Shown here piece by piece: positions 1 to 55,819 of a stretch of 55,819 nucleotides of DNA. The notes beneath the pieces were generated by a model. That model was not told the origin of the DNA, searched no databases, and saw only the letters and a list, made by a program, of their open reading frames with translations. The DNA lies in IMG/VR virus record IMGVR_UViG_3300044832_000059, positions 1 through 55,819 of that record; one strand, 5' to 3'. Source of the DNA: a virus (taxonomy: Duplodnaviria; Caudoviricetes). Both the position numbers and the translations under genes were made by a program. Positions within the stretch are counted from its first letter, which is position 1. Each line of letters begins with the position of its first letter.

Positions 1-127
1 ATATCCATATGTCCATTAAAGATTAGCACTCGATAACATTCATTGATAAGGTGAAAGAGATTGTCGATATGCTCAAGGACATGGTGTGCTTTGATTTCAT
101 CAACAGAATTGTCTTTGAAAGGTAATT
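1..127. repeat. Terminal direct repeat / circular assembly overlap, copy 1
   Basis: 1-127 is identical to 55693-55819. 127 is a common assembler k-mer, and an ORF reads through the junction. Confidence 0.97.
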
Positions 128-266
128 TCATTCTAGGATTATCAAGATCCATAACAATATCGATAGAATCCTCCTGTTGATATTTATCGATACTTGTCCA
201 CCCTTCTTGCCTGACTATTCCAGCACCCAAATCAATCTTTATACTTTTCTTAGGTTCTTCTTTCAT
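1..266 (-). CDS. Class I SAM-dependent methyltransferase, 5' part (continues across the junction into 55692..55404)
   Basis: My translation from ATG 266 is MKEEPKKSIKIDLGAGIVRQEGWTSID...LPFKDNSVDEIKAHHVLEHIDNLFHLINECYRVL. It has the DLGAG motif I and the HVLEH...E.YRVL Methyltransf_11-type motifs. Confidence 0.88.
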   Translation of the reverse strand, partial: MKEEPKKSIKIDLGAGIVRQEGWTSIDKYQQEDSIDIVMDLDNPRMKLPFKDNSVDEIKAHHVLEHIDNLFHLINECYRVLIFNGHMD

Positions 267-267
267 A

Positions 268-939
268 TTAAAAATCCTCCAAAGGAAGTGTTAGTTTTTT
301 ACTGATCCTATCCTTTTCTCCTATCACGTGACATCCTGCATTAACACCTTTCTCCCCAAGCTGCAAAAGTTCAAGATGCTTACATTCACCTTCTACTTGT
401 GTAAAGGTAAATCCTTTTTTCCTTGCTTCACTTCCAAAAAGTACATCATACATTCCATATACTTTGTGTGGGTCAGCAGAATACCAAGAAAGATTAGATA
501 TGTTGAATGCTTTATCAGCCTTAAATATTGGCTTATCAAATGCCTCAAGAACAGAGCGTTTCATAAACGTACATCCAAATCCTGTAAAGAGAATCTTACC
601 TGTAATCTCTGATTTTACAATTGTGTTATATCCCCCATTAAACCCATAATCTACGGCTGCAATATCAGCTTCAACCATGATATCGAGAAATCTATCAAGT
701 GCTTTAACAGGAGGTACGGTATCCTCCTCAATCCACCATATGTATGCAATATCTGCATCTCGTAATGCTTGTTCTGCAAGTGTATTAAAGCATTCGGGGA
801 TGGGAAGACTGTTTGTTCTAAAAACAACGATGTTGGGGTAAGTGCTTCGTACATCCTCAATGTACTGTTCAACTTCAGTAAAAGAGAGTCCTCTAGTAGG
901 CACGAGTATTGCGACTTTTGGTTGCTGTTTTATTTCCAT
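268..939 (-). CDS. GT-A fold glycosyltransferase-like protein (start probably ATG 939, not 1209)
   Basis: KVAILVPTRG N-terminal strand, YIWWIEEDT (DxD-like) and TGFGCTFMKRSVLE. The longer track ORF overlaps 953-1354. Confidence 0.7.
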   Translation of the reverse strand: MEIKQQPKVAILVPTRGLSFTEVEQYIEDVRSTYPNIVVFRTNSLPIPECFNTLAEQALRDADIAYIWWIEEDTVPPVKALDRFLDIMVEADIAAVDYGFNGGYNTIVKSEITGKILFTGFGCTFMKRSVLEAFDKPIFKADKAFNISNLSWYSADPHKVYGMYDVLFGSEARKKGFTFTQVEGECKHLELLQLGEKGVNAGCHVIGEKDRISKKLTLPLEDF

Positions 940-952
940 TATCGTATTTTTA

Positions 953-1354
953 CTAGGATGAATTAGCTTTTTTAGCCTCATTCTCCTTTTGTATTTGTAC
1001 CATTGTTGGGGCAAGTTGAATACATCCTTTACAGTAATATTCTTTATTAAATACTTCAAATGCTGCCTTTTTCTTGCATAACTGACAGAAATGTTTTGGA
1101 GTATAAATTGCAAATGTTCCTGCAAGGTTATCATAAAAAACACCAATTTCTTTACTAGAAGAATGTCCCACTCGTGGAACGCATATTGAATTGATAAGAT
1201 TAATAGCAAGTGTCTTTGCCATCTCCCCCATCTCTTTTATCACAGAGTACGTGTTTATTAATGTCAGTTCACCTTTGGTAAAAGTATACTCTGATTTTGT
1301 ATAAAACCTTTCTGGATACTGCTCTTGTTCAATAGCTTTATCTTCAGTTGTCAT
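953..1354 (-). CDS. Hypothetical protein with C-terminal CxxC...CxxC zinc finger
   Basis: CQLC...CKGC; lies in a chain of overlapping ORFs. Confidence 0.65.
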   Translation of the reverse strand: MTTEDKAIEQEQYPERFYTKSEYTFTKGELTLINTYSVIKEMGEMAKTLAINLINSICVPRVGHSSSKEIGVFYDNLAGTFAIYTPKHFCQLCKKKAAFEVFNKEYYCKGCIQLAPTMVQIQKENEAKKANSS

Positions 1355-1635
1355 AAACTATCCTTTATGATGTTGTCATCAATACTTTCATTCATTGTGT
1401 CTGAAAAACCATCATCTGTTTCTTTTATAATGTTTGGCATGGTCCCCTTTTCAAGGTTGTCTTTATAGTTCTTCATTGAAGCATTGAAACAGTTACCAGG
1501 ATGCAACATATACATCGGTCCACCTTCTGAGAAACGAGCTTGATACAATTCCTTTGCTGGACGATGACAATAATGACACCGCTTTTGATAAGAATTACCC
1601 TTATTCTCAAATCTGAGCCTTCGTACCATTGTCAT
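1351..1635 (-). CDS. Hypothetical zinc-binding protein
   Basis: CHYC...HPGNC; ATGA overlaps with neighbours. Confidence 0.6.
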   Translation of the reverse strand: MTMVRRLRFENKGNSYQKRCHYCHRPAKELYQARFSEGGPMYMLHPGNCFNASMKNYKDNLEKGTMPNIIKETDDGFSDTMNESIDDNIIKDSL

Positions 1636-2102
1636 TGTAATAACTCCTTTCCTTTTCTTGTAAATGTTCTTTTCTTTGGTTGTGTATATCCTGTATCTTC
1701 TATTGACTCATTGTAATGTGGATTCAAATAAGGAACAACTCGTGAATGAATATTCTTCTTGCATTCTATACAGAAAGCAAAGATAACTGATTTTCCATCT
1801 ACCTCAGCACTTAGTGTTGACACCGCTGTTACATGCTTTGGACAATCTCCTGAGAACCTATATTCAAGTTTTATTTCCTCTGGTTCTTTTGCTGTAACAG
1901 GTTCTGGTGGTTTAGCTCCTGATTGGCTTCTTGGAAGTGGTATAGGTCCTGATGGTGTATCTACCATGATTACGTCGTCTGTAGACGATTCTGTGACCTT
2001 TGGTGATGCTTTCTGTGGTCCTTCTATTCGGTTAATCATCTCCATGAATTCTTGGTCTGGTAACATTTCAGGAGGAATGCTTTGTTGTGCTGAATTATCC
2101 AT
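1632..2102 (-). CDS. Hypothetical protein (CPKH...CIEC zinc motif)
   Basis: ORF track; coupled to neighbours. Confidence 0.6.
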   Translation of the reverse strand: MDNSAQQSIPPEMLPDQEFMEMINRIEGPQKASPKVTESSTDDVIMVDTPSGPIPLPRSQSGAKPPEPVTAKEPEEIKLEYRFSGDCPKHVTAVSTLSAEVDGKSVIFAFCIECKKNIHSRVVPYLNPHYNESIEDTGYTQPKKRTFTRKGKELLQ

Positions 2103-2478
2103 TGAGCTTCTTTACCTGCCCTTCTGTTGGTAATGCTATTCCTGAGTCCTTAGAAAGAAGCCGATTATATCGCATCTTTGCAATCTCTCCAACCAACTCC
2201 ATATCATGTATTGAGAGAACTGATAACCCACTTCGCTCAAGATCGGTAAGCGTTACAAGCATCTCCCTGAGTCTTTCCTCCATATGTCTCAGTTGCTCTT
2301 CGGTAAAATTAAAATCTTCAACCAATATCTGTTCAATTGCAAGCGTATATTCCTGTGCAGTCTCCATCATTGAAGTTCCTACTCGCTCAACTTCTTTGAA
2401 CGCAGCAATATGCTTCTCAGATAACTCCATCTTTCCGTTCTTTTTCTCAATTACTGGTAAGTTATTTTTCTTTTTCAT
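2095..2478 (-). CDS. Hypothetical helical protein
   Basis: ORF track; overlapping operon structure. Confidence 0.6.
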   Translation of the reverse strand: MKKKNNLPVIEKKNGKMELSEKHIAAFKEVERVGTSMMETAQEYTLAIEQILVEDFNFTEEQLRHMEERLREMLVTLTDLERSGLSVLSIHDMELVGEIAKMRYNRLLSKDSGIALPTEGQVKKLNG

Positions 2479-2689
2479 TTGGTGTTAAGAAAATGTTCTG
2501 TATAATACTGCATCGATACCCTATTGTCGCATCACCTTCAACTTTTGTTGATAAAATAATCTCTGTAACAGGTATCTTCTTTGGACTCCACATGGGAACA
2601 AGTATTGATTGTTCCTCAATAAACTGTGCATCCTGATCGAGAACTTCTATTCTCTGCCCATTCTTTGCATTAATCAAATAAGTAATCAT
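2462..2689 (-). CDS. Hypothetical protein
   Basis: ORF track; operon coupling. Confidence 0.55.
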   Translation of the reverse strand: MITYLINAKNGQRIEVLDQDAQFIEEQSILVPMWSPKKIPVTEIILSTKVEGDATIGYRCSIIQNIFLTPNEKEK

Positions 2690-2831
2690 TATTTCTTGTT
2701 CTCTTCTTACCGAAGTCCCTTATCCTACAAGCATTATCAAAATAAAGACGAGGAGGATACGAATGCTTTGACTGTTTCTCCTGCTTTATCACCTTTCCAC
2801 ATCCACAAGCGCATAGTCGTTCAGCAATCAT
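2670..2831 (-). CDS. Small CACGCG zinc-finger protein (53 aa, below track cutoff)
   Basis: MIAERLCACGCGKVIKQ...RLYFDNACRIRDF; first gene after the leftward promoter. Confidence 0.6.
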   Translation of the reverse strand: MIAERLCACGCGKVIKQEKQSKHSYPPRLYFDNACRIRDFGKKRTRNNDYLFD

Positions 2832-2842
2832 ACTTCTCCCTA

Positions 2843-2872
2843 GTTATAAACCAAAAAAGATAGGAATGTCAA
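2843..2872 (-). promoter_or_regulatory. Leftward sigma70-like promoter
   Basis: TTGACA (2872-2867), N18, TATAAC (2848-2843). Confidence 0.5.
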
Positions 2873-2891
2873 CTATCAATAGGGATCGATG

Positions 2892-2921
2892 TTGACACAT
2901 ATTATAGTAATACTATATACT
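2892..2921 (+). promoter_or_regulatory. Rightward sigma70-like promoter upstream of pentamer array C
   Basis: TTGACA (2892-2897), N18, TATACT (2916-2921). Confidence 0.65.
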
Positions 2922-2941
2922 ATGAAACAGGTATACCTACC

Positions 2942-3062
2942 GTCGGGGTAAGTTGTGTTGGGGTGGGATCGGGCATGGCAGTCAGGGTTAGTCTAGTCAA
3001 ATTATGTCAAGGCATGTTGTGGCAGTCATGGAGAGTTAGGTTATGGCAAGGAGAGTCATGAT
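2942..3062 (+). ncRNA. Pentamer-periodic (G[G/T]Y-NN) array C; candidate guide RNA
   Basis: GTC gg GGT aa GTT gt GTT gg GGT gg GAT cg GGC at GGCAGTC ag GGT ta GTC ta GTC aa ATT at GTC aa GGC at GTT gt GGCAGTC at GGA ga GTT ag GTT at GGC aa GGA ga GTC at. Delimiters at 2977 and 3021. Confidence 0.8.
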
Positions 3063-3080
3063 GAAAGGGGGTGAATAATA

Positions 3081-3443
3081 ATGAGTGAAGATGTATTAAA
3101 AAAATTTTCAAGTAATACTAATATTCTCAAGTTCAATGAGGATGGAGAGATCTCTGGAATATACAAAAAGGTGTATGAGGAAGATGATCCATTCAGTAAG
3201 GATGGAGGAAAAAGGCTTATTTATCTTATTAAGTCTGATGACGACAATAAGGAGAAGCAGCTTTCTTCAACATCAAAGCGACTTGCGAGAGCGATGTATG
3301 AATCAGGTGCAAATTTTGGGGATCATATCACGATTATGCGTTTTGGTGAAAAATACGAAACAGCATTTAAAGTGAAAGTGTCTGCAAAAGAACAAGTAAC
3401 TGAAACTGAAGAAGCAGTTCCTGATATCGCAGCAGACTTTTAA
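3081..3443 (+). CDS. Putative single-stranded DNA-binding (OB-fold-like) protein
   Basis: 120 aa, beta-rich pattern, acidic tail ending in Phe (EEAVPDIAADF); strong SD AAAGGGGGTGA. Confidence 0.55.
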   Translation: MSEDVLKKFSSNTNILKFNEDGEISGIYKKVYEEDDPFSKDGGKRLIYLIKSDDDNKEKQLSSTSKRLARAMYESGANFGDHITIMRFGEKYETAFKVKVSAKEQVTETEEAVPDIAADF

Positions 3444-3444
3444 G

Positions 3445-3560
3445 GGCAGTCATGGTGGGTCTAGTTATGTTATGTCAAGTCATTTTATGTTTTGGCAGTC
3501 ATGGAGCGTTGGGGCGAGTCATGGACAGGTTGGGAGCGGCAGGAATGGTTTCATGTCTAA
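3445..3560 (+). ncRNA. Pentamer-periodic array D; candidate guide RNA
   Basis: GGCAGTC at 3445 and 3494, GGCAGGA at 3538. Segments are 42 and 37 nt, e.g. at GGT gg GTC ta GTT at GTT at GTC aa GTC at TTT at GTT tt. Confidence 0.78.
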
Positions 3561-3596
3561 TCTGGGGTGTTCTTCGGTCACAGGAGGGCATCCCTG

Positions 3597-4217
3597 ATGA
3601 GGTATGAAGTAATTATGAAAGTAGGATCAAAAACGAGTTTACATTTAAAATCAGGCGCATACGCAGCAATGCTAGGAAGAATGCGTTGTTTTTCTTGTAG
3701 AAAAAAGATTGTTGTACTGTTAGGAGGTAAGATACAAGATCTTCTTTGGGAAGATAAATTTTATTGTGAAGGATGTATCTTGCAGGTATCTCATGGTATT
3801 AAAATGCCAAGACAAATCTTTAATCCAATTTATTGGATACCTTGTCCTATCGAAGGATGTAAAAAGTATCGCAAACGATCTTTTCCTTCATGCTCAGAAC
3901 ATTTTGTATTAGTACCAAGCAAAAATCCTCCTGGAACTGCAAAAAAACTGAGAAGAAAAATCTATTATGAAGTAAAAAGGAAACCAAAAGTAACTGATTC
4001 ATCATTTAATTCTCATGGTGATACAGGAACTCTTAAAAAAGACCTCGCTTTTTGTCAAAATTACGACTGTCCTGATAAAAAACCACTACTAAGAAAAGAA
4101 ATGTACAAAATGAGAGTTGGTAATCTGAGTTTACGACCAATGTACTTTTGCTCTGTATGGTGTAAATTTGTTATAAAGGGAGAGAATCCTTCTGAAAGAT
4201 ATAAAGAATGGGTTTGA
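3597..4217 (+). CDS. Cys-rich multi-zinc-finger basic protein
   Basis: Several CxxC/CxxxxC pairs and YFCSVWCK; ATG 3597 follows AGGAGG. Confidence 0.6.
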   Translation: MRYEVIMKVGSKTSLHLKSGAYAAMLGRMRCFSCRKKIVVLLGGKIQDLLWEDKFYCEGCILQVSHGIKMPRQIFNPIYWIPCPIEGCKKYRKRSFPSCSEHFVLVPSKNPPGTAKKLRRKIYYEVKRKPKVTDSSFNSHGDTGTLKKDLAFCQNYDCPDKKPLLRKEMYKMRVGNLSLRPMYFCSVWCKFVIKGENPSERYKEWV

Positions 4218-4221
4218 CCTC

Positions 4222-4250
4222 TTGACATTTCTTCTGTTTTTTTCTATAAA
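4222..4250 (+). promoter_or_regulatory. Sigma70-like promoter
   Basis: TTGACA, N17, TATAAA. Confidence 0.6.
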
Positions 4251-4277
4251 TATCATGCTAGAAGAGATAGGTTATTT

Positions 4278-4344
4278 AAGACTCTTTGATGTGGGGTTTG
4301 GGAGACCTAACCCATCTAGCACCTCACATTAAGGGGTCTTTTTT
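4278..4344 (+). terminator. Intrinsic terminator/attenuator hairpin
   Basis: 4278-4297 pairs with 4321-4340 (20 bp including 4 G-U), followed by a T run. Confidence 0.65.
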
Positions 4345-4869
4345 ATGTTTAAATTATTACACTCTCAACATAGGTATTCAGTAATCAAGCGTATAAAAAA
4401 AGACTCTTTAGGAAGAGAATACGTAATATGGGTATGTAAATCTTGTCCTCATCTTAAAATTAGATACATTAATTTAGAAAAGGGATAGAGCAGCAGAGTA
4501 GATTAACTGCAACCTACCGTAAGAACCATTGACAGGGATGTAACAAGCGGTTTCCCGTCCTTTAACTGTCAGTAAGTGTTCAGCTAGACATCTGTGAGGT
4601 GAAGACCAAGCCAGTGATGCTGATAATAAAAACAACGAGGTTCTGGTGTACTTATTCTTATAGGGAAGGAGAGAGTATATATACTCTAGTTTTGTCATGC
4701 AATATAAATACTATTTACTTTTAGAACTTGAAGTGAGAGTAAAATACAAAGAAAAGTTACTCAATAACTGGAAGAAAGGAGTACCTTTCTTTACTCTTGA
4801 GCCATATGAAAAGAAATACATTCTAACAATGTGTAAGAAAGATATTGATTGGGGACAATATAACAAAGT

Positions 4870-5106
4870 ATGATACCACCACTCACCTTACAACTTGAAC
4901 AGGCTGAAAGATTAAGAAAAGCAAATCAACTGAGAAAGTTTGGTCATCTAGCAACTTGGAAAGAACTCTTTATCTTTCAATGTACTGTCGCAACGCCTGA
5001 ACAGATACAAATGATATCAGGATATGCCTATAGGAAAAATCATGGGGAACCTATAACATTGCCACTAAAAGATTATGCTATTCAACAAAAGTTATTGACA
5101 AGTTAA
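4870..5106 (+). CDS. Hypothetical protein
   Basis: ORF track. Confidence 0.5.
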   Translation: MIPPLTLQLEQAERLRKANQLRKFGHLATWKELFIFQCTVATPEQIQMISGYAYRKNHGEPITLPLKDYAIQQKLLTS

Positions 5107-5129
5107 TTGTTTTTTTTTAAGGTAAAAGA

Positions 5130-6344
5130 ATGAGTAATATCATATCATTTGACATCATGAAGTACACAAAGGACACACTAGGTTTTCAGCCTAGTGCAAA
5201 AGCTTTGACAAGTATTTTATCTGTTGTTAAGGCAAACTTTCCTGGAGTAACACACATTGCTTTTTCAATTCCTCTTAATTCTACGGATCAATTTAAGCAG
5301 TATGGGACTACTCCTTCCCCTCTTTCTGTTGAAGCGTTTACTGATATGGTTCTTGATGTGATTCACAATGCAGGGTATGGAACGATTATCAGAGGTACTG
5401 ATTGTGGTATGGAGCAAATCTATAATTTTCCTCTTATATCGAAGAACCCTACCTTTTATACCACTCAGGTGGTAGGGTGGTTAAATCTTCATAAGTCACA
5501 TCTAGCAAACGGTGATGTTGGGGCATTCTATACTGAAGCTGATGGGCATATCAATTACAACGGTGCATCTCCAGTTGACGAAGGGTCACATGACTGGAGA
5601 ACTGATTACAATGCTCTCTGGCAACAATTGCCTCTTACGGTTAAGAAGTGGGGTACAGCAAATGGGTTATCACTGTTATGTCACACCTCAGTAAATGGAA
5701 CTTCTATTTCTAATGCATCGTATGATGGGAGGACGTTTAATGTGAGTGGGGCAGATCAGTTGCAGAATCAGGATGCTATTAATGCTCAGGGTGGGATGAT
5801 TATTGACTGGTACAACTATGGGAATGCCCCAACGGATGAGGCTGGGTATATTTCGTGGTATAAGGAGTCACTTGATTTCTTTTCTAGGTTGCATAGTGGG
5901 AATAGTATTTTCGTTCAGGAGTGGGGGGATACGAGGGGAGATAAGGGTGGTGTAATTCAGAAAAACGATCCTGGGTTGTCGGCAAACTTGGCAGATCAAG
6001 TATTCTTTCCTTATTTGAAATCAGGGAAAATGTTTGGGATAAATTTCTGGAATTTGTTTGATACGCCTCAAGAGGGTATCTTAAGTGCTGGAGGAAATGA
6101 CATTATGTATTTGAATGGTGGGGGAGCAGTGATGCTTAATCAAAAAGGGATACTTCTTGCAAGCATTTTTAAGAAATGGTTTGGAGGGCTTACACCTACA
6201 CCAGTGCCGACACCCGTTCCAACTCCGACACCCATTCCTACGGGTATTACAGTGTCATCAGAGGGGGTTCCAGTAGGGTCTCCCCATTATCATGATCTTA
6301 TCTTTAATGGGAAAGTGTTGGGGAAGATAATTATTTACTATTAA
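5130..6344 (+). CDS. Putative glycoside hydrolase (clan A-like TIM barrel) with Pro/Thr linker
   Basis: FYTEAD and IFVQEWG acidic motifs, GINFWNL, and a PTPVPTPVPTPTP linker. Confidence 0.55.
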   Translation: MSNIISFDIMKYTKDTLGFQPSAKALTSILSVVKANFPGVTHIAFSIPLNSTDQFKQYGTTPSPLSVEAFTDMVLDVIHNAGYGTIIRGTDCGMEQIYNFPLISKNPTFYTTQVVGWLNLHKSHLANGDVGAFYTEADGHINYNGASPVDEGSHDWRTDYNALWQQLPLTVKKWGTANGLSLLCHTSVNGTSISNASYDGRTFNVSGADQLQNQDAINAQGGMIIDWYNYGNAPTDEAGYISWYKESLDFFSRLHSGNSIFVQEWGDTRGDKGGVIQKNDPGLSANLADQVFFPYLKSGKMFGINFWNLFDTPQEGILSAGGNDIMYLNGGGAVMLNQKGILLASIFKKWFGGLTPTPVPTPVPTPTPIPTGITVSSEGVPVGSPHYHDLIFNGKVLGKIIIYY

Positions 6345-6438
6345 CGTGTTTACTTCGGATGCGCTACCCCGTTATTGACATAGATGCATACCTCCCATAC
6401 GCTCTCCGCATGAGCTGCATACACCTATTGTTTTATTT

Positions 6439-6630
6439 TTATCGCTCATGATTCACCTCCACCTTTTTCAGTCTCTTGGTAAGGAAGGACTCGATATCTT
6501 GAGGAATTACTGATATATGCTCGCTCAATCCAGGTATAACTTTCTCGGTGGCTTGATGCTCAGAGCACCATTTAAATAATTTAGGTATTTCTTTCAGTAT
6601 CTTCTCAATGGTTGGTGATAGTGGTTTCAT
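6439..6630 (-). CDS. Hypothetical protein
   Basis: ORF track. Confidence 0.45.
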   Translation of the reverse strand: MKPLSPTIEKILKEIPKLFKWCSEHQATEKVIPGLSEHISVIPQDIESFLTKRLKKVEVNHER

Positions 6631-6771
6631 GTTTTTTGTACTTGTATTAACGCTCGTTCTAATCGCTTAAGCATTTTTTTCTCTTCTCGTAAAAGATTTT
6701 CATATTTGTAAATTCTTAATCTGCTTCTTGTTACCATGCTTTTAATAATCCACCACGGTTTAATTGCATAA

Positions 6772-7038
6772 CTACTTGGCACTCGTTGACCCCTCTGTGC
6801 TATCAGGACAGACAATGCTTGCTGTTGGGTGACTCTGTACCGTATCAGCGTAGACAACACAATTCTTTCCATGAATAGATACTACCTGAAGTACTTTGAC
6901 ATCTTTACTTTGTGGAGATTTACTTGGCTCATTATTCCAATCTTTAGGAAGGAAAAAGAAGATAATTCCAACGGTAAACCCTAACAAAAAGAAAAAAAGA
7001 AAAAGTAAATAGTTTTCTTTGATAAATATATTTCTCAT
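6772..7038 (-). CDS. Small membrane-anchored protein
   Basis: N-terminal hydrophobic helix LLFLFFFLLGFTVGIIFFFL. Confidence 0.55.
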   Translation of the reverse strand: MRNIFIKENYLLFLFFFLLGFTVGIIFFFLPKDWNNEPSKSPQSKDVKVLQVVSIHGKNCVVYADTVQSHPTASIVCPDSTEGSTSAK

Positions 7039-7322
7039 AAAAGAATCCTTTCACTATGTATTTTTTCTTTATTCATTTTCTGTTTGTAATTACCCTTTGG
7101 CATTGACGTAATATGATAATGCGTCTTACCAGTTAACTTACATGAATATGCATTTTCATTCTTTCGTTTCTTCCCTCGTCGAATCGTTGTAAGTGCTTCA
7201 TTCTTTGTTAAATACGGTATTTTATTGTAGCAACTCCTATTTAACTTTGTGCTTTTGCTGATCTTTGTAATATCTTTCATATTTCTCAATCGCTCTTTGT
7301 AAGTTTCCCCTTCCCATCCCAA
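7035..7322 (-). CDS. Hypothetical basic phage protein (C..K.PY.T..EA...YSC...HYHIT motif); start may be downstream
   Basis: Common small phage zinc-motif pattern. Confidence 0.5.
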   Translation of the reverse strand: MGWEGETYKERLRNMKDITKISKSTKLNRSCYNKIPYLTKNEALTTIRRGKKRKNENAYSCKLTGKTHYHITSMPKGNYKQKMNKEKIHSERILL

Positions 7323-7539
7323 ATAAAAACCTTATCTCTTCATAGTATTGTTTCTTTGTCATTTTTTCCTCAAGTAAATCAAGTGTCCAATTAAACAGAT
7401 CTTCTTCTGCAATCTTTGCAAAGAGTCCTTTGAATTGGTTGTAAAGAAGATCATTTGTTATGAAATATGCTTTGAAAAGGTCTTTTCTGTTCATGTTTGA
7501 AAGTTGTCTCGCATCACAAGCGCACGGATATTCTTGCAA
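7237..7539 (-). CDS. Hypothetical protein (probable start at MNRKD)
   Basis: ORF track. Confidence 0.5.
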   Translation of the reverse strand: MQEYPCACDARQLSNMNRKDLFKAYFITNDLLYNQFKGLFAKIAEEDLFNWTLDLLEEKMTKKQYYEEIRFLFGMGRGNLQRAIEKYERYYKDQQKHKVK

Positions 7540-7841
7540 TACTCAGAAAGAATAGTCCACTTGTAATAAAGTCGTCTCACATCCGCTTTAAGCTCCGACA
7601 CTCGTTCACCTAACCCCTCCTCATTAAGAATTGATTTGACTTCAGCCTCTTTCATGGGTAGGGTCGCCATCCCAGAATGCAGATACAACTCTGAGTACCG
7701 TTTCTCATACTCGAATTCTATTTTCTGGAACTCTTTCGCTTTGATTTCGTATTCACGAAAGATTTCATACATTTTGTTGTTAGCTTCTTGAAGATTCGTA
7801 TGAATTCCCCCTTTCGGACTTGTGGTTTTTATCCCATTCAC
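7491..7841 (-). CDS. Coiled-coil protein, possibly UvsY-like recombination mediator
   Basis: Size and helical pattern only. Confidence 0.4.
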   Translation of the reverse strand: MNGIKTTSPKGGIHTNLQEANNKMYEIFREYEIKAKEFQKIEFEYEKRYSELYLHSGMATLPMKEAEVKSILNEEGLGERVSELKADVRRLYYKWTILSEYCKNIRALVMRDNFQT

Positions 7842-8061
7842 GAATAAGTTTTACCGTTTCTGCTGCTTCTTTCCATTCTTCTCGATCATTTGGTAGTGTT
7901 CGCATATCGCCAGTCCAGCCATGATGCTTATTGTCCAACATCAAAACTTCTCCGAGTAATTCCTTTTCTTCAATAATGATTTTCTCTCTTTTAAGAATTT
8001 CTTCGATATTCAAAACTTTTTTTACTATTTCTTCAAAGGTTATTGTTTTCATAATTAACAC
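7780..8061 (-). CDS. Hypothetical protein
   Basis: ORF track. Confidence 0.5.
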   Translation of the reverse strand: MLIMKTITFEEIVKKVLNIEEILKREKIIIEEKELLGEVLMLDNKHHGWTGDMRTLPNDREEWKEAAETVKLIREWDKNHKSERGNSYESSRS

Positions 8062-8227
8062 TTTCCGCAGTGGTCAGGATCAACACAGTTACGCTCGTGA
8101 CTCAACCAGTCTAATTCTTCTACTTTCTTCTCAAGCGCAATGATCCTATCAATCAATTGACTCATGAGTGTTATCTGTCCCTGCTCTATATCTAAAAGAC
8201 TTTTAATGTCACTTGATAATGTATCTT

Positions 8228-8467
8228 TCATTGTTTCCCCTCATCTCGTAATGTCTTGACATATTGTTCAAACGTAAAAAGCGTATCAATAAGAAAGTCC
8301 TGCTGTCTTTTGTTGAGAACTGAATAACTCTTTTTATCTGTCTCAATAATCGCTTTTGATAAGATAGAACATACCGCCATGAGTGATATAACTTGTGTCT
8401 GTAACTCCTCAAACTTATCTGAACCAGGCATAGTACTTGCTCCTCTCTTCATACTTGATAATGTCAA
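8228..8467 (-). CDS. Hypothetical protein
   Basis: ORF track. Confidence 0.4.
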   Translation of the reverse strand: MTLSSMKRGASTMPGSDKFEELQTQVISLMAVCSILSKAIIETDKKSYSVLNKRQQDFLIDTLFTFEQYVKTLRDEGKQ

Positions 8468-8933
8468 TTGGTAAGCCTACTTGCTTGCGTGTCCAATTAT
8501 AAAATATTCGTCCAGTTCTTCCATTCCCATCAAAGAACGGATGAATGTACTCATAAGCAATATGCTGATCTCGTATCATATCTGCCAGATCTATCTCATT
8601 AATCTTCTTTGTATTCCCTTCAACAATCGTTTCATTAATCGTACCAATTAACTCCTCAAGTGCTGGCTTAATCTTCCAATGATTTATCCCCTCTCGTCCC
8701 CCAATCCATACAGGGCCAGTTCTAAACCTCCCTTTCCATGAATCATCACAATCCCTTGTTCGCATAAGAATCTCATGCGTCTCAAGAATATTATTAAATG
8801 TTAACTTTGTGAATCTACTCAGATAATTCCATGCACGAATTGAATCATCAAGTGCCTCTTGTGACCACTCCTCCTCAATGTGATTAGACTCCTCAAGAAA
8901 GTTTGTTACCTGTAATGCGTTTGGTTCTTTCAT
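8415..8933 (-). CDS. fic: Fic/DOC family protein
   Basis: Canonical HPFFDGNGRTGR motif. Confidence 0.92.
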   Translation of the reverse strand: MKEPNALQVTNFLEESNHIEEEWSQEALDDSIRAWNYLSRFTKLTFNNILETHEILMRTRDCDDSWKGRFRTGPVWIGGREGINHWKIKPALEELIGTINETIVEGNTKKINEIDLADMIRDQHIAYEYIHPFFDGNGRTGRIFYNWTRKQVGLPIDIIKYEERSKYYAWFR

Positions 8934-9163
8934 AAATTAATTATCATATCTCGTGTATACGTGTCCCCACAACCTGTACAGGATACCCCTTCAGAGGTCA
9001 CAGGTTGCTCGTAGACGAACGTTCCACATGATTCGCATACAAAGATACCTCTTGACTCATTCCCAGGAATATTATCAAGTAATTGTTGCTGCTTTTCGAT
9101 GTAATCTTTGAGTGTCATATTATTTATACCTATCATTATACCATAAATCGTTATATATGTCAA
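8930..9163 (-). CDS. Small zinc-ribbon protein
   Basis: CESCG...CTGCG. Confidence 0.55.
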   Translation of the reverse strand: MTYITIYGIMIGINNMTLKDYIEKQQQLLDNIPGNESRGIFVCESCGTFVYEQPVTSEGVSCTGCGDTYTRDMIINL

Positions 9164-9304
9164 TATACCTGTATTTTGTTATAGAGGTAAACAGGGGAGA
9201 AACGAGAACCAAAATAATTTCTGATTTGGGTACAGGATTTTGTAGCGTTGGTCACGGATGGATTTTGGGATATCTTATTTTCAAGATTTTACTTTTTTGA
9301 GAAA

Positions 9305-9346
9305 GTAAAAAATAAAAAAAAATATAAAAAATAAAAAAAAATATAT
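9305..9346. repeat. A-rich tandem duplication (TAAAAAATAAAAAAAAATA x2)
   Basis: Directly visible; T-rich on the - strand just after the 9349 stop codon. Confidence 0.6.
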
Positions 9347-9348
9347 GA

Positions 9349-10065
9349 TTATTCAGCTTCATCAGTGCCATATCTATCAATTGGCATATTCTCAAGGACT
9401 ATTGGGTTGACCCCATTTAATTGATCCAAAGTTGACCGTCCTCCACCTCGTGTTCTGACCGTTATTCTTGCGTTTCGTAGTGCTTTGGTTGCAAAGCCTA
9501 TCATACTCACTTGCTCACGTTTTTTTGCGTATGCTCTATACAAATGCTCGCATGAAAAGCAAAACGACACAAGAATTGTATAATTTCTTATATTGTCTCG
9601 ATCATTATGTTCTGAAATGAAGTAACCTTTTACTTTTTCCTCACACCCACGACACAAAAATACTCCCAGTCTTCCATAAAAGTTATGTTTGCAAAAGGTT
9701 AGATACTTTTCAATAACAAAAAGATTTTTAGGAATAAGCAGAAGTGGCTTTTCTTCTTCTTGTTTCCAGTAATATTCACTTGGTAAATCTCCTTGTTGTA
9801 CTTTTATTTTTGTTATCTGTTCAAGGGGAATATATTGTTTTGTGTACTGAATAATGTCTGTTCTTATTTCTTCAGTTGGTAAGGTTGGATCAGCTTGCAT
9901 CGTTCGTATATTATTCGCAAGAGCTGCTCTCTCAGATGAACCACTAGTGTTAAACGTATAGTATTGGTTTAATAGATCCGTTAAATGCGGGTTTTTACGT
10001 TCTATCTGTGTCTTTATGAGGGTAAGTCTATATAAAATCATAGTATTATAGCCGTCTACATACAA
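9349..10065 (-). CDS. Hypothetical protein with CxxC...CxxC
   Basis: ORF track. Confidence 0.55.
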   Translation of the reverse strand: MYVDGYNTMILYRLTLIKTQIERKNPHLTDLLNQYYTFNTSGSSERAALANNIRTMQADPTLPTEEIRTDIIQYTKQYIPLEQITKIKVQQGDLPSEYYWKQEEEKPLLLIPKNLFVIEKYLTFCKHNFYGRLGVFLCRGCEEKVKGYFISEHNDRDNIRNYTILVSFCFSCEHLYRAYAKKREQVSMIGFATKALRNARITVRTRGGGRSTLDQLNGVNPIVLENMPIDRYGTDEAE

Positions 10066-10090
10066 GTAAACGGCTCTTGTCTTAATCAGA

Positions 10091-11224
10091 TTATCTTGCG
10101 TAGATAATCTTTCTTGTCGATTGCTTTGACACTACCTTGTCAACTGCTCGCTGTGCCTCAATACATGAGGGGCACTCTCTCTTTTTGAGATGATTGCGAC
10201 AATGAACACAAAGCTTTTTTTCTTCTTTATCAATGAGTTTTTGTTTACTCTTTGAAGAATCAAAACTAGATCCACCACCAGGAGATAGGGAAAGTACTTG
10301 TTCGCCTTCAATAACTTCTGATATGCCCCTTGCCATGTCTCTTTGACTCTCTCTATTCATCCACCAATCAAGATAATCATCTTCCTCATCTATTGAGGGA
10401 TTTTTTGATTGATGCTTGGCATAGTCTCTTTGCCACTTGTTATAGTCAGACGCATAACTTCCCACGTATGTATCAGCACTAGAATACTTTGAACTACTTG
10501 CGTAATGCTCCGAAAAGTACGGCTTTGCTTGTATCGTTACTTTACTTACTGCAATTGACCCATTCAGTGAATAAAAGCTGTACTGTATATTCTGCCCCCC
10601 GTCAACAAACTGAAAACCTCTATGGCCCCTGAGTGCCTTACGCAAGTGATCTATATCACTGGAGTAATACACTTGATTGCCTCGTATCGCATAACTAAAC
10701 ACTTGGTCATGTACTGCTACATTAAGCGTATCAAGCTCTCTTTGATCCACGTAAGGAATAGCAAATGATCCTTGTAACTCTTTAAATGCATCAAACTTAT
10801 TTTTCTTATGATTCAAGAGATATCCAATGATTTGACTATCAACCTCATACTCGACCCCAAACTTTCTCTCAAGTTCAAAGAAATTACTCAGTACCCCGTT
10901 ATGAGTGAAAAAGTAATCACCCTCTTTAAATGGATGAGCGTTCTCACTTGTTACCGCACCATGCGTTGCAAACCGTGTATGTCCCAAAATCGTTATAAAC
11001 GGTTGACGACGATATGCACAAAGTAATGTTATAAGCTTTTGATCCTTGAAAAAGGTATCAGCTTCGACAATGTTTTTATAGATAATTGCCTTACTCGGCT
11101 CTTGTCCAATAAGCGCAAGCCCTGTACTATCACGACCTCGTGACACGTTGAGTTCGCCTAACTTCTTAATGATCCCCGTTGTTTGTTTTGTTGGATTGCC
11201 TGTAAATCCGTAAATACCGCACAT
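10091..11224 (-). CDS. Class II (Ntn) glutamine amidotransferase
   Basis: MCGIYG N-terminus, SRGRDSTG, GHTRFATHG, NAHPF, HNGV, VDSQ. Confidence 0.93.
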   Translation of the reverse strand: MCGIYGFTGNPTKQTTGIIKKLGELNVSRGRDSTGLALIGQEPSKAIIYKNIVEADTFFKDQKLITLLCAYRRQPFITILGHTRFATHGAVTSENAHPFKEGDYFFTHNGVLSNFFELERKFGVEYEVDSQIIGYLLNHKKNKFDAFKELQGSFAIPYVDQRELDTLNVAVHDQVFSYAIRGNQVYYSSDIDHLRKALRGHRGFQFVDGGQNIQYSFYSLNGSIAVSKVTIQAKPYFSEHYASSSKYSSADTYVGSYASDYNKWQRDYAKHQSKNPSIDEEDDYLDWWMNRESQRDMARGISEVIEGEQVLSLSPGGGSSFDSSKSKQKLIDKEEKKLCVHCRNHLKKRECPSCIEAQRAVDKVVSKQSTRKIIYAR

Positions 11225-11262
11225 AGTAAATAATTATAGGATAGTAGTAATGCTACTTAATC

Positions 11263-11712
11263 CTATAATGTCTTTTCACCTCCTTTCATAAATTGACCCT
11301 TATTGTTTCGCTTTCTTTGCATATTATGGTATTGAGCATGACATATCTTATGAGCCTTGGATATGTTATTCTTGATATATCCTATAGCGTTATCTATTCG
11401 ATGAATAATCAATGAAAATTCTATAGGTTTGTTACAAAATAGGCACACATTTGGTAGTTTCTCAATGTCTTCTTTTGTTACTGTTACTGTTCTGTTTTTG
11501 TATGATTCAGTGTGATTGATTCTCCAATTCATATTTTTGATAATTGCACTCCCTCTTTTACTTGCACATGCTTTACATTCTGGTCGCAAGCCGTCCGAGC
11601 TTCTTTTGTCCTTGTCAAATTGATAAGCATATCGTTTCTTCTTGCAGATACTACATGCTTTCTCAAGCATAAATTCTTTACCGCAATGTATACATAAATG
11701 GTTACATTCCAT
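11263..11712 (-). CDS. HNH-type homing endonuclease-like protein
   Basis: CSICK...DGLRPECKAC N-terminal domain; CLFC...IHRIDNAIGYIKNNI...H..CH. Confidence 0.75.
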   Translation of the reverse strand: MECNHLCIHCGKEFMLEKACSICKKKRYAYQFDKDKRSSDGLRPECKACASKRGSAIIKNMNWRINHTESYKNRTVTVTKEDIEKLPNVCLFCNKPIEFSLIIHRIDNAIGYIKNNISKAHKICHAQYHNMQRKRNNKGQFMKGGEKTL

Positions 11713-11793
11713 ATAAAACCATTATACTACACTTTTTTGCTTAATAATTCCCTCTAGGCTCTCAACTAGAGGAAACTATAAACAAACAAAGTA

Positions 11794-13032
11794 TTAACTT
11801 TGTAAATTTGCATACTCAGCCTCATAAGCTCTATTGATCGTTCTATAGTCCTGTTCAGCCTTTGTATATGTCTTTTGTGCCTTTTGTATCTTTTTAATGT
11901 TCTTAATGATTTTACCGGCACTTTCTTGCTGCTTGGCTAGATGATCGAATAAGAACTTATGCACTCGACCTTTGAAATAGACCTCTTGCTTCTCAGTCAG
12001 ACCTAACATATTGCATATATTTGTGATCTTTTGGTCTGAGATCTTTTGGTCAAACAACGCAGTCACTTCACGATGATTGTAATTTTTCAAACAATAGGTG
12101 AAGAACAAAAGCATCAAGTTTACCCACTCAATGACTTTCTTGTATTGCGTTGTCCCTGCATGTAACCGTATCTCAATCGTCCCATGTTGACTCAACGCTT
12201 GCAGATTCATCGTTTGATACCTGCCATTGTTTGTCGAACTTAATTGGTTGATAAGATTCTGTTTACCTCTCAAGAGCTTTCTTCCATTCTTTTGGTCATG
12301 AACATATTGCGAAAGATATCTTTTACAATACGTATTGTTAAATCTTGACCGTGGTTGCGTCGCAAGAAGAAAGTCTTCTATCGCACTCCACGTTAAAATA
12401 ATCCTATTCATGATAAGAGGCGTGAAAAAGCGTTTATTACTCACATGTAAATGAAACCCACATGATGTATTGATATAGACATCGTTGTCAGCAAATGCAT
12501 CACATAGTTTTTTCGTTTCCGCTTTTAGCTCTGTATACGTAAAAGGTCTTTCACCCTTGAACTCTACCCCTTCTGTGTCACTGTCAGTCTCAATTGACCC
12601 GTCACTGTCCCATTCAAATGGTAAGTTACTTACCGCACCCCGTAAATCATCCTCCTGCTCATCAGGTACTAAAGTCTCTAGCTCTATGCCTAACTTAAAG
12701 GATTTATAAGGAATTTTAGGAAGCTCACGTTGTTTAATAATAAAAGGTTTTTTTGTAATACTACTCACCCCCTTTAGTACTTCTGTTTTGTTAGTTTCAA
12801 CGTACGGGGATAACATGCAGTCAGACCATGACCACCTGCTTTGTGATTCGATTTCAATGCTTATCTCATATGAAGAACTATTGATTCTAATTATTGTCGC
12901 ATATCTGCCTATGAGGCTTTCCATGTCTCTATTAGTAGAGCAACAATTTTCTGTTCTTTCCCCATTAGCTCTATAACAATAGCCTGGTGGGTGTGTTTTT
13001 ATAATGACTCTATCGCCTATTTTGTAATTCAT
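11794..13032 (-). CDS. Putative amidoligase (COOH-NH2 ligase, Amidoligase_2-like)
   Basis: LGIELE, DSDGSI, GVEF, NTSCGFHLHVS, RY..MNL, GTIEIRLHAGT. Confidence 0.88.
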   Translation of the reverse strand: MNYKIGDRVIIKTHPPGYCYRANGERTENCCSTNRDMESLIGRYATIIRINSSSYEISIEIESQSRWSWSDCMLSPYVETNKTEVLKGVSSITKKPFIIKQRELPKIPYKSFKLGIELETLVPDEQEDDLRGAVSNLPFEWDSDGSIETDSDTEGVEFKGERPFTYTELKAETKKLCDAFADNDVYINTSCGFHLHVSNKRFFTPLIMNRIILTWSAIEDFLLATQPRSRFNNTYCKRYLSQYVHDQKNGRKLLRGKQNLINQLSSTNNGRYQTMNLQALSQHGTIEIRLHAGTTQYKKVIEWVNLMLLFFTYCLKNYNHREVTALFDQKISDQKITNICNMLGLTEKQEVYFKGRVHKFLFDHLAKQQESAGKIIKNIKKIQKAQKTYTKAEQDYRTINRAYEAEYANLQS

Positions 13033-13055
13033 ATATTTATACTCACAATCTTTAC

Positions 13056-13415
13056 TTAATTAACTGAGAAGTCTAAGCATTATTACTTAGACAATAGTTG
13101 CTTTCGCAACTGAGATATTCTTATGTATTGATTAAATGTTGTAATATCTTTTCGCTCTACCCCTCGGGGCATCTTGCGATAACTTGCCTTATCAATCCCC
13201 AAATTGCACACTCTTTGTTTTGGTACAAAGCTCAATTCTTTCATGATAAAACGCTGTTAGATTTACTTGTATAAACTATCTAATGCAATACATAAGAATG
13301 TATTTTCAGTGATTAATTCTTTGTTATGGGCAGCGTCGTTTACAATGCTATAAATAATAATAAGCTCTTGATAAACATGTATAACAAAATTGTTATCACT
13401 CTCTCAGTTGTTAGT
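13056..13415. ncRNA. Candidate large structured non-coding element (nested inverted repeats)
   Basis: ATTCTTATGTATTG (~13117) / CAATACATAAGAAT (~13286) form a perfect 14-bp stem within a longer imperfect arm. AACTGAGA/TCTCAGTT is the outer stem, and there are several internal hairpins. Confidence 0.45.
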
Positions 13416-13442
13416 ACCATTAGTTACTTGTGTAACTATGCC

Positions 13443-13673
13443 CTAGTCACTCACAATACGTTTTGTTGTTTTGTGAGTTACTTTTTTATCTCTCAAATCG
13501 GTATAGATCTCTTTATATGCACTTGAGTAATCATCTATTATGTTTTTAACCGCATAGATAAGAAATGCTATCACTGTCATTACCCCTGCAAAGTATATGA
13601 GTATCATCATAATTATTGTATTGTCTGTCATATTATTTATTGTTTTCTTTCTCTTTTCGTATACGTTCATCAA
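13443..13673 (-). CDS. Small membrane protein
   Basis: One hydrophobic helix. Confidence 0.5.
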   Translation of the reverse strand: MMNVYEKRKKTINNMTDNTIIMMILIYFAGVMTVIAFLIYAVKNIIDDYSSAYKEIYTDLRDKKVTHKTTKRIVSD

Positions 13674-13916
13674 GTGCTTGATTATTTAGTTCATCAAAGA
13701 TATACGCTCCAAGGCATAGCAGTAACACAAGAACAATGAGTACTTGCGCTATCCAATTGCCCATAAGTGCTAAAATTATTACGATAATAAAAATTAATAA
13801 AAACATAGTTATCTTATCAATCCTCTCTTATCTGCTACTTGCAGCATCTTTCCTAACGTCCCGAACGTAAGCTCAAACAGTATCTCAATGATTGTCATGC
13901 GTAATGTATTCATAGT

Positions 13917-14240
13917 TTAATAATCAGCTATAATAAATCTCTCTGTCTCTTTTATCTTAATAACCGTCGTTTTATCCTCTAGCTCTTCCATTGTCTTAAT
14001 ATCCCAGTAAACACCTTGTAACTCTTCAAAAGAATCATACTCAGTGTATTCAGTACAAAGCGCAACCGTATCAAGCTCTATCGTCGTGTCGCAATCTGCT
14101 TCGTACTGCTCCAAGTAATCAAACAACGCTCTCTTACCCTCATCACTGAAATAAGTATCATATTGCTCTGAAAAGCTACTCATAAAATCTGTAAATGTCA
14201 CTGTCTGTGTCATATTATTTATTATTATGTCTATCCTCAA
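13917..14240 (-). CDS. Acidic hypothetical phage protein (probable start MTQTV)
   Basis: FS..G..ALFDYLE...IELD.VALC.EY.EY pattern typical of phage early proteins. Confidence 0.65.
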   Translation of the reverse strand: MRIDIIINNMTQTVTFTDFMSSFSEQYDTYFSDEGKRALFDYLEQYEADCDTTIELDTVALCTEYTEYDSFEELQGVYWDIKTMEELEDKTTVIKIKETERFIIADY

Positions 14241-14571
14241 TCTTGATTAAATAGTCCACCCCTCTTTGTGGTATATGTATCTGCTTGTTTATTGTCATTG
14301 CGTAAAAAGTATCTATCTCTTTATCGCTATAGTCTTCTTTCAACTCGCCATTGTCAGTGCAAGGTATCTGGTAATAAGTTTCACATAACTCTTTAGCACT
14401 TGCCTTGTGCGTTGTCATTGTTAAAACTAACAACCCTATCAAAGGTATAATAGTTATTGTTAAAATAATCTTGTTCGTGTTCTTCATATTATTAGCATCC
14501 CTTATTGTCTTTTCGCATTTCTTGCAAGTTGTAAATAGTGTGTTGTTCATATAGTTATCGTTAAGCGTCAA
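14215..14571 (-). CDS. Hypothetical protein with signal/TM segment
   Basis: ORF track. Confidence 0.5.
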   Translation of the reverse strand: MTLNDNYMNNTLFTTCKKCEKTIRDANNMKNTNKIILTITIIPLIGLLVLTMTTHKASAKELCETYYQIPCTDNGELKEDYSDKEIDTFYAMTINKQIHIPQRGVDYLIKIEDRHNNK

Positions 14572-15153
14572 TCACTTAATCTAATTAGTATTATACTACA
14601 TACATATCAATATGTCAATAGATAGATATATCAATAGATAATAGTATACAAAAGATCTAAAAGAGAGGGAGGGGAAGGGAAAGAGTAACTGTAGATGTAG
14701 GACGTAACAGAACATACAAGAGAGAGGATAGACTCAAATGAACTATAACTATATTTTTGTTTATATATAGGTAGTCGTGCCTAGCTTCTCTTGTCTTGAG
14801 GCTAGACGTGTCGTATAAGGTATATTGTGCGACGTAAGATATTGAGCCAATACAATGCGATATAAGGTACATGAAATAAGATCAATGTATAAATCATCAT
14901 CTTATTATCTTTCTCTTGTTATAGAGCATCTCATGACATCAGTGAGGCTGTACACCCACCCCAATGAAGGAGTCCCATCGACTTGAGCGTTACTTCTACT
15001 GCCTCTAAAGGTGAAAAAAAATCATAAGTAATCCTTAAACTATTCAAATTTTCTACAGTATTTGAACTTGTTAATCCTTAGATTAATTCAATTTTATTTA
15101 CTATTTGAACTTACCGTATTGCCTTAAGTAAGGGAGTATTGTAAGATGGTTGT

Positions 15154-15489
15154 ATGGTTAAAACAACATTAGTATTAACAGATGAAATCTATGAACAGCT
15201 TCGGAAGGAGTCATTTGAGTCTAGAAAGAGTTACAGTACCATTGTGTGTGATGCCTTACATACGGTATTACATAAGCCCGTAAGTACGGTAGACCGTAAG
15301 GATGTAGGCATGAGTGATAATCATGAAGAGCATATTGCCGTACATAAGGATAACCATAAGACCGTAACTACGGTACAGGGTGATAACATAATGGATAAGC
15401 TTAAGAAGTTACAAGAGAAGAAGAAAGATACTGTGCTTAAGAGTTTCATTCATCCTAGTGGTGAGATGGATGTTGATAATTACGTATAG
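15154..15489 (+). CDS. Ribbon-helix-helix (CopG/Arc-like) DNA-binding protein
   Basis: MVKTTLVLTDEIYEQLRKESFESRKSYSTIVCDAL fits the RHH pattern. Confidence 0.65.
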   Translation: MVKTTLVLTDEIYEQLRKESFESRKSYSTIVCDALHTVLHKPVSTVDRKDVGMSDNHEEHIAVHKDNHKTVTTVQGDNIMDKLKKLQEKKKDTVLKSFIHPSGEMDVDNYV

Positions 15490-15520
15490 CCCCCCCTATG
15501 AGAGAGGTTATTGGGTCCCA

Positions 15521-15549
15521 TTGACATAAAAACGGTTTTGTTTTATCGT
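15521..15549 (+). promoter_or_regulatory. Sigma70-like promoter upstream of packaging genes
   Basis: TTGACA, N17, TATCGT. Confidence 0.5.
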
Positions 15550-15607
15550 TACAGTAAGATTTATCTTCGCAAAAGAGGTAAGTCCTATTTATACTCACAT
15601 GTAAATG

Positions 15608-15645
15608 AAAAGACCTAGAGTTGTAAAAGGCTCTGGGTCTTTTTT
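15608..15645 (+). terminator. Intrinsic terminator hairpin before terS
   Basis: AAAGACCTAGAGT...GCTCTGGGTCTTT plus T run. Confidence 0.65.
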
Positions 15646-15660
15646 ATTGGGGGAGAAGGC

Positions 15661-16392
15661 TTGACTTACGAGGCATTCTTTTTTATACATAGGGGTATGA
15701 TATCGAATGATACGCCAGATCCAGATTACTTTGCTTTAGTACAAGAGGGGATGAAGCCGAAGGGTTCAACGCTTCCGCATTCTGCTGATTGGAAAGGGTA
15801 TGGGACGGGTCCCATGCATCCTGATGATCTAAAGGCAAGGCAGAAGAGGTTAGATGATGAGAATAAGATAACGCATATGGAGCACGTTGAGCAGGGGAAG
15901 AAGTTGTATACGCTTAATCCAGTAGAGGCGGAGGATTACCAGTATCGGTTTAAGAGTGGTGCAAATGGGAGACGGAGAAAGTTAACGAAAAAGCAGATGG
16001 GTATGGCGAAGTATATGCTTGAGGGGTATACAAGGAGACAGGCAATGTTAAAGGCTGGGTATTCTCAGCATGTAGCAGATAAATCAGTTCTATCACAGCA
16101 GAAGACGGTACTCAGTTTCTTTGAAGGGGTGAGGGGTCGGTTTTCAAAGCTTGGTATTAATGAGGACTTTATGGCTGAGAAGATGGCAGAGTGGTTGAAT
16201 GCTGACAAGACGATTGTTACCAAGAATGGTGAGGTGAGTGTTCCTGATTATAAGACGCAGATTGAGGCATATGACAGATTTAGTAAGTTAATTGATCCAG
16301 TGAAGACTGATAAGGGTAAGAAGAGGGAGATAAAACTTACTGAGTGGATATCTGGCGAGAAGGAGGAGAAAGAGGAGGAGCAACAGAGTTAG
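15661..16392 (+). CDS. terS: Terminase small subunit-like protein (start probably ATG 15697)
   Basis: KLTKKQ...G.TRRQAMLKAGYS HTH pattern and VPDYKTQ motif; directly upstream of terL. Confidence 0.72.
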   Translation: MTYEAFFFIHRGMISNDTPDPDYFALVQEGMKPKGSTLPHSADWKGYGTGPMHPDDLKARQKRLDDENKITHMEHVEQGKKLYTLNPVEAEDYQYRFKSGANGRRRKLTKKQMGMAKYMLEGYTRRQAMLKAGYSQHVADKSVLSQQKTVLSFFEGVRGRFSKLGINEDFMAEKMAEWLNADKTIVTKNGEVSVPDYKTQIEAYDRFSKLIDPVKTDKGKKREIKLTEWISGEKEEKEEEQQS

Positions 16393-16396
16393 ACGA

Positions 16397-16470
16397 TCTT
16401 GGGTCGTCTAAAGGTAGGACGTTGGGTTTTGGCCCCAATAATTAAGGTTCGACTCCTTACCCAAGAACCA
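16397..16470 (+). tRNA. trnQ: tRNA-Gln(TTG) with encoded CCA
   Basis: Acceptor TCTTGGG/CCCAAGA, anticodon stem TTGGG/CCCAA with loop TTTTGGC, T arm TAAGG-TTCGACT-CCTTA, 3' ACCA. Confidence 0.93.
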
Positions 16471-16472
16471 TT

Positions 16473-18137
16473 ATGATTGATTATGATTTTACGAAGAAAG
16501 GTATTGAGAAATTATTCTTTGTTACTGATAAAAACGGTAAGACAATGCCGTTTAAGCTTAATGGGACACAGGACCGTCTTCTTAAAGAGTTAAGTGGTGA
16601 GGATTTGGTTCTGAAGTCACGGCAGCAGGGTATATCCACGCTTTTCCTCGCATATATGACGCTTCTCTTCCTCACAACGCCTAATATTAAGTGTGTTGTT
16701 ATTGCTCATGAGGCAGGGGTGACACAGCGACTCTTTGATCGGGTAAAGGGGTTTCTTGATTCAGTCAAACATAACTATCCAGGGCAGGTTCCGTATGAAC
16801 TTAAGTACAATTCAAGACGTGAGTTAGTTAATATTAAGAATAATGCCACCTTTTATATTGGTACAGCAGGGCAGAGGTCATTTGGACACGGGGATACTAT
16901 TAATATACTGCACATATCAGAGTTCTCTCGGTATCCAAATCCAGAGACCATGCTTTCAGGACTGTTGCAAGCAGTTCCGAAAGGTGGTCAGACGTTTATT
17001 GAGAGTACAGCGAACGGGTATAACTACTTTTACCGTTTATGGGAGAATACAAAGAATCGAAAGACCTCATATACGAATCATTTCCTTCCATGGTTTGAGA
17101 CTGTTGAATATGCATTGCCGATTCCTTCAGGGTTTGAGTTAACGGAAGAAGAACTTGAGGTCCTCAATAAGTATCATTTGTCTAAGGAGCAAATGGTATG
17201 GAGACGATGGAAGATTGAACAGTTAAATGGGGATCTTGATAACTTTAATGAATCATTTCCTGCAACAGCAGCAGAAGCCTTCATCTCTAGTGGAAATAAT
17301 GTCTGGAGTAATACACTTCTCTCCTCATATATGCTGCATACCCAGAAGCCACTCGGGGTAGGTAATATTATTGGCTATAATCCTTTGACTTTCGTTGAGA
17401 ATGAGAAGGGGTATTTGAAACTCTTTAAAGAACCAGAGGAGTTTCATAACTATGTTATTGGTGCAGACGTTTCAGAAGGGAAGATTGTTGCGGAAGGGGA
17501 CAGTGAACATGAAACAGACTATTCATGTGCTCAAGTAATTGATCGTAATACATATGAGCAGGTTGCAGTATGGCATGGAAGAATCGATCCTGACCAATTT
17601 GGGAGGCAAGTTGAATCACTCGGGAGATATTATAATGATGCACTCATTGCAGTTGAACGTAATGCAGTGGGACTTACCCCTCTTATTATTCTACGGGACT
17701 TGAACTATCCTAATCTTTATTATCGAGAAATCTATGGACAGATATCTGAGAAACGTACTCCAGAGTTGGGATGGACAACTGATCGACATACAAAAGAACT
17801 TATTATTAATGAAGGAACACAATTACTCCGTGAACATCGGGTGACAATCTATGATGAAGATACAATTGATGAGATGATGTCGTTTGTCAGACAAGCAAAT
17901 GGGTCTGCTTCTGCTGCGAGTGGTGCTCATGATGATCGAGTGATGAGTTACTTGATTGCTCTTAAGATGCTTACGCAAGCAATGCCGACGATTAGAGGTA
18001 ATCCCATTGAACGATCCGATGCAGAACAAGAAGGGAATATCTTCTATATGAATGGTGTGCCGTTTAATCAGTATGGACAGCCAATTGATCCTGACTCAGC
18101 GTATGGGGAGTCTGAGGGGGGAGGGTTTGAGTTCTAA
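16473..18137 (+). CDS. terL: Terminase large subunit
   Basis: LKSRQQGIST Walker A, LHISEFS Walker B, FIESTANG, IGADVSEG and HDDRVM nuclease motifs. Confidence 0.96.
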   Translation: MIDYDFTKKGIEKLFFVTDKNGKTMPFKLNGTQDRLLKELSGEDLVLKSRQQGISTLFLAYMTLLFLTTPNIKCVVIAHEAGVTQRLFDRVKGFLDSVKHNYPGQVPYELKYNSRRELVNIKNNATFYIGTAGQRSFGHGDTINILHISEFSRYPNPETMLSGLLQAVPKGGQTFIESTANGYNYFYRLWENTKNRKTSYTNHFLPWFETVEYALPIPSGFELTEEELEVLNKYHLSKEQMVWRRWKIEQLNGDLDNFNESFPATAAEAFISSGNNVWSNTLLSSYMLHTQKPLGVGNIIGYNPLTFVENEKGYLKLFKEPEEFHNYVIGADVSEGKIVAEGDSEHETDYSCAQVIDRNTYEQVAVWHGRIDPDQFGRQVESLGRYYNDALIAVERNAVGLTPLIILRDLNYPNLYYREIYGQISEKRTPELGWTTDRHTKELIINEGTQLLREHRVTIYDEDTIDEMMSFVRQANGSASAASGAHDDRVMSYLIALKMLTQAMPTIRGNPIERSDAEQEGNIFYMNGVPFNQYGQPIDPDSAYGESEGGGFEF

Positions 18138-18295
18138 TGCAAGAAATTGAAGTAGTACTAGAGATAATGCGTAAACAGTTGCAGGATCAGATCGCTCGTG
18201 GGTATGGGATTGCTTCATTTGCCATTCATATTCAGGATGGGAAGATCGTTCTTATTAAGTATAATCAAGAAGTCTCCATGAAGATCGGCTCTTGA
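18137..18295 (+). CDS. Small protein (52 aa), GYG...IHIQDGKIVLI type
   Basis: TAATG coupling to the terL stop; my translation. Confidence 0.5.
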   Translation: MQEIEVVLEIMRKQLQDQIARGYGIASFAIHIQDGKIVLIKYNQEVSMKIGS

Positions 18296-18309
18296 TTTAC
18301 GGTAGATAG

Positions 18310-18738
18310 TTGTTTAGAGTAAAGTGTATGCGATGGTATCATCTTTTTGTTCTTCCTCGTTATATTTCAGGACTAGAGGATCGTCTTTCGGGGCTTGAGA
18401 AGACTGCTGTTCTTTATCCAACCTTTAAACAGTTAGAGCAAGAGGTAGTGGATCAGAAGCAAGAGTTCTCTTATTTTAAAGATACGATTGAAGCTCTTGA
18501 AAAGAAGTTTGCTCCGTTAGGTGCTCCGAATGAGATTGAGGATGAGGATGATGGATCAATTGAGATAGATGAGAACTATCGAATCCCGATTGTTGATGGT
18601 ATAAGTATACGAGAAGAAGGTAAGAGTCAGGATTCGGCATCATCACTTCGAATCTATAGTCAAGCACATCCTGAAGTAATTACGAAGTCATCATTAAAGG
18701 CTTATGGATCAAGACAAAGCAAGAAGAAGATTAACTAG
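18310..18738 (+). CDS. Hypothetical protein
   Basis: ORF track; lies between terL and portal. Confidence 0.6.
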   Translation: MFRVKCMRWYHLFVLPRYISGLEDRLSGLEKTAVLYPTFKQLEQEVVDQKQEFSYFKDTIEALEKKFAPLGAPNEIEDEDDGSIEIDENYRIPIVDGISIREEGKSQDSASSLRIYSQAHPEVITKSSLKAYGSRQSKKKIN

Positions 18739-20854
18739 CGAACAACAGCGAGTTGAAGACTCAAAAACCTCAGATAATAAGGAGAAATCCCAACGTCGGA
18801 TGTTTATTGCTGATGGAAAAGAACTTCTTGGGAGAGCGGCAGATTCAAGACGACGATATGATTATGAATGGATGGTTCGGGATCTCTTCCGTCGTGGGTA
18901 TCACTTCAGTCGTTATCAACCAACAACACAAACAGTTATTCTTGCAAGTAAACAGTCTGCGAAGATTCCGATAAACCTTTGTGCTGCTGCAATGCGATCT
19001 ATTCGTAATCAAGTTACTTCATTTAAACCAAAGTGGGAATGTCTTCCTCGGTTCACTACAGAAGAATCAAAGGTGCAAGCTCGATATACGGGTATGTTTC
19101 TTGATTATCTCTTCGATCATCTCCGTCTTAAACATAAGATCAAAGAAACAATTACACAAGGACTCATAACCTCAGTAGGTATTTGGCGAGTATTGTATGA
19201 CGAACAGCGTAAGGAGGTTCGGATTTATCTTGTTGACCCTTTTGATTTGTATATTGATCCGTATGCTGAGACAGTTGATGATGCTGAGTATATGATTATG
19301 GCTGCTCGTAAACCTCTCTCGTGGGTTCTTAATAATCCTGATTATGATGAAGAGGCGAGGGCACAGATTGTTTCCCCTGAAGCACGACTTGCTTACTCTG
19401 AGTATAAGCAGTTCATGATTCAAGCTGTGAAGAACATGGCTCAGTATCAGACTGATCGCAATGCAACAGTTATTGTGTTTGATGGGGAGTTTCGTATATG
19501 GAAAGAGGGGAAGAGTTTTATTCGTCGAGCGATCTGGACAGATCAAAACACTGATCCACTCTATTATAAGGATACGGAAGAAGAGGATTACACTTTTGCA
19601 GTGTATCAAGCGGATATTAATCCTAAAGAAATTTATGGTGAGAGTTGGATGAAGCATACCATGCCTATTAATCGAGTCATTGATATGCTTGAGTCAAGCA
19701 TTTATGACTATAATCATCGAGTTGCAAAGGGAAGAATTGTTGTTGATAGAGATGCTGGGGTACGAACAATTCACAATGTACATGGTGAGATCATTTCAAA
19801 GAACAGAGGGTCAGAGGTGAGAGCACTTGATATGCCAGCTCTTCCTATCTCTGTTGCATCACAAGCAGAGCGAATGATGACATACTTTGAAGATATTTCA
19901 GGAGCACACGATGCTTCTCTTGGTCGTGTTCCTGCTGGAGTTAAGTCAGGTGTTGGAGTTGCAGAACTTAAACAGGCTGATTCAACAAATCAAGATGATC
20001 TTGTTGATAACCTTGAGGACTTTCTTGAGGATGTTGCTCGTAAAGTAATGAGTGTTGTTTCTAAAGAGTATACAAGCTATCAGGTTGTACAAGCATTAGG
20101 ACACGTTGAAGAAGAGGCAAAGTACTTCGCTGTTGTTGGAAAGGGTTCTGGGAAGAAGGGGAGTGCTGATGATGCTCATAAAGGTAAAGTTAAAATCGGT
20201 CCTGATTGGCTAGACCTTGTTGTTATTGGTGATGATAATAATGTACGGGTAACGGTTGGTTCATGGCTTGGATATACGAAAGAGATGATGCAACAGAAGG
20301 TTGAGAAGTATATTGCAGCAGGAATTATCGATCAGAAGACGGGACTTCGGTTGCTCGAATTTGGCAACATTGATTCGATTATTCAGGAAACACGTAAGGA
20401 GCAACTCCTAAAGTCTCGGTTGACACAGCAGCCACAACAGGGGCAACATCCAGGAGAACAAGATCAATATACTTTGGCACAGGTTGAAAATCAGATGCTT
20501 CTTGAAGGTAAACCAATAAAGCCAGATCCACATGATGACCATGAGGTGCATATTGCAGTTCATCAGGATGCGCTCGGTATGGGTGCAGATGACATGGTTG
20601 GACAGCATATTGAACTGCATCAACAATATGCGAATGCTCAATGGGGAACAGATCATGCAGCAGGGTCACAGCAACAAGAACAAGATCAACAAAGGAATCA
20701 GCAGGTACAGCAGCAAGGGCAACCTGATCCGAACGCACCACAAGATCCTAATGCAGGTATGCCTCCAACACCTCAAGGACAACCAAGGGGTGGGGGAGCA
20801 GTTGGTGGACCAATGCCACAGCCACCACAGGGAGGACAACCACCACAGGGGTAG
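18704..20854 (+). CDS. Portal protein
   Basis: 716 aa after terL. VDPFDLYIDP motif, FEDISGAHDASLG...SGVGV motif, DDHEVHI..H, Gln/Pro-rich tail. Confidence 0.9.
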   Translation: MDQDKARRRLTSEQQRVEDSKTSDNKEKSQRRMFIADGKELLGRAADSRRRYDYEWMVRDLFRRGYHFSRYQPTTQTVILASKQSAKIPINLCAAAMRSIRNQVTSFKPKWECLPRFTTEESKVQARYTGMFLDYLFDHLRLKHKIKETITQGLITSVGIWRVLYDEQRKEVRIYLVDPFDLYIDPYAETVDDAEYMIMAARKPLSWVLNNPDYDEEARAQIVSPEARLAYSEYKQFMIQAVKNMAQYQTDRNATVIVFDGEFRIWKEGKSFIRRAIWTDQNTDPLYYKDTEEEDYTFAVYQADINPKEIYGESWMKHTMPINRVIDMLESSIYDYNHRVAKGRIVVDRDAGVRTIHNVHGEIISKNRGSEVRALDMPALPISVASQAERMMTYFEDISGAHDASLGRVPAGVKSGVGVAELKQADSTNQDDLVDNLEDFLEDVARKVMSVVSKEYTSYQVVQALGHVEEEAKYFAVVGKGSGKKGSADDAHKGKVKIGPDWLDLVVIGDDNNVRVTVGSWLGYTKEMMQQKVEKYIAAGIIDQKTGLRLLEFGNIDSIIQETRKEQLLKSRLTQQPQQGQHPGEQDQYTLAQVENQMLLEGKPIKPDPHDDHEVHIAVHQDALGMGADDMVGQHIELHQQYANAQWGTDHAAGSQQQEQDQQRNQQVQQQGQPDPNAPQDPNAGMPPTPQGQPRGGGAVGGPMPQPPQGGQPPQG

Positions 20855-20877
20855 TAAGAAAGGAGGTGTATTGATCT

Positions 20878-21012
20878 ATGGCAGTAAATAAAAAGAAAAC
20901 ATCAGTTAAAGGAAATCCTTTTCAGGCTGGTAAAAAAGTAGCAATTAAAGGAAATCCTTTTCAATCTGGTAAGAAACAATCAGTTAAAGGAAAAAAAGTA
21001 GCTTACAAGTAA
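20878..21012 (+). CDS. Small Lys-rich repeat peptide (44 aa)
   Basis: MAVNKKKTSVKGNPFQAGKKVAIKGNPFQSGKKQSVKGKKVAYK; SD AAGGAGGTG. Confidence 0.7.
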   Translation: MAVNKKKTSVKGNPFQAGKKVAIKGNPFQSGKKQSVKGKKVAYK

Positions 21013-21077
21013 TATAATCACTCTTGACTTTTCTTAGGAACTTGTTTAATTTGGTTATAGTATAGGTAAGAGGACAT

Positions 21078-21112
21078 ACCTCAGCCCCAAAGAAATGGGC
21101 TGAGGTTTTTTT
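21078..21112 (+). terminator. Intrinsic terminator hairpin
   Basis: ACCTCAGCCC/GGGCTGAGGT plus T run. Confidence 0.75.
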
Positions 21113-21244
21113 ATGCGAACAATTAAGAAAAAGCCCAAGATGAGTGGGCGGATGAAACGAGCTGTAGGGATTGTTACAGAATCACGTAGAGGAATTGGAT
21201 CTCATGGAAGATCAAAGGGGTCACGAAGAGGGAGTACAAGATAA
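21113..21244 (+). CDS. Small Arg/Lys-rich peptide (43 aa)
   Basis: MRTIKKKPKMSGRMKR...RSKGSRRGSTR. Confidence 0.45.
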   Translation: MRTIKKKPKMSGRMKRAVGIVTESRRGIGSHGRSKGSRRGSTR

Positions 21245-21246
21245 CT

Positions 21247-21417
21247 ATGGCATCAATTAAAAAATCACCATCGCTAAGACAAACAAAGATCTCTGTAAAG
21301 GGATTGAGTTCTAAGGCAATGAAATCTCCTTCAATGAAAATGCCTAAGATGGCTATTGCAAAAGTAAAAGCACCAAAGAAAGCAGCTAAGGGTAAAGCTG
21401 TGAAGATCAAACTTTAA
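21247..21417 (+). CDS. Histone-H1-like Lys/Ala-rich peptide (56 aa)
   Basis: MASIKKSPSLRQTK...AKVKAPKKAAKGKAVKIKL. Confidence 0.65.
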   Translation: MASIKKSPSLRQTKISVKGLSSKAMKSPSMKMPKMAIAKVKAPKKAAKGKAVKIKL

Positions 21418-21421
21418 TTAT

Positions 21422-21634
21422 ATGCCATTACGAGTATTTACAGATAAATTACAGAAAATTGCAAAGGAAATGCCTGGAATGGAAGGGGATATCGAACCCG
21501 TAGATGCATGGGGTGGATATGTTGCTGTTGATAAATATGCTCCAGACAATCTAGCTAAGACACAAGATAATATTCAATGGAAAATACAACTCAAATCAGT
21601 AAATGACTTTGACAAGGAGGTGAGACCAAAATAA
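21422..21634 (+). CDS. Hypothetical protein
   Basis: ORF track; head operon. Confidence 0.6.
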   Translation: MPLRVFTDKLQKIAKEMPGMEGDIEPVDAWGGYVAVDKYAPDNLAKTQDNIQWKIQLKSVNDFDKEVRPK

Positions 21635-21636
21635 CT

Positions 21637-21930
21637 ATGGCAGTTTCAAAGAATCCAATAGCAAATAAGAATTATGAAGGTCCCGTACACGGAGGAGAGG
21701 GAAAAGATAAACTGAAAATTTCAGGGGAACCTGAGTTCTCAGGGGTATATCGTTCCGCTCCTAATCCTAAGCTTTCACCTGCGGTTGGGTATACATCCAA
21801 ACGAGATGGAGCAGAGGATTCAGCAGGATCAATTAATAGTAAAGTAGGAACAACGGGTTATGGTGGACCACAACGGTTTACGCCTAAAAACCTTGGTGAT
21901 CGTCACCCTGATGACTTACAACGTTCGTAA
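21637..21930 (+). CDS. Hypothetical disordered Gly/Pro-rich protein
   Basis: SD AAGGAGGTG upstream. Confidence 0.6.
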   Translation: MAVSKNPIANKNYEGPVHGGEGKDKLKISGEPEFSGVYRSAPNPKLSPAVGYTSKRDGAEDSAGSINSKVGTTGYGGPQRFTPKNLGDRHPDDLQRS

Positions 21931-22076
21931 TATTACGCTCCATTCTTCTCACAACGGGGAATGGGGGGCAAGATTATGAAGCATTTCGCAACCTGATAGC
22001 TCGTACAGGTGTTAGCTATAACTAGAATAGTCGGTTCGTGAACGTTATTACAGAGAGAAAGGACGGTGAGAAGCAA

Positions 22077-22841
22077 ATGACTGATGAATTAAATCAAATG
22101 CTTCAAGGCGAGAACCAGGATTCTCCCGCTGAAACACAATCAGAAGATACAAGTTCTGGGTCTTATTCTGATACTGGTGCTGATGGCACTCAAGGAACAG
22201 AAGGATCAGATGAGGAGGCAGAGTGGAATAAACTCTCGGGAAATGCGACTGATAGATTTCGTAAGGTTTACAATGAACGGCAACGTTTCATACAGGAAAA
22301 CCAGAAACTACGAGATCTCATATCGCAAGGAGGTGTAGCGCAAGATCAATCAGGAGGAATTAAAATAACTCCACAGGTTGAGCAAGCGGTGAAACAACTT
22401 GATACTGTTGGGATTGCAACGAAAGAATACGTGCAAAAACAAGTTCAAGATATCCTTGCACAGAAGACGTATTACGATGAGTTAGGGAAACTTGAGTCTA
22501 AACTCGATGGAGCTGATGGGAAGCCACGATTTGCAAGAGAAGAATACTTCGACTATGTAGATCGTCACCCCCAATACAAAAATTACTTACCAGAAGATGT
22601 CTATGAAAAGATGTTTACTGAAGAATTAGGTAATTGGAAATCAGACAATCGAGGGACGCAAGGACAGACCCAAAGACGCTCTCAAGCACTGAGACCGACC
22701 CGAACTGCATCAAGGGAGACTGACTTAACGGTTGATGAGATCGAGGCAAAGTTAAAATCTTTACCCGAACCTCAGCGATCAGCATGGTATCAAGCTAATC
22801 AAAAAAAGATTAATGATGCTGTACAAAAAGCAGGTTCCTAA
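22077..22841 (+). CDS. Capsid scaffolding protein
   Basis: Acidic N-terminus, DRFRKVYNER coiled coil, immediately upstream of the major capsid gene. Confidence 0.75.
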   Translation: MTDELNQMLQGENQDSPAETQSEDTSSGSYSDTGADGTQGTEGSDEEAEWNKLSGNATDRFRKVYNERQRFIQENQKLRDLISQGGVAQDQSGGIKITPQVEQAVKQLDTVGIATKEYVQKQVQDILAQKTYYDELGKLESKLDGADGKPRFAREEYFDYVDRHPQYKNYLPEDVYEKMFTEELGNWKSDNRGTQGQTQRRSQALRPTRTASRETDLTVDEIEAKLKSLPEPQRSAWYQANQKKINDAVQKAGS

Positions 22842-22924
22842 GTTTCGCTAAGACTCACCTTCTCATTCAATACCGTCGCTGTTTTATAACAGAATTTAAC
22901 ATTGAAAGGGGGTGAGTTTTTTAT

Positions 22925-23785
22925 ATGGCAAATATTACTACTACTACAGCAGCAGTTTTTCTTCCAACCCTTTGGTCGGTTGAAACATTGCGAGCTACAG
23001 AGACTGCACTTGTTGCTGCTGGTTTGGTGAAGAGATACGATGCTCTGGTTCAGGCTCGTGGTCAAACAATCAACATTCCAAACATTTCTAATTTGGTTGC
23101 GAATGCAAAGGTTGCAAACACCGCTGTGTCAACGCAAGCAATTACTGAAACGCAAACACAGCTTAACGTTAATAAATGGTATGAGTCTTCTTTTGAAATT
23201 GAGGACATGGTTTCTGTTCAAGCAAACTATGATCTTCGATCTGAATACTCAGAGAAAGCTGGATATGCAATTGCAAAACAGGTTGATACTGACTTGTTAG
23301 CATTGTGGAATACCTTTACTACAACAGCACAGGGGTCTTATGCAATTGATGTTTCAGATGCAGTTCTTGTATCGGCAATTCTCCAATTAAATTTGGCAGA
23401 CATGCCGCTTGAGAATCGTGCATTTATTATCCATCCTAATCAGTTGGCAGCTATCATGAAAATTGATAAGTTTGTTAAGGCTGATTACAATGGTGAATAT
23501 CAGTTGCCGACACCTGTTAAGAAAGGTCCAAACAGTCGGTATATGTGGGGAGAAATCTATGGAATTCCTGTGTATTACACAACGAATATTCCTGTGATTG
23601 CTTCGACACCAACCCAAACGCACAATGTGTTAATTCACAAAGAGGCATGGGCTTTGGCACTTCAGCAAGCACCACGTTTACAGGCAGCTTATTGGCTACC
23701 TGATCTTGCATGGAAAGTTGTTGTTGACGTTATTTACGGAATCACAGCTCTTCGTACGACAGGAGGTGTTGAGGTTAAGAGTTAG
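22925..23785 (+). CDS. Major capsid protein (P22-coat/N4-gp56-like HK97 fold)
   Basis: FLPTLWS, GQTINIP, AGYAIAKQVDTD, GEIYGIPVY, DVIYG; strong SD. Confidence 0.92.
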   Translation: MANITTTTAAVFLPTLWSVETLRATETALVAAGLVKRYDALVQARGQTINIPNISNLVANAKVANTAVSTQAITETQTQLNVNKWYESSFEIEDMVSVQANYDLRSEYSEKAGYAIAKQVDTDLLALWNTFTTTAQGSYAIDVSDAVLVSAILQLNLADMPLENRAFIIHPNQLAAIMKIDKFVKADYNGEYQLPTPVKKGPNSRYMWGEIYGIPVYYTTNIPVIASTPTQTHNVLIHKEAWALALQQAPRLQAAYWLPDLAWKVVVDVIYGITALRTTGGVEVKS

Positions 23786-23848
23786 TTCACTAACTTTTTA
23801 TGGAGTGGTAAGTGGTTTCGGCACTTATCACTCCTACTCAACTTTTAT

Positions 23849-24160
23849 ATGAAAATTATTACTGTTGGATCACATTTGCCAAGAGACACGGAACATCTTG
23901 TTATTACTTTAACTGATGAACCTGTTATGTATTTTTTTCAAAGGCAAGTTGATGATATTTTAATTACATCTCCTGATGGGGATGTTTTGTTGTGTTGGGA
24001 TGTTGTTCATGAAAGTGAATGGGATGATAATAATTGCATACTTTTACAATCAAGAGAAAGTATGAAGGAGATTGGGAATATTAAGACTAGTCTTATAGCA
24101 ATGAAAGCAAGGGAGTCTGGTAAATCATTAAAGGTTTACTTGACTGCTCAAATAAATTAA
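23849..24160 (+). CDS. Hypothetical protein
   Basis: ORF track. Confidence 0.55.
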   Translation: MKIITVGSHLPRDTEHLVITLTDEPVMYFFQRQVDDILITSPDGDVLLCWDVVHESEWDDNNCILLQSRESMKEIGNIKTSLIAMKARESGKSLKVYLTAQIN

Positions 24161-24184
24161 TTTGAAGGGAGGTGAAAGATTTAT

Positions 24185-24541
24185 ATGTTAAAAACATACA
24201 TTAATACATCTAACCTAGCAACAGGAGGAGTTGCTCTTGACGCTACAGGGGGAGATGTTGAGATAGTAAAACTTATTATTGGTAATCCAGTTGCTTCTGC
24301 AAATATTTATATTTACGATGAAAGTAATGTTGGAAATATTTCAACAAATACTACAGGGCTTGTATCTAAACTTACACTTCCTGCATCGTTTGCAACGGGA
24401 CAATTACCGTTTACAATAGACCTTACCGATGGGGGTGGACATGGAATAATTCTTGGACAGGGTGGAACTGTTGGTATTGACCAAGCGCTCCAACTAACGG
24501 TTATCTATGGTCCTTCTCAACAAGAAGGTAATACTATATAG
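24185..24541 (+). CDS. Small beta-rich virion (decoration-like) protein
   Basis: Position after the capsid gene; strong SD. Confidence 0.55.
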   Translation: MLKTYINTSNLATGGVALDATGGDVEIVKLIIGNPVASANIYIYDESNVGNISTNTTGLVSKLTLPASFATGQLPFTIDLTDGGGHGIILGQGGTVGIDQALQLTVIYGPSQQEGNTI

Positions 24542-24614
24542 TTTTTTGGTTTCTTCTATCGTTCTTTGGGCAGGAGGACGATAGGAATAAGCTAAGAAAG
24601 GAAGGAGGTATTTT

Positions 24615-24893
24615 ATGGCAGATAGTTCAATTATCGCAAGACATAGTTCGTCAGTTCCCAATTCGGGTCAGACCGTAATTGATTTTGGTACAACAGTACA
24701 GCAGCTTATTTTTACTGTTTTAACAAATGATATTTTTGTTGAATTTAATGGTTCAGTTAATACGGATAGTTTTAGAATCGAAGCAGCTCAACCGTCACTT
24801 GTAATTGACTGTAAGGGTTCAAATGTTCGATATATCAGTATAGTTTCAGCAACTGGTACGGCAAATGTGTACGTTCTTGGAATCGTAGCATAG
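24615..24893 (+). CDS. Small beta-rich virion protein
   Basis: SD GGAGGT; jelly-roll-like composition. Confidence 0.55.
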   Translation: MADSSIIARHSSSVPNSGQTVIDFGTTVQQLIFTVLTNDIFVEFNGSVNTDSFRIEAAQPSLVIDCKGSNVRYISIVSATGTANVYVLGIVA

Positions 24894-24902
24894 AAAAATA
24901 TT

Positions 24903-25637
24903 ATGGCTAAAACATTTTCAGATTTACAAGTTGGTACTCGTGTTTATCTTGATGAGGCAAGTGCTGCTGATTTTCTTGATACACAAGTAAAGCGATCAAT
25001 TAATTATGCATATCATCAGGTTATTACGGGAATAATTGGTGTGTATCAAGGGTATCGAGAAACGACAACACCATTTACTTATGCAGTTGTTGCAAATCAA
25101 CAAGAATACCTGATTGACTCAACAATTATTAAACCGACACGAGTTGAGATTAATTATTCTCCACGAACATCTGGATCAGTTCCTCTTCGGGCAATACCTA
25201 TAAAGATGGAGGAGGCTCTTCTTAATATTTCAAATTCGGCAACAAGCGGATCAGTGTTTAATGCTGGGTATTATATTCATGGAGATATAGGATTGCAATA
25301 TATTGGTTTCATTCCGATCCCACAACAGGGGGATTTAACAGGTAAATCAATATCGGTGTGGGGATATGCGTTACCAACGGATCTTGTTAACTCTACGGAT
25401 CAACCACTCATTCCTTATGTTGATGCATGGGGATATCTGATTGAGCTTAAGGCTGCTCAGATCTTAATGAGTAAAGGACAAGAGAATGAAGCCGTTGCAT
25501 CTCAATATTCAAATATGTATGAGCAAGGATTGTCAAAGTATGTGCAATTCCTTTATGAGAGACAGGCAGACGGAGTGAATATGATTGTTGATTCTGAGCT
25601 TGATAATCTTGACTTTTCTACTTTGCCTCCATTTTAG
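24903..25637 (+). CDS. Head-tail adaptor protein
   Basis: MAKTFSDL...INYAY...NQQEYL...IGFIPIP...PLIP pattern of podovirus adaptors. Confidence 0.7.
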   Translation: MAKTFSDLQVGTRVYLDEASAADFLDTQVKRSINYAYHQVITGIIGVYQGYRETTTPFTYAVVANQQEYLIDSTIIKPTRVEINYSPRTSGSVPLRAIPIKMEEALLNISNSATSGSVFNAGYYIHGDIGLQYIGFIPIPQQGDLTGKSISVWGYALPTDLVNSTDQPLIPYVDAWGYLIELKAAQILMSKGQENEAVASQYSNMYEQGLSKYVQFLYERQADGVNMIVDSELDNLDFSTLPPF

Positions 25638-25649
25638 AGTAAAATAATT

Positions 25650-27473
25650 ATGCAAAAAATTAACAATTCAATCAAAGAAGAAAAGTTTTTAGGATACAAC
25701 GATAATCTTCCTGCGCAACTTATACAGCCAGGACAGTTTGCTAGTCTTCTTAATGTTCGTATTTCAAATGGAAAGATAGCTAAGGCAACAGGGACATCAA
25801 ACATTGCACCTCAAATTGCTAATCAACAATTTACTGGATTAGCAGAGCTTGAGAATCTAGCAACAGGATCAAAATATATTGTCGCTTCCCTTAATGGAGC
25901 AAGTAATGCGAGCTGGTATTCATGGAGTGGGTCAGGGAGTTTCGCTGCTATTTCTGGGGCAAACACATTGACTAATAGTGCTAATTTCTCTTTTGAAACG
26001 GCAGTCAATGTTTTGTATGGACTTAATGGTAAAGAGGTAGGTTCATGGGATGGAACAACGTTTACCAAGAACCCAGGTAGCATCCCTAAGGGGTATTTCC
26101 CCATTTGGTTTCATAATTATCTCTTTGTTGCCAGGACTGACAGTTTTCCTAATAGATTATATTGGAGTGCTCTTGGGCAACCGACTAACTTTGCAGGAGA
26201 TGTCTTAACGATTAGCGTCGGATCGGGAGGGAATGGATATGTGGTTGGTGATAAATTAACTATTACAAATATTACAGGACAACCTGCAACGGTAAGTGTT
26301 ACAACGGTTTCATCAGGTGCTGTGACGGGCGTATCGCTTCTCTCCGCAGGGACAGGTTATACCGTAACAAGTGCTATGGCAGTAACAGGGGGAACTGGTT
26401 CAGGAGCGACAATTAACGTTCTGAGTGTCGGTACGACAACTGCTGCCAATTTCATTGATATCAATCCAGGTGACGGTGATGAGATCATGGGTCTTGGAAT
26501 CTTGAATGATGAACTCTTTGTCTTTAAGAGAAGTACTATCTGGTCGATTACGGGATTCTCAGGTTCTACATTTTCAGTATCGACGGTTAATTCGCAGAAT
26601 ACTAATAATCGAATTAAGGGATATGGTTGTATTGCTTCAGGATCGATTGTTTCGACAGGGCAAGATCTTTATTTTCTTTCTTTTGTTGGTGATGTTCCAC
26701 ATATACGGTCACTTGTTAAGACTTCATTTGCAACAACAATTGAAGGCGGAGCTATTACGTCTGATATCACAGGTACGATGTCAGGGTTAAGTAAAACATC
26801 ACTTGGAACGTGCCAGGGAATTTATGATGGTCGCTATATTAAATGGGCTGTCGCAACGGGAGGCACAGCTCTTCCTGATTTAATTATTGAGCTTGATACA
26901 TATAGTATTGCAAAAAGTAGAGGAAGAACTATCTATCCGTTTGTAAAGCGAGGAGGATTACACCCGCACTTCTTTATTGTTTCAACAATATCAGGAACAG
27001 CGAAGGTATATTTTGCAGACTGGCTAAGCACTTCTCCGTACACGCAGGGAGTGGTATATCTGTTTGACTCGACAATCTATTCTGATCTTTTGGTTGCGAA
27101 TCAGATTCCTTTTCAGGTTATTACCAGAGCATATATGCCTGATCCTGCGAGAAAATGTAAGTATAAATATCTTTATCTTAGATATGATACGGGTCAGATA
27201 TCAATGCTTTCTATTAATAGCATAATTGACCAAGGAGATGCAGTTAATCAGGCAATACTGGACTTGAATACGGGTGACGGTAATAGGCTTGATTCTTTTG
27301 TTCTTGATACATCAACGCTTGGTGGGGGTAATTCTGTTGCATTACGAAGAATAGATTTATCAGGTATGATAGGTAAGACGGCTCAGTTCAATTTCTTTGA
27401 ATCAAGTAATGCTCCATTATCTCTTTATGATTTTGAAACATACTATATACCAAAGCCATTAAGATGGAACTAA
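25650..27473 (+). CDS. Tail tubular / DNA stabilization protein (P22 gp10-like beta-propeller)
   Basis: FHNYLFVA..NRLYWS, IMGLG..DELFVFK, GCIASGSI; 607 aa, follows the adaptor. Confidence 0.75.
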   Translation: MQKINNSIKEEKFLGYNDNLPAQLIQPGQFASLLNVRISNGKIAKATGTSNIAPQIANQQFTGLAELENLATGSKYIVASLNGASNASWYSWSGSGSFAAISGANTLTNSANFSFETAVNVLYGLNGKEVGSWDGTTFTKNPGSIPKGYFPIWFHNYLFVARTDSFPNRLYWSALGQPTNFAGDVLTISVGSGGNGYVVGDKLTITNITGQPATVSVTTVSSGAVTGVSLLSAGTGYTVTSAMAVTGGTGSGATINVLSVGTTTAANFIDINPGDGDEIMGLGILNDELFVFKRSTIWSITGFSGSTFSVSTVNSQNTNNRIKGYGCIASGSIVSTGQDLYFLSFVGDVPHIRSLVKTSFATTIEGGAITSDITGTMSGLSKTSLGTCQGIYDGRYIKWAVATGGTALPDLIIELDTYSIAKSRGRTIYPFVKRGGLHPHFFIVSTISGTAKVYFADWLSTSPYTQGVVYLFDSTIYSDLLVANQIPFQVITRAYMPDPARKCKYKYLYLRYDTGQISMLSINSIIDQGDAVNQAILDLNTGDGNRLDSFVLDTSTLGGGNSVALRRIDLSGMIGKTAQFNFFESSNAPLSLYDFETYYIPKPLRWN

Positions 27474-27477
27474 TTCT

Positions 27478-28041
27478 ATGAATGTGACCAGAACAACACA
27501 ATGGATCTCAGGACAAGTATTAACTGCTGCGTCTCTTAATACTGAGTTCAATAATCTTTTAAATGCACCAGGTATTGTCAATGCAGATGTATCAGGAAGT
27601 GCAGCTATTTCTCCATCAAAGATATTGTTTGGAGGATCGAATGGTCAATTTGTTAAGTCTGATGGAGCAGGAGGGTTGACGTATGCCAGTACTGCTGCTG
27701 TTAATAGAGCGTTTGGATTCTCTTCTCCTGGGGTTCAAGTTGTTGCTAATGATGTCTCATGGGACCCTACGGTTCCAGAGGCAATGACAGCAGTAAAGCT
27801 CTGGGCGTACTGCAAGACTGCTCCTACTGGGGCTTCATTAACAGTTCAAGTGTATGATATTACGCAAACAAGAGTTGTTGCGAGTGTATCAATTACTGCT
27901 GGAACTACTTCTGCCAATACAACTTCAATGACAAATGCTGCATTAACTGCTGGAGATGTTTTGCGGATGGATGTGACAGCAATTGGCTCTGGTGTAGCAG
28001 GTTCAGATGTGAGCATTGTACTTGAAACAACTCAGCCTTAA
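27478..28041 (+). CDS. Tail fibre/spike attachment protein
   Basis: W.SGQVLTAASLNTEF N-terminal motif; TAPTGA...AGDVLRMDV. Confidence 0.6.
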   Translation: MNVTRTTQWISGQVLTAASLNTEFNNLLNAPGIVNADVSGSAAISPSKILFGGSNGQFVKSDGAGGLTYASTAAVNRAFGFSSPGVQVVANDVSWDPTVPEAMTAVKLWAYCKTAPTGASLTVQVYDITQTRVVASVSITAGTTSANTTSMTNAALTAGDVLRMDVTAIGSGVAGSDVSIVLETTQP

Positions 28042-28045
28042 CACT

Positions 28046-28720
28046 ATGGCAGCTTTAACAATAACTAATTTACAAACAAGTTCAAATAATGGTAACAGTG
28101 GTATTACGAGCTTCTCAACAGCGAGTCTTACTCCTGCCCCTAATCAGGCAATGTTAGTTGCTATGGCTTCTCGGGTCGCTTCTGGAACACCAAATGTACC
28201 AACGCCAAGTTTATCAGGGTGGGTTTTTAGTCAGATTAATACTGTTACATTTGGAACAAGTCGAATAACACTTTTTACTGCAATTGGTACAGGTACAGGA
28301 GCGATACTTTTTGATTTTGCAGGACAAGGACAACAGATCTTTAGTTGGTCAGTGGTGCAAGTAGGAAATGGTAAGAAATCAGGAACAGGAGGTTCTGCTG
28401 TTGCCGTACAGAGTGCTACATTTTCAAGCGGTAGTGCTTCTAGTTATACAATATCTCTTGGTGCTTTTGCGAATGTTAATAATGGTGTTTTCTCTTGCGT
28501 TGCGAAGGATGCAACAAATGATGTTGTTCCACAATCAGGATATACTGAGCTTGGAGAAGCACCTGTATCAAGTCCTAATTGGGACATTGAGTCGATGTGG
28601 AGGCCAGACAACAACCTTAATCCTCATGCAACCTTTACTGGTTCTGGTGGAGATTCGGTTGGAGCTATTGCTATTGAGGTAGCCTTTCTAGCGCCATTTT
28701 TAGGAGGAGCCATAATATAA
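28046..28720 (+). CDS. Virion structural protein (Ser/Thr/Gly-rich beta protein)
   Basis: Composition and position. Confidence 0.55.
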   Translation: MAALTITNLQTSSNNGNSGITSFSTASLTPAPNQAMLVAMASRVASGTPNVPTPSLSGWVFSQINTVTFGTSRITLFTAIGTGTGAILFDFAGQGQQIFSWSVVQVGNGKKSGTGGSAVAVQSATFSSGSASSYTISLGAFANVNNGVFSCVAKDATNDVVPQSGYTELGEAPVSSPNWDIESMWRPDNNLNPHATFTGSGGDSVGAIAIEVAFLAPFLGGAII

Positions 28721-28721
28721 T

Positions 28722-29594
28722 ATGGACCCAAATACTTTAGCATCATTACAAACAGCACTTGGGAATACTAATACCCCAAATGTCGCTGCAATGAATCCAA
28801 TGTCAGGGGCAGTCCAGTTTAATCCAAGTGATTTTAATGTTCCTGACCTTAATGCGTACTTGAAAACTGCATACGATCAATTGGCTCCGTACTATTCTAA
28901 ACTTCTTGCTCAAGCTCAGGGTGACTATGGTAATGCAATTACAATGTTACAAAATCATAAGTCAGTAGCTGATTATCAGGCTCAGGCTGAGGCTTCATTA
29001 GCTGATTATCAGCAAAATCAGATCACTCAAGCTGCACTGGAAACCTTAGGAGCAAAAATTCCTCAAGAGACGCAGCAGCTTTTGGATAGTATGAATAAGA
29101 GGGGTGTGGCTGTAACGCAAGGTCAACCAGGAGCAAATCCGACTTCCCTTAATGTTGGAACAGAAGGACAGGGTGGAACTGAGATGAAACAATTATCTTC
29201 AGATCAAACGCTTCGTCAAGAAGCTCTTAATAGATCAGCACAGCAAGCTAAACAAAATACTGCATTGACACTTCAGAGTAAGAATCAAAATGCAGCACAA
29301 ACCTTACAGGAAGGTACGTATGCACAGCAAAAGAGTTTGAGAGATACACAACAACAGGAACAGCAAAATCTTGAGTCAGGAACTATGGATCTTGCTAAGC
29401 AACAATCGGCTAATGCGCTAGCGCAGCAACAATTAAAGATGCAAGCGCAACAAAATATGAATCAATTTGGTGGAGGATCTGGTGGAGATAATACGTTTAA
29501 TAGAGCAAAGAACACTGGAACTCTTAATGGACAAACATTTACTGATATTAATGCTTGGAATAAAGCAGGAGGGAACTTTGCTAACGCAAATTAA
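28722..29594 (+). CDS. Putative ejection/internal virion protein
   Basis: Gln/Ala/Asn-rich helical protein after the tail genes. Confidence 0.55.
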   Translation: MDPNTLASLQTALGNTNTPNVAAMNPMSGAVQFNPSDFNVPDLNAYLKTAYDQLAPYYSKLLAQAQGDYGNAITMLQNHKSVADYQAQAEASLADYQQNQITQAALETLGAKIPQETQQLLDSMNKRGVAVTQGQPGANPTSLNVGTEGQGGTEMKQLSSDQTLRQEALNRSAQQAKQNTALTLQSKNQNAAQTLQEGTYAQQKSLRDTQQQEQQNLESGTMDLAKQQSANALAQQQLKMQAQQNMNQFGGGSGGDNTFNRAKNTGTLNGQTFTDINAWNKAGGNFANAN

Positions 29595-29599
29595 ATACT

Positions 29600-30952
29600 A
29601 TGGATTTACAAAAAACAGCAGATAACTATGCAGGACAAGCTACGACGATGAAGGCAGATTACCCTAACTTTCAGGCAAGAACATTGCAAGGGAATATTAA
29701 TCAAGCAGGGCTTCCTCAAGCTGCACAACAGCAGAATGTTGATTATCAAACATTTGCAAAGATGTTTCAGAGTGATCCATATGGGCAGCAGTATATGAAT
29801 CAAAACTTTAATAATGCTGGGTCAATTGGTAGTCCTACTGGCACTCCTGTGCAATCAACTGCTAGTAATGTTGTTGACAAAAGCCTTCAGGGGATTGTTC
29901 CTAACATGCCAAGCCTTCGTGATCCGAGTCTTGTCTCGACGATTCCCCAACTGACTCAACAGAATATCGGACAGGGTTTCCAGGGTTTTACCAATCCTAC
30001 TTATGCAGCAGAGGCTAGAACTCAGGATCTAAGTAATGTTTCTGGAACAATGAAAGCTATTCAGGATCTTATTGGTAATAATTGGACTGCTGCACAGAAT
30101 GCATCAAATCAAACGGATACGAATCAACTTGCAAAGATTGAAGCACTGATGAGTCTTGCTAATTATTATCAGTCAGGAGCTACTGCAAAGGCTTCTGCTT
30201 CAGGTGGTGGAGGCGGTGGTGGTACTGGTGCAACAACAGGTTCTACGAATCAAGCTGGAGGTACTTATGATGACATTGTAACTAACGTGCAAAAGGCTAA
30301 GGGTGGGAAGGCAACAAATACAGATGTTTGGAACTATATTAATCAGCACAGTGGAGCATTAAAGGATCAAGGCGTTGATGTTGGCGAATTATGGAAATTA
30401 CAAAAAGAGGCTTCAGATAAATCAGGTGGACCCCATGCTGCGATAGCAGGTGGAGTAACAGGAGATAAGTCAGCAGCATCAGCTATGTCTTCGGGAGAGA
30501 AGTCTACTATCAAGAATCTATTAGAGAAATATCTAGCAAAATGGAAAGGCATGAGTAAACTCGATAGAATTAATCCAGGGAATCCAGACTATCAATATCT
30601 TTCTAACTTACGAACAAACATGACTTCGATAATGAGAAAAGCTATTGTTGGAGGTCGTGCAAGTAATCAGGATATGACCGTAATGATGGGTGAACTACCT
30701 CCTATTGGAGTTGTTACACCGATTACAAATAAAGTGAACATTGATCCAGCCTTTGTTGATAATACGGGTGGAAATGCAAAGATTCAGGGGATATATGATT
30801 CTTTCGGAATCAATGCTACAGTAGGTGGCGATCAAGGGAGTGGAGGGGGAAGTAGTGTGGATAGACAGGGTATTGTAAGTAAATTAAAGAGTTCGGGTTA
30901 CAATGATTCTGCAATACATGAATATCTCAAAATGAAAGGAATCGATAAGTAA
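29600..30952 (+). CDS. Putative ejection/internal virion protein
   Basis: Gln/Asn/Gly-rich; podovirus-like position. Confidence 0.55.
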   Translation: MDLQKTADNYAGQATTMKADYPNFQARTLQGNINQAGLPQAAQQQNVDYQTFAKMFQSDPYGQQYMNQNFNNAGSIGSPTGTPVQSTASNVVDKSLQGIVPNMPSLRDPSLVSTIPQLTQQNIGQGFQGFTNPTYAAEARTQDLSNVSGTMKAIQDLIGNNWTAAQNASNQTDTNQLAKIEALMSLANYYQSGATAKASASGGGGGGGTGATTGSTNQAGGTYDDIVTNVQKAKGGKATNTDVWNYINQHSGALKDQGVDVGELWKLQKEASDKSGGPHAAIAGGVTGDKSAASAMSSGEKSTIKNLLEKYLAKWKGMSKLDRINPGNPDYQYLSNLRTNMTSIMRKAIVGGRASNQDMTVMMGELPPIGVVTPITNKVNIDPAFVDNTGGNAKIQGIYDSFGINATVGGDQGSGGGSSVDRQGIVSKLKSSGYNDSAIHEYLKMKGIDK

Positions 30953-32415
30953 TGTTAGACCCAAAACAAATTTCACATATGGATCAAGTAACTGGTCTAG
31001 GCAAAGCTCAAGTAAGTGCAATGGATAAAGTTGTACAGCAGAAGAAACAACCACAAACTCCTGAAGATAAAGTAACAGGAATGGGCAAGACAGTGCTTAA
31101 TACTACCCAGGGTATTGGAGGGTTTCTTAATTCGATTGGTTTAGGTGGGGCAGTAGATATCGCTGCGAATACACCTGTTGCTCAAGAGATACAGAGTGCA
31201 AGCGGTGTAAATCCTCTTGAAAATTCTCAACTCATGAAGGATAAGATGAAGAATCCTTTACTGTCGGGTGCTCAGGATGTTGTCGGTGCAGCATCATGGA
31301 TGGTTCCAGAAACGAAAGCATTACAAGCAGTCCCAATGGTAGGAAAAACACTTAACGCAGCAAGAGCAGTTCCATATGTAGGAAAGGCTGTTAATCCTCT
31401 CTTGAACGTTGCAAAAGGCGCAATGCAGGGAGGGTTACAAAATGCTTCGCAGCAAGGGGCTACTCCTGATTCGATTATGAATAGTGCAGAGATGGGAGGG
31501 TTTGAAAATCCTCTGCTGTCGCTTGGAGGAAAGTTGGCAACTAAAGGGTTTCAGAGTGCAGGGAAAGCTATTATGGGTAATGTTATTAATCCATTAACAA
31601 AGAATGCTCCAGGGTGGGCTGCGGAAAAGGGTAAGGCAATTCAAGCTATTGCTGATTCCACAGGTGGAGCAATTACGCATGGAAGCATTGATAAACATTT
31701 AACAGACAATTTGACTAGAATAACAAATGAGATCAAAGATAAATTGGGTAAATATAAAGGGAATAATTTTAATGTTAATAATTTGGTTAGTAATATCGAA
31801 GATCATCTGGGTTCAAATGTTGCAGGATATGTAAAACCAGAATTGAAACTGAAATCATCAGGGAGGGGGCAACAGTCCAAGCCTGAACATGATATGGTTA
31901 ATCAATTTCATACTCTTATGAGTAAGTTTGCTGAGCACGGAATAGGGAAAAATTCGAGAAAAATAAAAACAGAGATAACTCCATTAAATTTTTTTAAGTT
32001 AAAGCAGGAATGGGGAAAGGTGTTGAGTGGTAGTGGAGTTTGGAATAGACAAGAGCCAAGTGTGGCGGATAATACGGGAAAGGCAATTTATGGATATCTG
32101 AAGGATGCAATGACCAAGAATATTGATCCTTCTATTGCAAAGGCAACAGAGATTGAGCATCAATTGTTCGATGTAAGTCATGGCAATTTTAAGGGGGGGA
32201 ATAGGTCACAAAGTATGGATATGGGTAGTATGGGTAGTATTATCAATACTTTAGCAGGAATGAGGGATTTTCCTCAGATGGCTGCTGGTCGAGTATTATA
32301 TGGGGCAGGGAAACTTAATGAGAAAGCAACGCCTCCACCCGTGCAGAAGATATTGCAGCAGCTCGGAATTAGTTTACCTAATAATGCGCTGAATCTTCCA
32401 GGGGGAACTCAATGA
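30952..32415 (+). CDS. Putative ejection/DNA transfer protein
   Basis: Gly/Ala-rich amphipathic N-terminal half; TAATG coupling. Confidence 0.55.
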   Translation: MLDPKQISHMDQVTGLGKAQVSAMDKVVQQKKQPQTPEDKVTGMGKTVLNTTQGIGGFLNSIGLGGAVDIAANTPVAQEIQSASGVNPLENSQLMKDKMKNPLLSGAQDVVGAASWMVPETKALQAVPMVGKTLNAARAVPYVGKAVNPLLNVAKGAMQGGLQNASQQGATPDSIMNSAEMGGFENPLLSLGGKLATKGFQSAGKAIMGNVINPLTKNAPGWAAEKGKAIQAIADSTGGAITHGSIDKHLTDNLTRITNEIKDKLGKYKGNNFNVNNLVSNIEDHLGSNVAGYVKPELKLKSSGRGQQSKPEHDMVNQFHTLMSKFAEHGIGKNSRKIKTEITPLNFFKLKQEWGKVLSGSGVWNRQEPSVADNTGKAIYGYLKDAMTKNIDPSIAKATEIEHQLFDVSHGNFKGGNRSQSMDMGSMGSIINTLAGMRDFPQMAAGRVLYGAGKLNEKATPPPVQKILQQLGISLPNNALNLPGGTQ

Positions 32416-32741
32416 AACGGCCAATAGCTTCTGATTTTGATGGTACGTATGATGCTCACCCAGAGATATGGGGGCAGGTTAATATTATTATTACAGGTAA
32501 CCCTTGGGATAAGTACGAAAGCGTTATGAACCGCTGGGTAGGTCCAGAGAAACCTATTTACTTTAACCCTGCACCTCCTGATGGAAATGTTATGGCAATA
32601 ATCTCTCATAAGGCAGATATTTTAAATAAGACAAAAGCACGTAAGTTTTATGAGGATCAACAGGAGCAAGTTGATATTCTTAAGATTATGGCTCCAGAAT
32701 GTGAAATCATACTTGTCAAAGAGGGTTCAACTTTTATATAA
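32412..32741 (+). CDS. Minimal HAD-superfamily hydrolase
   Basis: ASDFDGT motif I, IITG motif II, K, FYED motif IV. Confidence 0.75.
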   Translation: MKRPIASDFDGTYDAHPEIWGQVNIIITGNPWDKYESVMNRWVGPEKPIYFNPAPPDGNVMAIISHKADILNKTKARKFYEDQQEQVDILKIMAPECEIILVKEGSTFI

Positions 32742-32748
32742 GTAAAAT

Positions 32749-34071
32749 ATGACATATTTAATATTATCACCCATCGCTCTCTCTCTTTTCCTTGTTAATA
32801 GGCTGGGAACCTCTAAGTCTGTTGATAAGGTTTATTTCTGGGTGGGAGACCCTTCTCTTCGTGCCACAGGTAAGCACATGGAGGACTACGAGGGGTATGA
32901 GAAGCTAGAGCTTGTTGATGACTACAATGAGGTGCTAAATGAGGAATCTAAGGATAATTTAATAATCTTTATTGATGATATTGGCATGGGAGAAACGGGG
33001 CATAGTCTTAGAAAGCAAGGATGGTCTGTTATCGGTGGCTCTCCTTTCGCAGACAAGATAGAAGATGAACGAGGTTATGCTCAGGAGGTTGTTCAGGGAA
33101 TCATGGAGGTCCCTGAAACATATGAGTTTGAGAGTTTTGATGATGGAATGAAATTTGCAAAGACCAGGAGTAAGGATGAGGTGTTCTTTTTTAAGCCAAA
33201 TGACTCACAAGTACCAAAAGATTATACGTATCGAGCGAAGAATATCAAGGATCTTGTCTCTGCACTCAAGAATTTCAAGGATGAATGGAAGTGGAAGGAA
33301 TCATTTCAGCTTCAGATGGAAGTTAAGGGGCAACTCATGGACTTCTCTTGTTTTATTGACAAGAATGGACAAATTCTTCCTAACTCTTTGATCTATTACT
33401 TTGAGAATAAGCCACTTATGAATGATGATGTTGGGCCACAAACAGGAGGAGCTATTGCTGTTGAATACGCTCACAAATTGGAAGGACAGTTTTATGAGAT
33501 CTTTCAAAAGCTCTTACCAAAACTGACAAGTGATGGCTATTATGGACAGATTGCTATCAACTGTATCATTGATGAAGAGACGAAGAAACCATACTTTTTA
33601 GAGTTTTGTGGTAGGGTTGGCTATCCTTCTCTTCCGGCAGACGTTACTTTGGTTGAGGATAAAGGAAAAACGGTTCACGACCTATTCCTGGCACTAGTTA
33701 CAGGTAGTCTGCCAAATCTCTTCCCAACCAATAAAATCGCAACAACGATCTGGATTGGTATTCCTCCATATCCTTTTAAGGAGGGGACAGATAAGAACAA
33801 GGGTGTGCCTATTTCCTGGGATAAGAAGTATGATAGCTACTTTTTCCCTTATTACGTGATGCATGATGAGAAGAAAGGTTTGGTTGCAGCAGGAGTTGGA
33901 GGGGAGATATTGCAAATTACTTGTTGTGATGTAACATTGAATGGTGCGGTATCGATGCTGATGGACACGTATCTTCCAACACTAAGACTCAAGAATGCAA
34001 TGTATCGAACGGACCTAGGCAAGGATGCACGAGATAGAATGAAGAAGTTGCAGGAGTGGAAAATTATATGA
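32749..34071 (+). CDS. PurD-like ATP-grasp ligase
   Basis: IGGS..ADKIEDER, FFKP, FENKPLMNDDVGPQTG, YFLEFCGRVGYP, MYRTDLG. Confidence 0.8.
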   Translation: MTYLILSPIALSLFLVNRLGTSKSVDKVYFWVGDPSLRATGKHMEDYEGYEKLELVDDYNEVLNEESKDNLIIFIDDIGMGETGHSLRKQGWSVIGGSPFADKIEDERGYAQEVVQGIMEVPETYEFESFDDGMKFAKTRSKDEVFFFKPNDSQVPKDYTYRAKNIKDLVSALKNFKDEWKWKESFQLQMEVKGQLMDFSCFIDKNGQILPNSLIYYFENKPLMNDDVGPQTGGAIAVEYAHKLEGQFYEIFQKLLPKLTSDGYYGQIAINCIIDEETKKPYFLEFCGRVGYPSLPADVTLVEDKGKTVHDLFLALVTGSLPNLFPTNKIATTIWIGIPPYPFKEGTDKNKGVPISWDKKYDSYFFPYYVMHDEKKGLVAAGVGGEILQITCCDVTLNGAVSMLMDTYLPTLRLKNAMYRTDLGKDARDRMKKLQEWKII

Positions 34072-34472
34072 GTAAAAAAATATTTGGAAGAGAATTGCTA
34101 GTTGATGCATATGGATGCAATGTTGAGGCTTTAAATAGCCTTGATATCTGTGCTGCTTTCTTAAAACAAGCAGTTGTTGTTCTTGAGGTATCGGAGCAAT
34201 CACCTCCCTTTGTCTTTGTCTCTCCTTTAAAGGGGCCACATGGCGAAGATTGGGCTGATAAAGCAGGTATATCAGGATGGATTCCACTTATTGAATCGGG
34301 TATACAAATTCATACGCTTACACCAAAGAAATTCTTATCAGTTGATTATTATACTTGCAGTAAGGTTGATGAGGGAGTTAAAAGGAAGCTCCTTGAGCTT
34401 GTTAAAGAGTATTTTCATCCAATAGTTATGGATTCCCAACTTATTGATCGAGGAGTGGACTATTATGATTGA
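34068..34472 (+). CDS. speD: S-adenosylmethionine decarboxylase-like pyruvoyl proenzyme
   Basis: FGRELLVDAYGC, GISG..PLIESGIQIHT (E-S self-cleavage site), SVDYYTCS. Confidence 0.85.
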   Translation: MSKKIFGRELLVDAYGCNVEALNSLDICAAFLKQAVVVLEVSEQSPPFVFVSPLKGPHGEDWADKAGISGWIPLIESGIQIHTLTPKKFLSVDYYTCSKVDEGVKRKLLELVKEYFHPIVMDSQLIDRGVDYYD

Positions 34473-35376
34473 CCAAATAGCGAGAGCTAGACTCAGAGAG
34501 GCACAGCAACAGAAAGCTCTTATTAATGGTATTAAGAGTGCTGTTTCTAGTAATTCTCCGAGTAAAGATGATATTGAGATGGAAGCATTATCAAATGCCC
34601 CTTTTAAAGAGGTTCTTCGTCTTGCATCAAGAAAAGATGGAGAGAAAGAGCTTCTTTCTTTGACGAATAAGATCGGTCAGGCAATAGCAAAGGTGTATCA
34701 AAAGATCCCTGCGAATATTGTTCTTCCAAAGATATTTCAAGTACAAGGAGACGTTACGGCAACAGTTGTCTCGACTCCTGATCTAAAGATAACTAATCTT
34801 TCTGATCTACAACCATACTTTGCTGCTCTTGAAAAGAGATTAGGACAAATGGCAACTGCGATAAGTATGATTGCTACGACTCCACCTCCAATGCAAAAAG
34901 ACATTAAGTTCCCTGAATTTGATACAAAACCTCTCATTGAAGCTATTAATAACATTCCAAAGGGAAAAGACAGTGGTAGCTCAGATCTTATTGATAAGTT
35001 GGTTGATATAGAAGAAGGTATCGCTGCTCTCTATAATAAGCCTCAGATGACTCCTAATCCTGTGACTCATGTTTCTTTGAATGCTCTTAACGGGACATTA
35101 AAGACAAGTAATATTCAATTAGGTTCAACAGTGACAGCAATGCCAGCAGTTGCGTTAGTTAATAGGAGAGCATTGCAAATGTATAACAATGGATCAAATA
35201 CTATCTACTTTGGAGGATCTAATGTTTCAAGCTCTAATGGTATTCCTGTTTCATCAGGAGCATTCAGCGATATCCTTGCGTTTGGGCAGAATATTTCAGT
35301 TTATGCTATATCAGGAGCAGGACAAAATAATGATATACGAGTTCTCGAAGTAAGTGACGAAGCTTCAGGAAGGTAA
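34465..35376 (+). CDS. Virion-associated protein with C-terminal beta domain
   Basis: C-terminus NRRALQMYNNGSNTIYFGGS.V.SSNGIPV is a common phage structural motif. Confidence 0.6.
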   Translation: MIDQIARARLREAQQQKALINGIKSAVSSNSPSKDDIEMEALSNAPFKEVLRLASRKDGEKELLSLTNKIGQAIAKVYQKIPANIVLPKIFQVQGDVTATVVSTPDLKITNLSDLQPYFAALEKRLGQMATAISMIATTPPPMQKDIKFPEFDTKPLIEAINNIPKGKDSGSSDLIDKLVDIEEGIAALYNKPQMTPNPVTHVSLNALNGTLKTSNIQLGSTVTAMPAVALVNRRALQMYNNGSNTIYFGGSNVSSSNGIPVSSGAFSDILAFGQNISVYAISGAGQNNDIRVLEVSDEASGR

Positions 35377-35378
35377 TT

Positions 35379-36632
35379 ATGAACGGAATTGGAACACCAG
35401 CTATACCATCAACGGGAGGGGGAGGAGTTGCCTCAAGTGTAACGGTAACTAATTTTCCTGCAACACAGCCTGTTTCTGGTACAGTTACAGCAAATCAAGG
35501 CACAGCTAATGCTACTCCTTGGAATGAAAATATTACTCAAGTCAAAGGAGTTGCAATAAGTACTGGTGGAGGTAGTGTTGACAGCGGAACTCTTCGAGTA
35601 TTTCTTGCATATGACCAATCTGTTGTCCCTGTAGCTGGAGCTATTGGCTCAGGAGGGGCAAATAGTGGTAATCCTTTAAAAATAGGTAGTGTTTTTAATA
35701 CAACTCAGCCAACAGTAACAAATGGTCAAATAGTTGACCAACAATCCACTGCAAGAGGAGCTTTGATCGTTGGCACAGGCGTGGATACGTTTAATGCCAC
35801 GATTAACGCAGCTCTTCCAGCAGGAACCAATCTTATCGGTAAAGTTGGTATTGACCAGACAACTCCTGGTACAACAAATGGAATTGTAGCAAAAGATGCA
35901 AGTAATACGGCTATCTTTGGGACTGCTGCTGCAATGGCTGATTCTACAGCAAATCCTACACTCGGAAGCAACCAAGCCTATTTAATGGCATTTAATGGTT
36001 CTACTTGGGATAGGTTGCATGATCTATTCTTAACTTCTGATGGTCAAGGAGTTCAGACGGGTTTATTTACACTACCTCAAAACCTTGTCTTTAATGGATC
36101 TACCTGGGATCGAATGAGGGGGAATACTACTGCTACTTTCGCTCAAGGAACAGTTGCTACCAATGTAGCTATTACAGCTAACCCTATGAATCTGGGAGCA
36201 CAAGCAGTTAGTAGCGAAAATGCAGCAGTGACAACAGCAAGGCAAGTTCAGCTTGTAGCTGACTTGGTAGGTAAACTTATTGTTCTTCCTTATGCAAATC
36301 CCGAGAACTTTGTATCAGGTGCAATTACCAGTGCCATGACAGGAACAACGAGTACTTCACTTATTGCTGCTCCAGCTTCAGGCCTTCGTAACTATATCAC
36401 CCAAATTACGGTGAGTAACGCTCACGCTACTGTAGGTACAGATATGATTGTTCAAGATGGTTCAGGAGGAACGACACTCTATACCATTCCAGCAGCAGCA
36501 GTTTACGGTGGTGCTGCTATTACTTTTCCAACGCCATTAAGACAACCGACTACGGCTACTGCTATTTTTATTGCCAATGTAACCACAGGTGCAAGCACCA
36601 AAGCATCAGCCTCAGGATATAAGGGAATTTAA
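35379..36632 (+). CDS. Tail/capsid fibre-like protein
   Basis: VTNFPATQPVSGTVT, LPAGTNLIGKV, and a repeated FNGSTWDR motif. Confidence 0.65.
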   Translation: MNGIGTPAIPSTGGGGVASSVTVTNFPATQPVSGTVTANQGTANATPWNENITQVKGVAISTGGGSVDSGTLRVFLAYDQSVVPVAGAIGSGGANSGNPLKIGSVFNTTQPTVTNGQIVDQQSTARGALIVGTGVDTFNATINAALPAGTNLIGKVGIDQTTPGTTNGIVAKDASNTAIFGTAAAMADSTANPTLGSNQAYLMAFNGSTWDRLHDLFLTSDGQGVQTGLFTLPQNLVFNGSTWDRMRGNTTATFAQGTVATNVAITANPMNLGAQAVSSENAAVTTARQVQLVADLVGKLIVLPYANPENFVSGAITSAMTGTTSTSLIAAPASGLRNYITQITVSNAHATVGTDMIVQDGSGGTTLYTIPAAAVYGGAAITFPTPLRQPTTATAIFIANVTTGASTKASASGYKGI

Positions 36633-36634
36633 GT

Positions 36635-38521
36635 ATGGCATTTACAAAGAAATTCTATTTAAACGATGCAGCTTCCACGTATAGTCCAGCTGTTGCAAAA
36701 GGCGCATGGGATGATGTAACAGGTCAGCCCAACATAGGTGACGCAGGAGAATTGCCAACTGGTGCATATACAACCATTGGAATCGCTGAAACTTCTGTTA
36801 CAAATAATTGGGACGTTCTTATTGCTACATTTGTTACAGCAACACTCGCAAACAATGTGAGCTTTAAGACAAGTGATGTAGTAACAGGCGTATTATCGGT
36901 ACTGGAATCAAACGCAGCAGCGAATGACTTTACACATATTCATATCTGGGTAACAACAGGAAACACCGATACAGTACGAGGAACACTTTTAAATGATTCT
37001 ATTAGCGCAACTGAATGGCCGACAACAACTGCAGGACAAAACATTGGGACATTAAGCCTCACAAATAACGTCAATGCACTTGCTGGGGATCACATTGTTA
37101 TTGAGATCGGTTATCGAGCAGTAAACACGAGTTCTACTAGCTTTACTGGTACGCTTGGATTTGGTACGAATGATACAGCAGGAATTGACTTGACCGATGG
37201 TGATGCTACTGTTACCACTCATCCTTCATGGGTTGAATTCTCAACTGATTTTGGTCCTGAAGTGGTACTGCTTGGTTCACTCTTTGATACTAATTCAGGA
37301 ACACATACAGTCACAGCAACTCCCCAGCCAAATGATCTTATTGTTATCGTTACAGGATCAACAGGTAATACTGCTGACACTACGCCTACAGACAATAATA
37401 CGCATGGAGGAGTGTATACACAGATTGTTAATCCACTTAAAAATAGCAGCGCTGATAAAATGGCTGCTTATGTAAGAACTGAATTTATCCAGTATAAAGT
37501 CTCAACTGTTTTTACTCATGCACCAGGCGCATCAACGGGTGGAGGACTATCGGTGTATGCGGTTCGTGGTATGGCAAAAGTAGGAAGTGGAGCCATTAAG
37601 CAATCGGCCTCGCAAGCTGCTCAGGCATCGGGTACTCCTGCACCGACATTTGGTGCTTCTGTTCTTACTGGAAATCCTGTTATTAGTGCTATCTTTAATG
37701 GTACGAATCCAGGTGGTATTACAGCAAAGTCTGGCTATACTAGGGACGTAAATACAGGGTATGCAACGCCTACTACGGGGTTTGATTCGATGCACCAAAA
37801 CTCAGGAGAAACAGGAACAGCAATCACATGGGGTAGTTCTTCAGCTTCGGCATTCTGCTCTTTGGCGATAGAACTCGATATGAGTATTACGACACTTCAA
37901 AATCAGACTGATACATTCCCAGGATCATCCCTTGACGCTACAAAATGGTACGATAATACTCAGGCAGGTGGAACGCAAACTGTTGCAGCAAATACAGTAG
38001 TACTTACCGCACCTCTTTTAACAGCAGGGGCACTCGCTGAGATAGAATCACAAAAACGATATGATTTAACGGGAAGTTATGCACTTGCTCAAGCGGTTGT
38101 CACACAAGTTGCCAATATTAATGCTGAGGCAGGATTAACTGCTTATCATGATGAATATGGGAATCAGTTACAATTAATCGTTGATAACGGTAATTTAGTA
38201 GGAGGTTATCAAATAGCAGGAGCCACAACCAATGTTGCCACTATTGCCTATAACTCCTCAACAATGGCATGGTGGAGGATACGAGAATCAGCAGGAACAA
38301 TCTTTTTTGATTACAGTTCTGATGGCATTACTTGGACAAATTTGGGGAGTTTTTCGGCCTCCTTAATTCCTTGGGGAATAACACTTGTTCGCACTTCGGT
38401 TCTTGCCTATGATGGTGTGTCTAGTGCAACTGCTGAGGTAGGTACATTCTCAAATTTTAATAATGCACCAGCGTCAACTACTGTCTCGCCCCGTAAGGCT
38501 CTTCTTGGTGTGGGATTATGA
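36635..38521 (+). CDS. Multi-domain virion appendage / receptor-binding protein with lectin-like C-terminus
   Basis: Thr/Gly-rich; C-terminal WWRIRESAGTIFFDYSSDGITWT (ConA-like). Confidence 0.6.
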   Translation: MAFTKKFYLNDAASTYSPAVAKGAWDDVTGQPNIGDAGELPTGAYTTIGIAETSVTNNWDVLIATFVTATLANNVSFKTSDVVTGVLSVLESNAAANDFTHIHIWVTTGNTDTVRGTLLNDSISATEWPTTTAGQNIGTLSLTNNVNALAGDHIVIEIGYRAVNTSSTSFTGTLGFGTNDTAGIDLTDGDATVTTHPSWVEFSTDFGPEVVLLGSLFDTNSGTHTVTATPQPNDLIVIVTGSTGNTADTTPTDNNTHGGVYTQIVNPLKNSSADKMAAYVRTEFIQYKVSTVFTHAPGASTGGGLSVYAVRGMAKVGSGAIKQSASQAAQASGTPAPTFGASVLTGNPVISAIFNGTNPGGITAKSGYTRDVNTGYATPTTGFDSMHQNSGETGTAITWGSSSASAFCSLAIELDMSITTLQNQTDTFPGSSLDATKWYDNTQAGGTQTVAANTVVLTAPLLTAGALAEIESQKRYDLTGSYALAQAVVTQVANINAEAGLTAYHDEYGNQLQLIVDNGNLVGGYQIAGATTNVATIAYNSSTMAWWRIRESAGTIFFDYSSDGITWTNLGSFSASLIPWGITLVRTSVLAYDGVSSATAEVGTFSNFNNAPASTTVSPRKALLGVGL

Positions 38522-38565
38522 ATAATGTATATTTAATGCTATAATATGGAAGAGGGTGATTATTT

Positions 38566-38745
38566 GTGAATAACTATGTATTAACACAAGAGCAGGGAGA
38601 TAAAATCATTACATATCTTACTACTCAGCCATATAAGGATGTTGTAGGTATTATTGAAATATTGAAAACATTGCCTGTTGTTACAATTCAACAGGAACAA
38701 CCAAAAGAAGTAACACTTGAAACAGAAGCACCTCCTGAAGCGTAA
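38566..38745 (+). CDS. Small phage protein (59 aa, GTG start)
   Basis: SD GAGGGTG; YLTTQPYKDVVGII motif. Confidence 0.5.
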   Translation: MNNYVLTQEQGDKIITYLTTQPYKDVVGIIEILKTLPVVTIQQEQPKEVTLETEAPPEA

Positions 38746-38747
38746 GA

Positions 38748-39029
38748 TTATTTAACGAAGAACCTCAGTAATATCTCGACAGTAACTATAACCCCAACAC
38801 CTGTATAGACAAGTCGTGTGAGTGATTCAACTACCTTCTCTAACGCTTGTAGTTGTGCCTTGGTAGCCACATCTCCTCGTAATTCGTTTAGCAAATCGAA
38901 TCTTTTTTCTGCTGCAACCTCTGTTTTTTGATTTTCTGCTTTTACTGCAATAAGTGCGGCATTGAGGGCTTTATCTTTTTCCTCCAATATCTTTTCAAAA
39001 TATTCCCTGAGGCTTATATACTCTTTCAT
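38748..39029 (-). CDS. Coiled-coil protein with C-terminal TM helix
   Basis: ORF track. Confidence 0.6.
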   Translation of the reverse strand: MKEYISLREYFEKILEEKDKALNAALIAVKAENQKTEVAAEKRFDLLNELRGDVATKAQLQALEKVVESLTRLVYTGVGVIVTVEILLRFFVK

Positions 39030-39032
39030 ACT

Positions 39033-39320
39033 CTACATACCACCATTAAATTTATAGAAACCTAAGGCTATTGCTACGATTGTTGAGATCAAAGAGAAGG
39101 TCGCAAGAATAATCTTCTGTACATCTATCCGAGGTTGTGCGGCATCCTGTACGATCTGTGCTGCCTGGAACTTCTCAAGGTCAATCAGTCTCTTATCCGT
39201 ATCTGACTTGTACTGATCGAACTTAATCGTGATATTCTGCAAGAGTCCTTTAACTTCTCCGAGCTGATACATAATAAGTTCTGTTGACGTTTGGGGATGA
39301 GTTGAGTCGAGTTCTGGCAT
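39033..39320 (-). CDS. Coiled-coil protein with C-terminal TM helix (XhlA/holin-like)
   Basis: QLGEVKG...RLIDLEK plus TM helix. Confidence 0.6.
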   Translation of the reverse strand: MPELDSTHPQTSTELIMYQLGEVKGLLQNITIKFDQYKSDTDKRLIDLEKFQAAQIVQDAAQPRIDVQKIILATFSLISTIVAIALGFYKFNGGM

Positions 39321-39321
39321 G

Positions 39322-39735
39322 TCAGTAGTATTTTTTGTTCTTAGTAAAGTCTAGTATAGCAAAACCATAGCCAAGCGTTAAGATGATTGTTGGTAATTGA
39401 TCTTGAAGGATAAACTGCCACGAACGAATTACCCCATCTGCATAGTGTTGCATAAAGATATAGTTAAGTGCTGAGCCTGTCGTGAGTAACAAAAAGAACT
39501 GTTGTGGCATAAAGAAAACAAACCGCCATCTTTTATAGGAAGGAAGTGTTAACCCGTACAGAGCAAGAAGGACTGAGAGAAACATAAGGATGCCACCGAA
39601 ATAGGGATATGGAAAGAGTTCATAGAAGATACCCATACGGGCAACGATTAACGGATAGGGATAACAGAGAATGAGTAAAGACGTGACAAGATCCATCATA
39701 GTGACAGACATAATAAGAATATTACCATTTTTCAT
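39322..39735 (-). CDS. Multi-pass membrane protein
   Basis: About four hydrophobic segments. Confidence 0.65.
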   Translation of the reverse strand: MKNGNILIMSVTMMDLVTSLLILCYPYPLIVARMGIFYELFPYPYFGGILMFLSVLLALYGLTLPSYKRWRFVFFMPQQFFLLLTTGSALNYIFMQHYADGVIRSWQFILQDQLPTIILTLGYGFAILDFTKNKKYY

Positions 39736-39802
39736 GCTGTCTATTGACTATAACACATTACGCTTATTGACTTCTTCATAAAAGTTGTTTTAGCATATCT
39801 TT

Positions 39803-40201
39803 ATGCAAGGATTAACAGTTGATAACTTTATTCAGTTTTGGAATGGCATTTATGGAGATTATGATGGATGGTATGGTCCTCAATGCTTTGACTTAGCAAA
39901 CTACTATTCCAGGTGGATTGGTGGACAACGATTTGCGGGTGGAACTGCTGATGCTATTTATCAGCAAACACAAAATGGATTTTATACACAGATTGCTAAT
40001 GAACCTCTTAATTATCCGATAAAAGGAGATATCGTTATCTTTAATTGGCCTCATGTTGGTATTGCAACAGGAAAGAACACTGACGTTAATCATCTTGAGC
40101 TGCTTGAAATGAATGACCCTAAAGGATCTAATTCGCACATAAAGTTTTATGATAATTATAATGGAGTAATTGGATGGTTAAGGCCAGTCCATTTACCTTA
40201 A
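39803..40201 (+). CDS. CHAP-domain endolysin/amidase
   Basis: DYDGWYGPQCFDLANYY (catalytic Cys), GDIVIF..PHVGI (His), EMN, GWLRP. Confidence 0.88.
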   Translation: MQGLTVDNFIQFWNGIYGDYDGWYGPQCFDLANYYSRWIGGQRFAGGTADAIYQQTQNGFYTQIANEPLNYPIKGDIVIFNWPHVGIATGKNTDVNHLELLEMNDPKGSNSHIKFYDNYNGVIGWLRPVHLP

Positions 40202-40205
40202 AATT

Positions 40206-40448
40206 ATGGGAATGACAGCAGATCAACAAATACAGACTCCTCCTACGCCACCTGTTACCAAGCAGGATAACGTTGGTGTTATTGAGTTTCTTTCAGGCAA
40301 AAAGACTTATACTGTTGCTTTTCTTATGGTTGTATATGCAGCGAGTGGATATCTTGTGCATCAATTAACACAGGATCAAGCAATGACGGTTGTCTTTAAT
40401 GCTCTTGCTGTCTCTGGTCTTCGCTCTGCGATAAATTCTCTGAAATAG
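40206..40448 (+). CDS. Putative holin
   Basis: LSGKKTY..A..., two TM segments, GLRSAI; follows the endolysin. Confidence 0.7.
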   Translation: MGMTADQQIQTPPTPPVTKQDNVGVIEFLSGKKTYTVAFLMVVYAASGYLVHQLTQDQAMTVVFNALAVSGLRSAINSLK

Positions 40449-41157
40449 CCCTCTTAAAATACTCCACATATTTACTTAATCCATAAGGACTAAGTGCTGG
40501 TGCAGTATTCACTTCACAAATAACTGCATGAGGAAGGGATATATCTGTTGGTTCACTCATAATGTCTACAGCTCCAAAATCAAGCTCTAGAGCTTTAATT
40601 GCCTTCTTTGCTAGTCGAATCACTTCAATGTCCCATTCATGCTGATACAGGTATCTGAATTTGAATCCCTTCTTATGATTCCAATTCTTTGCATGTAAAT
40701 CACCATTCTCTTTAATTGAAATTGCAATAAGCTTTCCTGAACCAATATGTACTCGATATTCTTTTGTTTTTGGGTAGTAAGGACTAAAATATTGTGCTCC
40801 TTTTCTTATTGCTCTTCTCACATCATAAATGTCATGACAGTAGAAGAACTTTCTTCCTCCCTTATGATGATCTGGTCGTGCGACGCAAGGGAACGTTTCA
40901 GGAGGAACAGAGAGAAGCTGAGGCGTTGGTAAGTCATTATTCATAAAGATACGTCTTGCGGTTTCTTTATTTGTTGCGTTTCTTACTGCTTGTGCTGAAT
41001 TGAGATAATTGCCTTGGGGTCCCGAAGTAGTTACTCCCCATCGTATAATTGTTGAAACAGGTGGCTTATAAGATGAATTGGGGTAGAAAAGAGAAAAGTC
41101 CAGCATTTCTGCTAGACTTTTGCTTGTCTTTGATTTAACACTAAAAATACCAATCAT
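40396..41157 (-). CDS. RimK-like ATP-grasp ligase (phage type)
   Basis: IIRWG, ATNK, EYRVHI, LDFGAVDI, EVNTAPAL. Confidence 0.9.
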   Translation of the reverse strand: MIGIFSVKSKTSKSLAEMLDFSLFYPNSSYKPPVSTIIRWGVTTSGPQGNYLNSAQAVRNATNKETARRIFMNNDLPTPQLLSVPPETFPCVARPDHHKGGRKFFYCHDIYDVRRAIRKGAQYFSPYYPKTKEYRVHIGSGKLIAISIKENGDLHAKNWNHKKGFKFRYLYQHEWDIEVIRLAKKAIKALELDFGAVDIMSEPTDISLPHAVICEVNTAPALSPYGLSKYVEYFKRAISENLSQSEDQRQQEH

Positions 41158-41171
41158 ATTCTCATATCCTT

Positions 41172-41417
41172 AACTGCCAAGACCTGCCTCGACAGAACTA
41201 AACACAACCCAACTTACCCTGACTGCCAATACACAACGGTACACAACACAACTCGCCACGACTGCCTGTACACTCCTTAACACTACCAGACTAACCCCGA
41301 CTGCCCTACCTGGACACAACACAACTCGCCACGACTGCCATGCATTGCCCCAACAGTCCCAGACCCTCCCTGACTGCCTTGCCATGACTAAACCCACCTT
41401 GACGGTCCTTGACTGCC
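41172..41417 (-). ncRNA. Pentamer-periodic array B (6 units); candidate guide RNA array
   Basis: Delimiters (GACTGCC on +) start at 41411, 41372, 41333, 41299, 41260, 41221 and 41172 (variant). Segments are 32, 32, 27, 32, 32 and 42 nt, e.g. aa GGA cc GTC aa GGT gg GTT ta GTC at GGC aa. Confidence 0.88.
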
Positions 41418-41423
41418 ACATAC

Positions 41424-41945
41424 TTATTTTTCTAGTTCAGATTCAATTTCTTTTAATTTCTCTTCGTTAATTATTCCATTTAATTCAGAAACCATTTTGT
41501 ATTTTTCCTGAGCATGTCTTATTTCACGAATAGCACTCCTTAATACAGCAGAATGTAATTTTTCATTGTTTAGTACTTGTTCGATAGGAAAGTATTTACG
41601 TACTTTCTTATCTTCCAAAGTAACTTGTACATTAAAGAATGCAGGTTTTTCTTTACCTTCTATGGTTACACGAACGCTATTGATGAGTAGACGAGCTTGC
41701 ATTAATCGGTATCGATCTCCAGCTCTCTTATCATCCCATTCAAAGATTCTATGAAGAGGAGATGTCTCTGATTTTGCTTCTTCGACAACATCTTGAGGTG
41801 TTAATTCTTCTCCATTTTTTGCAGCAAGAAGTTCTAAAGCCTTTTTATATTCTCCTCTTTTTGTGTTTTCTTTAATTTCAATGTAATCTTTTTTTGTTAA
41901 TGTTGATAGTAATCTATCATATCCTTGATATTTCATAATATTCAC
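41424..41945 (-). CDS. Accessory protein between arrays (LTP..VV..A....SPLH..FEWDD..A...YR..QAR.LI family)
   Basis: Recognisable phage motif; strong SD AAAGGGGGGTGA; arrays on both sides. Confidence 0.8.
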   Translation of the reverse strand: MNIMKYQGYDRLLSTLTKKDYIEIKENTKRGEYKKALELLAAKNGEELTPQDVVEEAKSETSPLHRIFEWDDKRAGDRYRLMQARLLINSVRVTIEGKEKPAFFNVQVTLEDKKVRKYFPIEQVLNNEKLHSAVLRSAIREIRHAQEKYKMVSELNGIINEEKLKEIESELEK

Positions 41946-41969
41946 CCCCCTTTACTAGAGTAGGACTTA

Positions 41970-42205
41970 CTTGCTGGTCCACACCTTGCCTTGACGCAAC
42001 TTGACGCAACTAGCCCAGACTGCCCTGACATACCCATCCACATCAAACCACTACATACCGAAACGGACCTTGCCTGGACTGCCATGCCCTACTGAGACAC
42101 AACCCAACTTGACATTCCCCGACTGCCACAACATGCCTTGACATAATTTGACTAGACTAACCCTGACTGCCAAGACCTGCCTCGCCCCAATTCACCATGA
42201 CTGCC
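41970..42205 (-). ncRNA. Pentamer-periodic array A (4 units plus tail); candidate guide RNA array
   Basis: Delimiters start at 42199, 42165, 42121, 42077 and 42018. Segments are 27, 37, 37 and 52 nt, then a tail tg GGC ta GTT gc GTC aa GTT gc GTC aa GGC aa GGT gt GGA. Confidence 0.88.
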
Positions 42206-42211
42206 AAGATA

Positions 42212-42250
42212 AGAAGAAGAGGTAATATGTAAAAGACTACCTCTTCTTCT
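42212..42250 (-). other. 13-bp perfect hairpin between the RAMP-like gene and array A
   Basis: AGAAGAAGAGGTA (42212-42224) / TACCTCTTCTTCT (42238-42250). Confidence 0.75.
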
Positions 42251-42258
42251 CGTTAAAA

Positions 42259-42864
42259 CTATTCATCAGTAGTTTCGATTTCGAACGTTCCATTATCGCC
42301 ATTTCGTTCTGGTCTCCATTCTCCAAGTCCTTGACTAAATCCTGCTCGTTGTAACAGATTAAGAACCTGTTCACTAGAGAGGATGTTGGCATCGAACTTA
42401 ATCATAAGTTCCATTGACCATCCTTCCACTTGTCCTCGGAAACGAATGTCGGCAGTTCCCATTCCTACAGTAACCATATCTTGTCTCATGGTTTTTTCCT
42501 TATAGGTAAGTGGAATGAATCCATCTTTATCTCCTTCGACAAAGAGTGCCCCACGAAGAATTGTCATTGGGACACCATTGATGAATCGTGCTGATCCGAC
42601 AATTGCTTGCTTAATATTTCGTGCTGGGAAAGCAATGTTTCCTTCTGAGTCGTAGTAGAAACTACTTTCGTATTCCTTTTCAGGATCACGAACCTCACGT
42701 CCTTTCTGAGCTTTTTTCATTTGCTTATCAAGGATCATTCTGATTGCTTTTTCGTCCCATTTATGAAAAATTAAGGGAGCAGTTCCGTTGATCTTAACTT
42801 TCATTAATTGAATGTTCATTGCGGGAATTGATAATCCCTGAACGTCTTTTTTTGCTATTGGCAT
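42259..42864 (-). CDS. Stand-alone RAMP/Cas7-like RNA-binding protein (candidate Vipr-type effector)
   Basis: N-terminal VKINGTAPLI strand, FPARNIKQAI (like Cas7 IPxxxxKGxxR), IRFR...WSMELMIKF, and C-terminal Gly loop AG...GLGEWRPERNGDNGTF; adjacent to the arrays. Confidence 0.78.
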   Translation of the reverse strand: MPIAKKDVQGLSIPAMNIQLMKVKINGTAPLIFHKWDEKAIRMILDKQMKKAQKGREVRDPEKEYESSFYYDSEGNIAFPARNIKQAIVGSARFINGVPMTILRGALFVEGDKDGFIPLTYKEKTMRQDMVTVGMGTADIRFRGQVEGWSMELMIKFDANILSSEQVLNLLQRAGFSQGLGEWRPERNGDNGTFEIETTDE

Positions 42865-42972
42865 AATATTGTTTCACCCCCTCTCAAATACTTAACTTGT
42901 TTCTGAAGAAGCGTTTCTGCCTAGAACGATGACAACTAGGCGGTAACTGTCTCATCTCCAGAGATAAATTAA

Positions 42973-43365
42973 CTATTTACAGTCCTCTTTATTTTCATCC
43001 AAGAGTTCTGTTGCCATTTCTCCAAATGTTTCTTTGTTTTTCATAAGGTATCGTGACAATACAGTATCTTTGCCTGTATCTGTTAAACTCAAATCTGCGT
43101 TTAACCAACCAACTTTAATCATTCTTTTATAGTCTTCATCAAGAAGACCTCGTGCAATATTAGTAATCTTCATTGGGTTTTTATGGCAATTGTCGGAAAC
43201 AAGTTCCCAGTAATTAGAACAACTGCATCCATGTTTGTTGACGATATTAGTCCTTAATTTTTCGATACAACATGAACACCTGACAAGTTCATATTCAAGT
43301 CCTTTTACTGCGTTAGAACAAGAAGATTTCATGCGAATTCTATCTCCTTCTTTAAATTTTGCCAT
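42973..43365 (-). CDS. Hypothetical protein (MAKFKEGDRIR SH3-like N-terminus)
   Basis: SD AAAGGAGGTGA; ORF track. Confidence 0.6.
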   Translation of the reverse strand: MAKFKEGDRIRMKSSCSNAVKGLEYELVRCSCCIEKLRTNIVNKHGCSCSNYWELVSDNCHKNPMKITNIARGLLDEDYKRMIKVGWLNADLSLTDTGKDTVLSRYLMKNKETFGEMATELLDENKEDCK

Positions 43366-43402
43366 ATATTATTCACCTCCTTTCATTTGTTTTTCCTATT
43401 TG

Positions 43403-43549
43403 TTATTTACTTGCACCAATTCTAAACATTTTGGTGTTGCAAGTAGGGCATGCCCCTTTGTGTGCAGGTTTTCCGTTTTTCATCGTTACTTCCTCCACGT
43501 CTTTTGCTTCTCTTTTTTCTCTGCATTTTAAACAATACATTTCTGTCAT
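43403..43549 (-). CDS. DUF5679-like zinc-ribbon protein (48 aa)
   Basis: MTEMYCLKCREKRE...VTMKNGKPAHKGACPTCNTKMFRIG; SD GGAGGTGA. Confidence 0.75.
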   Translation of the reverse strand: MTEMYCLKCREKREAKDVEEVTMKNGKPAHKGACPTCNTKMFRIGASK

Positions 43550-43555
43550 AATATC

Positions 43556-43729
43556 TCACCTCCCTTCAAGGTTTTGATCTCGATAGCTAGTAAGTGCCTC
43601 TGCTTTCTCCTGTTCTATTGTTGCAAACTCAATAATCTCATTATCACTCATATCAATGAACTGTTGCTCATTCCAATACCCCTCATTGATTCCTTCTTCA
43701 ATGTAATCTCTTGCTTCTGTAATACTCAT
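43556..43729 (-). CDS. Small acidic protein (57 aa)
   Basis: ATGA-coupled to the XRE gene; my translation. Confidence 0.5.
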   Translation of the reverse strand: MSITEARDYIEEGINEGYWNEQQFIDMSDNEIIEFATIEQEKAEALTSYRDQNLEGR

Positions 43730-44172
43730 TTTTCGTTCTCCTTATTCATAATTTCTTTAATGAATTCTTTTATCATAGATGGCTTAACTGGTTCAGATCC
43801 TCTAAATTGCCAATCATCTCCATCATATCCAGGTGCGTTATCAGGATGGTTTACTCGTGTAAATTTCTTATTAAATTGCTCTTCCCATGTTAATGGTGCT
43901 TTTTTAGAGCGAAGACCACTATTTCTCAGTACTGTAATAAGAATATTTTTCTGTTCTTCAGTAAATTTCGCACCAAGTTCCTCTAGTTTTTGTGTCATCT
44001 CTCTTGATGGGGAACTTTTTCCATTCTCCCATTGCCAAACCGCAGAGAACGTTAATCCCAGCTTATTTGCAAGGGCTTGAACTGTTATCCCTAGAGTGCC
44101 TCGCAATCGAACGATTTCATTTGCTATTTGTTTTTTGTATATAAAATACATTGATTCTTCTGATTGTTTCAT
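43726..44172 (-). CDS. XRE-family HTH transcriptional regulator
   Basis: LRGTLGITVQALANKLGLTFSAVWQWENGKSSP; probable start at MKQSEES. Confidence 0.85.
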   Translation of the reverse strand: MKQSEESMYFIYKKQIANEIVRLRGTLGITVQALANKLGLTFSAVWQWENGKSSPSREMTQKLEELGAKFTEEQKNILITVLRNSGLRSKKAPLTWEEQFNKKFTRVNHPDNAPGYDGDDWQFRGSEPVKPSMIKEFIKEIMNKENEK

Positions 44173-44223
44173 AATAATTAATTTGTAACTGTGGGGGTAA
44201 GGAGAGCTGCTCACCCCTCACAA

Positions 44224-44949
44224 TTAGTAAAACCTTATCTGGTTGGTTTTTAGGCCGTAATTGTAAATATCTTCAAGGTCACGAAGATATTCTTTTGTTG
44301 ATAATCGAGAACGCAGTCTCTCTCCTCGTTCAATAACTTTCTCTTGAAAAGTTTCTTTATCAACTTTACTCCATACCTTTTTGATTGCAGAGATGAAGTC
44401 TCGTGATCTCCATACCTGTCCTTCGGTATATGGTTTAAGTTTTGTCAAAGCTTGCGCTTCTTCATCAGCTTGTTTAAGAGATGTAACCTTAAACAATCCT
44501 GTTTTAAAGATGTATAATCGACCTCCTGACGAAATAGGAGACTCAGGTGATACGCCACTCAATAAGGAAACTGATACCGTTATCGGAAGATTATATTTAT
44601 CTAAGAAATCCTTAAGAATCATATATTCTTCGTTTTCTAGCTCAATATAACTGTCAAGATAATCTTGCAATGTCCATGGCTTTGTATTAACATTAAGACG
44701 ACGAACATCTTCAAGAGTTCCTTCTTCACGTTCAATGTAATAAAAGGGAACTTCAAGAATCTTTGCAGCTTCTAATCGATGTTGTCCATCAATAATTTTT
44801 CCGCTAGCTACGATAATGGGGTTTTCTTCAAGCATGTTTTTCTCCTGGATAGATTTAACCAAGTGACTGACATGACTTTTGTAGACCTTTCTGTTACCAA
44901 CAAAGGTATCAAATTGGTCGTAATTTGATGTTTTAACTATTGTATTCAT
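44224..44949 (-). CDS. ParB/Srx-like N-terminal domain protein
   Basis: GNR...HV..L..SI, NPIIV, IIDGQHRLEAAK, LN...KPW. Confidence 0.85.
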   Translation of the reverse strand: MNTIVKTSNYDQFDTFVGNRKVYKSHVSHLVKSIQEKNMLEENPIIVASGKIIDGQHRLEAAKILEVPFYYIEREEGTLEDVRRLNVNTKPWTLQDYLDSYIELENEEYMILKDFLDKYNLPITVSVSLLSGVSPESPISSGGRLYIFKTGLFKVTSLKQADEEAQALTKLKPYTEGQVWRSRDFISAIKKVWSKVDKETFQEKVIERGERLRSRLSTKEYLRDLEDIYNYGLKTNQIRFY

Positions 44950-44979
44950 TTATACTCACCTCCTCTCACACAAATATTT

Positions 44980-45141
44980 TTACTCAGTCTTTTTGTCCTG
45001 AGTCTTTAACGTTTTCAGCAATATGTTTCTAATATATTCTGATGTACTCGTGTTCTCCTCAAAAGAACTCATTCTAATTCTTTTATGTTCTTCGGGCAAT
45101 ACATAAATAGTAATTCTCTTCCAATCTAACGCTTTTGTCAT
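44980..45141 (-). CDS. Ribbon-helix-helix regulator (53 aa), probably leaderless
   Basis: WKRITIYVLPEEHKRIRMSSFEENTSTSEYIRNIL; ATG lies 7 nt after the -10 box. Confidence 0.7.
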   Translation of the reverse strand: MTKALDWKRITIYVLPEEHKRIRMSSFEENTSTSEYIRNILLKTLKTQDKKTE

Positions 45142-45148
45142 AATAGGT

Positions 45149-45177
45149 ATTATATCATAATATTAACATATTGTCAA
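45149..45177 (-). promoter_or_regulatory. Consensus sigma70 promoter driving the 45.1-40.4 kb leftward block
   Basis: TTGACA (45177-45172), N17, TATAAT (45154-45149), with an extended -10 TG. Confidence 0.85.
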
Positions 45178-45197
45178 TACTACATTATGATATGTGT

Positions 45198-45581
45198 TTA
45201 TACTCCTTTCTGTAAATATTTTTCAAGATACTTTCTTGCCTCTTCGAATCCTCGGGCAATATAAGCATCAGTCGTTTTTCCTTGTAGTTTAACGTTCCAC
45301 TCGATTTGTTCAGGACTTGTACTTGATCCCTTTATCCTTTTAAGTTCAATGAAGATAACTTTTTCTTTTGTAACGATAATATAGTCAGGAACACCTTTTC
45401 GTACTCCTTCTTGTTTGTTCTTTGTTTTTGTTCCCCAGTTCTTTGTAAACGTTTCATTAGGGATATGAGAGAACAATTCAACTTCACCTTTATTCTGGAA
45501 AAGAGTAAGATACTCTGTTAAGAGAACTGCCTCTTCATGTTCTGTTGGGGGAGGTAAAGATGTCACTTGTCCTTCTTCCAT
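45198..45581 (-). CDS. VRR-NUC domain nuclease
   Basis: GVRKGVPDYII...IFIELKR...SPEQIEW. Confidence 0.88.
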   Translation of the reverse strand: MEEGQVTSLPPPTEHEEAVLLTEYLTLFQNKGEVELFSHIPNETFTKNWGTKTKNKQEGVRKGVPDYIIVTKEKVIFIELKRIKGSSTSPEQIEWNVKLQGKTTDAYIARGFEEARKYLEKYLQKGV

Positions 45582-45979
45582 TTACGTAGTGTTTTATCAA
45601 TTTTATCTTCATATTTTACCCAATCAATATTTAATGCATTTGCAATGAGTGATTCGACATCATTAGCTTTCAGATGCTGATAATAGTAAGGAGCTTCTTC
45701 ATGCTCTCCTGGGTTAAGACAATGAGTATGCTCTTTATCAAACTTAGTTACCTCTTTATCAGTAATACCTTTTTCATAACAAAGATATTGCTCAACAAGT
45801 GCATGAATAAGAACAAGAAAGTTATATTTACGATTACCTGTGTCAGCAGTTTGTGTAAGGAAATGTATATAGTCACCAACAATCTTAGGGTCCTGCCAAT
45901 CATCAATGCTGCAATATCTGTGTTCCTCAATTTTATCAGTAGATAAGAAAAAGTTTATTTTACTTGGTTTACTTTTCAT
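45563..45979 (-). CDS. Conserved-looking hypothetical phage protein
   Basis: LIHALVEQYLC...GI...FD...PG...APY..QH..A; start at MKSKP. Confidence 0.6.
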   Translation of the reverse strand: MKSKPSKINFFLSTDKIEEHRYCSIDDWQDPKIVGDYIHFLTQTADTGNRKYNFLVLIHALVEQYLCYEKGITDKEVTKFDKEHTHCLNPGEHEEAPYYYQHLKANDVESLIANALNIDWVKYEDKIDKTLRKWKKDK

Positions 45980-45980
45980 A

Positions 45981-46292
45981 TTAATTACCTCTTCCCGTTT
46001 TAGGTGCTCCCGTTGGTGCAACCATTGTGTTGACGCTCGCTGTATGGTCATTACTCGTAGCTACCGTATCAGTGCTAGTGGGTGTTACCTCTATTGTCGG
46101 CATCAGTGTCGGTGTGCAAGAGGGAGTAGGGGTTGATTCGATAGGAGTTAAAGATTCTGTTGGTGTAGGAGTACAAGAAGCATCATCAGCACATGCTCTT
46201 CCTGAAAACACCATAATAAAAAGTATCGCAAAGAGAATGATAGATATTGTTAACAATGAATTAAAAATTAAATAGTACTTATGCTGCATCAT
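45981..46292 (-). CDS. Secreted/membrane Pro-Thr-rich protein ending in APKTG
   Basis: Signal/TM segment plus PT repeats. Confidence 0.6.
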   Translation of the reverse strand: MMQHKYYLIFNSLLTISIILFAILFIMVFSGRACADDASCTPTPTESLTPIESTPTPSCTPTLMPTIEVTPTSTDTVATSNDHTASVNTMVAPTGAPKTGRGN

Positions 46293-46485
46293 TTGGTGTA
46301 AATGGTTCCCCTCTCTTTAGATTTCTCATTGTAGTAAGATTGTATACTTTTGCGTCTGTCATATTGTAGATCGGTAATCCTTCTCCTTCAACTATCTCTT
46401 CTGCTGTTCTTATTATAATCTTTCCCAATAGTACTTCCTGTGGTACAATTTTTCTTTCATTCATTTCTTTGTTTCTATAGCCCAA
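46279..46485 (-). CDS. Hypothetical protein
   Basis: ORF track. Confidence 0.45.
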   Translation of the reverse strand: MGYRNKEMNERKIVPQEVLLGKIIIRTAEEIVEGEGLPIYNMTDAKVYNLTTMRNLKRGEPFTPNDAA

Positions 46486-46631
46486 AATAAGGCTATTCCC
46501 ATAGCATAAATCATTGATGTTGTTGAAGCAATATAAGGACTAAACATAGGAAAAAAGAAATATATAAGCAGTACTTCACCACCAAGTGTTAAAAGAAATA
46601 TACTGAGAAATATAAGTAAACGTATCATACG

Positions 46632-47021
46632 TTATTTACCTCCTTTAATCGTGTCAAAAATAAACGATATTGCATAATATTCAGGATTAAGGATGTGTTG
46701 TACGGAATCTGATAAAGCCACAACTCCAATTACTACTATCATTAAGAAGAAGAAGCCTCCAAAGATTCCTCCACATATCCATCCAAAACCATCATCCGAC
46801 TCATCCATATGTCGCTTTGCAAACTGATAGTACTGGAAGAAAGAAACAGCCGCAATAATACAAAAGAGAATAATTGCAACAATCGTCCCAATACCCGAAA
46901 CTACTTGTTGCCTTACTAATACCTCATAGACATGCGCTCCTGTCGATCCAAGAGTCTGTGAAGCCTTGTTGATAAAGTCTGACGATCTATCAAGTAATTG
47001 TTGCTGTATCTTTACATCCAT
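46632..47021 (-). CDS. Phage membrane protein (2 TM, NPEYYAI motif)
   Basis: HVYEVLVRQQ...TM...TM...LNPEYYAI. Confidence 0.7.
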   Translation of the reverse strand: MDVKIQQQLLDRSSDFINKASQTLGSTGAHVYEVLVRQQVVSGIGTIVAIILFCIIAAVSFFQYYQFAKRHMDESDDGFGWICGGIFGGFFFLMIVVIGVVALSDSVQHILNPEYYAISFIFDTIKGGK

Positions 47022-47023
47022 AT

Positions 47024-47386
47024 TTAGTCTGCTTTCTGTCCATTTTCCATGTCTGTTATACTAAGAAGAAGCTTTTTTGCCTCTTCAACAGCGTTTAGTT
47101 TTCCAACACTTTCACCAATAAATAAATTGATTGTTATTAATAAGAAAAGAAACTCTTCGTCAGTCTTTGGAATGTCAGAAAACATAACAGATTTAAGAAG
47201 ATAATGTCCAGTTAACGAATCATCTTTTTTTGCTTCTTTAAGTAAATTTTCTTGGAGTTTGCTAACCTCGTCTGCAAGTTCTTTGATACGTTTTTTTGAA
47301 ATGCTATAGAAGAGGTCATCAATAGATGAGGATTCTTTATTTAATTGTAACGATTTAAAGTGGGTGCTCACACGCATGGATATCAT
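47024..47386 (-). CDS. Hypothetical protein
   Basis: ORF track. Confidence 0.55.
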   Translation of the reverse strand: MISMRVSTHFKSLQLNKESSSIDDLFYSISKKRIKELADEVSKLQENLLKEAKKDDSLTGHYLLKSVMFSDIPKTDEEFLFLLITINLFIGESVGKLNAVEEAKKLLLSITDMENGQKAD

Positions 47387-47413
47387 TATATCATAATAAC
47401 GTTATTACGTCAA

Positions 47414-48091
47414 CTAGAAGAGATTTGGTTTATTATGAGTTTTTGTTTTACTTGGAATACCCTTGTCATCAAAGGTAAGATACACAGAGTTTCTCCCAAA
47501 TCCTACATTCTTAATGTAGTCTTTCCTTGTTATTGCGAGATGCCTTCCTCCCTTTGCAATGCGTTGATGATATCCGTCGTCAACTCCATCAAAGGGAAAC
47601 TCTTCTAACGAATCCCTCCGAAAACCATAAACAGAAGAAACAAAATCATTAACAATATTACAATTAGGTCTTTCTTCCAAAATTTTGAATCGTTCATCAT
47701 TTGGGTCATAATTGTTGTAATTGAAAAGAGATATTGCTGAAACATCTTCATTGCTCTTAAGAGCATTTACCGCTGTAGAAAGCCATCCATCTTCAAAAGT
47801 AACATCTGTATCAATTTTGAATAAATATTCTCCTTCAGATACTCCTAGACAATTCTGAAATGACTTACCAACACCTCTATTCTTACCCCCAACAATAATA
47901 AGTTTTGAGAGTTTTTGTGCTCTCATAAAACTATACGCTATATCTACTGATTCATCCATTTCCCCTTCACTTCCATCAACGTTAACAATGATCTCACAAG
48001 GATAATCAACCGTTGCATGAAGTGTGTCAAGACAATTGATTAACATCTCTGGCCTTTTATATGAAAGAATGCATAAACTAGCAAGTCTCAT
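47414..48091 (-). CDS. Glycosyltransferase family 2
   Basis: LCILSYKRPE, IIVNVDGS, NRGVG, LFKIDTD, GVDD. Confidence 0.85.
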   Translation of the reverse strand: MRLASLCILSYKRPEMLINCLDTLHATVDYPCEIIVNVDGSEGEMDESVDIAYSFMRAQKLSKLIIVGGKNRGVGKSFQNCLGVSEGEYLFKIDTDVTFEDGWLSTAVNALKSNEDVSAISLFNYNNYDPNDERFKILEERPNCNIVNDFVSSVYGFRRDSLEEFPFDGVDDGYHQRIAKGGRHLAITRKDYIKNVGFGRNSVYLTFDDKGIPSKTKTHNKPNLF

Positions 48092-48729
48092 TTTACGTAT
48101 CCACTTACCTTTCTTGCTAGGAATGCATGGGCTGGTTGCTTTCTCCATCCATAAACGAGCTTATCATGTGCATAGTCAAGTTCCCATACGAACTCAAAGT
48201 CTTTATCTAGATATTCATGGATGACTTCAGGGTTAACGTTGTGTGCATGGGCTTCATGGGGGTGAGAGTAAGCATTATCAATTGCGTGAATCATTGCTAC
48301 ATATGCTCCAGGTTTCATAAATGTGTAAAGTTGTCGTAAGAATTCTTGTGGTCTGTCAAAATGGTCTAGCGCATTAGTAATAATAATGAGATCAGCAAAT
48401 TTCAGATCACCTTGTATATCTTCTGCTTTTTTACTGAGACCATTATAAATTGGGTAGTTCTTTTTGTATTCATCAATGAGGGGATCAATACGGGTTGTCA
48501 GTCGTGATTTGAGTACCGTTGAAACGCCACCAAACGGCCCACAACCGATGTCATACACATGCATGTCAGAAGTATCAAGCGCATCAAGTCCCATCTGTTT
48601 TCGCAGGAGAGGATAGCGGATAATCTCCCTGATCCTTTTATCTCTATTGATTTGTGAATCATCAGAAAACCAAGAATCAAGTTCAGATTTTTGCGTCTTA
48701 TCAAAATTATTTGCTTTTGTATTCATCAA
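48088..48729 (-). CDS. Class I SAM-dependent methyltransferase
   Basis: VYDIGCGPFGG, IDPL, NALDH, MKPGA. Confidence 0.88.
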   Translation of the reverse strand: MMNTKANNFDKTQKSELDSWFSDDSQINRDKRIREIIRYPLLRKQMGLDALDTSDMHVYDIGCGPFGGVSTVLKSRLTTRIDPLIDEYKKNYPIYNGLSKKAEDIQGDLKFADLIIITNALDHFDRPQEFLRQLYTFMKPGAYVAMIHAIDNAYSHPHEAHAHNVNPEVIHEYLDKDFEFVWELDYAHDKLVYGWRKQPAHAFLARKVSGYVK

Positions 48730-49756
48730 GCATTAATTGAATCCCCTGCTTGGGACTCACGGTTGGCTTCCACCCAAGTGCTTTTTGCACTTTTGTTGTA
48801 TCTGATATGTAAATTCGTTGATCTGCATGTCTCCAAGGTTTGAATTCGAGCGTCGCTCCCTTTCCTGATATATTTTCAATATAAGAAATTGCTTCGATAA
48901 GAGAAAGCGTATTATCAATACCTCCTCCAACATTGAAAACATTCCCCTTAACAGTACTAATCTTCTCTAGCTCATCAAGATAAAGATTTGCAACATCTGA
49001 ACCAAACAACATATCTCTTACCTGTTTACCATCTCCGTAAATATTGATCTTTCCATCTCCCATCCCAATAGATCGAATGAAGAAATCAATCCACCCTTGA
49101 TCTTCCACGCCTTTTTGATAAAGCCCATAGATGCAACTCATACGATTAATAACAACAGGAACATCATACGTGTGAAAGTATTCTTGACAGTACGTGTCCC
49201 CTGTAAGCTTTGATGCACCATAAGGTGAGTGTGGGTACTTTTGGAATCCGTCAGTTGTAAAGCCTTCGTTAATACCACGAGGCGTTACCCCATCCATCCA
49301 TCCTTCTTTTGGTTGGTTCCACTCATAACGAGTCTCTTGTTCTTTTAAGGGAATAGTGTTAATCATGTCAGAATAACACTTGTTTGTTGATGCGTAGATT
49401 ACGGGGATTTTACCATGAGTTCGTGAGTATTCAAGAACATTTATTGTTCCTTGGGCATTAACCTCGAAGTCATAGAGAGGATGAGCAATGGACCAAGGAA
49501 TACCAGGGTTTCCAGCTCCATGCCATATTCCGACTATTTCTCTCTTAGGTAGTCTTCCGAAATCTTCTTGATTTCTAACATCTCCTCTAAATATTTCTAC
49601 TCCATGTTTTTGTAAGATAGCAATGTTCTCTTCAGATCCTTTTCTTATTAAGGAATCAAAAGCAATTACTTCGTATCCTCTTCTTCTTGCTTCTAGGCTG
49701 ATATTTGTACCTATAAATCCAACTCCTCCAGTGCAAATTAAAGTACCTTTATTCAT
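48707..49756 (-). CDS. NAD-dependent epimerase/dehydratase, CDP-paratose 2-epimerase (RfbE)-like
   Basis: TGGVGFIG, YASTNKCY, SPYGASK, RMSCIYG..Q.GVEDQGW, GDGKQVRD, WR.ADQ. Confidence 0.9.
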   Translation of the reverse strand: MNKGTLICTGGVGFIGTNISLEARRRGYEVIAFDSLIRKGSEENIAILQKHGVEIFRGDVRNQEDFGRLPKREIVGIWHGAGNPGIPWSIAHPLYDFEVNAQGTINVLEYSRTHGKIPVIYASTNKCYSDMINTIPLKEQETRYEWNQPKEGWMDGVTPRGINEGFTTDGFQKYPHSPYGASKLTGDTYCQEYFHTYDVPVVINRMSCIYGLYQKGVEDQGWIDFFIRSIGMGDGKINIYGDGKQVRDMLFGSDVANLYLDELEKISTVKGNVFNVGGGIDNTLSLIEAISYIENISGKGATLEFKPWRHADQRIYISDTTKVQKALGWKPTVSPKQGIQLMLDEYKSK

Positions 49757-50238
49757 TTTAGAAACCTCACTCTTCCTCCCCACGTATCAGTTTGTCGATG
49801 ACAAGAAACACAAAGGGTTCTTCCATTATCTATTGCATATCGCAAATCAGGATACAAGCTCCATGGCTTAATATGATCTGCTTCCAGTTTACCTCCACGA
49901 GTATTACAGGTTTGGCAGGTGTAATCATCCCTCATAAAAACTGCGGTTCTCCATATGATGTAATCTTGTCTTTGCATTAACATTTGTCGTTCACTTTTAG
50001 TTCCACCCTTATAATTTGCGGGTCTTACTCCTACTCTTTGTGCCGACATCATTGCTTTAGATTCAAAAGAATGAGTTTTTCCTGTGAATGGATTTTTAAC
50101 AAAACTATTATGTCCTGTTATATATTTTTTACAACGTCCTTTATAAATAGTCGTAAAGTCTCCACATCCACAAGCGCACTTAATTGGTTCAGGGATGGGG
50201 TTTGTCATGAATCTACCGTTAGCTCCTCGTATTTTCAT
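49753..50238 (-). CDS. HNH homing endonuclease with NUMOD3-like motif
   Basis: GKTHSFESK..MS, WRTAVFMRDDYTCQTC, LEADHIKP, NGRTLCVSCH. Confidence 0.9.
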   Translation of the reverse strand: MKIRGANGRFMTNPIPEPIKCACGCGDFTTIYKGRCKKYITGHNSFVKNPFTGKTHSFESKAMMSAQRVGVRPANYKGGTKSERQMLMQRQDYIIWRTAVFMRDDYTCQTCNTRGGKLEADHIKPWSLYPDLRYAIDNGRTLCVSCHRQTDTWGGRVRFLK

Positions 50239-50253
50239 AAGATAGTAATAATG

Positions 50254-50760
50254 CTAAACAATTCCTTCATACTTTTCAATGAACAAATCAACATCTCGCA
50301 TGTATGATATAGCTACTTTAATTTCTTTGTCTTCCCATTCCCACCATTTAATAAGAGATAATCTCCTTATTTGTTCGTTAGTAAATCTCTTTCTTAATAC
50401 CTTCCAAGGGTTTCCGATTGCAACAGTATAGGGAGGGACATTTGATCCAATAACTGAATTTGAACCAATAATTGATCCGTCTCCAACTGTTACTCCTTCA
50501 AGAATCGAAACATCTTCTCCAATCCATACGTCATGTCCAACGGTAACTTTACCATCCATTTTAGAAGGATAGTAATCTACTCCCCAAACTTCTTTAAAAG
50601 GAAACTGAGTTACTGCTTGTGGGTTTTCAACACAAGGATGTTGCCCAGAGATAATCTTTAACCCTGACGCAATACTACAAAAGTTACCAAACGTTAACAA
50701 AACACCTTCATAGCATTTTATATCGTCTGGAATAAACGTATGCCTTCCTGCGATTATAAT
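50254..50760 (-). CDS. CatB/Vat-related hexapeptide O-acetyltransferase (start uncertain: ATT 50760 or ATG 50835)
   Basis: GNFCSIA, VGHDVWIG, GVTVGDGSIIG, VPPY....GNP, IKWWEW. Confidence 0.85.
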   Translation of the reverse strand: MIIAGRHTFIPDDIKCYEGVLLTFGNFCSIASGLKIISGQHPCVENPQAVTQFPFKEVWGVDYYPSKMDGKVTVGHDVWIGEDVSILEGVTVGDGSIIGSNSVIGSNVPPYTVAIGNPWKVLRKRFTNEQIRRLSLIKWWEWEDKEIKVAISYMRDVDLFIEKYEGIV

Positions 50761-50951
50761 GAGATGTTCCCCCCTCGAATGATGTAAATTCCTGCACCGA
50801 GAAAAATTACTCCAACAAGAACATTCCAATACCATGCTCCTAACCCAACACCAAAGAGAAAAGTAAGTCCAACTGCTGCTAGTAGTAACGCTATTCCTAC
50901 AAATGCCAAAATGATTCCAATTATCTTTATGATTATTTCTGATAAACTCAT
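50754..50951 (-). CDS. Small two-TM membrane protein
   Basis: Hydrophobic, 65 aa. Confidence 0.6.
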   Translation of the reverse strand: MSLSEIIIKIIGIILAFVGIALLLAAVGLTFLFGVGLGAWYWNVLVGVIFLGAGIYIIRGGNISL

Positions 50952-51769
50952 ATTATCTCACCCCATTTCTTATCTTTGTTAACCTCGTATATTCCCTTGT
51001 GAATGTTATCTTCTGATATCTTGCCATTTCTTTCTGCTGCATCATATATATTGTACTTGTAAAAGCTCTTATCATGCCACTGATGGATTACTGCAATATC
51101 AGAGAATTTACTTACTCCATGACCTATAAGCGCAAGCCTATTGAATAGATCAAAATCATCAAACCCATGCCCCTCAAAGCTTTCATCAAATCCCCCAACT
51201 TTGAGTAGCCATTCTTTTCTTGTTGCAAAGAGGACTCCAGCATTACAATGCTTCTCCCCTGTTATTCCCCAATCACTATCAGGTGCTTGATCGTTTTGGG
51301 GACGATGTGAATCAGTTAGCACTGCATAGGGGTGAGTGATAATCTTACGAGGATCTGCAAAGGATTCTTCTGGTAAGTTCTTATATATCTTCTCCCCCAT
51401 TGTCCATACTTGAGATGCAAGAATTGTATTATCTGGATATTCTTCCATCTTCTTTAAGAGTTGTTCAATCGTATTGCCAACATGAAGACCTTCTGGTTCT
51501 GTAAAAATGATAACATCACCTGTTGCTTGTTTAATGCCAACATTACGGGGAATACAAGAAATGCGTGGTTCAGTATGATCTATATAGATGTATCTCATAT
51601 CCACCCTGATAGACCAAATTGGCTCGATAAGATCCTGTGTTCCGTCAGTTGAACCATCATCTACGATGATTATTTCATCTGGTAAAACATCTTGGCAAAG
51701 AATAGTTTGTAATCCTCGATTAAGTTGTTCTTTACGATTATATGTACAAATTACTATAGACGTGCTCAT
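50948..51769 (-). CDS. Glycosyltransferase family 2
   Basis: SIVICTYNR, IIIVDDGSTD, RNVGI, GGFDESFEGHGFDD. Confidence 0.92.
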   Translation of the reverse strand: MSTSIVICTYNRKEQLNRGLQTILCQDVLPDEIIIVDDGSTDGTQDLIEPIWSIRVDMRYIYIDHTEPRISCIPRNVGIKQATGDVIIFTEPEGLHVGNTIEQLLKKMEEYPDNTILASQVWTMGEKIYKNLPEESFADPRKIITHPYAVLTDSHRPQNDQAPDSDWGITGEKHCNAGVLFATRKEWLLKVGGFDESFEGHGFDDFDLFNRLALIGHGVSKFSDIAVIHQWHDKSFYKYNIYDAAERNGKISEDNIHKGIYEVNKDKKWGEII

Positions 51770-52167
51770 AATTGTTTCATAAACCTTCCTGTTTTCAAAT
51801 CTTTATTTGGATTTTCCATTGTCGTTTTCCATTTACCTACAAAAGTTTTACCTCGCTTAACCCAATCATATTGTCGATGACATTTAATACAAAGTTGAGT
51901 CCAGTCACCTATATCTCGTAAGTAATACCCTGAAACATTTGCCCACTCATATTTAACCTCCTTATGATCTAGATCAAATGAACAATGAATAGGTTTACCA
52001 AGAGTTCTTGTTATCCATGTGTGAATTCCTGAATACGTAATATTCTTTTTCAAGTTACCATGATTAGGATTATTTGATCCTTTATTTGCACATGATTTGC
52101 AAAGTATTGATTTGCTCCAAATATTTTTATCACACTTTAAGCAGTAATTAGTTTTAGTTTCTGGCAT
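51766..52167 (-). CDS. HNH-like homing endonuclease
   Basis: CLKC..CKSC, YSGIHTWI...GKP, YEWANVSG.Y.RD..DW..LCIKCH..YD. Confidence 0.75.
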   Translation of the reverse strand: MPETKTNYCLKCDKNIWSKSILCKSCANKGSNNPNHGNLKKNITYSGIHTWITRTLGKPIHCSFDLDHKEVKYEWANVSGYYLRDIGDWTQLCIKCHRQYDWVKRGKTFVGKWKTTMENPNKDLKTGRFMKQL

Positions 52168-52168
52168 A

Positions 52169-52993
52169 TTATTTCCTTATAATACCCCATTCAATTTCCT
52201 GATTAGCTATTAGTCTTAGATCATCTCTGTCAACAATATCATCTAGGTGTGCATCTTTCATTCGTTGTTCATTACGCTGCATAGCACTTCCCATGACATC
52301 AGGATTAGGATGAGAATGGAACTGATGGATTGCTTCCATCTCCTTATCGACAACCTGTCCATGTCCTGCAATACGAAGTCTTGTGCATAGCTCTATATCA
52401 TCAAATCCCCATACTTCAAAGTCTTCTCTCCACCCACCAAGCTTCATGAGCCACTCTTTCATATAAAGACAGGCAAATGTTGCTTGCATGTTTACTGTTT
52501 TACAAAATCCATTTGGATCATAGGGTCTTGGTTCAGTAATATAATCTTCAACAATTGATTCTGAGAGAAATTGTTTAGGCCTAGTATAGGCCAAATCTCG
52601 TACATGAGAGTTTGGTTGTCCATGATAAATAGTTCCAACAGAAACAATGTCTTCTGGATGTTCATTGTGCTGTTTTAACATCTGAGGAATAATATCAGTA
52701 ACCCAGATTAGCTCTGGTTCTGTCGTAACAATAATGTCACAGTCAGTATTCTTTATTCCAATATTGGAAGCAAGTGATCTTGTTGTCCATTCAGGATTGT
52801 TATTGTAGATATATCGTATTGGTAGACGACTTTCAAACCCTTTACAGACCCATTCTGTTGCATCAGTCTGTCTATCTGAACCGTCATCAATAACAAGCAC
52901 TTCATCTGGTAATGTGAGATGCGTTAATCGTTCAAGGCTCTTTTCAAGGAGAGTCGATCTGTTGAACGTAGTAATTAATAAACATGTCTTCAT
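52169..52993 (-). CDS. Glycosyltransferase family 2 (paralogue of 50948-51769)
   Basis: LITTFNR, VIDDGSD, NIGI, TEPE, GGWREDF..WGFDD. Confidence 0.9.
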   Translation of the reverse strand: MKTCLLITTFNRSTLLEKSLERLTHLTLPDEVLVIDDGSDRQTDATEWVCKGFESRLPIRYIYNNNPEWTTRSLASNIGIKNTDCDIIVTTEPELIWVTDIIPQMLKQHNEHPEDIVSVGTIYHGQPNSHVRDLAYTRPKQFLSESIVEDYITEPRPYDPNGFCKTVNMQATFACLYMKEWLMKLGGWREDFEVWGFDDIELCTRLRIAGHGQVVDKEMEAIHQFHSHPNPDVMGSAMQRNEQRMKDAHLDDIVDRDDLRLIANQEIEWGIIRK

Positions 52994-53928
52994 ACTATTT
53001 TTGCAATTATATCAATAAATCTTCGTTCATATGTATGCTTATCAAGTGCTTCCTGTTGCATTTTCTGTGTAAGTGCTTTCCTGTCTATCTCGTTAATAAT
53101 GAATTTATAGAATTTTTCTAAAAACATAGCACTTCCTTTGAATGAAACACTGTCAGAGTACTCATTTATTTCTGGAAATCGTACATCATCAATCATCTGA
53201 AAACAGCCCATCATATTCAGTTCAAAGAATCTATTGTTAGGACTCGATGCCTTGACCATCCCTTTATTTGCTATAGGCATTTCATCTGACAATCTATGAA
53301 GATTAAGCGCCACCTTTGTCCCCCTGTAGTATTTGATGTACTCTTCTGCATTAAGTCCTGTATTAATAATCTTTTGTCCTGTAGTATCAGGAAGAAACTC
53401 CCACCCTGTTCCCGCTATAACTACCTTGTAGTCTTTAAGGTAAGGCAGAACTTCCCTAAAGAACTTGAGCCTAGAAGGATATGCTGCACCAATAAAACAA
53501 AGATCCGAACGGTACTCAAAGGGAACGTCTATAGTCTTAGCAAGGTCTTTATCAGCAGCGTGAGGTACGTGAATAAACTTGTTTGGGTCCTCTGACTTTA
53601 GTGCTTCAACAGATGATTTGTCCTGTAGTAGTACTTTACTGAAGAAGTGATGATACTTTCTGATATAGTCTATCTCCCAAGGCTGTTCCCAATCCCACAG
53701 TATCTTGTGACAAGTGATCTTTTCTATTCTGTCTATAGTATCTTTATCAAACTCCTTGAGAAAATGGTGGAAGAAGATTACTACTTGTGGTTGAAATTTG
53801 TCATATGACTCTTCCATGTTCCAAAGGGGAGATTCAATGTAATCAGCATTCATTCGCTTTAATGAATTAATCATTCCTTGTGGAAGCCCACCGTATCTTG
53901 ATGTGATAAAAAGAATTTTACCGAGCAT
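52990..53928 (-). CDS. CgeB-like GT-B glycosyltransferase
   Basis: DLCFIG..Y.SR, G.GW, YY...KVALNLHR, NNRFFE, HTYERR. Confidence 0.85.
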   Translation of the reverse strand: MLGKILFITSRYGGLPQGMINSLKRMNADYIESPLWNMEESYDKFQPQVVIFFHHFLKEFDKDTIDRIEKITCHKILWDWEQPWEIDYIRKYHHFFSKVLLQDKSSVEALKSEDPNKFIHVPHAADKDLAKTIDVPFEYRSDLCFIGAAYPSRLKFFREVLPYLKDYKVVIAGTGWEFLPDTTGQKIINTGLNAEEYIKYYRGTKVALNLHRLSDEMPIANKGMVKASSPNNRFFELNMMGCFQMIDDVRFPEINEYSDSVSFKGSAMFLEKFYKFIINEIDRKALTQKMQQEALDKHTYERRFIDIIAKIV

Positions 53929-53930
53929 AA

Positions 53931-54401
53931 TTATTTTTGTAAATGCACTTGAAGATTCCAGCCATGTTCCAAAAGTTCCCAGACCACCTTGAATTTACTT
54001 GTTATTCCATACTCTTCTCTTGCATCAGCAGTTGTCGGATCATCACAGAAGTAATCAAAGGTTCGTCTGACAAACATCTTCTTATGAGTCGGGTCTTGCG
54101 CCCACGGTTCTGTGAAAGCAAGCGGTGTTGATACTTCCATAATCGCTCCAGGTTTCATAACTCTGTAGCAGTCATTAAATAAAGGAATGACTGTATCTAG
54201 GTGTTCAATTAATTGGTGGCATCGAATTCCTTCAATATCAAAAAGTGCTTTAGGAAACAATTTATTTAATTCATATCCATTCTCAGGGAGTGGTAGTCCT
54301 TTGTTTAGATCCCAAACAATGTCAGCCGTTGATACAAGATCAATGTTGATATGTCCAGGTGCTTTTGTATTATTTGTCCCTCCTCCTAGGTCAAGTCTCA
54401 T
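53931..54401 (-). CDS. Class I SAM-dependent methyltransferase
   Basis: LDLGGG, DLNKGLP, LIEHL, CYRVMKPG, QDPTH. Confidence 0.85.
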   Translation of the reverse strand: MRLDLGGGTNNTKAPGHINIDLVSTADIVWDLNKGLPLPENGYELNKLFPKALFDIEGIRCHQLIEHLDTVIPLFNDCYRVMKPGAIMEVSTPLAFTEPWAQDPTHKKMFVRRTFDYFCDDPTTADAREEYGITSKFKVVWELLEHGWNLQVHLQK

Positions 54402-54552
54402 TCTACTACCTCATATCCTGCTTCATAGTCAAAAACTCCTGAAGGAATTTGAAACCAAGAATCCATTACCCACATTGGGTCGTTTTTTCTATGTCTATCA
54501 ATATTTTTATTACAATCAATACACAGATTTATCTTCATAACTACCAGTTATA

Positions 54553-55407
54553 CTATACTTCCTGTTGCCACTCAATAGGAGGAACCCAGCTTATTTTCCA
54601 AGATTCATATGCTTCTTTACTTGCTTCTATTAATCCATAATCAGGATCTTCTGATCCAAAATGTCTAAGATTTATTATCTTTACAAATTCAGGGATTTTC
54701 TCTCTTCGTGCAGAAATTACTTCATGTTCGTGATGCCATCCTAGTAGTTCTTTATCAAGAGAAAAGACTGCACCAGTTTGAACAAGCTGTAACCCGAAAG
54801 ATCCATCTTCGCATCCAGCCCCAATATCTTCTGGGTACTTTCCTGCTTTAAAAAACAATTTTCGGGGTACTAATAATGATCCCCCAAAGCAACTCAATCC
54901 ATATGATATTCCCGTATTTTTCTCTTCTACGGGGTGATCTAAAAATGATTGCCATCTCACATCTTGTTGGTAATTGGCAATATCTGACTCATACCATCTT
55001 GGTGTCCAAATGAGAGGAGTCTGCATGTAATGGTATGGTCCAATAATTACACGGTTAGGATCAGGATCTTGTAAATAATCGTCTATAAGACGTTGAATTC
55101 GATTAGGTGGTAGCATAACGTCAGAATCAAGAAAGTAATACGCGTCAGTATCAGTATCTGCTGCTCGTGCTCCTTGATTACGTGGTTTTGAGGCATTCCA
55201 ATCATGCTCACGAGGCCGTTTTATGTACGTTAACTTTGGCAAGATTCCTTTAAGAGCTATCTCTTCTGTTCCATCATCTGACCCATCATCAACAAGAATT
55301 GTCTTGACGGTATGTTGTGGCTGAATCTCTTGATTCTTTAAACAGTAAAGGACTCGTCCAATATTATCTTTTCTGTTATATGTTGGAATGATTATTGTTA
55401 GTTTCAA
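54553..55407 (-). CDS. Glycosyltransferase family 2
   Basis: IIIPTYNR, LVDDGSDD, RNQGA, FLDSD, GCED. Confidence 0.92.
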   Translation of the reverse strand: MKLTIIIPTYNRKDNIGRVLYCLKNQEIQPQHTVKTILVDDGSDDGTEEIALKGILPKLTYIKRPREHDWNASKPRNQGARAADTDTDAYYFLDSDVMLPPNRIQRLIDDYLQDPDPNRVIIGPYHYMQTPLIWTPRWYESDIANYQQDVRWQSFLDHPVEEKNTGISYGLSCFGGSLLVPRKLFFKAGKYPEDIGAGCEDGSFGLQLVQTGAVFSLDKELLGWHHEHEVISARREKIPEFVKIINLRHFGSEDPDYGLIEASKEAYESWKISWVPPIEWQQEV

Positions 55408-55819
55408 CTTGATGCCTCCTTATTGTCAAGATTTGGGTCCCATCCTGGAAGTGGCTCTTTCTCAGGTTGTAAGTACACGTGAAGCTCTCTTTGCTTATGA
55501 ACAGTAATGTTTGTTGTATCCTCAGTATATGGAGGAGTCCAGTCATTAAGAAGAATCTTCCAATAACCTTTGACATCTGGATTGTGGTAATTGCCAGGAG
55601 GATTACTGGTAAAGTAATGGAATGAAGTCTCTGAAAACGCTCGAACATGTGAAGGATCTCCAAATGCTGCGACATATCCAAGAGGAACAATAATATCCAT
55701 ATGTCCATTAAAGATTAGCACTCGATAACATTCATTGATAAGGTGAAAGAGATTGTCGATATGCTCAAGGACATGGTGTGCTTTGATTTCATCAACAGAA
55801 TTGTCTTTGAAAGGTAATT
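55404..55819 (-). CDS. SAM-dependent methyltransferase, 3' part (starts at 266 across the junction)
   Basis: Open frame to the window end: ...HVLEH...CYRVLIFNG...GDPSHVR. Confidence 0.85.
   Translation of the reverse strand, partial: LPFKDNSVDEIKAHHVLEHIDNLFHLINECYRVLIFNGHMDIIVPLGYVAAFGDPSHVRAFSETSFHYFTSNPPGNYHNPDVKGYWKILLNDWTPPYTEDTTNITVHKQRELHVYLQPEKEPLPGWDPNLDNKEASS
55693..55819. repeat. Terminal direct repeat / circular assembly overlap, copy 2
   Basis: Identical to 1-127. Confidence 0.97.

Follow-up and report, generated by a model that had tools for sequence, protein, structure and literature searches.

Two pentamer-repeat arrays flanking an SSB-like gene in a soil phage genome are most probably staggered guide arrays of the phage's own VIPR system

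A stretch of phage DNA of 55,819 nt (the window) was analysed for the repeats that flank a small gene near its left end. A promoter, array C, a gene for a 120-aa protein, array D, a gene for a Cys-rich protein and a terminator-like hairpin follow one another between 2892 and 4337 (Table 1); the last is a candidate end of a short transcript. The block forms a small + strand island amid − strand genes. The TTGACA-N18-TATACT promoter that the initial annotation had placed about 20 nt before array C was recovered; it ends 20 nt upstream of the array and is the best site in 2500-4400, a region in which the number of promoter-like sites (5) was not above that in shuffled sequences (6.4). From the consensus match alone, transcription is predicted to start at ~2928-2930, ~13 nt before the first guide. 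Array C leads directly into the ribosome-binding site of the 120-aa gene, and array D begins 2 nt past the stop codon of that gene. The hairpin predicted downstream of array D, in both the MFE and the centroid structure, encloses the AGGAGG of the gene for the Cys-rich protein, but the stability of 3441-3600 as a whole did not exceed that of shuffles (z −0.93). At the gathering threshold Rfam returned only a tRNA-Gln in the window; it reported no hammerhead, although the sequence CTGATGA occurs at 3594-3600, and blastn of 2600-4300 against phages gave no match. One RNA library contributed two contigs of low depth, covering 3073-3245 and 5114-5401; both fall outside the arrays and may reflect DNA carry-over.

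Table 1. Coordinates of the array C/D locus, the vipr locus and related features in the window.
Feature	Position	Strand	Remarks
Promoter, sigma-70/sigma-A type	2892-2921	+	TTGACA-18-TATACT; 11/12 consensus positions
Periodic region	2956-3030	+	periodicity detector
Periodic region	3434-3562	+	periodicity detector
Periodic region	41159-41433	−	periodicity detector
Periodic region	41941-42187	−	periodicity detector
Array C	2942-3062	+	three staggered vrRNA guides (probable)
Guide C0	2942-2981	+	7 NN
Guide C1	2981-3025	+	8 NN + AG
Guide C2	3025-3059	+	7 NN
Array C boundaries, GGCAG-GTC	2977-2983; 3021-3027	+	
SSB-like OB-fold protein (predicted)	3081-3443	+	120 aa; acidic C-terminal tail …EEAVPDIAADF
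Array D	3445-3542	+	two staggered guides (probable)
Guide D1	3449-3498	+	9 NN + AG
Guide D2	3498-3542	+	8 NN + AG
Array D boundaries	3445-3451; 3494-3500; 3538-3544	+	last one degenerate, GGCAGGA
Predicted hairpin after array D	3560-3598	+	MFE and centroid
Cys-rich (CxxC) protein, same operon	3597-4217	+	206 aa; no family match
Terminator-like hairpin + T run	4321-4337	+	
Array A	41173-41417	−	six staggered guides: 7, 7, 6, 7, 7, 9 NN
vap-like (vipr-accessory) gene	41424-41945	−	170-173 aa; phrog_15946, E 2e-25
Array B	41941-42205	−	five staggered guides: 6, 8, 8, 11, 11 NN
vipr, RAMP-family protein	42259-42864	−	201 aa; phrog_4652, E 2.7e-33
ParB-like gene	44227-44949		

The window contains 17 copies of the heptamer GGCAGTC where 3.39 would be expected (sd 2.01), and 0 of 100 shuffles reached that number. 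Fifteen of these copies fall into four clusters, with four copies on the + strand (at 2977, 3021, 3445 and 3494) and eleven on the − strand within 41221-42205. The segments between the delimiters had been described as 5n+2 nt long, which held for 11 of 11 (37 nt in C; 42 in D; 32, 32, 27, 32 and 32 in A; 27, 37, 37 and 52 in B). For array D two segments, of 42 and 37 nt, had been listed; the former was confirmed, but the latter closes at the degenerate GGCAGGA and not at GGCAGTC. Arrays C and D consist of tandem 5-nt units, each made of a G(G/T)H triplet and two variable bases (NN). A detector of periodicity that asked for G[GT] in no fewer than 9 of 12 in-register pentamers reported only four periodic regions genome-wide; it counted 53 qualifying windows, and none in any of 20 shuffled genomes. 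The code of triplets and delimiter that was said to be common to C and D was recovered, and an independent parse returned the same NN strings, unit for unit.

Arrays A-D together yielded 16 guides and 126 units. Position 1 of the unit was G in 119 and position 2 was G or T in 124 (T 77, G 47, A 2); position 3 took C, T or A (58, 50 and 18 units), and at positions 4 and 5 (the NN pair) all four bases were used. GTC opened all 16 guides and was also the most frequent triplet overall (40), with GTT at 27, GGA at 12 and GTA at 6; only 32 units conformed to GGY. At the GGCAG-GTC junction adjoining guides overlap by 1 nt, which can be written as GGCA[G]TC, and no shared 3' tail was seen after arrays A-D. 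Folding of the arrays was no stronger than that of shuffles (z −0.71 and −0.93), as would be expected for a linear guide bound by protein. At both loci the G-rich strand of the arrays coincides with the sense strand of the neighbouring ORFs, in agreement with the initial annotation.

The second locus, with arrays A and B, lies at 41-43 kb and shows the array-gene-array layout that had been likened to that around the SSB-like gene. The distance between the two had been given as about 16 kb around the circle; the window carries an exact 127-nt terminal direct repeat, and 42259 to 2942 across the joined ends amounts to ~16.5 kb. Guide C1 with its boundaries (2976-3027) recurs exactly, over 52 nt, in array B (42172-42121, − strand). 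The product of 42259-42864, earlier called RAMP-like, proved to be a homolog of the solved SUSP1 Vipr: phmmer against the PDB matched its residues 19-186 to residues 2-181 of 36pp_D (168 residues, E 2.8e-8). The RNA-contact residues H17, R138 and D177-W178-R179 of SUSP1, by which the guanines of the scaffold are held, correspond to H34, R143 and E182-W183-R184, the change from D177 to E182 being conservative; K33 and R39 align with K50 and R56. GEWRP is also kept in the Vipr homologs of two relatives, L001 and L002. The Y3-pocket residues E71, M72, C173 and T175 of SUSP1 align, approximately, to R82, N83, Q178 and L180. Given the homology to Vipr and the conserved RNA-contact residues, we conclude that the phage carries a VIPR system.

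VIPR (Viral Interference Programmable Repeat) was first described in 2026 as phage-borne, RNA-guided silencing of DNA; according to the accessible text, Vipr assembles into a polymer on the triplets, and the reading of double-stranded DNA falls to the NN dinucleotides, one base being skipped after each pair (PMC13142463; 10.64898/2026.04.26.720927). Homologous systems are described there as a triplet scaffold with an NN code that acts on DNA in trans (PMC13142463). The proposal that the triplets of C and D would serve as scaffold and the NN pairs as code, read in trans by the 42259-42864 protein, is supported by the sequence and by analogy with these systems.

The label 'SSB-like' for the gene between arrays C and D is supported by a predicted OB fold and the acidic tail. 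The model of the 120-aa protein (pLDDT 84.8; an earlier one was poor, at 49.8) has the strand-strand-strand-helix-strand-strand order of phage and bacterial OB-fold SSBs, and OB-fold ssDNA binders are among its best structural matches. VIA-align listed 36 chains at Z≥5, OB domains leading, with RuvBL2 DII (Z 7.6) and Rim1 SSB (Z 7.1, rmsd 4.4 over 76 residues) at the top and LEF-3 (Z 6.1) and Bartonella SSB (Z 6.0) as further OB-fold matches; all scores are below 8 and thus only moderate. In addition, 15 viral models matched at E≤1e-3, two of which carry the name ssDNA-binding protein. The acidic tip with an aromatic last residue is another feature shared with SSBs; E. coli SSB has an acidic C-terminal tip motif. 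The protein has 71 relatives at E≤1e-3; the ending VPDIAADF is kept in the three closest sequences, and other members of the family end in …LPF, …VPF or …DDF. The protein differs from known SSBs in that it has no Pfam SSB match, in the structural scores below 8 and in the rarity of PHROG hits: it matched no Pfam or PHROG profile itself, and 2 of 57 family members gave weak matches to SSB PHROGs (one phrog_9721, one phrog_1192). Sequence searches of the PDB gave no match, Foldseek of the good model against the PDB gave nothing at E≤1e-3, and IMG/VR held no relatives of the protein. A search of the Atlas returned unnamed viral clusters only, with Phi29 SSB at 0.82 as no more than a lead. The gene was not found in two related Vipr-bearing contigs, and the gene after the array of L002 has no detectable homology to it; nor is it paralogous to the vap-like gene. 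Overall, the OB fold and the acidic tail ending in DF support the name SSB-like for this predicted ssDNA binder.

Periodic arrays adjoin the vipr homologs of L001 and L002, and also vipr in five of six further loci (L010, L011, L013, L014 and L015), four of which (L010, L013, L014 and L015) have GGC-A-GGY junctions; L012, a 28% partial match, has no array. A vap-like homolog lies next to vipr in the same seven of eight loci (L001, L002, L010, L011, L013, L014 and L015) and not in L012. In the contigs G001 and G002, both of them fragments (63% and 69% complete), arrays were found solely beside vipr. An extra GGCAGT pair in L002 (4405-4452) is inside coding sequence and shows no periodicity. The TerL of the phage shares no more than 33% identity with that of cultured phages, and a search of prokaryote genomes gave no close relative. 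Array C could be compared with that of a second soil strain from another study (X2), in which five of five substitutions (at 2965, 3028-29 and 3033-34) fall on NN positions and none in the triplets; the 816 nt upstream of array C in the same contig carry three substitutions. The differences in adjacent pairs reduce the count to three events, and there is a recombination patch close by (3093-3128). The restriction of change to NN is therefore no more than suggestive.

The anatomy of the repeats and their non-randomness, the homology to Vipr, the same layout in relatives and the NN-restricted variation between strains are the basis on which we interpret arrays C and D, with high confidence, as staggered vrRNA arrays of the VIPR system that this phage itself encodes. 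In staggered arrays, vrRNAs come from positions overlapping by 1 nt, according to the legend of Fig. S18 (10.64898/2026.04.26.720920); in the accessible text of that preprint the architectures that sRNA-seq confirmed do not include the staggered form. The 1-nt overlap is common to both, with GGCA[G]TC in the window and GGCA[G]GY in the actinophage relatives, a comparison made by the legend alone. VIPR type II (SUSP1 and a P. fulva prophage), as far as the available text describes it (PMC13142463; 10.64898/2026.04.26.720927), likewise has a small RAMP-family Vipr with an adjoining accessory gene and sense-strand pentamers of a constant triplet and a variable dinucleotide, and the H, R and (D/E)WR residues are kept in the window. 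In contrast to the GGY triplet described there, GTC and GTT dominate here, although 'a related consensus' is permitted besides GGY (Fig. S17 of the VIPR preprint). Other differences from the published type II description are the structured 3' (pseudoknot) tail, in place of which the guides here abut with their 1-nt overlap, the number of repeats (9-16, against 6-11 NN per guide here) and, in the approximate alignment, the replacement of all four Y3-pocket residues. Class 1 CRISPR, with its Cas7 backbone, also has a RAMP protein that polymerises on a guide RNA, with bases periodically flipped from the duplex; the window arrays differ in having no repeat-spacer units and no Cas1/Cas2, and in a period of 5 nt with two of five bases informative. 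From what the preprint describes, a VIPR target would moreover be read with a 1-nt skip.

Arrays C and D had been called orphan arrays. They do form a separate locus, but the term is a loose one, since vipr and its accessory gene are present in the genome as well. Solo vrRNAs without vipr occur, and are described in the accessible text as redirecting the VIPR of a helper (10.64898/2026.10.15.759431). They likewise stand apart from vipr in an expression context of their own, but sit on elements without vipr and vap. The window genome keeps vipr and a vap-like gene and has one guide shared exactly between its loci, and C/D is thus a second array locus, under a separate promoter, in a vipr-bearing phage. 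Because solo vrRNAs are documented (10.64898/2026.10.15.759431), arrays in relatives that lack the RAMP-like gene would be compatible with the VIPR reading.

By analogy with the preprints, one transcript from the promoter at 2892 would span arrays C and D as well as the SSB-like and Cys-rich genes, and cleavage at or near the GGCAG-GTC junctions would release five guides of 7-9 pentamers each. Vipr, encoded 16 kb away, might then polymerise on them with one protomer per pentamer, G(G/T)H being buried and NN exposed, and the filament would bind double-stranded DNA by reading NNxNNx…, resulting in silencing. Competing phages, satellites or prophages of the same soil host would be likely targets.

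Matches to the guides were sought under this NNx rule. In the phage's own genome none of the 16 guides matched above shuffled guides; the best scores, 16/18 for D1 (reached by 3 of 100 shuffles) and 13/14 for C2 (5 of 100), were not significant over 16 guides. An absence of self-targeting is also reported in the VIPR preprint. When the guides were run against the related loci, and those of L001 against the window, only L1_8 stood out among 22 tests (p 0.02 in full, 0.005 for the first 8 units), and for the whole contigs G001 and G002 the minimum p was 0.06. Public collections were scanned for exact NNx matches only. In IMG/VR, D1 matched 28 heterogeneous loci (GC 0.16-0.39), with xAG next to the match in 2 of 28; D2 matched 12 (GC 0.49-0.67), with xAG next to it in 0 of 12, and guides B4 and B5 gave 0. 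A metagenome scan for D2+AG gave 8 loci, 6 of them distinct, with GC 0.46-0.67 and mutually unrelated. The foreign matches are heterogeneous and of the wrong base composition, and the exact scans yielded no convincing target.

The lack of a DNA target in the own genome and in the exact collection scans would fit arrays that are mainly cis-regulatory, with Vipr on the 5' leader (C) and on intergenic D controlling translation or stability of the SSB-like/Cys-rich mRNA and no guides acting in trans. The position of array C against the ribosome-binding site, and of array D just past the stop codon and ahead of the hairpin holding the next AGGAGG, would suit such control. However, the array-gene-array layout is also present at the vipr locus and in relatives, the NN pairs vary among guides and strains, which would be needless for a pure protein-binding platform, and the published homologs are described as targeting DNA in trans (PMC13142463); we consider this explanation quite improbable. 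The arrays might also be competitor or decoy guides, acquired to occupy or redirect the Vipr of a rival phage rather than to arm the phage's own. Documented solo vrRNAs that redirect a helper's VIPR (10.64898/2026.10.15.759431, in its accessible text), the + strand island among − strand genes and the absence of the SSB-like gene from two related contigs point that way, but boundary motif, first triplet (GTC in 16/16) and scaffold composition are alike at both loci and one guide is identical over 52 nt between them. With boundary, scaffold and guide shared, the simplest user of C/D is the phage's own Vipr, and a decoy function appears highly improbable.

It is scarcely credible that the repeats act as double- or single-stranded DNA (as iterons, as a centromere for a ParB-like protein or as primase sites) and not as RNA. 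A ParB-like gene is present, arrays flank the SSB-like gene, and the NNGTC pentamers presumably resemble T7-type primase sites; yet the arrays are strictly asymmetric between the strands and run in the direction of transcription, which favours RNA, a Vipr homolog adjoins in 7 of 8 loci, and the one-base register slip is that of staggered vrRNA arrays according to the published legend. A TRAP-like RNA sponge, a Rho-utilisation site on the C-rich strand and Chi-like sites were dropped on finding the Vipr homolog, as were the early ideas of clustered primase sites (NNGTC) and of a centromere or iterons.

A more far-reaching extension of the VIPR reading, which we hold to be rather unlikely, is that this Vipr clade would read a G-U-Y scaffold, with A tolerated at the third position, rather than GGY as in solved systems, via a rebuilt third-base pocket, and that the phage would operate two guide operons under separate regulation. 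Of these, the distal operon would be an early cassette for the host polymerase, with guides from the UTRs of the SSB-like gene, the product of which would be a hitherto unrecognised VIPR helper on unwound DNA. As staggered VIPR arrays, the window provides a clean low-GC example from a soil phage, with 16 guides, four arrays and an exact boundary word. Callers based on GG[C/T]NN would largely miss these arrays, since the scaffold is mostly GTC/GTT. The second array locus has a strong predicted promoter of its own, one guide is duplicated between the loci, and array C differs in two natural strains only at guide (NN) positions. The phage thereby offers a test case for the cutting of staggered arrays, for the strictness of the scaffold word and for guides that are spread over several transcription units.

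The 201-aa protein encoded at 42259-42864, described as RAMP-like in the initial annotation, proved to be a homolog of a solved Vipr: by sequence it matched one structure, 36pp_D 'SUSP1 Vipr protein' (E 2.8e-8), with residues 19-186 aligned to residues 2-181 of 36pp_D. VIPR (Viral Interference Programmable Repeat) is presented in 2026 preprints (PMC13142463; 10.64898/2026.04.26.720927; 10.64898/2026.10.15.759431). As described there (PMC13142463; 10.64898/2026.04.26.720927), Vipr is a minimal phage RAMP protein and its guide, the vrRNA, consists of consecutive GGY-NN pentamers, each bound by one Vipr protomer with the triplet buried; the variable dinucleotide (NN) pairs read double-stranded DNA with every third target base skipped, and binding silences transcription of competing mobile elements. 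The window Vipr was compared with SUSP1 Vipr in a HMMER alignment, using residue roles from the structure preprint. The guanine-holding residues of SUSP1 Vipr (H17, R138 and D177-W178-R179) correspond to H34, R143 and E182-W183-R184, and the DNA-backbone contacts (K33 and R39) to K50 and R56. In the third-base pocket, E71, M72, C173 and T175 correspond to R82, N83, Q178 and L180; these altered residues, taken from an approximate alignment, would fit a looser third base in the window Vipr.

Arrays C and D, on either side of a gene for a 120-aa protein, consist of units in which a triplet precedes two variable bases, with a period of 5 nt on the + strand. The arrays are interrupted by GGCAGTC, parsed as GGC-A-GTC, in which two triplets are separated by one base instead of two, and the register therefore slips by one per boundary. 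The window contains 17 copies of GGCAGTC, with 3.39 expected (17 was reached in 0 of 100 shuffles); 15 of the copies fall within arrays A-D, A and B being the arrays of the vipr locus. The segment length between boundaries was 5n+2 in 11 of 11 cases. A periodicity detector, which required 9 or more of 12 in-register pentamers to begin with GG or GT, marked arrays A-D as the only four regions in the genome, with 53 qualifying detector windows versus none in any of 20 shuffled genomes. For arrays C and D, an independent parse reproduced all coordinates, segment lengths and NN strings of the initial annotation, and the promoter that it had placed upstream of C is present.

Features of the locus at 2892-4337 and of other regions of the window.
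Feature	Position	Strand	Remarks
Promoter TTGACA-18-TATACT	2892-2921	+	near-consensus, 11/12 positions
Array C	2942-3062	+	5-nt units
120-aa ORF (SSB-like)	3081-3443	+	
Array D	3445-3542	+	5-nt units
206-aa Cys-rich ORF	3597-4217	+	ribosome-binding site 3' of array D
Terminator-like hairpin	4321-4337		candidate transcript end
Tandem repeats	15029-15112; 20906-20993		43 nt, 2 copies; 39 nt, 2.3 copies; no relation to the arrays
Glutamine-amidotransferase-like, amidoligase-like and ATP-grasp (RimK-like) genes	10094-13032; 40399-41157		unusual metabolic set for a phage
Promoter-like TTGGCA-16-TATGAT	41153-41180	-	10/12; overlaps the final, degenerate array A boundary (GGCAGTT); upstream of 253-aa ATP-grasp-like gene
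170-aa gene (phrog_15946)	41424-41945		between arrays B and A
A/G-rich inverted repeat	42206-42258	-	between vipr stop codon and first boundary of array B
ParB-like gene	44227-44949		upstream of vipr
Cluster with nucleotide-sugar epimerase and several glycosyltransferase-like genes	48710-55407	-	
Direct repeat, 127 nt, exact	1-127; 55693-55819		window ends

Unit statistics were obtained from 126 units in 16 parsed guides. Position 1 was G in 119 units, position 2 was T in 77, G in 47 and A in 2, and position 3 was C in 58, T in 50 and A in 18; all four bases occur at positions 4 and 5. The first triplet was GTC in 16/16 guides, and those that have another guide after them terminate in GGC-A-G. 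Guide C0 of array C is the sole one without an upstream boundary, and guide C1 with both its boundaries (2976-3027) is a 52-nt exact match to an array B unit (42172-42121, - strand). The folding stability of C and D was not above that of shuffled sequence (z of -0.71 and -0.93). Characterised type II VIPR has GGY triplets and a structured 3' tail, whereas GGY makes up just 32/126 triplets in the window arrays and such a tail is lacking. Besides the tailed type II vrRNAs, 'staggered arrays with overlapping vrRNAs' are described, the legend giving vrRNAs from 1-nt overlapping positions where the end of one is the start of the next (10.64898/2026.04.26.720920). GGCA[G]TC fits this published layout, as one G belongs both to the unit GGC+AG and to GTC+NN, the unit after it. 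Since the VIPR preprint permits 'a related consensus' in addition to the staggered layout (PMC13142463 and the longer bioRxiv version), the deviations in GGY and tail are differences within the kind.

Related loci have a similar organization. In the closest relative, viral contig L001, a Vipr with 74% identity is followed by a 700-nt array of G(G/T)H-NN units, as in the window, with GGCAGT boundaries, then a tRNA-Asn (5356-5428) and a vap-like gene; a further gene of L001 (3271-3945) is putatively also ParB-like, by reading of its translation (DGQHR motif). The high-GC contig L002 carries a Vipr with 41% identity; next come a vap-like gene and an array of NNGGC units in which the boundaries read GGC-A-GGC. 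A relative is encoded in 155 records of cultured phages, every one below 60% identity, including phages of Escherichia (76), Mycobacterium (27), Salmonella (17) and Gordonia (7). GG-periodic arrays adjoin vipr in 5 of 6 further loci (three cultured phages and two MAG contigs), the sole exception being L012, a 28% partial Vipr match with no array beside vipr. In Gordonia phage UmaThurman (NC_031249; L013 3612-3893) a GGYNN array directly follows the vipr homolog gp39 and coincides with the annotated hypothetical gene gp40 (33362-33685), which probably reflects ORF calling on top of vrRNAs. Of 8 loci examined, 7 have a homolog of the 170-aa gene adjoining vipr, and for this reason it is assigned as the vipr accessory (vap-like) gene. 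The A/G-rich inverted repeat next to vipr may be an attenuator or provide array B with an internal start; a weak promoter-like site (9/12) in the same gap ends at 42206. Two related contigs, both fragments, contained arrays nowhere except beside vipr. The exact terminal repeat indicates that the window is a complete phage genome, circularly assembled or terminally redundant.

The 120-aa protein had no Pfam or PHROG match. A word-based search found two close homologs only, and an exhaustive profile search 71 small relatives at E<=1e-3. A model from the alignment of 57 relatives (pLDDT 84.8) arranges its strands in OB-fold order. Foldseek against the PDB gave nothing at E<=1e-3, the best being OB-fold proteins (3e-3 to 3e-2); against viral models there were 15 matches at E<=1e-3, of which two carry the name ssDNA-binding protein. 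VIA-align returned 36 chains at Z of at least 5, OB-fold nucleic-acid binders almost throughout (yeast Rim1 SSB 7.1, baculovirus LEF-3 6.1, bacterial SSBs 6.0 and 5.6, PriB 5.6, T4 gp32 5.4), where Z below 8 means moderate similarity. The C-terminus is acidic with DF at the end, family members finishing in LPF, VPF or DDF, and resembles the SSB tip motif. The earlier name 'SSB-like' is thus supported by predicted fold and by tail, and not by family membership or function. Neither the eight Vipr loci nor the two related contigs contain a homolog, and there is therefore no sign that the gene is a regular VIPR component.

The window phage is present in soil metagenomes from several studies. In run X2, from a different study, a contig of a close strain over 2126-3064 shows 8 differences, 3 in the 816 nt upstream of the array and 5 in array C. 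All five substitutions in the array, representing three events, are at NN positions (2965; 3028-29, AT to GG; 3033-34, GA to AT) and none in triplets, a pattern predicted if guides diversify while the scaffold stays fixed, and suggestive only. The same strain has a patch of 9 substitutions at 3093-3128, within the 5'-most 50 nt of the SSB-like gene, and no substitution over 3129-3526; the patch suggests a small recombination tract, so local recombination would also occur. In run X3, a loose end at 3027 runs on into the unit of array B that comes after the shared guide; this is the B copy of the shared repeat. One RNA library yielded two low-depth contigs on the + strand block (3073-3245 and 5114-5401), for which DNA carry-over is possible; neither covers an array.

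Targets were searched under the NNx rule, the reading with a one-base skip. In the phage's own genome no guide matched better than shuffled guides, and absence of self-targeting is likewise reported for VIPR (10.64898/2026.04.26.720920); the related contigs were matched by no guide. Public collections were scanned for exact matches only, yielding 28 (D1) and 12 (D2) in IMG/VR and 8 (D2+AG) in metagenomes. These matches are mutually unrelated, with base compositions unlike the 38% GC of the phage. Exact scans with the 22-position guides B4 and B5 gave 0 matches.

In the proposed mechanism, host polymerase would initiate at ~2928, ~13 nt upstream of C0, and the missing upstream boundary of this guide is consistent with a 5' end made by transcription initiation. 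One transcript would carry C0-C2, the SSB-like gene, D1-D2 and the Cys-rich gene, and may stop at the terminator-like hairpin. Guides would be freed at the GGCAG/GTC junctions or close to them, either through a nuclease or through filament boundaries, and Vipr from the 42 kb locus would load them in trans, the filaments silencing DNA with an NNxNNx reading. The present analysis supplies the anatomy, the homology and the comparative pattern; for filament assembly, the skip rule and silencing, the source is the VIPR preprints (PMC13142463; 10.64898/2026.04.26.720927). We infer guide processing, loading in trans and the targets.

A full-text literature search for vrRNA/Vipr-type systems returned the VIPR preprints and one language-model preprint only. 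The kind of system is already known (2026), staggered arrays and vrRNAs away from vipr included. Four features, none of which was found mentioned in the VIPR preprint text consulted (supplementary figures and tables excluded), are particular to this phage: a scaffold dominated by GTC/GTT, a second array locus with a separate promoter in a phage having its own vipr, the exact duplication of one guide between the two loci, and guides embedded in the untranslated regions of the SSB-like gene.

Follow-up and report, generated by a model that had tools for sequence, protein, structure and literature searches.

The window analyzed here, the whole 55,819-nt stretch of DNA from one IMG/VR virus record, is probably (a grading that applies to our explanation of the locus as a whole) the complete genome, ∼55.7 kb in length, of a soil phage with a VIPR system. 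Its features are collected in Table 1. A profile (A1) of the vipr product matched PDB 36pp_D, "SUSP1 Vipr protein," with an E value of 7.6e-10 over 187 residues, in an alignment that pairs the G-loops (G-[D/E]-W-R-P) and the His residues of strand 1 of the two proteins. The AF2 model of Vipr had a pLDDT of 78.2, and Foldseek searches with this model returned Csm3/Cas7 chains as the best matches (E values of 1.6e-6 and weaker), with 96 chains at E ≤ 0.001. Homologs of Vipr number 1941, none of which has a name. One relative that is 82% identical (P0003) lies on a 55,227-nt contig; the nearest Vipr examined is 74% identical (L128, which is the same as L138), and the guide content of its locus is wholly different. 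The best match in the genome collection, 57% identical and on a MAG contig titled Candidatus Peribacteria, is too weak for naming a host.

The vap-like partner gene accompanies vipr in 43 of the 55 vipr-bearing loci that were fetched and in 33 phage records. Its product has an invariant H, F, W, A, and R in a block around "FEWDD," and its AF2 model had a pLDDT of 86.7; neither a Foldseek match at E ≤ 0.001 nor a Pfam family was found for it. In L140 and in the one phage represented by both L138 and L128, vipr is directly preceded by a homolog of the ParB-like gene, and the ParB-like gene may be part of the vipr locus. Pfam searches of the 83 ORFs of the window revealed no Cas1, integrase, invertase, resolvase, or any cas family, and blastn of positions 40900-42900 against phage records gave no match. 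The 120-aa ORF at 3081 has no Pfam or PHROG match, and no relatives of it were found in viral contigs (by peptide patterns) or in the fetched loci.

Table 1. Genes, arrays, and duplicated stretch in the window, with the description or basis of each
Feature	Position	Strand	Description or basis
Promoter-like site	2892..2921	+	TTGACA, 18 nt, TATACT; ∼20 nt upstream of first unit of array A
Array A, remote vrRNA array	2942..3064	+	Pentamer parse with 1-nt overlap, periodicity scan, X2 contig
Units of array A	A0 2942-2981 (40 nt); A1 2981-3025 (45 nt, duplicated guide); A2 3025-∼3064	+	
52-nt stretch, copy 1	2976..3027	+	1 nt + delimiter + guide unit A1 + next delimiter
ORF of 120 aa	3081..3443	+	Of no known family; lies between arrays A and A′
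Array A′, remote vrRNA array	3445..3542	+	Opening GGCAG; Ap1 3449-3498 (50 nt), Ap2 3498-3542 (45 nt)
Array B, downstream of partner gene	41169..41417	−	B1-B6: 40, 40, 35, 40, 40, 50 nt
Partner gene (vap-like)	41424..41945	−	173 aa from GTG or 170 from ATG; phrog_15946
Array C, between vipr and partner gene	41966..42205	−	Pentamer parse, periodicity scan
Units of array C	C1 42167-42201 (35 nt); C2 42123-42167 (45 nt, duplicated guide); C3 42079-42123 (45 nt); C4 42020-42079 (60 nt); C5 ∼41966-42020	−	C5 contains tandem 10-mer
52-nt stretch, copy 2	42121..42172	−	Unit C2 with both delimiters; X1 piece ends fit here
vipr	42259..42864	−	Stand-alone 201-aa RAMP (Cas7-like) protein
ParB-like gene	44224..44949	−	phrog_12305, E 3.1e-26; 1.4 kb upstream of vipr

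The heptamer GGCAGTC occurs 17 times in the window, where 3.39 occurrences are expected and none of 100 shuffles had more than 10. All but two of the occurrences (15 of 17) are located in four intergenic arrays, always on the sense strand of the flanking genes. A motif-free scan for G-[G/T]-[C/T]-N-N periodicity marked positions 2942-3059 (+), 3439-3542 (+), 41169-41413 (−), and 41971-42201 (−), with scores of at least 19/21 in the four arrays and at most 18 in 20 shuffles; the same scan of the window found no further arrays. All 12 delimited units (35 to 60 nt) are multiples of 5 nt if one G is counted for both neighbors, the start-to-start spacings being 34, 39, 44, 49, and 59 nt, i.e., 5n+4, with the bracketed G of GGCA[G]TC counted twice. 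Units have the format [GTC-NN][GKY-NN]n[GGC-AG], with a single G closing each unit and opening the one that follows. Over 81 inner pentamers, the information at positions 1 to 5 was 1.55, 0.95, 0.57, 0.16, and 0.25 bits, indicating three fixed letters followed by two free ones. The second fixed letter was T in 49 and G in 31 of these pentamers; thus, the scaffold is G-K-Y, not GGY. The constant part between units amounts to only ∼11 nt, and the "spacers" themselves bear the 5-nt scaffold.

At their ends, the arrays run close to the neighboring genes. Unit A2 is without a closing GGCAG, and array A extends into the ribosome-binding site of ORF 3081, while array B ends in a stub that runs up to the start codon at 41157. 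An 83-aa ORF that overlies array B (41170-41421) is most likely not a gene. The putative promoter of array A has 11 of 12 consensus matches, and such sites are no more numerous in the region than in shuffles; we consider this promoter-like site a lead, short of proof. Rfam at the gathering threshold identified only a tRNA-Gln in the window. In the RNA run X10, the window had a 0.06 share of words, and no other RNA run rose above a trace.

We assign the system in the window to VIPR (Viral Interference Programmable Repeat), which as such was already published in 2026 (bioRxiv 10.64898/2026.04.26.720920). A VIPR system is expected to encode a small stand-alone RAMP protein (RRM core, glycine-rich loop, and thumb) outside any CRISPR-cas locus; the vipr product agrees with this in its profile match to SUSP1 Vipr and its Csm3/Cas7 fold matches, and the 83 ORFs include no cas family. 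A vrRNA of four or more tandem 5-nt repeats, each with a fixed GGY (or related) part and two free letters, is expected next to vipr; here, arrays C and B lie on either side of the partner gene that follows vipr, and the arrays are staggered with a 1-nt overlap (5n+4 spacings, 12 of 12 units). The preprint describes seven VIPR types and the accessory genes vap1-6; there, the legend of fig. S18 depicts staggered arrays in which consecutive vrRNAs overlap by 1 nt, and the Methods provide for alternative repeat types and permit a "related consensus" to GGY (10.64898/2026.04.26.720920). Since the units of the window are multiples of 5 only if 1 nt is common to neighbors, the arrays fit the published staggered type. 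The window resembles that type in its stand-alone Vipr RAMP with one partner gene and flanking pentamer arrays, in the 1-nt guide overlap, in being phage-borne, and in having no cas adaptation genes. It differs in its G-K-Y rather than GGY scaffold and in possessing two further arrays, on the opposite strand and 15.8 kb away from vipr, with one guide present at both the remote and the vipr-proximal place.

Other known systems share some of these properties. The type II VIPR of Escherichia phage SUSP1 (PDB 36pp) has a homologous Vipr, at the E value given above, and the pentamer code, with D-W-R in the G-loop of SUSP1 compared to E-W-R in the window and the strand-1 His aligned. The guides of SUSP1 are ∼100 nt long with 9 to 16 repeats and a pseudoknot tail, according to the two preprints (10.64898/2026.04.26.720920; structures, 10.64898/2026.04.26.720927), whereas the units of the window are 35 to 60 nt long (7 to 12 pentamers), tail-less, and end in GGC-AG. 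The partner gene of the window had no tblastn match in any Escherichia or Salmonella phage record, 77 and 17 of which, respectively, carry vipr. Solo or orphan vrRNAs of satellites and VIPR-null phages, which depend on Vipr made elsewhere (10.64898/2026.10.15.759431), are likewise vrRNA genes away from vipr; in contrast to them, the remote arrays of the window are in the same genome as vipr. One of the remote guides exactly matches a guide located next to vipr and is therefore neither a decoy nor an anti-VIPR guide. The backbone of type III CRISPR systems (Csm3/Cas7 on crRNA) is similar in its protein fold, in having one protomer per fixed step, and in whole-step length variation, but its step is 6 nt rather than 5, and the window is without repeat–spacer arrays, Cas1/Cas2, Cas6, or Cas10.

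A CRISPR-Cas assignment was rejected, as the 83 ORFs include no cas family and only ∼11 nt are constant between units. TIGR-Tas systems (PMC12045711) have a Nop-domain Tas adjoining arrays of dual-spacer units, with 36-nt tigRNAs or stem-loop units and box C/D motifs. This assignment was also discarded: there is no Nop family in the 83 ORFs, and the units of 35 to 60 nt in 5-nt steps lack a pair of edge and loop repeats. Interpretations of the G/T-rich tracts as TRAP-like, CsrA-sponge, rut, G-quadruplex, or ParB-centromere elements were dropped upon recognition of the Vipr homology.

The two 52-nt stretches in Table 1 are reverse complements of each other letter for letter, with a 0-base extension at either edge. 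Each contains one complete 45-nt guide and the following delimiter. This guide is unit 2 of the vipr-proximal array C and unit 2 of the remote array A, which lie on opposite strands at a distance of 15.8 kb. It has eight variable NN pairs, which correspond to a predicted 23-bp gapped target. Between A1 and C2, 37 of 37 variable letters match, and the atypical ATT scaffold is included in the identity, while the units that adjoin the two copies are unrelated or just 74 to 87% alike. Only one exact repeat of the window exceeds these 52 nt in length: the terminal repeat of 127 nt (1-127 = 55693-55819) that closes the contig.

An earlier note, made from the sequence alone, had described guide arrays with delimiters and an inverted 52-nt copy, ATT triplet included, whose identity stops essentially at the delimiters. 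The arrays proved to be VIPR vrRNA arrays, the 52-nt stretch is one complete guide unit with its boundaries, and the match is exact up to both edges. The further sharing that the note had listed was also recovered: a 26-nt start common to two units of array B (41241-41266 and 41314-41339, 100% identical), a common unit end that closes both C1 and B6 (a 13-nt variable part plus the constant delimiter), and a tandem 10-mer at 41991-42010 on the minus strand. Its statement that guides move as cassettes is supported by the presence of a complete 45-nt guide, with its boundaries, in two arrays.

Weaker likenesses link other units. The likeness amounts to 87% over 30 nt for Ap2 and C1 and to 74% over 34 nt for A0 and C3; in the C1/Ap2 pair, two scaffold letters and one N letter differ in the first 20 nt. 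Shared segments of at least 9 nt among the units number 17, which is within the shuffle range (mean 11.8, maximum 22), and 11 of the 17 have an equal offset from the unit start. These equal offsets, together with the Ap2/C1 and A0/C3 likeness, indicate that the units are paralogs. Shared segments anchored at a unit boundary number 3, whereas 300 pentamer shuffles gave 0.21 such segments on average and never more than 3.

A strain variant provided a second view of array A. The X2 contig (see below) differs from the window at 3028, 3029, 3033, and 3034, all of which are N positions in the first two pentamers of A2, beside the duplicated unit. The start of A2 in X2 equals the start of C3, and that in the window equals the start of Ap2. 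The likeness of X2 to C3 reaches 9 nt beyond the delimiter and ends inside a unit; thus, breakpoints need not coincide with delimiters.

Unit and pentamer indels occur among cultured phages. Cheoctovirus mycobacteriophages (Brocalys, Saal, Donkeykong, and others) and Gordonia phages have the same vipr–partner pair, annotated only as hypothetical, and carry GGC-NN arrays with GGCAG boundaries directly upstream of vipr; the pair is present in 27 mycobacteriophage records. Twelve Cheoctovirus phages have seven distinct arrays, among which we noted an exact 59-nt unit indel between repeated delimiters, a pentamer indel of 5 nt, blocks of units that have been replaced, and single N-position changes. 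Unlike the window, their genomes are GC-rich, and their Vipr is only ∼37% identical, so these arrays serve as an analogy from a different lineage. The Cheoctovirus and Gordonia phages have no array after the partner gene, a comparison limited to the vipr locus. In several of the Cheoctovirus and Gordonia records, a 189-nt CDS is annotated over part of the array.

We observed a single instance of copying between distant arrays. A scan of IMG/VR with a two-delimiter pattern returned 127 loci, contaminated by coding repeats spaced at multiples of 9; requiring 5n+4 spacing and a conserved G1 kept 24 locus-strands, the minus strand of the window included, and the other loci were discarded as coding repeats or as too short. 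Among the 23 other array loci (∼3 kb each), there were no whole-unit duplicates, and partial runs of 3 to 4 pentamers were present in 2 loci. No guide of the window was shared beyond the delimiter with the fetched loci compared, the best blastn-short matches being 13 to 25 nt. Pattern searches for remote arrays in seven other records, three of them complete, found one array locus in each, in agreement with the motif-free scan of the three complete ones.

The earlier note had also proposed that guides diversify by delimiter-anchored recombination and slippage rather than by Cas1-type acquisition. Exchange and slippage are supported by the X2 patch, the Cheoctovirus indels, and the lack of Cas1; strict anchoring at delimiters is not supported, as breakpoints need not lie there. 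The comparison of arrays among relatives that it had called for thus gave both a patch beside the duplicated unit, in X2, and whole-unit and pentamer indels, in the Cheoctovirus phages. Copying of whole guides between arrays is supported. Recombination merely redistributes existing guides; new specificities must arise by another route, and N-position changes are seen.

Searches for guide targets in the window and in 180 fetched loci (421,985 nt) yielded no guide that beats the top shuffled-guide score. The exact gapped pattern of the duplicated guide had more than 118 matches in IMG/VR, with a median GC of 0.31; as the pattern is A/T-rich, these matches are at chance level. A cluster of 10 near-identical contigs among them is most simply explained as one abundant phage.

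We weighed several other explanations of the tracts and of their duplicated unit. That the periodic tracts are not guides, and are instead leader elements for another protein (a TRAP-like ring, a CsrA-type sponge, or a ParB centromere) with the repeat as a duplicated regulatory module, is highly improbable: all four arrays do lie in 5′ leaders or between codirectional genes, and a ParB-like gene is nearby, but such tracts accompany a Vipr homolog in phages of 37 to 70% GC, with the same delimiter and the same 5n+4 spacing, their fixed-3, free-2 pattern is the published vrRNA code, and spacings of 34 to 59 nt keep no single face of the DNA helix. The window derives from a metagenome assembly, and the earlier note had pointed to misassembly as a possible source of the second copy. 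We compared the window with contigs from run X1, possibly the source sample, and from X2 and X3, which belong to two further studies; stretches that lack contig cover in X3 and X4 are uninformative. In an independent k=31 assembly of X1, the 52-mer formed a separate node with a depth of 34.9×, compared to 19.7× and 20.2× for the flanking pieces, and thus the two-copy unit is not a misassembly. These pieces, of 16,555 nt and 39,153 nt, have ends that overlap the 52-nt node, and their lengths sum exactly to a 55,692-bp circle holding the 52-mer twice, which they tile solely with two unit copies. In X3, one piece likewise begins at 2998, the assembly being broken at the same place, and in X2 a single 939-nt contig (2126 to 3064) spans the array A copy. 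Node depth and piece lengths in X1 contradict the idea that an assembler wrote the unit twice, to which we assign almost no probability. As the X2 contig is unbroken through the 52-mer on the array A side, the second copy may be missing or different in the X2 strain.

The origin of the duplication could be old, with A/A′ and C/B derived from one duplicated array and only this unit kept identical by selection for the most important target. The equal offsets in 11 of the 17 shared segments and the Ap2/C1 and A0/C3 likeness speak for such a history. Selection on a guide, however, constrains the N letters but only the class of the scaffold letters (G/T and C/T vary freely), and the copies have zero scaffold differences and retain the atypical ATT; scaffold letters did change in the related pair C1/Ap2, and related units occur in a different order between the arrays. 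We consider an old duplication unlikely and favor a recent copy over old paralogy, given that 37 of 37 variable letters are identical, that the C1/Ap2 scaffold has drifted, and that the neighbors are unrelated or 74 to 87% alike. The 52-bp inverted copies might also act as a recombination site, giving two isomers that exchange the sequence following each array; C3-C5, the partner gene, and array B would come under the control of the array A promoter, and the vipr operon would enter A2 and ORF 3081. Because the breakpoints are in noncoding arrays, inversion would cut no gene, and the k=31 graph of X1 is a circle with an inverted repeat that fits both isomers equally. The match of an X3 contig ends at 3027 and continues with C3 text, a loose end that is also expected from an ordinary array C copy aligned on array A and is therefore undecisive. 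Given that X2 spans the unit in the window arrangement, that the 83 ORFs include no invertase, resolvase, or integrase family, and that general recombination over 52 bp is rare, we judge an inversion switch to be decidedly unlikely; no joint showing inversion was seen in the contigs of the runs compared.

Our best explanation, which we hold to be likely, is thus a phage with a VIPR system in which a guide was recently copied between arrays by delimiter-based exchange. In SUSP1, one Vipr protomer is bound per 5-nt guide step, as reported in both preprints (10.64898/2026.04.26.720920, 10.64898/2026.04.26.720927). By analogy with SUSP1, the Vipr of the window would hide the fixed G-[G/T]-[C/T] and present the two variable letters; these would pair with DNA, with every third target base skipped, and binding would silence transcription. 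The copying itself may have been a nonreciprocal homologous exchange (gene conversion or template switching) from one array to the other, for which the constant delimiters would supply the homology. The same exchange, combined with 5-nt slippage, could reshuffle guide repertoires without a Cas1-type integrase. Production of one guide from two predicted transcription units would give redundancy in dose or timing.

VIPR itself is known, and the window adds a new case to it. Concerning the evolution of arrays, the text of the discovery paper (10.64898/2026.04.26.720920) does not contain recombination, has acquisition only under funding, and uses "duplicat" only for RAMP evolution; the passages covered of the VIPR competition paper hold nothing on this subject. 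The window provides a clean natural example of one complete guide copied between arrays 15.8 kb apart, and the strain variant beside the duplicated unit resembles a second patch from another unit. A broader idea, which we put forward as doubtful, is that VIPR arrays might renew and spread guides by whole-guide copy-and-paste, i.e., by delimiter-anchored gene conversion between scattered arrays with no integrase, as a stand-in for CRISPR adaptation in an older system, and that inverted copies might also permit two inversion isomers that swap the promoter of each half of the VIPR locus. The cultured mycobacteriophages constitute a tractable set for following unit indels and pentamer slippage. 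On the practical side, vrRNA arrays are annotated as small hypothetical genes in phage records. If the pattern seen in the window is general, it would explain how the guide repertoire stays in flux in an RNA-guided system that has no Cas1.

Seventeen copies of the delimiter GGCAGTC occur in the window against 3.39 expected, and 15 of them fall in four intergenic stretches, arrays A, A′, B and C, each on the sense strand of its flanking genes. A delimiter-free scan for a G-[G/T]-[C/T]-N-N rhythm over seven steps recovered the same four stretches (at least 19 of 21 matches, compared with 18 or fewer in 20 shuffles) and nothing else in the window. Delimiter start-to-start distances are 34, 39, 44, 49 and 59 nt, always 5n+4, and all 12 delimited units are exact multiples of five (35, 40, 45, 50 or 60 nt) when the bracketed G of GGCA[G]TC is counted twice, with the formula [GTC-NN][G-K-Y-NN]n[GGC-AG]. 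Across the 81 inner pentamers, the scaffold positions carry 1.55, 0.95 and 0.57 bits and the N positions 0.16 and 0.25 bits; the second letter is T in 49, G in 31 and A in 1. Arrays A and A′ lie 15.8 kb from vipr, counted across the genome ends, and a TTGACA-18-TATACT site with 11 of 12 consensus letters is found ∼20 nt before the start of array A. Units C1 and B6 terminate in an in-frame mini-unit, GGCAG GTCTT GGCAG, at whose boundary the overlap is missing (GGCAGGTC instead of GGCAGTC); this may be either a remnant guide of one pentamer or an alternative stop. The two ORFs that lie wholly on vrRNA arrays are almost certainly not genes.

Features of the phage genome, in window positions
Position	Strand	Feature	Content or setting
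2942-3064	+	Array A	Three units; with A′ flanks a 120-aa ORF of no known family, on the strand opposite to vipr
3445-3542	+	Array A′	Two units; setting as for array A
41169-41417	-	Array B	Six units and a stub, after the partner gene
41966-42205	-	Array C	Five units, between vipr and the partner gene
2976-3027	+	52-nt copy	In array A
42121-42172	-	52-nt copy	In array C
42167-42201	-	Unit C1	Ends in mini-unit
41174-41223	-	Unit B6	Ends in mini-unit
41991-42010		Tandem 10-mer
42262-42864	-	vipr
41427-41945	-	Partner gene	Conserved neighbor, vap-like
44224-44949	-	ParB-like gene	Shortly upstream of vipr
41170-41421	-	83-aa ORF	On array
3452-3607	+	51-aa ORF	On array
8415-8933	-	Fic/DOC family protein	E 8.2e-11; early-gene block
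10091-13032	-	Gene group	Class-II glutamine amidotransferase, tRNA-methyltransferase-HUP-like protein (weak match, E 0.0058), amidoligase_2
34056-34472	+	S-adenosylmethionine-decarboxylase-like gene	Within structural block
47414-55407	-	Extended sugar-modification run (glycosyltransferase/methyltransferase/epimerase block)	Five family-2 or family-1 glycosyltransferases, NAD-dependent epimerase/dehydratase, hexapeptide acyltransferase, methyltransferases, HNH endonuclease
		Structural and lysis genes	Large terminase; P22/SU10-type portal and adaptor; capsid protein; CHAP lysin
		tRNA-Gln	Single tRNA of the window

The arrays belong to a real, already published kind of system, VIPR, described in three 2026 preprints on its discovery (10.64898/2026.04.26.720920), structures (10.64898/2026.04.26.720927) and competition (10.64898/2026.10.15.759431). 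In the available text of these preprints, vrRNAs consist of GGY-NN pentamers along which Vipr protomers align, concealing GGY and exposing NN; the exposed pairs read double-stranded DNA with every third base left out, and transcription is repressed on binding. The same text describes related consensus repeats (NNNGG, YNNNG and NNNNG) and "staggered" arrays, in which the next vrRNA begins at the end of the previous one with a 1-nt overlap. Judged by its letters, the array code of the window is the published code with the second letter relaxed.

The single vipr gene of the window has 1941 homologs, none of them named. A profile built from 25 homologs matched one solved structure, the "SUSP1 Vipr protein" (E 7.6e-10), aligning the first-strand histidine and the glycine-rich loop (G-V-G-D-W-R-P in SUSP1, G-L-G-E-W-R-P in the window). 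The best structural matches of an AlphaFold model of Vipr (pLDDT 78.2) were Csm3/Cas7 subunits from the backbones of type III and type VII CRISPR complexes. The same delimiter, spacing rule and five-base rhythm recur in viral contigs whose GC content ranges from 37% to 70%; among the first 127 loci, 14 have homologs of vipr and the partner gene beside such arrays, and in a later count a partner homolog accompanied vipr in 43 of 55 vipr-bearing loci. Records carrying the pair comprise 27 of Mycobacterium phages, 5 of Gordonia phages and 1 of a cyanophage; Escherichia and Salmonella phages bearing SUSP1-type vipr lack it. A ParB-like gene also lies directly upstream of vipr in the two nearest reachable relatives (L140, 1771-2415; L138, 1918-2382). 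Within the prokaryote genome collection, the nearest Vipr (57% identical, with the partner gene downstream) comes from a MAG titled Candidatus Peribacteria, where it is on a contig of 42 kb; this contig could be a binned phage, and we therefore claim no host.

Our central finding concerns a 52-nt segment of arrays A and C. The reverse complement of the array C copy equals the array A copy at every letter, and the match extends by 0 bases on either side, bearing out the exact inverted copy described in the earlier note; the other sharing it listed, a 26-nt start common to two units, an identical end of two units and a doubled 10-mer, is likewise present. The segment comprises unit A1 = C2, a complete nine-pentamer guide, with the preceding delimiter and the opening of the unit that follows. 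With its eight variable NN pairs, this guide would read a 23-bp gapped site by the published rule.

The earlier note had named misassembly as the explanation that would undo this observation. A k=31 assembly of run X1, a possible source sample, yielded three records: a 16,555-nt piece that ends at 3005 and at its other end carries the minus strand of 2976-3005; a 39,153-nt piece that begins at 2998 and carries the minus strand of 2998-3027; and a 52-nt record equal to 2976-3027, with a depth of 34.9 compared with 19.7 and 20.2 for the two long pieces. Cutting a 55,692-bp circle at both copies gives two arcs of just these lengths. A piece from run X3, from another study, also begins at 2998, and in run X2, from a third study, a 939-nt contig (2126-3064) passes through the unit, independently confirming its array A context. 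The duplication is real. The segment between the copies may invert, as proposed; the X1 graph is compatible with both orientations, and no instance of inversion was seen.

All 37 variable letters are equal between the copies, even at the scaffold positions where the code allows a choice (G/T and C/T) and in the atypical ATT triplet. The related units C1 and Ap2 (the latter in array A′) have three differences over their first 20 nt, two of them at scaffold letters. The units flanking the two copies are unrelated or merely 74-87% alike, and related units are ordered differently between arrays. Strain X2 departs from the window at 3028, 3029, 3033 and 3034, which are precisely the four N positions in pentamers 1 and 2 of A2; the remainder of A2 is the same. 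The X2 version of this start is that of C3, the unit that comes next after the shared one in array C, whereas the window version is that of Ap2; A2 thus occurs in two mosaic forms, and in each the 5′ patch matches a further unit of the same genome. Together, the identical variable letters, the differing neighbors and the X2 patch point to recent non-reciprocal copying between arrays rather than an old duplication maintained by selection.

The idea that recombination is anchored at delimiters held in part. The X2 patch is a sign of exchange, but the likeness of X2 to array C extends 9 nt past the delimiter and stops within a unit; hence the delimiters look like shared homology where exchange begins, rather than fixed cut sites. 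Three shared segments in the window touch a unit boundary, whereas 300 pentamer shuffles gave 0.21 on average and at most 3; the window total of 17 shared segments of at least 9 nt is not above such shuffles (mean 11.8).

Changes of the recombination and slippage kinds proposed in the earlier note were seen in Cheoctovirus, a lineage whose Vipr is only ∼37% identical to that of the window. Across 12 of these phages, seven distinct arrays were read upstream of vipr. The ByChance array and that of SwagPigglett and James are set apart by exactly one 59-nt unit, which has the same delimiter and first letters at either edge; SwagPigglett and James differ from Saal and Gorge by one 5-nt pentamer, and Brocalys from Zizzle by a single change at an N position. 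In Donkeykong, one changed delimiter letter (GGCAG to GGCTG) fuses two neighbors into a 59-nt unit, and the array has extra units and an internal 30-nt tandem duplication. Quico has the same frame with mostly different guides. The records of LastJedi, Clifton, Pippy and Zizzle (L297-L299, L301; 469-657) place an annotated CDS of 189 nt, labeled "hypothetical protein", on the array that precedes vipr.

The window starts and finishes with the same 127 nt, and the virus record is classed as having direct terminal repeats with an estimated completeness of 100%; it is therefore the entire phage genome of 55,692 bp. Its GC content is ∼38%, and the runs in which most of it is found derive from soil metagenomes of three studies. 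One contig of X2 skips 90 nt of the window (4364-4453), an indel between strains that falls where only short ORFs occur. The sugar-modification run is unusually bulky for a 56-kb phage and may have a role in DNA or surface glycan modification. The amidotransferase group and the decarboxylase-like gene form a set that we take to be reminiscent of phage base-hypermodification genes.

A single array locus beside vipr was found in each of the seven other delimiter-sharing records covered by a pattern search, and again in a motif-free scan of the three that are complete. No whole-unit duplicate was present among 23 other array loci, each spanning only ∼3 kb. Target searches in the window and in 180 further loci found no guide targets, and IMG/VR hits to the pattern of the duplicated guide were at chance level. 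Solo vrRNAs are reported for satellites and vipr-loss phages (10.64898/2026.10.15.759431); the available text of the VIPR preprints makes no mention of remote arrays in a vipr-bearing phage with a guide common to the main array. The specific point here is a complete guide copied from one array to another, the two being far apart and facing opposite ways, with hints of exchange in patches. This whole-guide copy adds a modest new detail on how VIPR guide sets change.

What the first reader, a model, noticed from the sequence alone, without database searches (positions are those of the whole stretch)
41172..42864. Candidate non-CRISPR RNA-guided system: RAMP/Cas7-like gene plus pentamer-coded (GGY/GTY-NN) arrays and an accessory gene
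Seen: on the - strand the order is a 201-aa gene, a hairpin, array A, a 173-aa gene, then array B. Both arrays alternate a constrained triplet (mostly GGC/GGT/GTC/GTT, sometimes GGA/GTA) with a free dinucleotide. GGC-A-GTC divides them into units and slips the phase by one base. All ten segments here are 5n+2 nt (27, 37, 37, 52; 32, 32, 27, 32, 32, 42). Known: RAMP/Cas7 proteins polymerise on guide RNA with a fixed nucleotide step and carry a C-terminal Gly loop, as this protein does. Inference: one protomer binds each 5-nt unit through the triplet, and the NN positions are displayed as a non-contiguous targeting code. No cas1/2/3/5/6 or nuclease is in the locus, so silencing or anti-competitor activity is more likely than cleavage. 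From memory this matches the recently reported VIPR (GGY/NN) phage systems. That link needs confirming, and the GTY-rich alphabet with a fixed delimiter may be a variant.
Basis: partly seen in the sequence, partly recalled or inferred. Interest (0 to 1): 0.96.

Follow-up and report, generated by a model that had tools for sequence, protein, structure and literature searches.

The report
Phage VIPR system aimed at transposases
This soil phage carries a member of the recently published VIPR family of RNA-guided DNA silencers, and at least two of its guides appear to be written against conserved motifs of insertion-sequence transposase genes.

Summary

- **Protein.** The 201-aa protein matches one solved structure by sequence, the SUSP1 Vipr protein (E 2.8e-8). 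It folds like Csm3/Cas7 RAMPs. It keeps the published GGY-binding residues.
- **Arrays.** They are G-K-Y-N-N pentamers in units of the form GTC NN (GKY NN)n GGCAG. Units overlap by one G. This fits the paper's description of "staggered arrays".
- **Relatives.** 101 of 118 homologous loci have such runs on the vipr strand, against 7 of 118 on the other strand. The 170/173-aa accessory gene recurs in 87 of 120 loci.

So this is a new member of a known kind. It is not a new system.

What is new is the target prediction under the published 1-nt-skip rule.

- **Guide A3.** It matches 26 sites exactly. All lie in IS1595-family transposase genes, on L[I/M]HTNTIEGFW, with skips at wobble positions.
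- **Guide A4.** It matches an IS1-like transposase motif in 4 of 5 hits.
- **Controls.** Reversed-pattern controls gave 0 hits.
- **Second locus.** An unrelated VIPR locus (L079) has guides to the same two families.

Host, expression and most other guides remain unresolved.

The parts
42259..42864 (-). vipr: 201-aa Vipr-family RAMP protein
   Evidence: phmmer against PDB sequences returns only 36pp_D, SUSP1 Vipr protein, at E 2.8e-8. BLASTP to the phiSUSP1 ORF gives 27% identity, E 1e-15. phrog_4652 matches at E 2.7e-33. The AF2 model has pLDDT 84.7. Foldseek finds 89 PDB hits at E<=1e-3, and the rows shown are Csm3/Cas7-type RAMP subunits.
42211..42251 (-). 16-bp hairpin between vipr and array A, followed by UUAUCUU. 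It may be a terminator, an attenuator or a processing element.
   Evidence: Folding gives -22.3 kcal/mol, z -4.83. The simple terminator scan did not call it.
41976..42205 (-). Array A: five staggered vrRNA-like units, A0-A4, starting at 42201, 42167, 42123, 42079 and 42020
42079..42123 (-). Guide A2 (8 NN). Its best external match is the HTH motif GIKGVSSM of an IS1595-family transposase.
   Evidence: 16 of 16 at L167:8609, sense and wobble-aligned. This was 1 of 13 IMG/VR hits; the other 12 look like chance.
42020..42079 (-). Guide A3 (11 NN). It is predicted to target the L[I/M]HTNTIEGFW motif of IS1595-family DDE transposase genes.
   Evidence: 26 exact matches in genome contigs, all antisense to ~300-aa ORFs, with skips at wobble positions. 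Pfam PF12762 matched and NCBIfam NF033547 matched. The reversed-pattern control gave 0 hits in 401 genomes, against 17 matches in 8 genomes.
41976..42020 (-). Guide A4 (9 NN). It is predicted to target the CYAKAKNVP motif, just after QCDE(I/A)W, of IS1-like DDE transposase genes.
   Evidence: 5 IMG/VR hits, of which 4 are homologous, sense and wobble-aligned. PF03400 scored above its cut-off in 3 of 4. The reversed pattern gave 0 hits.
41424..41945 (-). Accessory gene (vap-like), 170 aa from ATG 41936 or 173 aa from GTG 41945
   Evidence: A homologue occurs in 87 of 120 vipr loci, mostly just downstream on the same strand. phrog_15946 matches at E 2e-25. There is no Pfam family. It is not similar to the ORF next to SUSP1 vipr, E 2.4. 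The AF2 model has pLDDT 89.8. Foldseek finds no PDB fold match at E<=1e-3.
41172..41417 (-). Array B: six staggered units, B0-B5, starting at 41413, 41374, 41335, 41301, 41262 and 41223
   Evidence: Whole-unit deletion and replacement are seen in other soil runs.
2942..3062 (+). Array C, a distal array with the same code. Unit C0 (2981-3025) is identical to unit A1.
   Evidence: A promoter-like TTGACA-18-TATACT site lies at 2892-2921, matching 11 of 12.
3445..3547 (+). Array D, a distal array that follows a 120-aa ORF (3081-3443) of no known family
   Evidence: The 120-aa ORF has no PHROG or PADLOC hit and no homologue in 120 vipr loci.

Best explanation
This is a VIPR (Viral Interference Programmable Repeat) system in a complete 55.8-kb soil phage genome.

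**Components.** It has one vipr gene, one conserved accessory gene, two flanking staggered vrRNA arrays, and a second pair of arrays about 16 kb away across the genome ends.

**Mechanism, inferred by homology to SUSP1 VIPR.**
- The arrays are transcribed and cut into 33-58-nt vrRNAs.
- Vipr protomers polymerise along each vrRNA. They clamp each G-K-Y triplet and expose the NN dinucleotides.
- The filament binds double-stranded DNA that reads NN-x-NN-x..., skipping one base in three.
- Binding blocks transcription. No nuclease is present.

**Targets, computed here.** Guide A3 reads codon positions 1-2 of the IS1595-family transposase motif L[I/M]HTNTIEGFW. Guide A4 reads CYAKAKNVP of an IS1-like transposase. 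Guide A2 probably reads the IS1595 helix-turn-helix motif.

**Proposed role.** The phage silences DDE transposases of insertion sequences, or of transposase-dependent parasites, during infection. Because the skipped base is the wobble base, the guides recognise the protein motif whatever the codon usage.
For: **Shown here.**
- **Vipr homology.** PDB sequence search E 2.8e-8. BLASTP to the phiSUSP1 ORF E 1e-15.
- **Fold.** Csm3/Cas7-like.
- **Functional residues.** The published SUSP1 residues H17, K33, R138, D177, W178, R179 (720927, sections 5-6) align to H34, K50, R143, E182, W183, R184. All six are invariant or nearly so in 36 relatives.
- **Pentamer statistics.**
- **Arrays with vipr.** Present on the vipr strand in 101 of 118 loci against 7 of 118 opposite; 644 runs against 13.
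- **Accessory gene.** Found in 87 of 120 loci.
- **Same unit architecture** in distant relatives.
- **Unit turnover.** Whole-unit deletion at the delimiter, and unit replacement, in independent soil runs, while the genes differ by point changes only.
- **No self-targets** above scrambled guides.

**Targets.**
- A3: 26 exact sites. By my arithmetic about 0.07 are expected for 22 fixed bases in 596 Gb on both strands.
- A3 in a phylum sample: 17 matches in 8 of 401 genomes, against 0 for the reversed control.
- A4: 4 homologous IS1-like sites among 5 hits, against 0 for the reversed pattern.
- One MAG holds both a perfect A3 site and a 16 of 18 A4 site.
- A2 and A4 match the sense strand and A3 the antisense strand. 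This fits DNA targeting, not mRNA targeting.
- The independent locus L079 has guides matching IS1-like VERQNLTMRMS at 21 of 22 and IS1595 ..KTAW.. at 16 of 18. Both are wobble-aligned.
Against: - There is no expression or binding data. No RNA run holds the locus.
- Only 2 guides have strong targets, and a third has a single hit, out of 15 distinct units.
- B5 gave one hit with the skip at codon position 1, which is probably chance.
- D0 gave 28 AT-rich hits full of stop codons.
- No genome or contig found carries perfect sites for both A2 and A3.
- The target-bearing sequences have 52-62% G+C, or come from Chloroflexota and other MAGs. The phage has 38% G+C. The true host copy has therefore not been seen.
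- The other guides do not converge on the A3 or A4 loci.
- D177 is replaced by E182.
- T (U in RNA) at position 2 in 62% of pentamers has no structural precedent in the texts I read.
- The accessory protein's fold and role are unknown.
Confidence: 0.87

Rival explanations
1. It is a functional VIPR system, but the transposase matches do not reflect its biology. The real targets would be competing phages, satellites or prophages of an unsampled host, as in the published cases. A3 and A4 would resemble transposase motifs by accident, or because the real target encodes a related motif.
For: - Most guides have no target.
- Targets and phage differ in G+C by 14-24 points.
- No element carries several guide sites.
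- A3 had 0 hits in IMG/VR.
Against: - Two guides hit two DDE transposase families, each at a conserved motif and each wobble-aligned.
- Both reversed controls were empty.
- An unrelated VIPR locus has guides to the same two families at other motifs: 6 windows at 15 of 16 or better, against 0 scrambled, out of 1029.
Confidence: 0.1
2. Some or all arrays do not arm this phage's own Vipr. They would act instead as decoy or solo vrRNAs that redirect the Vipr of rival phages. This applies especially to the distal arrays C and D, which have their own promoter-like site. The published work on satellite and phage solo vrRNAs is the model.
For: - Arrays C and D lie far from vipr, behind a promoter-like site matching 11 of 12.
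- Solo vrRNAs are described in 10.64898/2026.10.15.759431 (abstract and passages).
Against: - The genome has an intact vipr with conserved residues.
- C0 is identical to A1, so C and D share guides with the vipr-linked array.
- No guide matched relatives' vipr loci under skips of 0 to 3.
Confidence: 0.03

Closest known systems
SUSP1 VIPR (type II; Escherichia phage phiSUSP1, KT454805.2; PDB 36pp)
   Same: - The Vipr protein is homologous (27% identity, E 1e-15), with the RNA- and DNA-contacting residues kept.
- It is a two-gene operon with arrays on both sides.
- The repeat is a pentamer with two free bases.
- Targets are wobble-aligned in the catalytic core of a mobility enzyme. In SUSP1 this is the satellite's serine recombinase (759431, passages).
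   Different: - SUSP1 vrRNAs are about 100 nt, with 9-16 GGY/NN repeats and a pseudoknot tail (720920 Results; sequence seen). Here the units are 33-58 nt and tail-less. They abut with a 1-nt overlap at GGCA[G]TC.
- Position 2 is T in 62% of pentamers.
- The accessory protein is unrelated by sequence.
- The predicted targets are DDE transposases, not a serine recombinase.
Staggered vrRNA arrays and non-GGY consensus repeats of other VIPR types (720920 Results, section 20 and the fig. S18 legend; 760802 passages)
   Same: - The end of one unit is the start of the next, with a 1-nt overlap.
- Pentamer consensus sequences other than GGY are reported (NNNGG, YNNNG, NNNNG; GAC/NN, WGT/NN and others).
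   Different: I could not see the figures or the supplementary data. Whether the published staggered arrays use GGCAGTC and G-K-Y, and which of types I-VII this locus belongs to, is therefore not established.
Csm3/Cas7 backbone subunits of type III and type VII CRISPR effectors
   Same: The fold is the same: the top Foldseek hits are 9ash_F, 6xn3_F and 6ifn_F, at E 6e-7 to 7e-6. Polymerisation along a guide with periodic base flipping is taken from the literature.
   Different: - There are no cas genes and no CRISPR repeats.
- The step is 5 nt with three bases sequestered.
- There is a single RRM.
- Sequence identity is 9-16%.
Solo or orphan vrRNAs of satellites and vipr-less phages (759431)
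   Same: Arrays C and D stand apart from vipr, behind their own promoter-like site.
   Different: Here the same genome keeps vipr, and one distal unit duplicates a vipr-linked unit.

Membership tests
VIPR system | Vipr protein: a RAMP homologue with an RRM core, G-loop and thumb, related to the described Vipr proteins | tested here: met
   The only PDB sequence hit is SUSP1 Vipr, E 2.8e-8. BLASTP to the phiSUSP1 ORF gives E 1e-15. Foldseek gives 89 hits at E<=1e-3, led by Csm3/Cas7. The C-terminal GLGEWRPERNGDNG loop and a beta-hairpin at 123-147 are present in the model.
VIPR system | Residues that hold the GGY triplet and the skipped base (SUSP1 H17, R138, D177, W178, R179, K33) | tested here: met
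   They align to H34, R143, E182, W183, R184 and K50 and are invariant or nearly invariant in 36 relatives. D177 is E here, a conservative change.
VIPR system | Tandem pentamer repeats (YNNGG/GGYNN or a related consensus, 4 or more units) in the intergenic DNA beside vipr, on its strand | tested here: met
   There are 76 pentamers in 10 full units, with G at position 1 in 72 of 76. Position 2 is G or T, so the consensus is GKY rather than GGY. 101 of 118 homologous loci show such runs on the vipr strand.
VIPR system | Minimal locus: no CRISPR array and no other cas genes; a vap accessory gene | tested here: met
   Rfam gives no CRISPR repeat at gathering score. Pfam, PHROG and PADLOC give no cas genes. 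The conserved accessory gene is in 87 of 120 loci. Which of vap1-6 it is could not be determined, because the supplements are closed.
VIPR system | Viral or proviral genome | tested here: met
   The window is a whole IMG/VR virus record with direct terminal repeats and 100% estimated completeness.
VIPR system | Targets obey the 1-nt-skip rule, usually with the skip at codon wobble positions, on either strand, and with no self-targets | tested here: met
   A3, A4 and A2. There are no self-targets. Alternative skips of 0, 2 and 3 were compared only on relatives' loci, where no rule gave hits. The rule itself was therefore assumed, not derived here.
VIPR system | vrRNAs are expressed, processed and co-purify with Vipr; binding represses transcription | not testable with these tools
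   Needs small-RNA sequencing, pull-down and reporter assays.
VIPR type II (SUSP1 / P. fulva clade) | ~100-nt vrRNAs with a conserved 3' tail (a pseudoknot in the SUSP1 clade), and vap1 | tested here: not met
   Units are 33-58 nt and abut without a tail. The accessory protein is not similar to the SUSP1 neighbour ORF, E 2.4. That this ORF is vap1 is my inference from its position.
CRISPR-Cas (type III or type I) | CRISPR repeat-spacer array with cas genes (cas1/2, cas10 or cas3, several RAMPs) | tested here: not met
   None is in the window. The only weak CRISPR-DR51 match (E 1.6, 21 bits against a 45-bit cut-off) lies in a promoter region.

The most novel reading that the evidence does not exclude
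This VIPR clade is a phage-borne, RNA-guided anti-transposase system.

- Its guides are written at the level of protein motifs, reading codon positions 1-2 of the catalytic and DNA-binding motifs of IS1595 and IS1-like DDE transposases.
- One short guide can therefore silence a whole insertion-sequence family across hosts with different codon usage.
- The phage would use this either to stop insertion sequences jumping into its replicating genome, or to disable transposase-dependent parasites.
- Different phages (this one and L079) hold different guides to the same two families.
- Array units are gained, lost and swapped at the GGCAGTC junction.
Probability: 0.45. Interest if true: 0.75.

Novelty: new member of a known kind. 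Interest (0 to 1): 0.52.

Why it matters
VIPR was described only in 2026, and its natural targets are known for a few clades. Those targets are satellite recombinases, prophage regulators and rival VIPRs.

This locus adds three things:
- a compact, tail-less, staggered array form in an uncultivated soil phage;
- evidence of whole-unit turnover in nature;
- a directly testable new target class, the DDE transposases of two insertion-sequence families, recognised through codon positions 1-2 of conserved motifs.

If confirmed, phages police insertion sequences with RNA guides. Short (6-11 codon) VIPR guides could then be designed against protein motifs rather than exact DNA sequences.

Tried and rejected
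**Other RNA families**
- Hammerhead ribozyme after array D, suspected from a CTGATGAG motif: no Rfam match at gathering score, nor at E<=10 on 2850-3700.

**Targets**
- Self-targets: none above scrambled guides.
- Targets in 120 relatives' vipr loci under skips of 0 to 3: none.
- Guide B5: one 18-base IMG/VR hit, in an 807-aa ORF of an unrelated 55-kb phage (G001). The skip is at codon position 1, the other guides score at chance on that genome, and it shares no similarity with the window. I treat it as chance. B5 also had 0 hits at up to 2 mismatches in five MAGs.
- Guide D0: 28 hits, all AT-rich and full of stops.
- Guide A2 at up to 2 mismatches in five MAGs: 6 hits against 1 control. The five I examined are not transposases.
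- A4 in five Chloroflexota genomes that carry A3 sites: 0 hits.
- Convergence of the other guides on the A3 or A4 loci: none. C1 scored 13 of 14, reached by 3 of 100 scrambles, and I did not pursue it.

**Accessory protein**
- No Pfam family.
- No PDB sequence match better than E 0.04.
- No Foldseek PDB hit at E<=1e-3. There are only weak rows that include MarR/PadR-type regulators, at E about 2.
- The protein atlas gives viral hypothetical clusters only.
- Vipr-accessory complex prediction: no verdict.

**Expression and other periodic signals**
- Sequencing runs: no RNA holder is listed.
- A lag-5 signal at 14,8xx on the - strand is G-poor intergenic DNA, not an array.

**Type assignment.** Assignment to types I-VII was not possible. 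Figs S16-S18 and data S3/S4 of 720920 are supplements or images that I could not see. They may already list this clade, its accessory gene or transposase targets.

**Whether vrRNA-transposase targeting is in print.** I ran the paper search with vrRNA + transposase. I also ran find for transposase, transposon, insertion sequence and IS1595 in 720920, and for transposase, transposon and insertion sequence in 759431. The only mention is a Cas1-like transposase in a discussion of evolution.
Full report
**What is there**

The window is a whole virus record of 55,819 bp with direct terminal repeats. On the - strand lie, in order:
- a 201-aa ORF (42864..42259);
- a strong 16-bp hairpin (42251..42211; -22.3 kcal/mol, z -4.83);
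- array A (42205..41976);
- a 170/173-aa ORF (41936 or 41945..41424);
- array B (41417..41172);
- a 253-aa ATP-grasp-like gene.

The delimiter GGCAGTC is spaced 34, 44, 44, 59 and 39, 39, 34, 39, 39, 49 nt.

Read in register, every unit is GTC NN (G-K-Y NN)n GGCAG. The last G is also the first G of the next unit. Over 76 pentamers, position 1 is G in 72. Position 2 is T in 47 and G in 28. Position 3 is C 35, T 30 and A 11. Positions 4-5 are mixed.

The signal is far above chance:
- 15 runs of 4 or more GKYNN, against 0.52 in shuffles;
- 17 GGCAGTC, against 3.4 expected, reached by 0 of 100 shuffles;
- lag-5 G autocorrelation 0.26, against a shuffle maximum of 0.142.

A second locus on the + strand has the same code. 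Array C (2942-3062) and array D (3445-3547) flank a 120-aa ORF of no known family. A promoter-like site (11 of 12) lies at 2892-2921. Unit C0 is identical to unit A1.

**What the protein is**

- Pfam finds nothing.
- A search of all PDB chain sequences returns one hit, 36pp_D "SUSP1 Vipr protein", at E 2.8e-8 over residues 19-186.
- BLASTP against the corresponding ORF of phage phiSUSP1 gives 27% identity and E 1e-15.
- An AlphaFold model built on 36 relatives (pLDDT 84.7) matches 89 PDB chains at E<=1e-3. The rows shown are RAMP backbone proteins: Csm3 of type III-A, Cas7-like chains of type VII, Cmr and Cas7-11.
- The cryo-EM preprint names the SUSP1 residues that hold the triplet and the skipped base as H17, R138, D177, W178, R179 and K33 (10.64898/2026.04.26.720927, sections 5 and 6). 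In the alignment these fall on H34, R143, E182, W183, R184 and K50. All are invariant or at least 90% conserved in alignment A1.

**The family context**

- The protein has 1941 database relatives at E<=1e-3 among 1993 candidates.
- It matches 160 phage records, including Gordonia, Mycobacterium and SUSP1-like Escherichia phages.
- I fetched 118 loci from IMG/VR and metagenomes. Of these, 101 have at least one run of 4 or more GKYNN on the vipr strand, and 88 have two or more. Only 7 have a run on the opposite strand, and 19 do in shuffled copies. The totals are 644, 13 and 20 runs.
- The share of T at position 2 ranges from none to nearly all among loci.
- The exact unit form GTC..GGC|A recurs beside Vipr proteins only 31-33% identical (L030, L036).
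- A homologue of the 170-aa protein occurs in 87 of 120 loci, mostly just downstream of vipr, with or without an array between them.
- That protein has no Pfam family, no PDB relative and no clear fold match. It is unrelated by sequence to the ORF next to SUSP1 vipr.

**Comparison with the literature**

VIPR was reported in bioRxiv 10.64898/2026.04.26.720920. I read the Results in full and Methods sections 18, 20, 26 and 27. It describes:
- a Vipr RAMP protein plus a vap gene;
- vrRNAs of YNNGG repeats;
- DNA recognition in which NN pairs and one target base in three is skipped;
- transcriptional silencing;

A later preprint adds non-canonical pentamers (10.64898/2026.10.21.760802, passages only). 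A third shows that SUSP1 targets the catalytic core of a satellite recombinase with wobble-aligned skips, and that solo vrRNAs exist (10.64898/2026.10.15.759431, abstract and passages).

The present locus meets every defining feature I could test (see the membership table). It is not type II, because its units are short, tail-less and overlapping, unlike the SUSP1 arrays seen. I could not assign a type because figures and supplements were not available.

**Natural variation**

The phage DNA is held by soil-metagenome runs from several studies.
- In run X3 a contig joins 41220 to 41299. It drops exactly 78 nt, which is two 39-nt units, with a 7-nt ambiguity equal to the delimiter.
- In the more diverged run X4, 74 nt of array B are replaced by 35 other letters, and further array pieces are rearranged. 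The flanking genes differ only by point substitutions.

Units therefore behave as cassettes exchanged at the delimiter.

**Targets**

I applied the published rule, in which the target reads NN x NN x, on either strand.

*Negative results.* No guide matches the phage itself or relatives' vipr loci above scrambled guides.

*Guide A3.* It has 11 NN, so 22 fixed bases.
- It has no exact match in IMG/VR.
- It has 26 in the species-representative genome collection. By my arithmetic about 0.07 are expected for 596 Gb on both strands.
- All 26 are antisense to ORFs encoding L[I/M]HTNTIEGFW. The fixed bases fall on codon positions 1-2 and the skipped bases on wobble positions, which vary among the hits.
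- The ORFs are IS1595-family transposases: PF12762 at E about 1e-34 in 5 of 5 tested, and NF033547 at 178 bits against a 75-bit cut-off.
- Most hits are in Chloroflexota MAGs, with up to seven copies in one. A few are in Alphaproteobacteria, Bacteroidales and others.
- In an even sample of 401 genomes of that phylum, A3 at up to 2 mismatches hits 17 sites in 8 genomes. The reversed pattern hits none.

*Guide A4.* It has 9 NN.
- It has 5 exact IMG/VR matches.
- Four are homologous and encode QCDE(I/A)W(S/A)F-CYAKAKNVP, in sense orientation and again wobble-aligned. The fifth is an unrelated site.
- These genes are IS1-like DDE transposases. PF03400 is above its cut-off in 3 of 4, while NF033558 is below its cut-off.
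- The genes sit in otherwise unrelated viral contigs.
- The reversed A4 pattern has 0 matches.
- One alphaproteobacterial MAG has both a perfect A3 site and a homologous A4 site at 16 of 18.

*Guide A2.* It has 8 NN.
- It gives 13 IMG/VR hits. Twelve look like chance.
- One is the helix-turn-helix motif GIKGVSSM of an IS1595-family transposase (NF033547, 182 bits), matched 16 of 16, sense and wobble-aligned.
- A3's best site in that locus, 15 of 22, is the homologous HTN..E.FW motif of the same ORF.
- At the homologous site of the A3-perfect genes, A2 reaches only 10-12 of 16.

*Strand use.* A2 and A4 have the sequence of the mRNA, and A3 that of its complement. DNA rather than mRNA is therefore the likely target, as published.

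*Generality.* I took 1029 unique 8-NN windows from the arrays of the 118 relatives and scored them on 29 collected transposase genes.
- Six windows reach 15 of 16 or better, against none of 1029 scrambled windows.
- All six come from one locus, L079 (Vipr about 45% identical).
- One L079 guide matches IS1-like VERQNLTMRMS at 21 of 22, and at 18-21 of 22 in all five IS1-like genes.
- Another matches the IS1595 ..KTAW.. helix at 16 of 18. Both are wobble-aligned.

A second, independent VIPR system thus addresses the same two transposase families at other motifs.

**Limits**

- B5 and D0 gave only chance-like hits.
- Ten or more units have no target.
- No element carries several perfect sites.
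- The target-bearing DNA is 52-62% G+C, against 38% for the phage.
- The host is unknown.
- There is no RNA evidence.
- The skip rule was assumed rather than derived here.
- That the matched motifs contain catalytic residues is my recollection of DDE transposase literature. What is shown is only that they lie inside the Pfam DDE domain matches.
- One of the 26 A3 sites (L129) comes from a genome flagged as unpublished. Without it the count is 25.

**Verdict**

The locus is a new member of the published VIPR kind, in its staggered-array form.

The added value is a testable prediction. This phage, and at least one other, aims VIPR guides at conserved motifs of IS1595 and IS1-like transposases. 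I put about 0.9 on VIPR membership and mechanism by homology. I put about 0.6-0.7 on A3 and A4 being true transposase guides, and about 0.45 on the broader anti-transposase reading.

Noticed in passing
window 2892-3547 (+): A second pair of arrays (C, D) with the same code flanks a 120-aa ORF (3081-3443). That ORF has no PHROG, PADLOC or vipr-locus homologue. The pair lies behind a promoter-like TTGACA-18-TATACT site. Unit C0 (2981-3025) is letter-identical to unit A1 (42167..42123).
   Followed up: partly
window 41335..41224 and 42201..41174 (-): Units share partial content. B2 and B4 begin with the same four pentamers (GTCGT GGCGA GTTGT GTTGT). A0 and B5 end with the same GGCAG GTCTT GGC. 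This suggests unit duplication followed by divergence, or recombination inside units.
   Followed up: no
L003 (Mycobacterium phage Donkeykong, NC_051648.1) locus 1956-2342: The annotated 'hypothetical protein' gp48 lies over seven GKYNN runs (1975-2320) just upstream of the Vipr homologue gp49. It is probably a vrRNA array miscalled as a CDS. The same may hold for other Cheoctovirus and Gordonia phages.
   Followed up: no
L079 1162-1270 and 1425-1520: A metagenomic VIPR locus has guides that decode onto the IS1-like VERQNLTMRMS motif (21 of 22) and the IS1595 KTAW helix (16 of 18).
   Followed up: yes
window 40396-41157 (-): The 253-aa gene directly after array B matches phrog_2599 (ribosomal protein S6 glutaminyl transferase, RimK-like ATP-grasp) at E 7.5e-27. 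It is not found in other vipr loci, so it is probably unrelated to the system.
   Followed up: partly
window 43726-44949 (-): Upstream of the locus are an HTH transcriptional-regulator-like gene (162 aa) and a ParB-like gene (241 aa). This fits an early or regulatory region.
   Followed up: no
L123 / G001 2827-2852: Guide B5 matches 19 of 20 in an 807-aa ORF of an unrelated complete 55,135-bp phage with similar G+C (39%). The skip falls on codon position 1. It is probably chance, but it is the only hit for that guide.
   Followed up: yes
window 16397-16470 (+): A single tRNA-Gln (anticodon TTG) gene.
   Followed up: no
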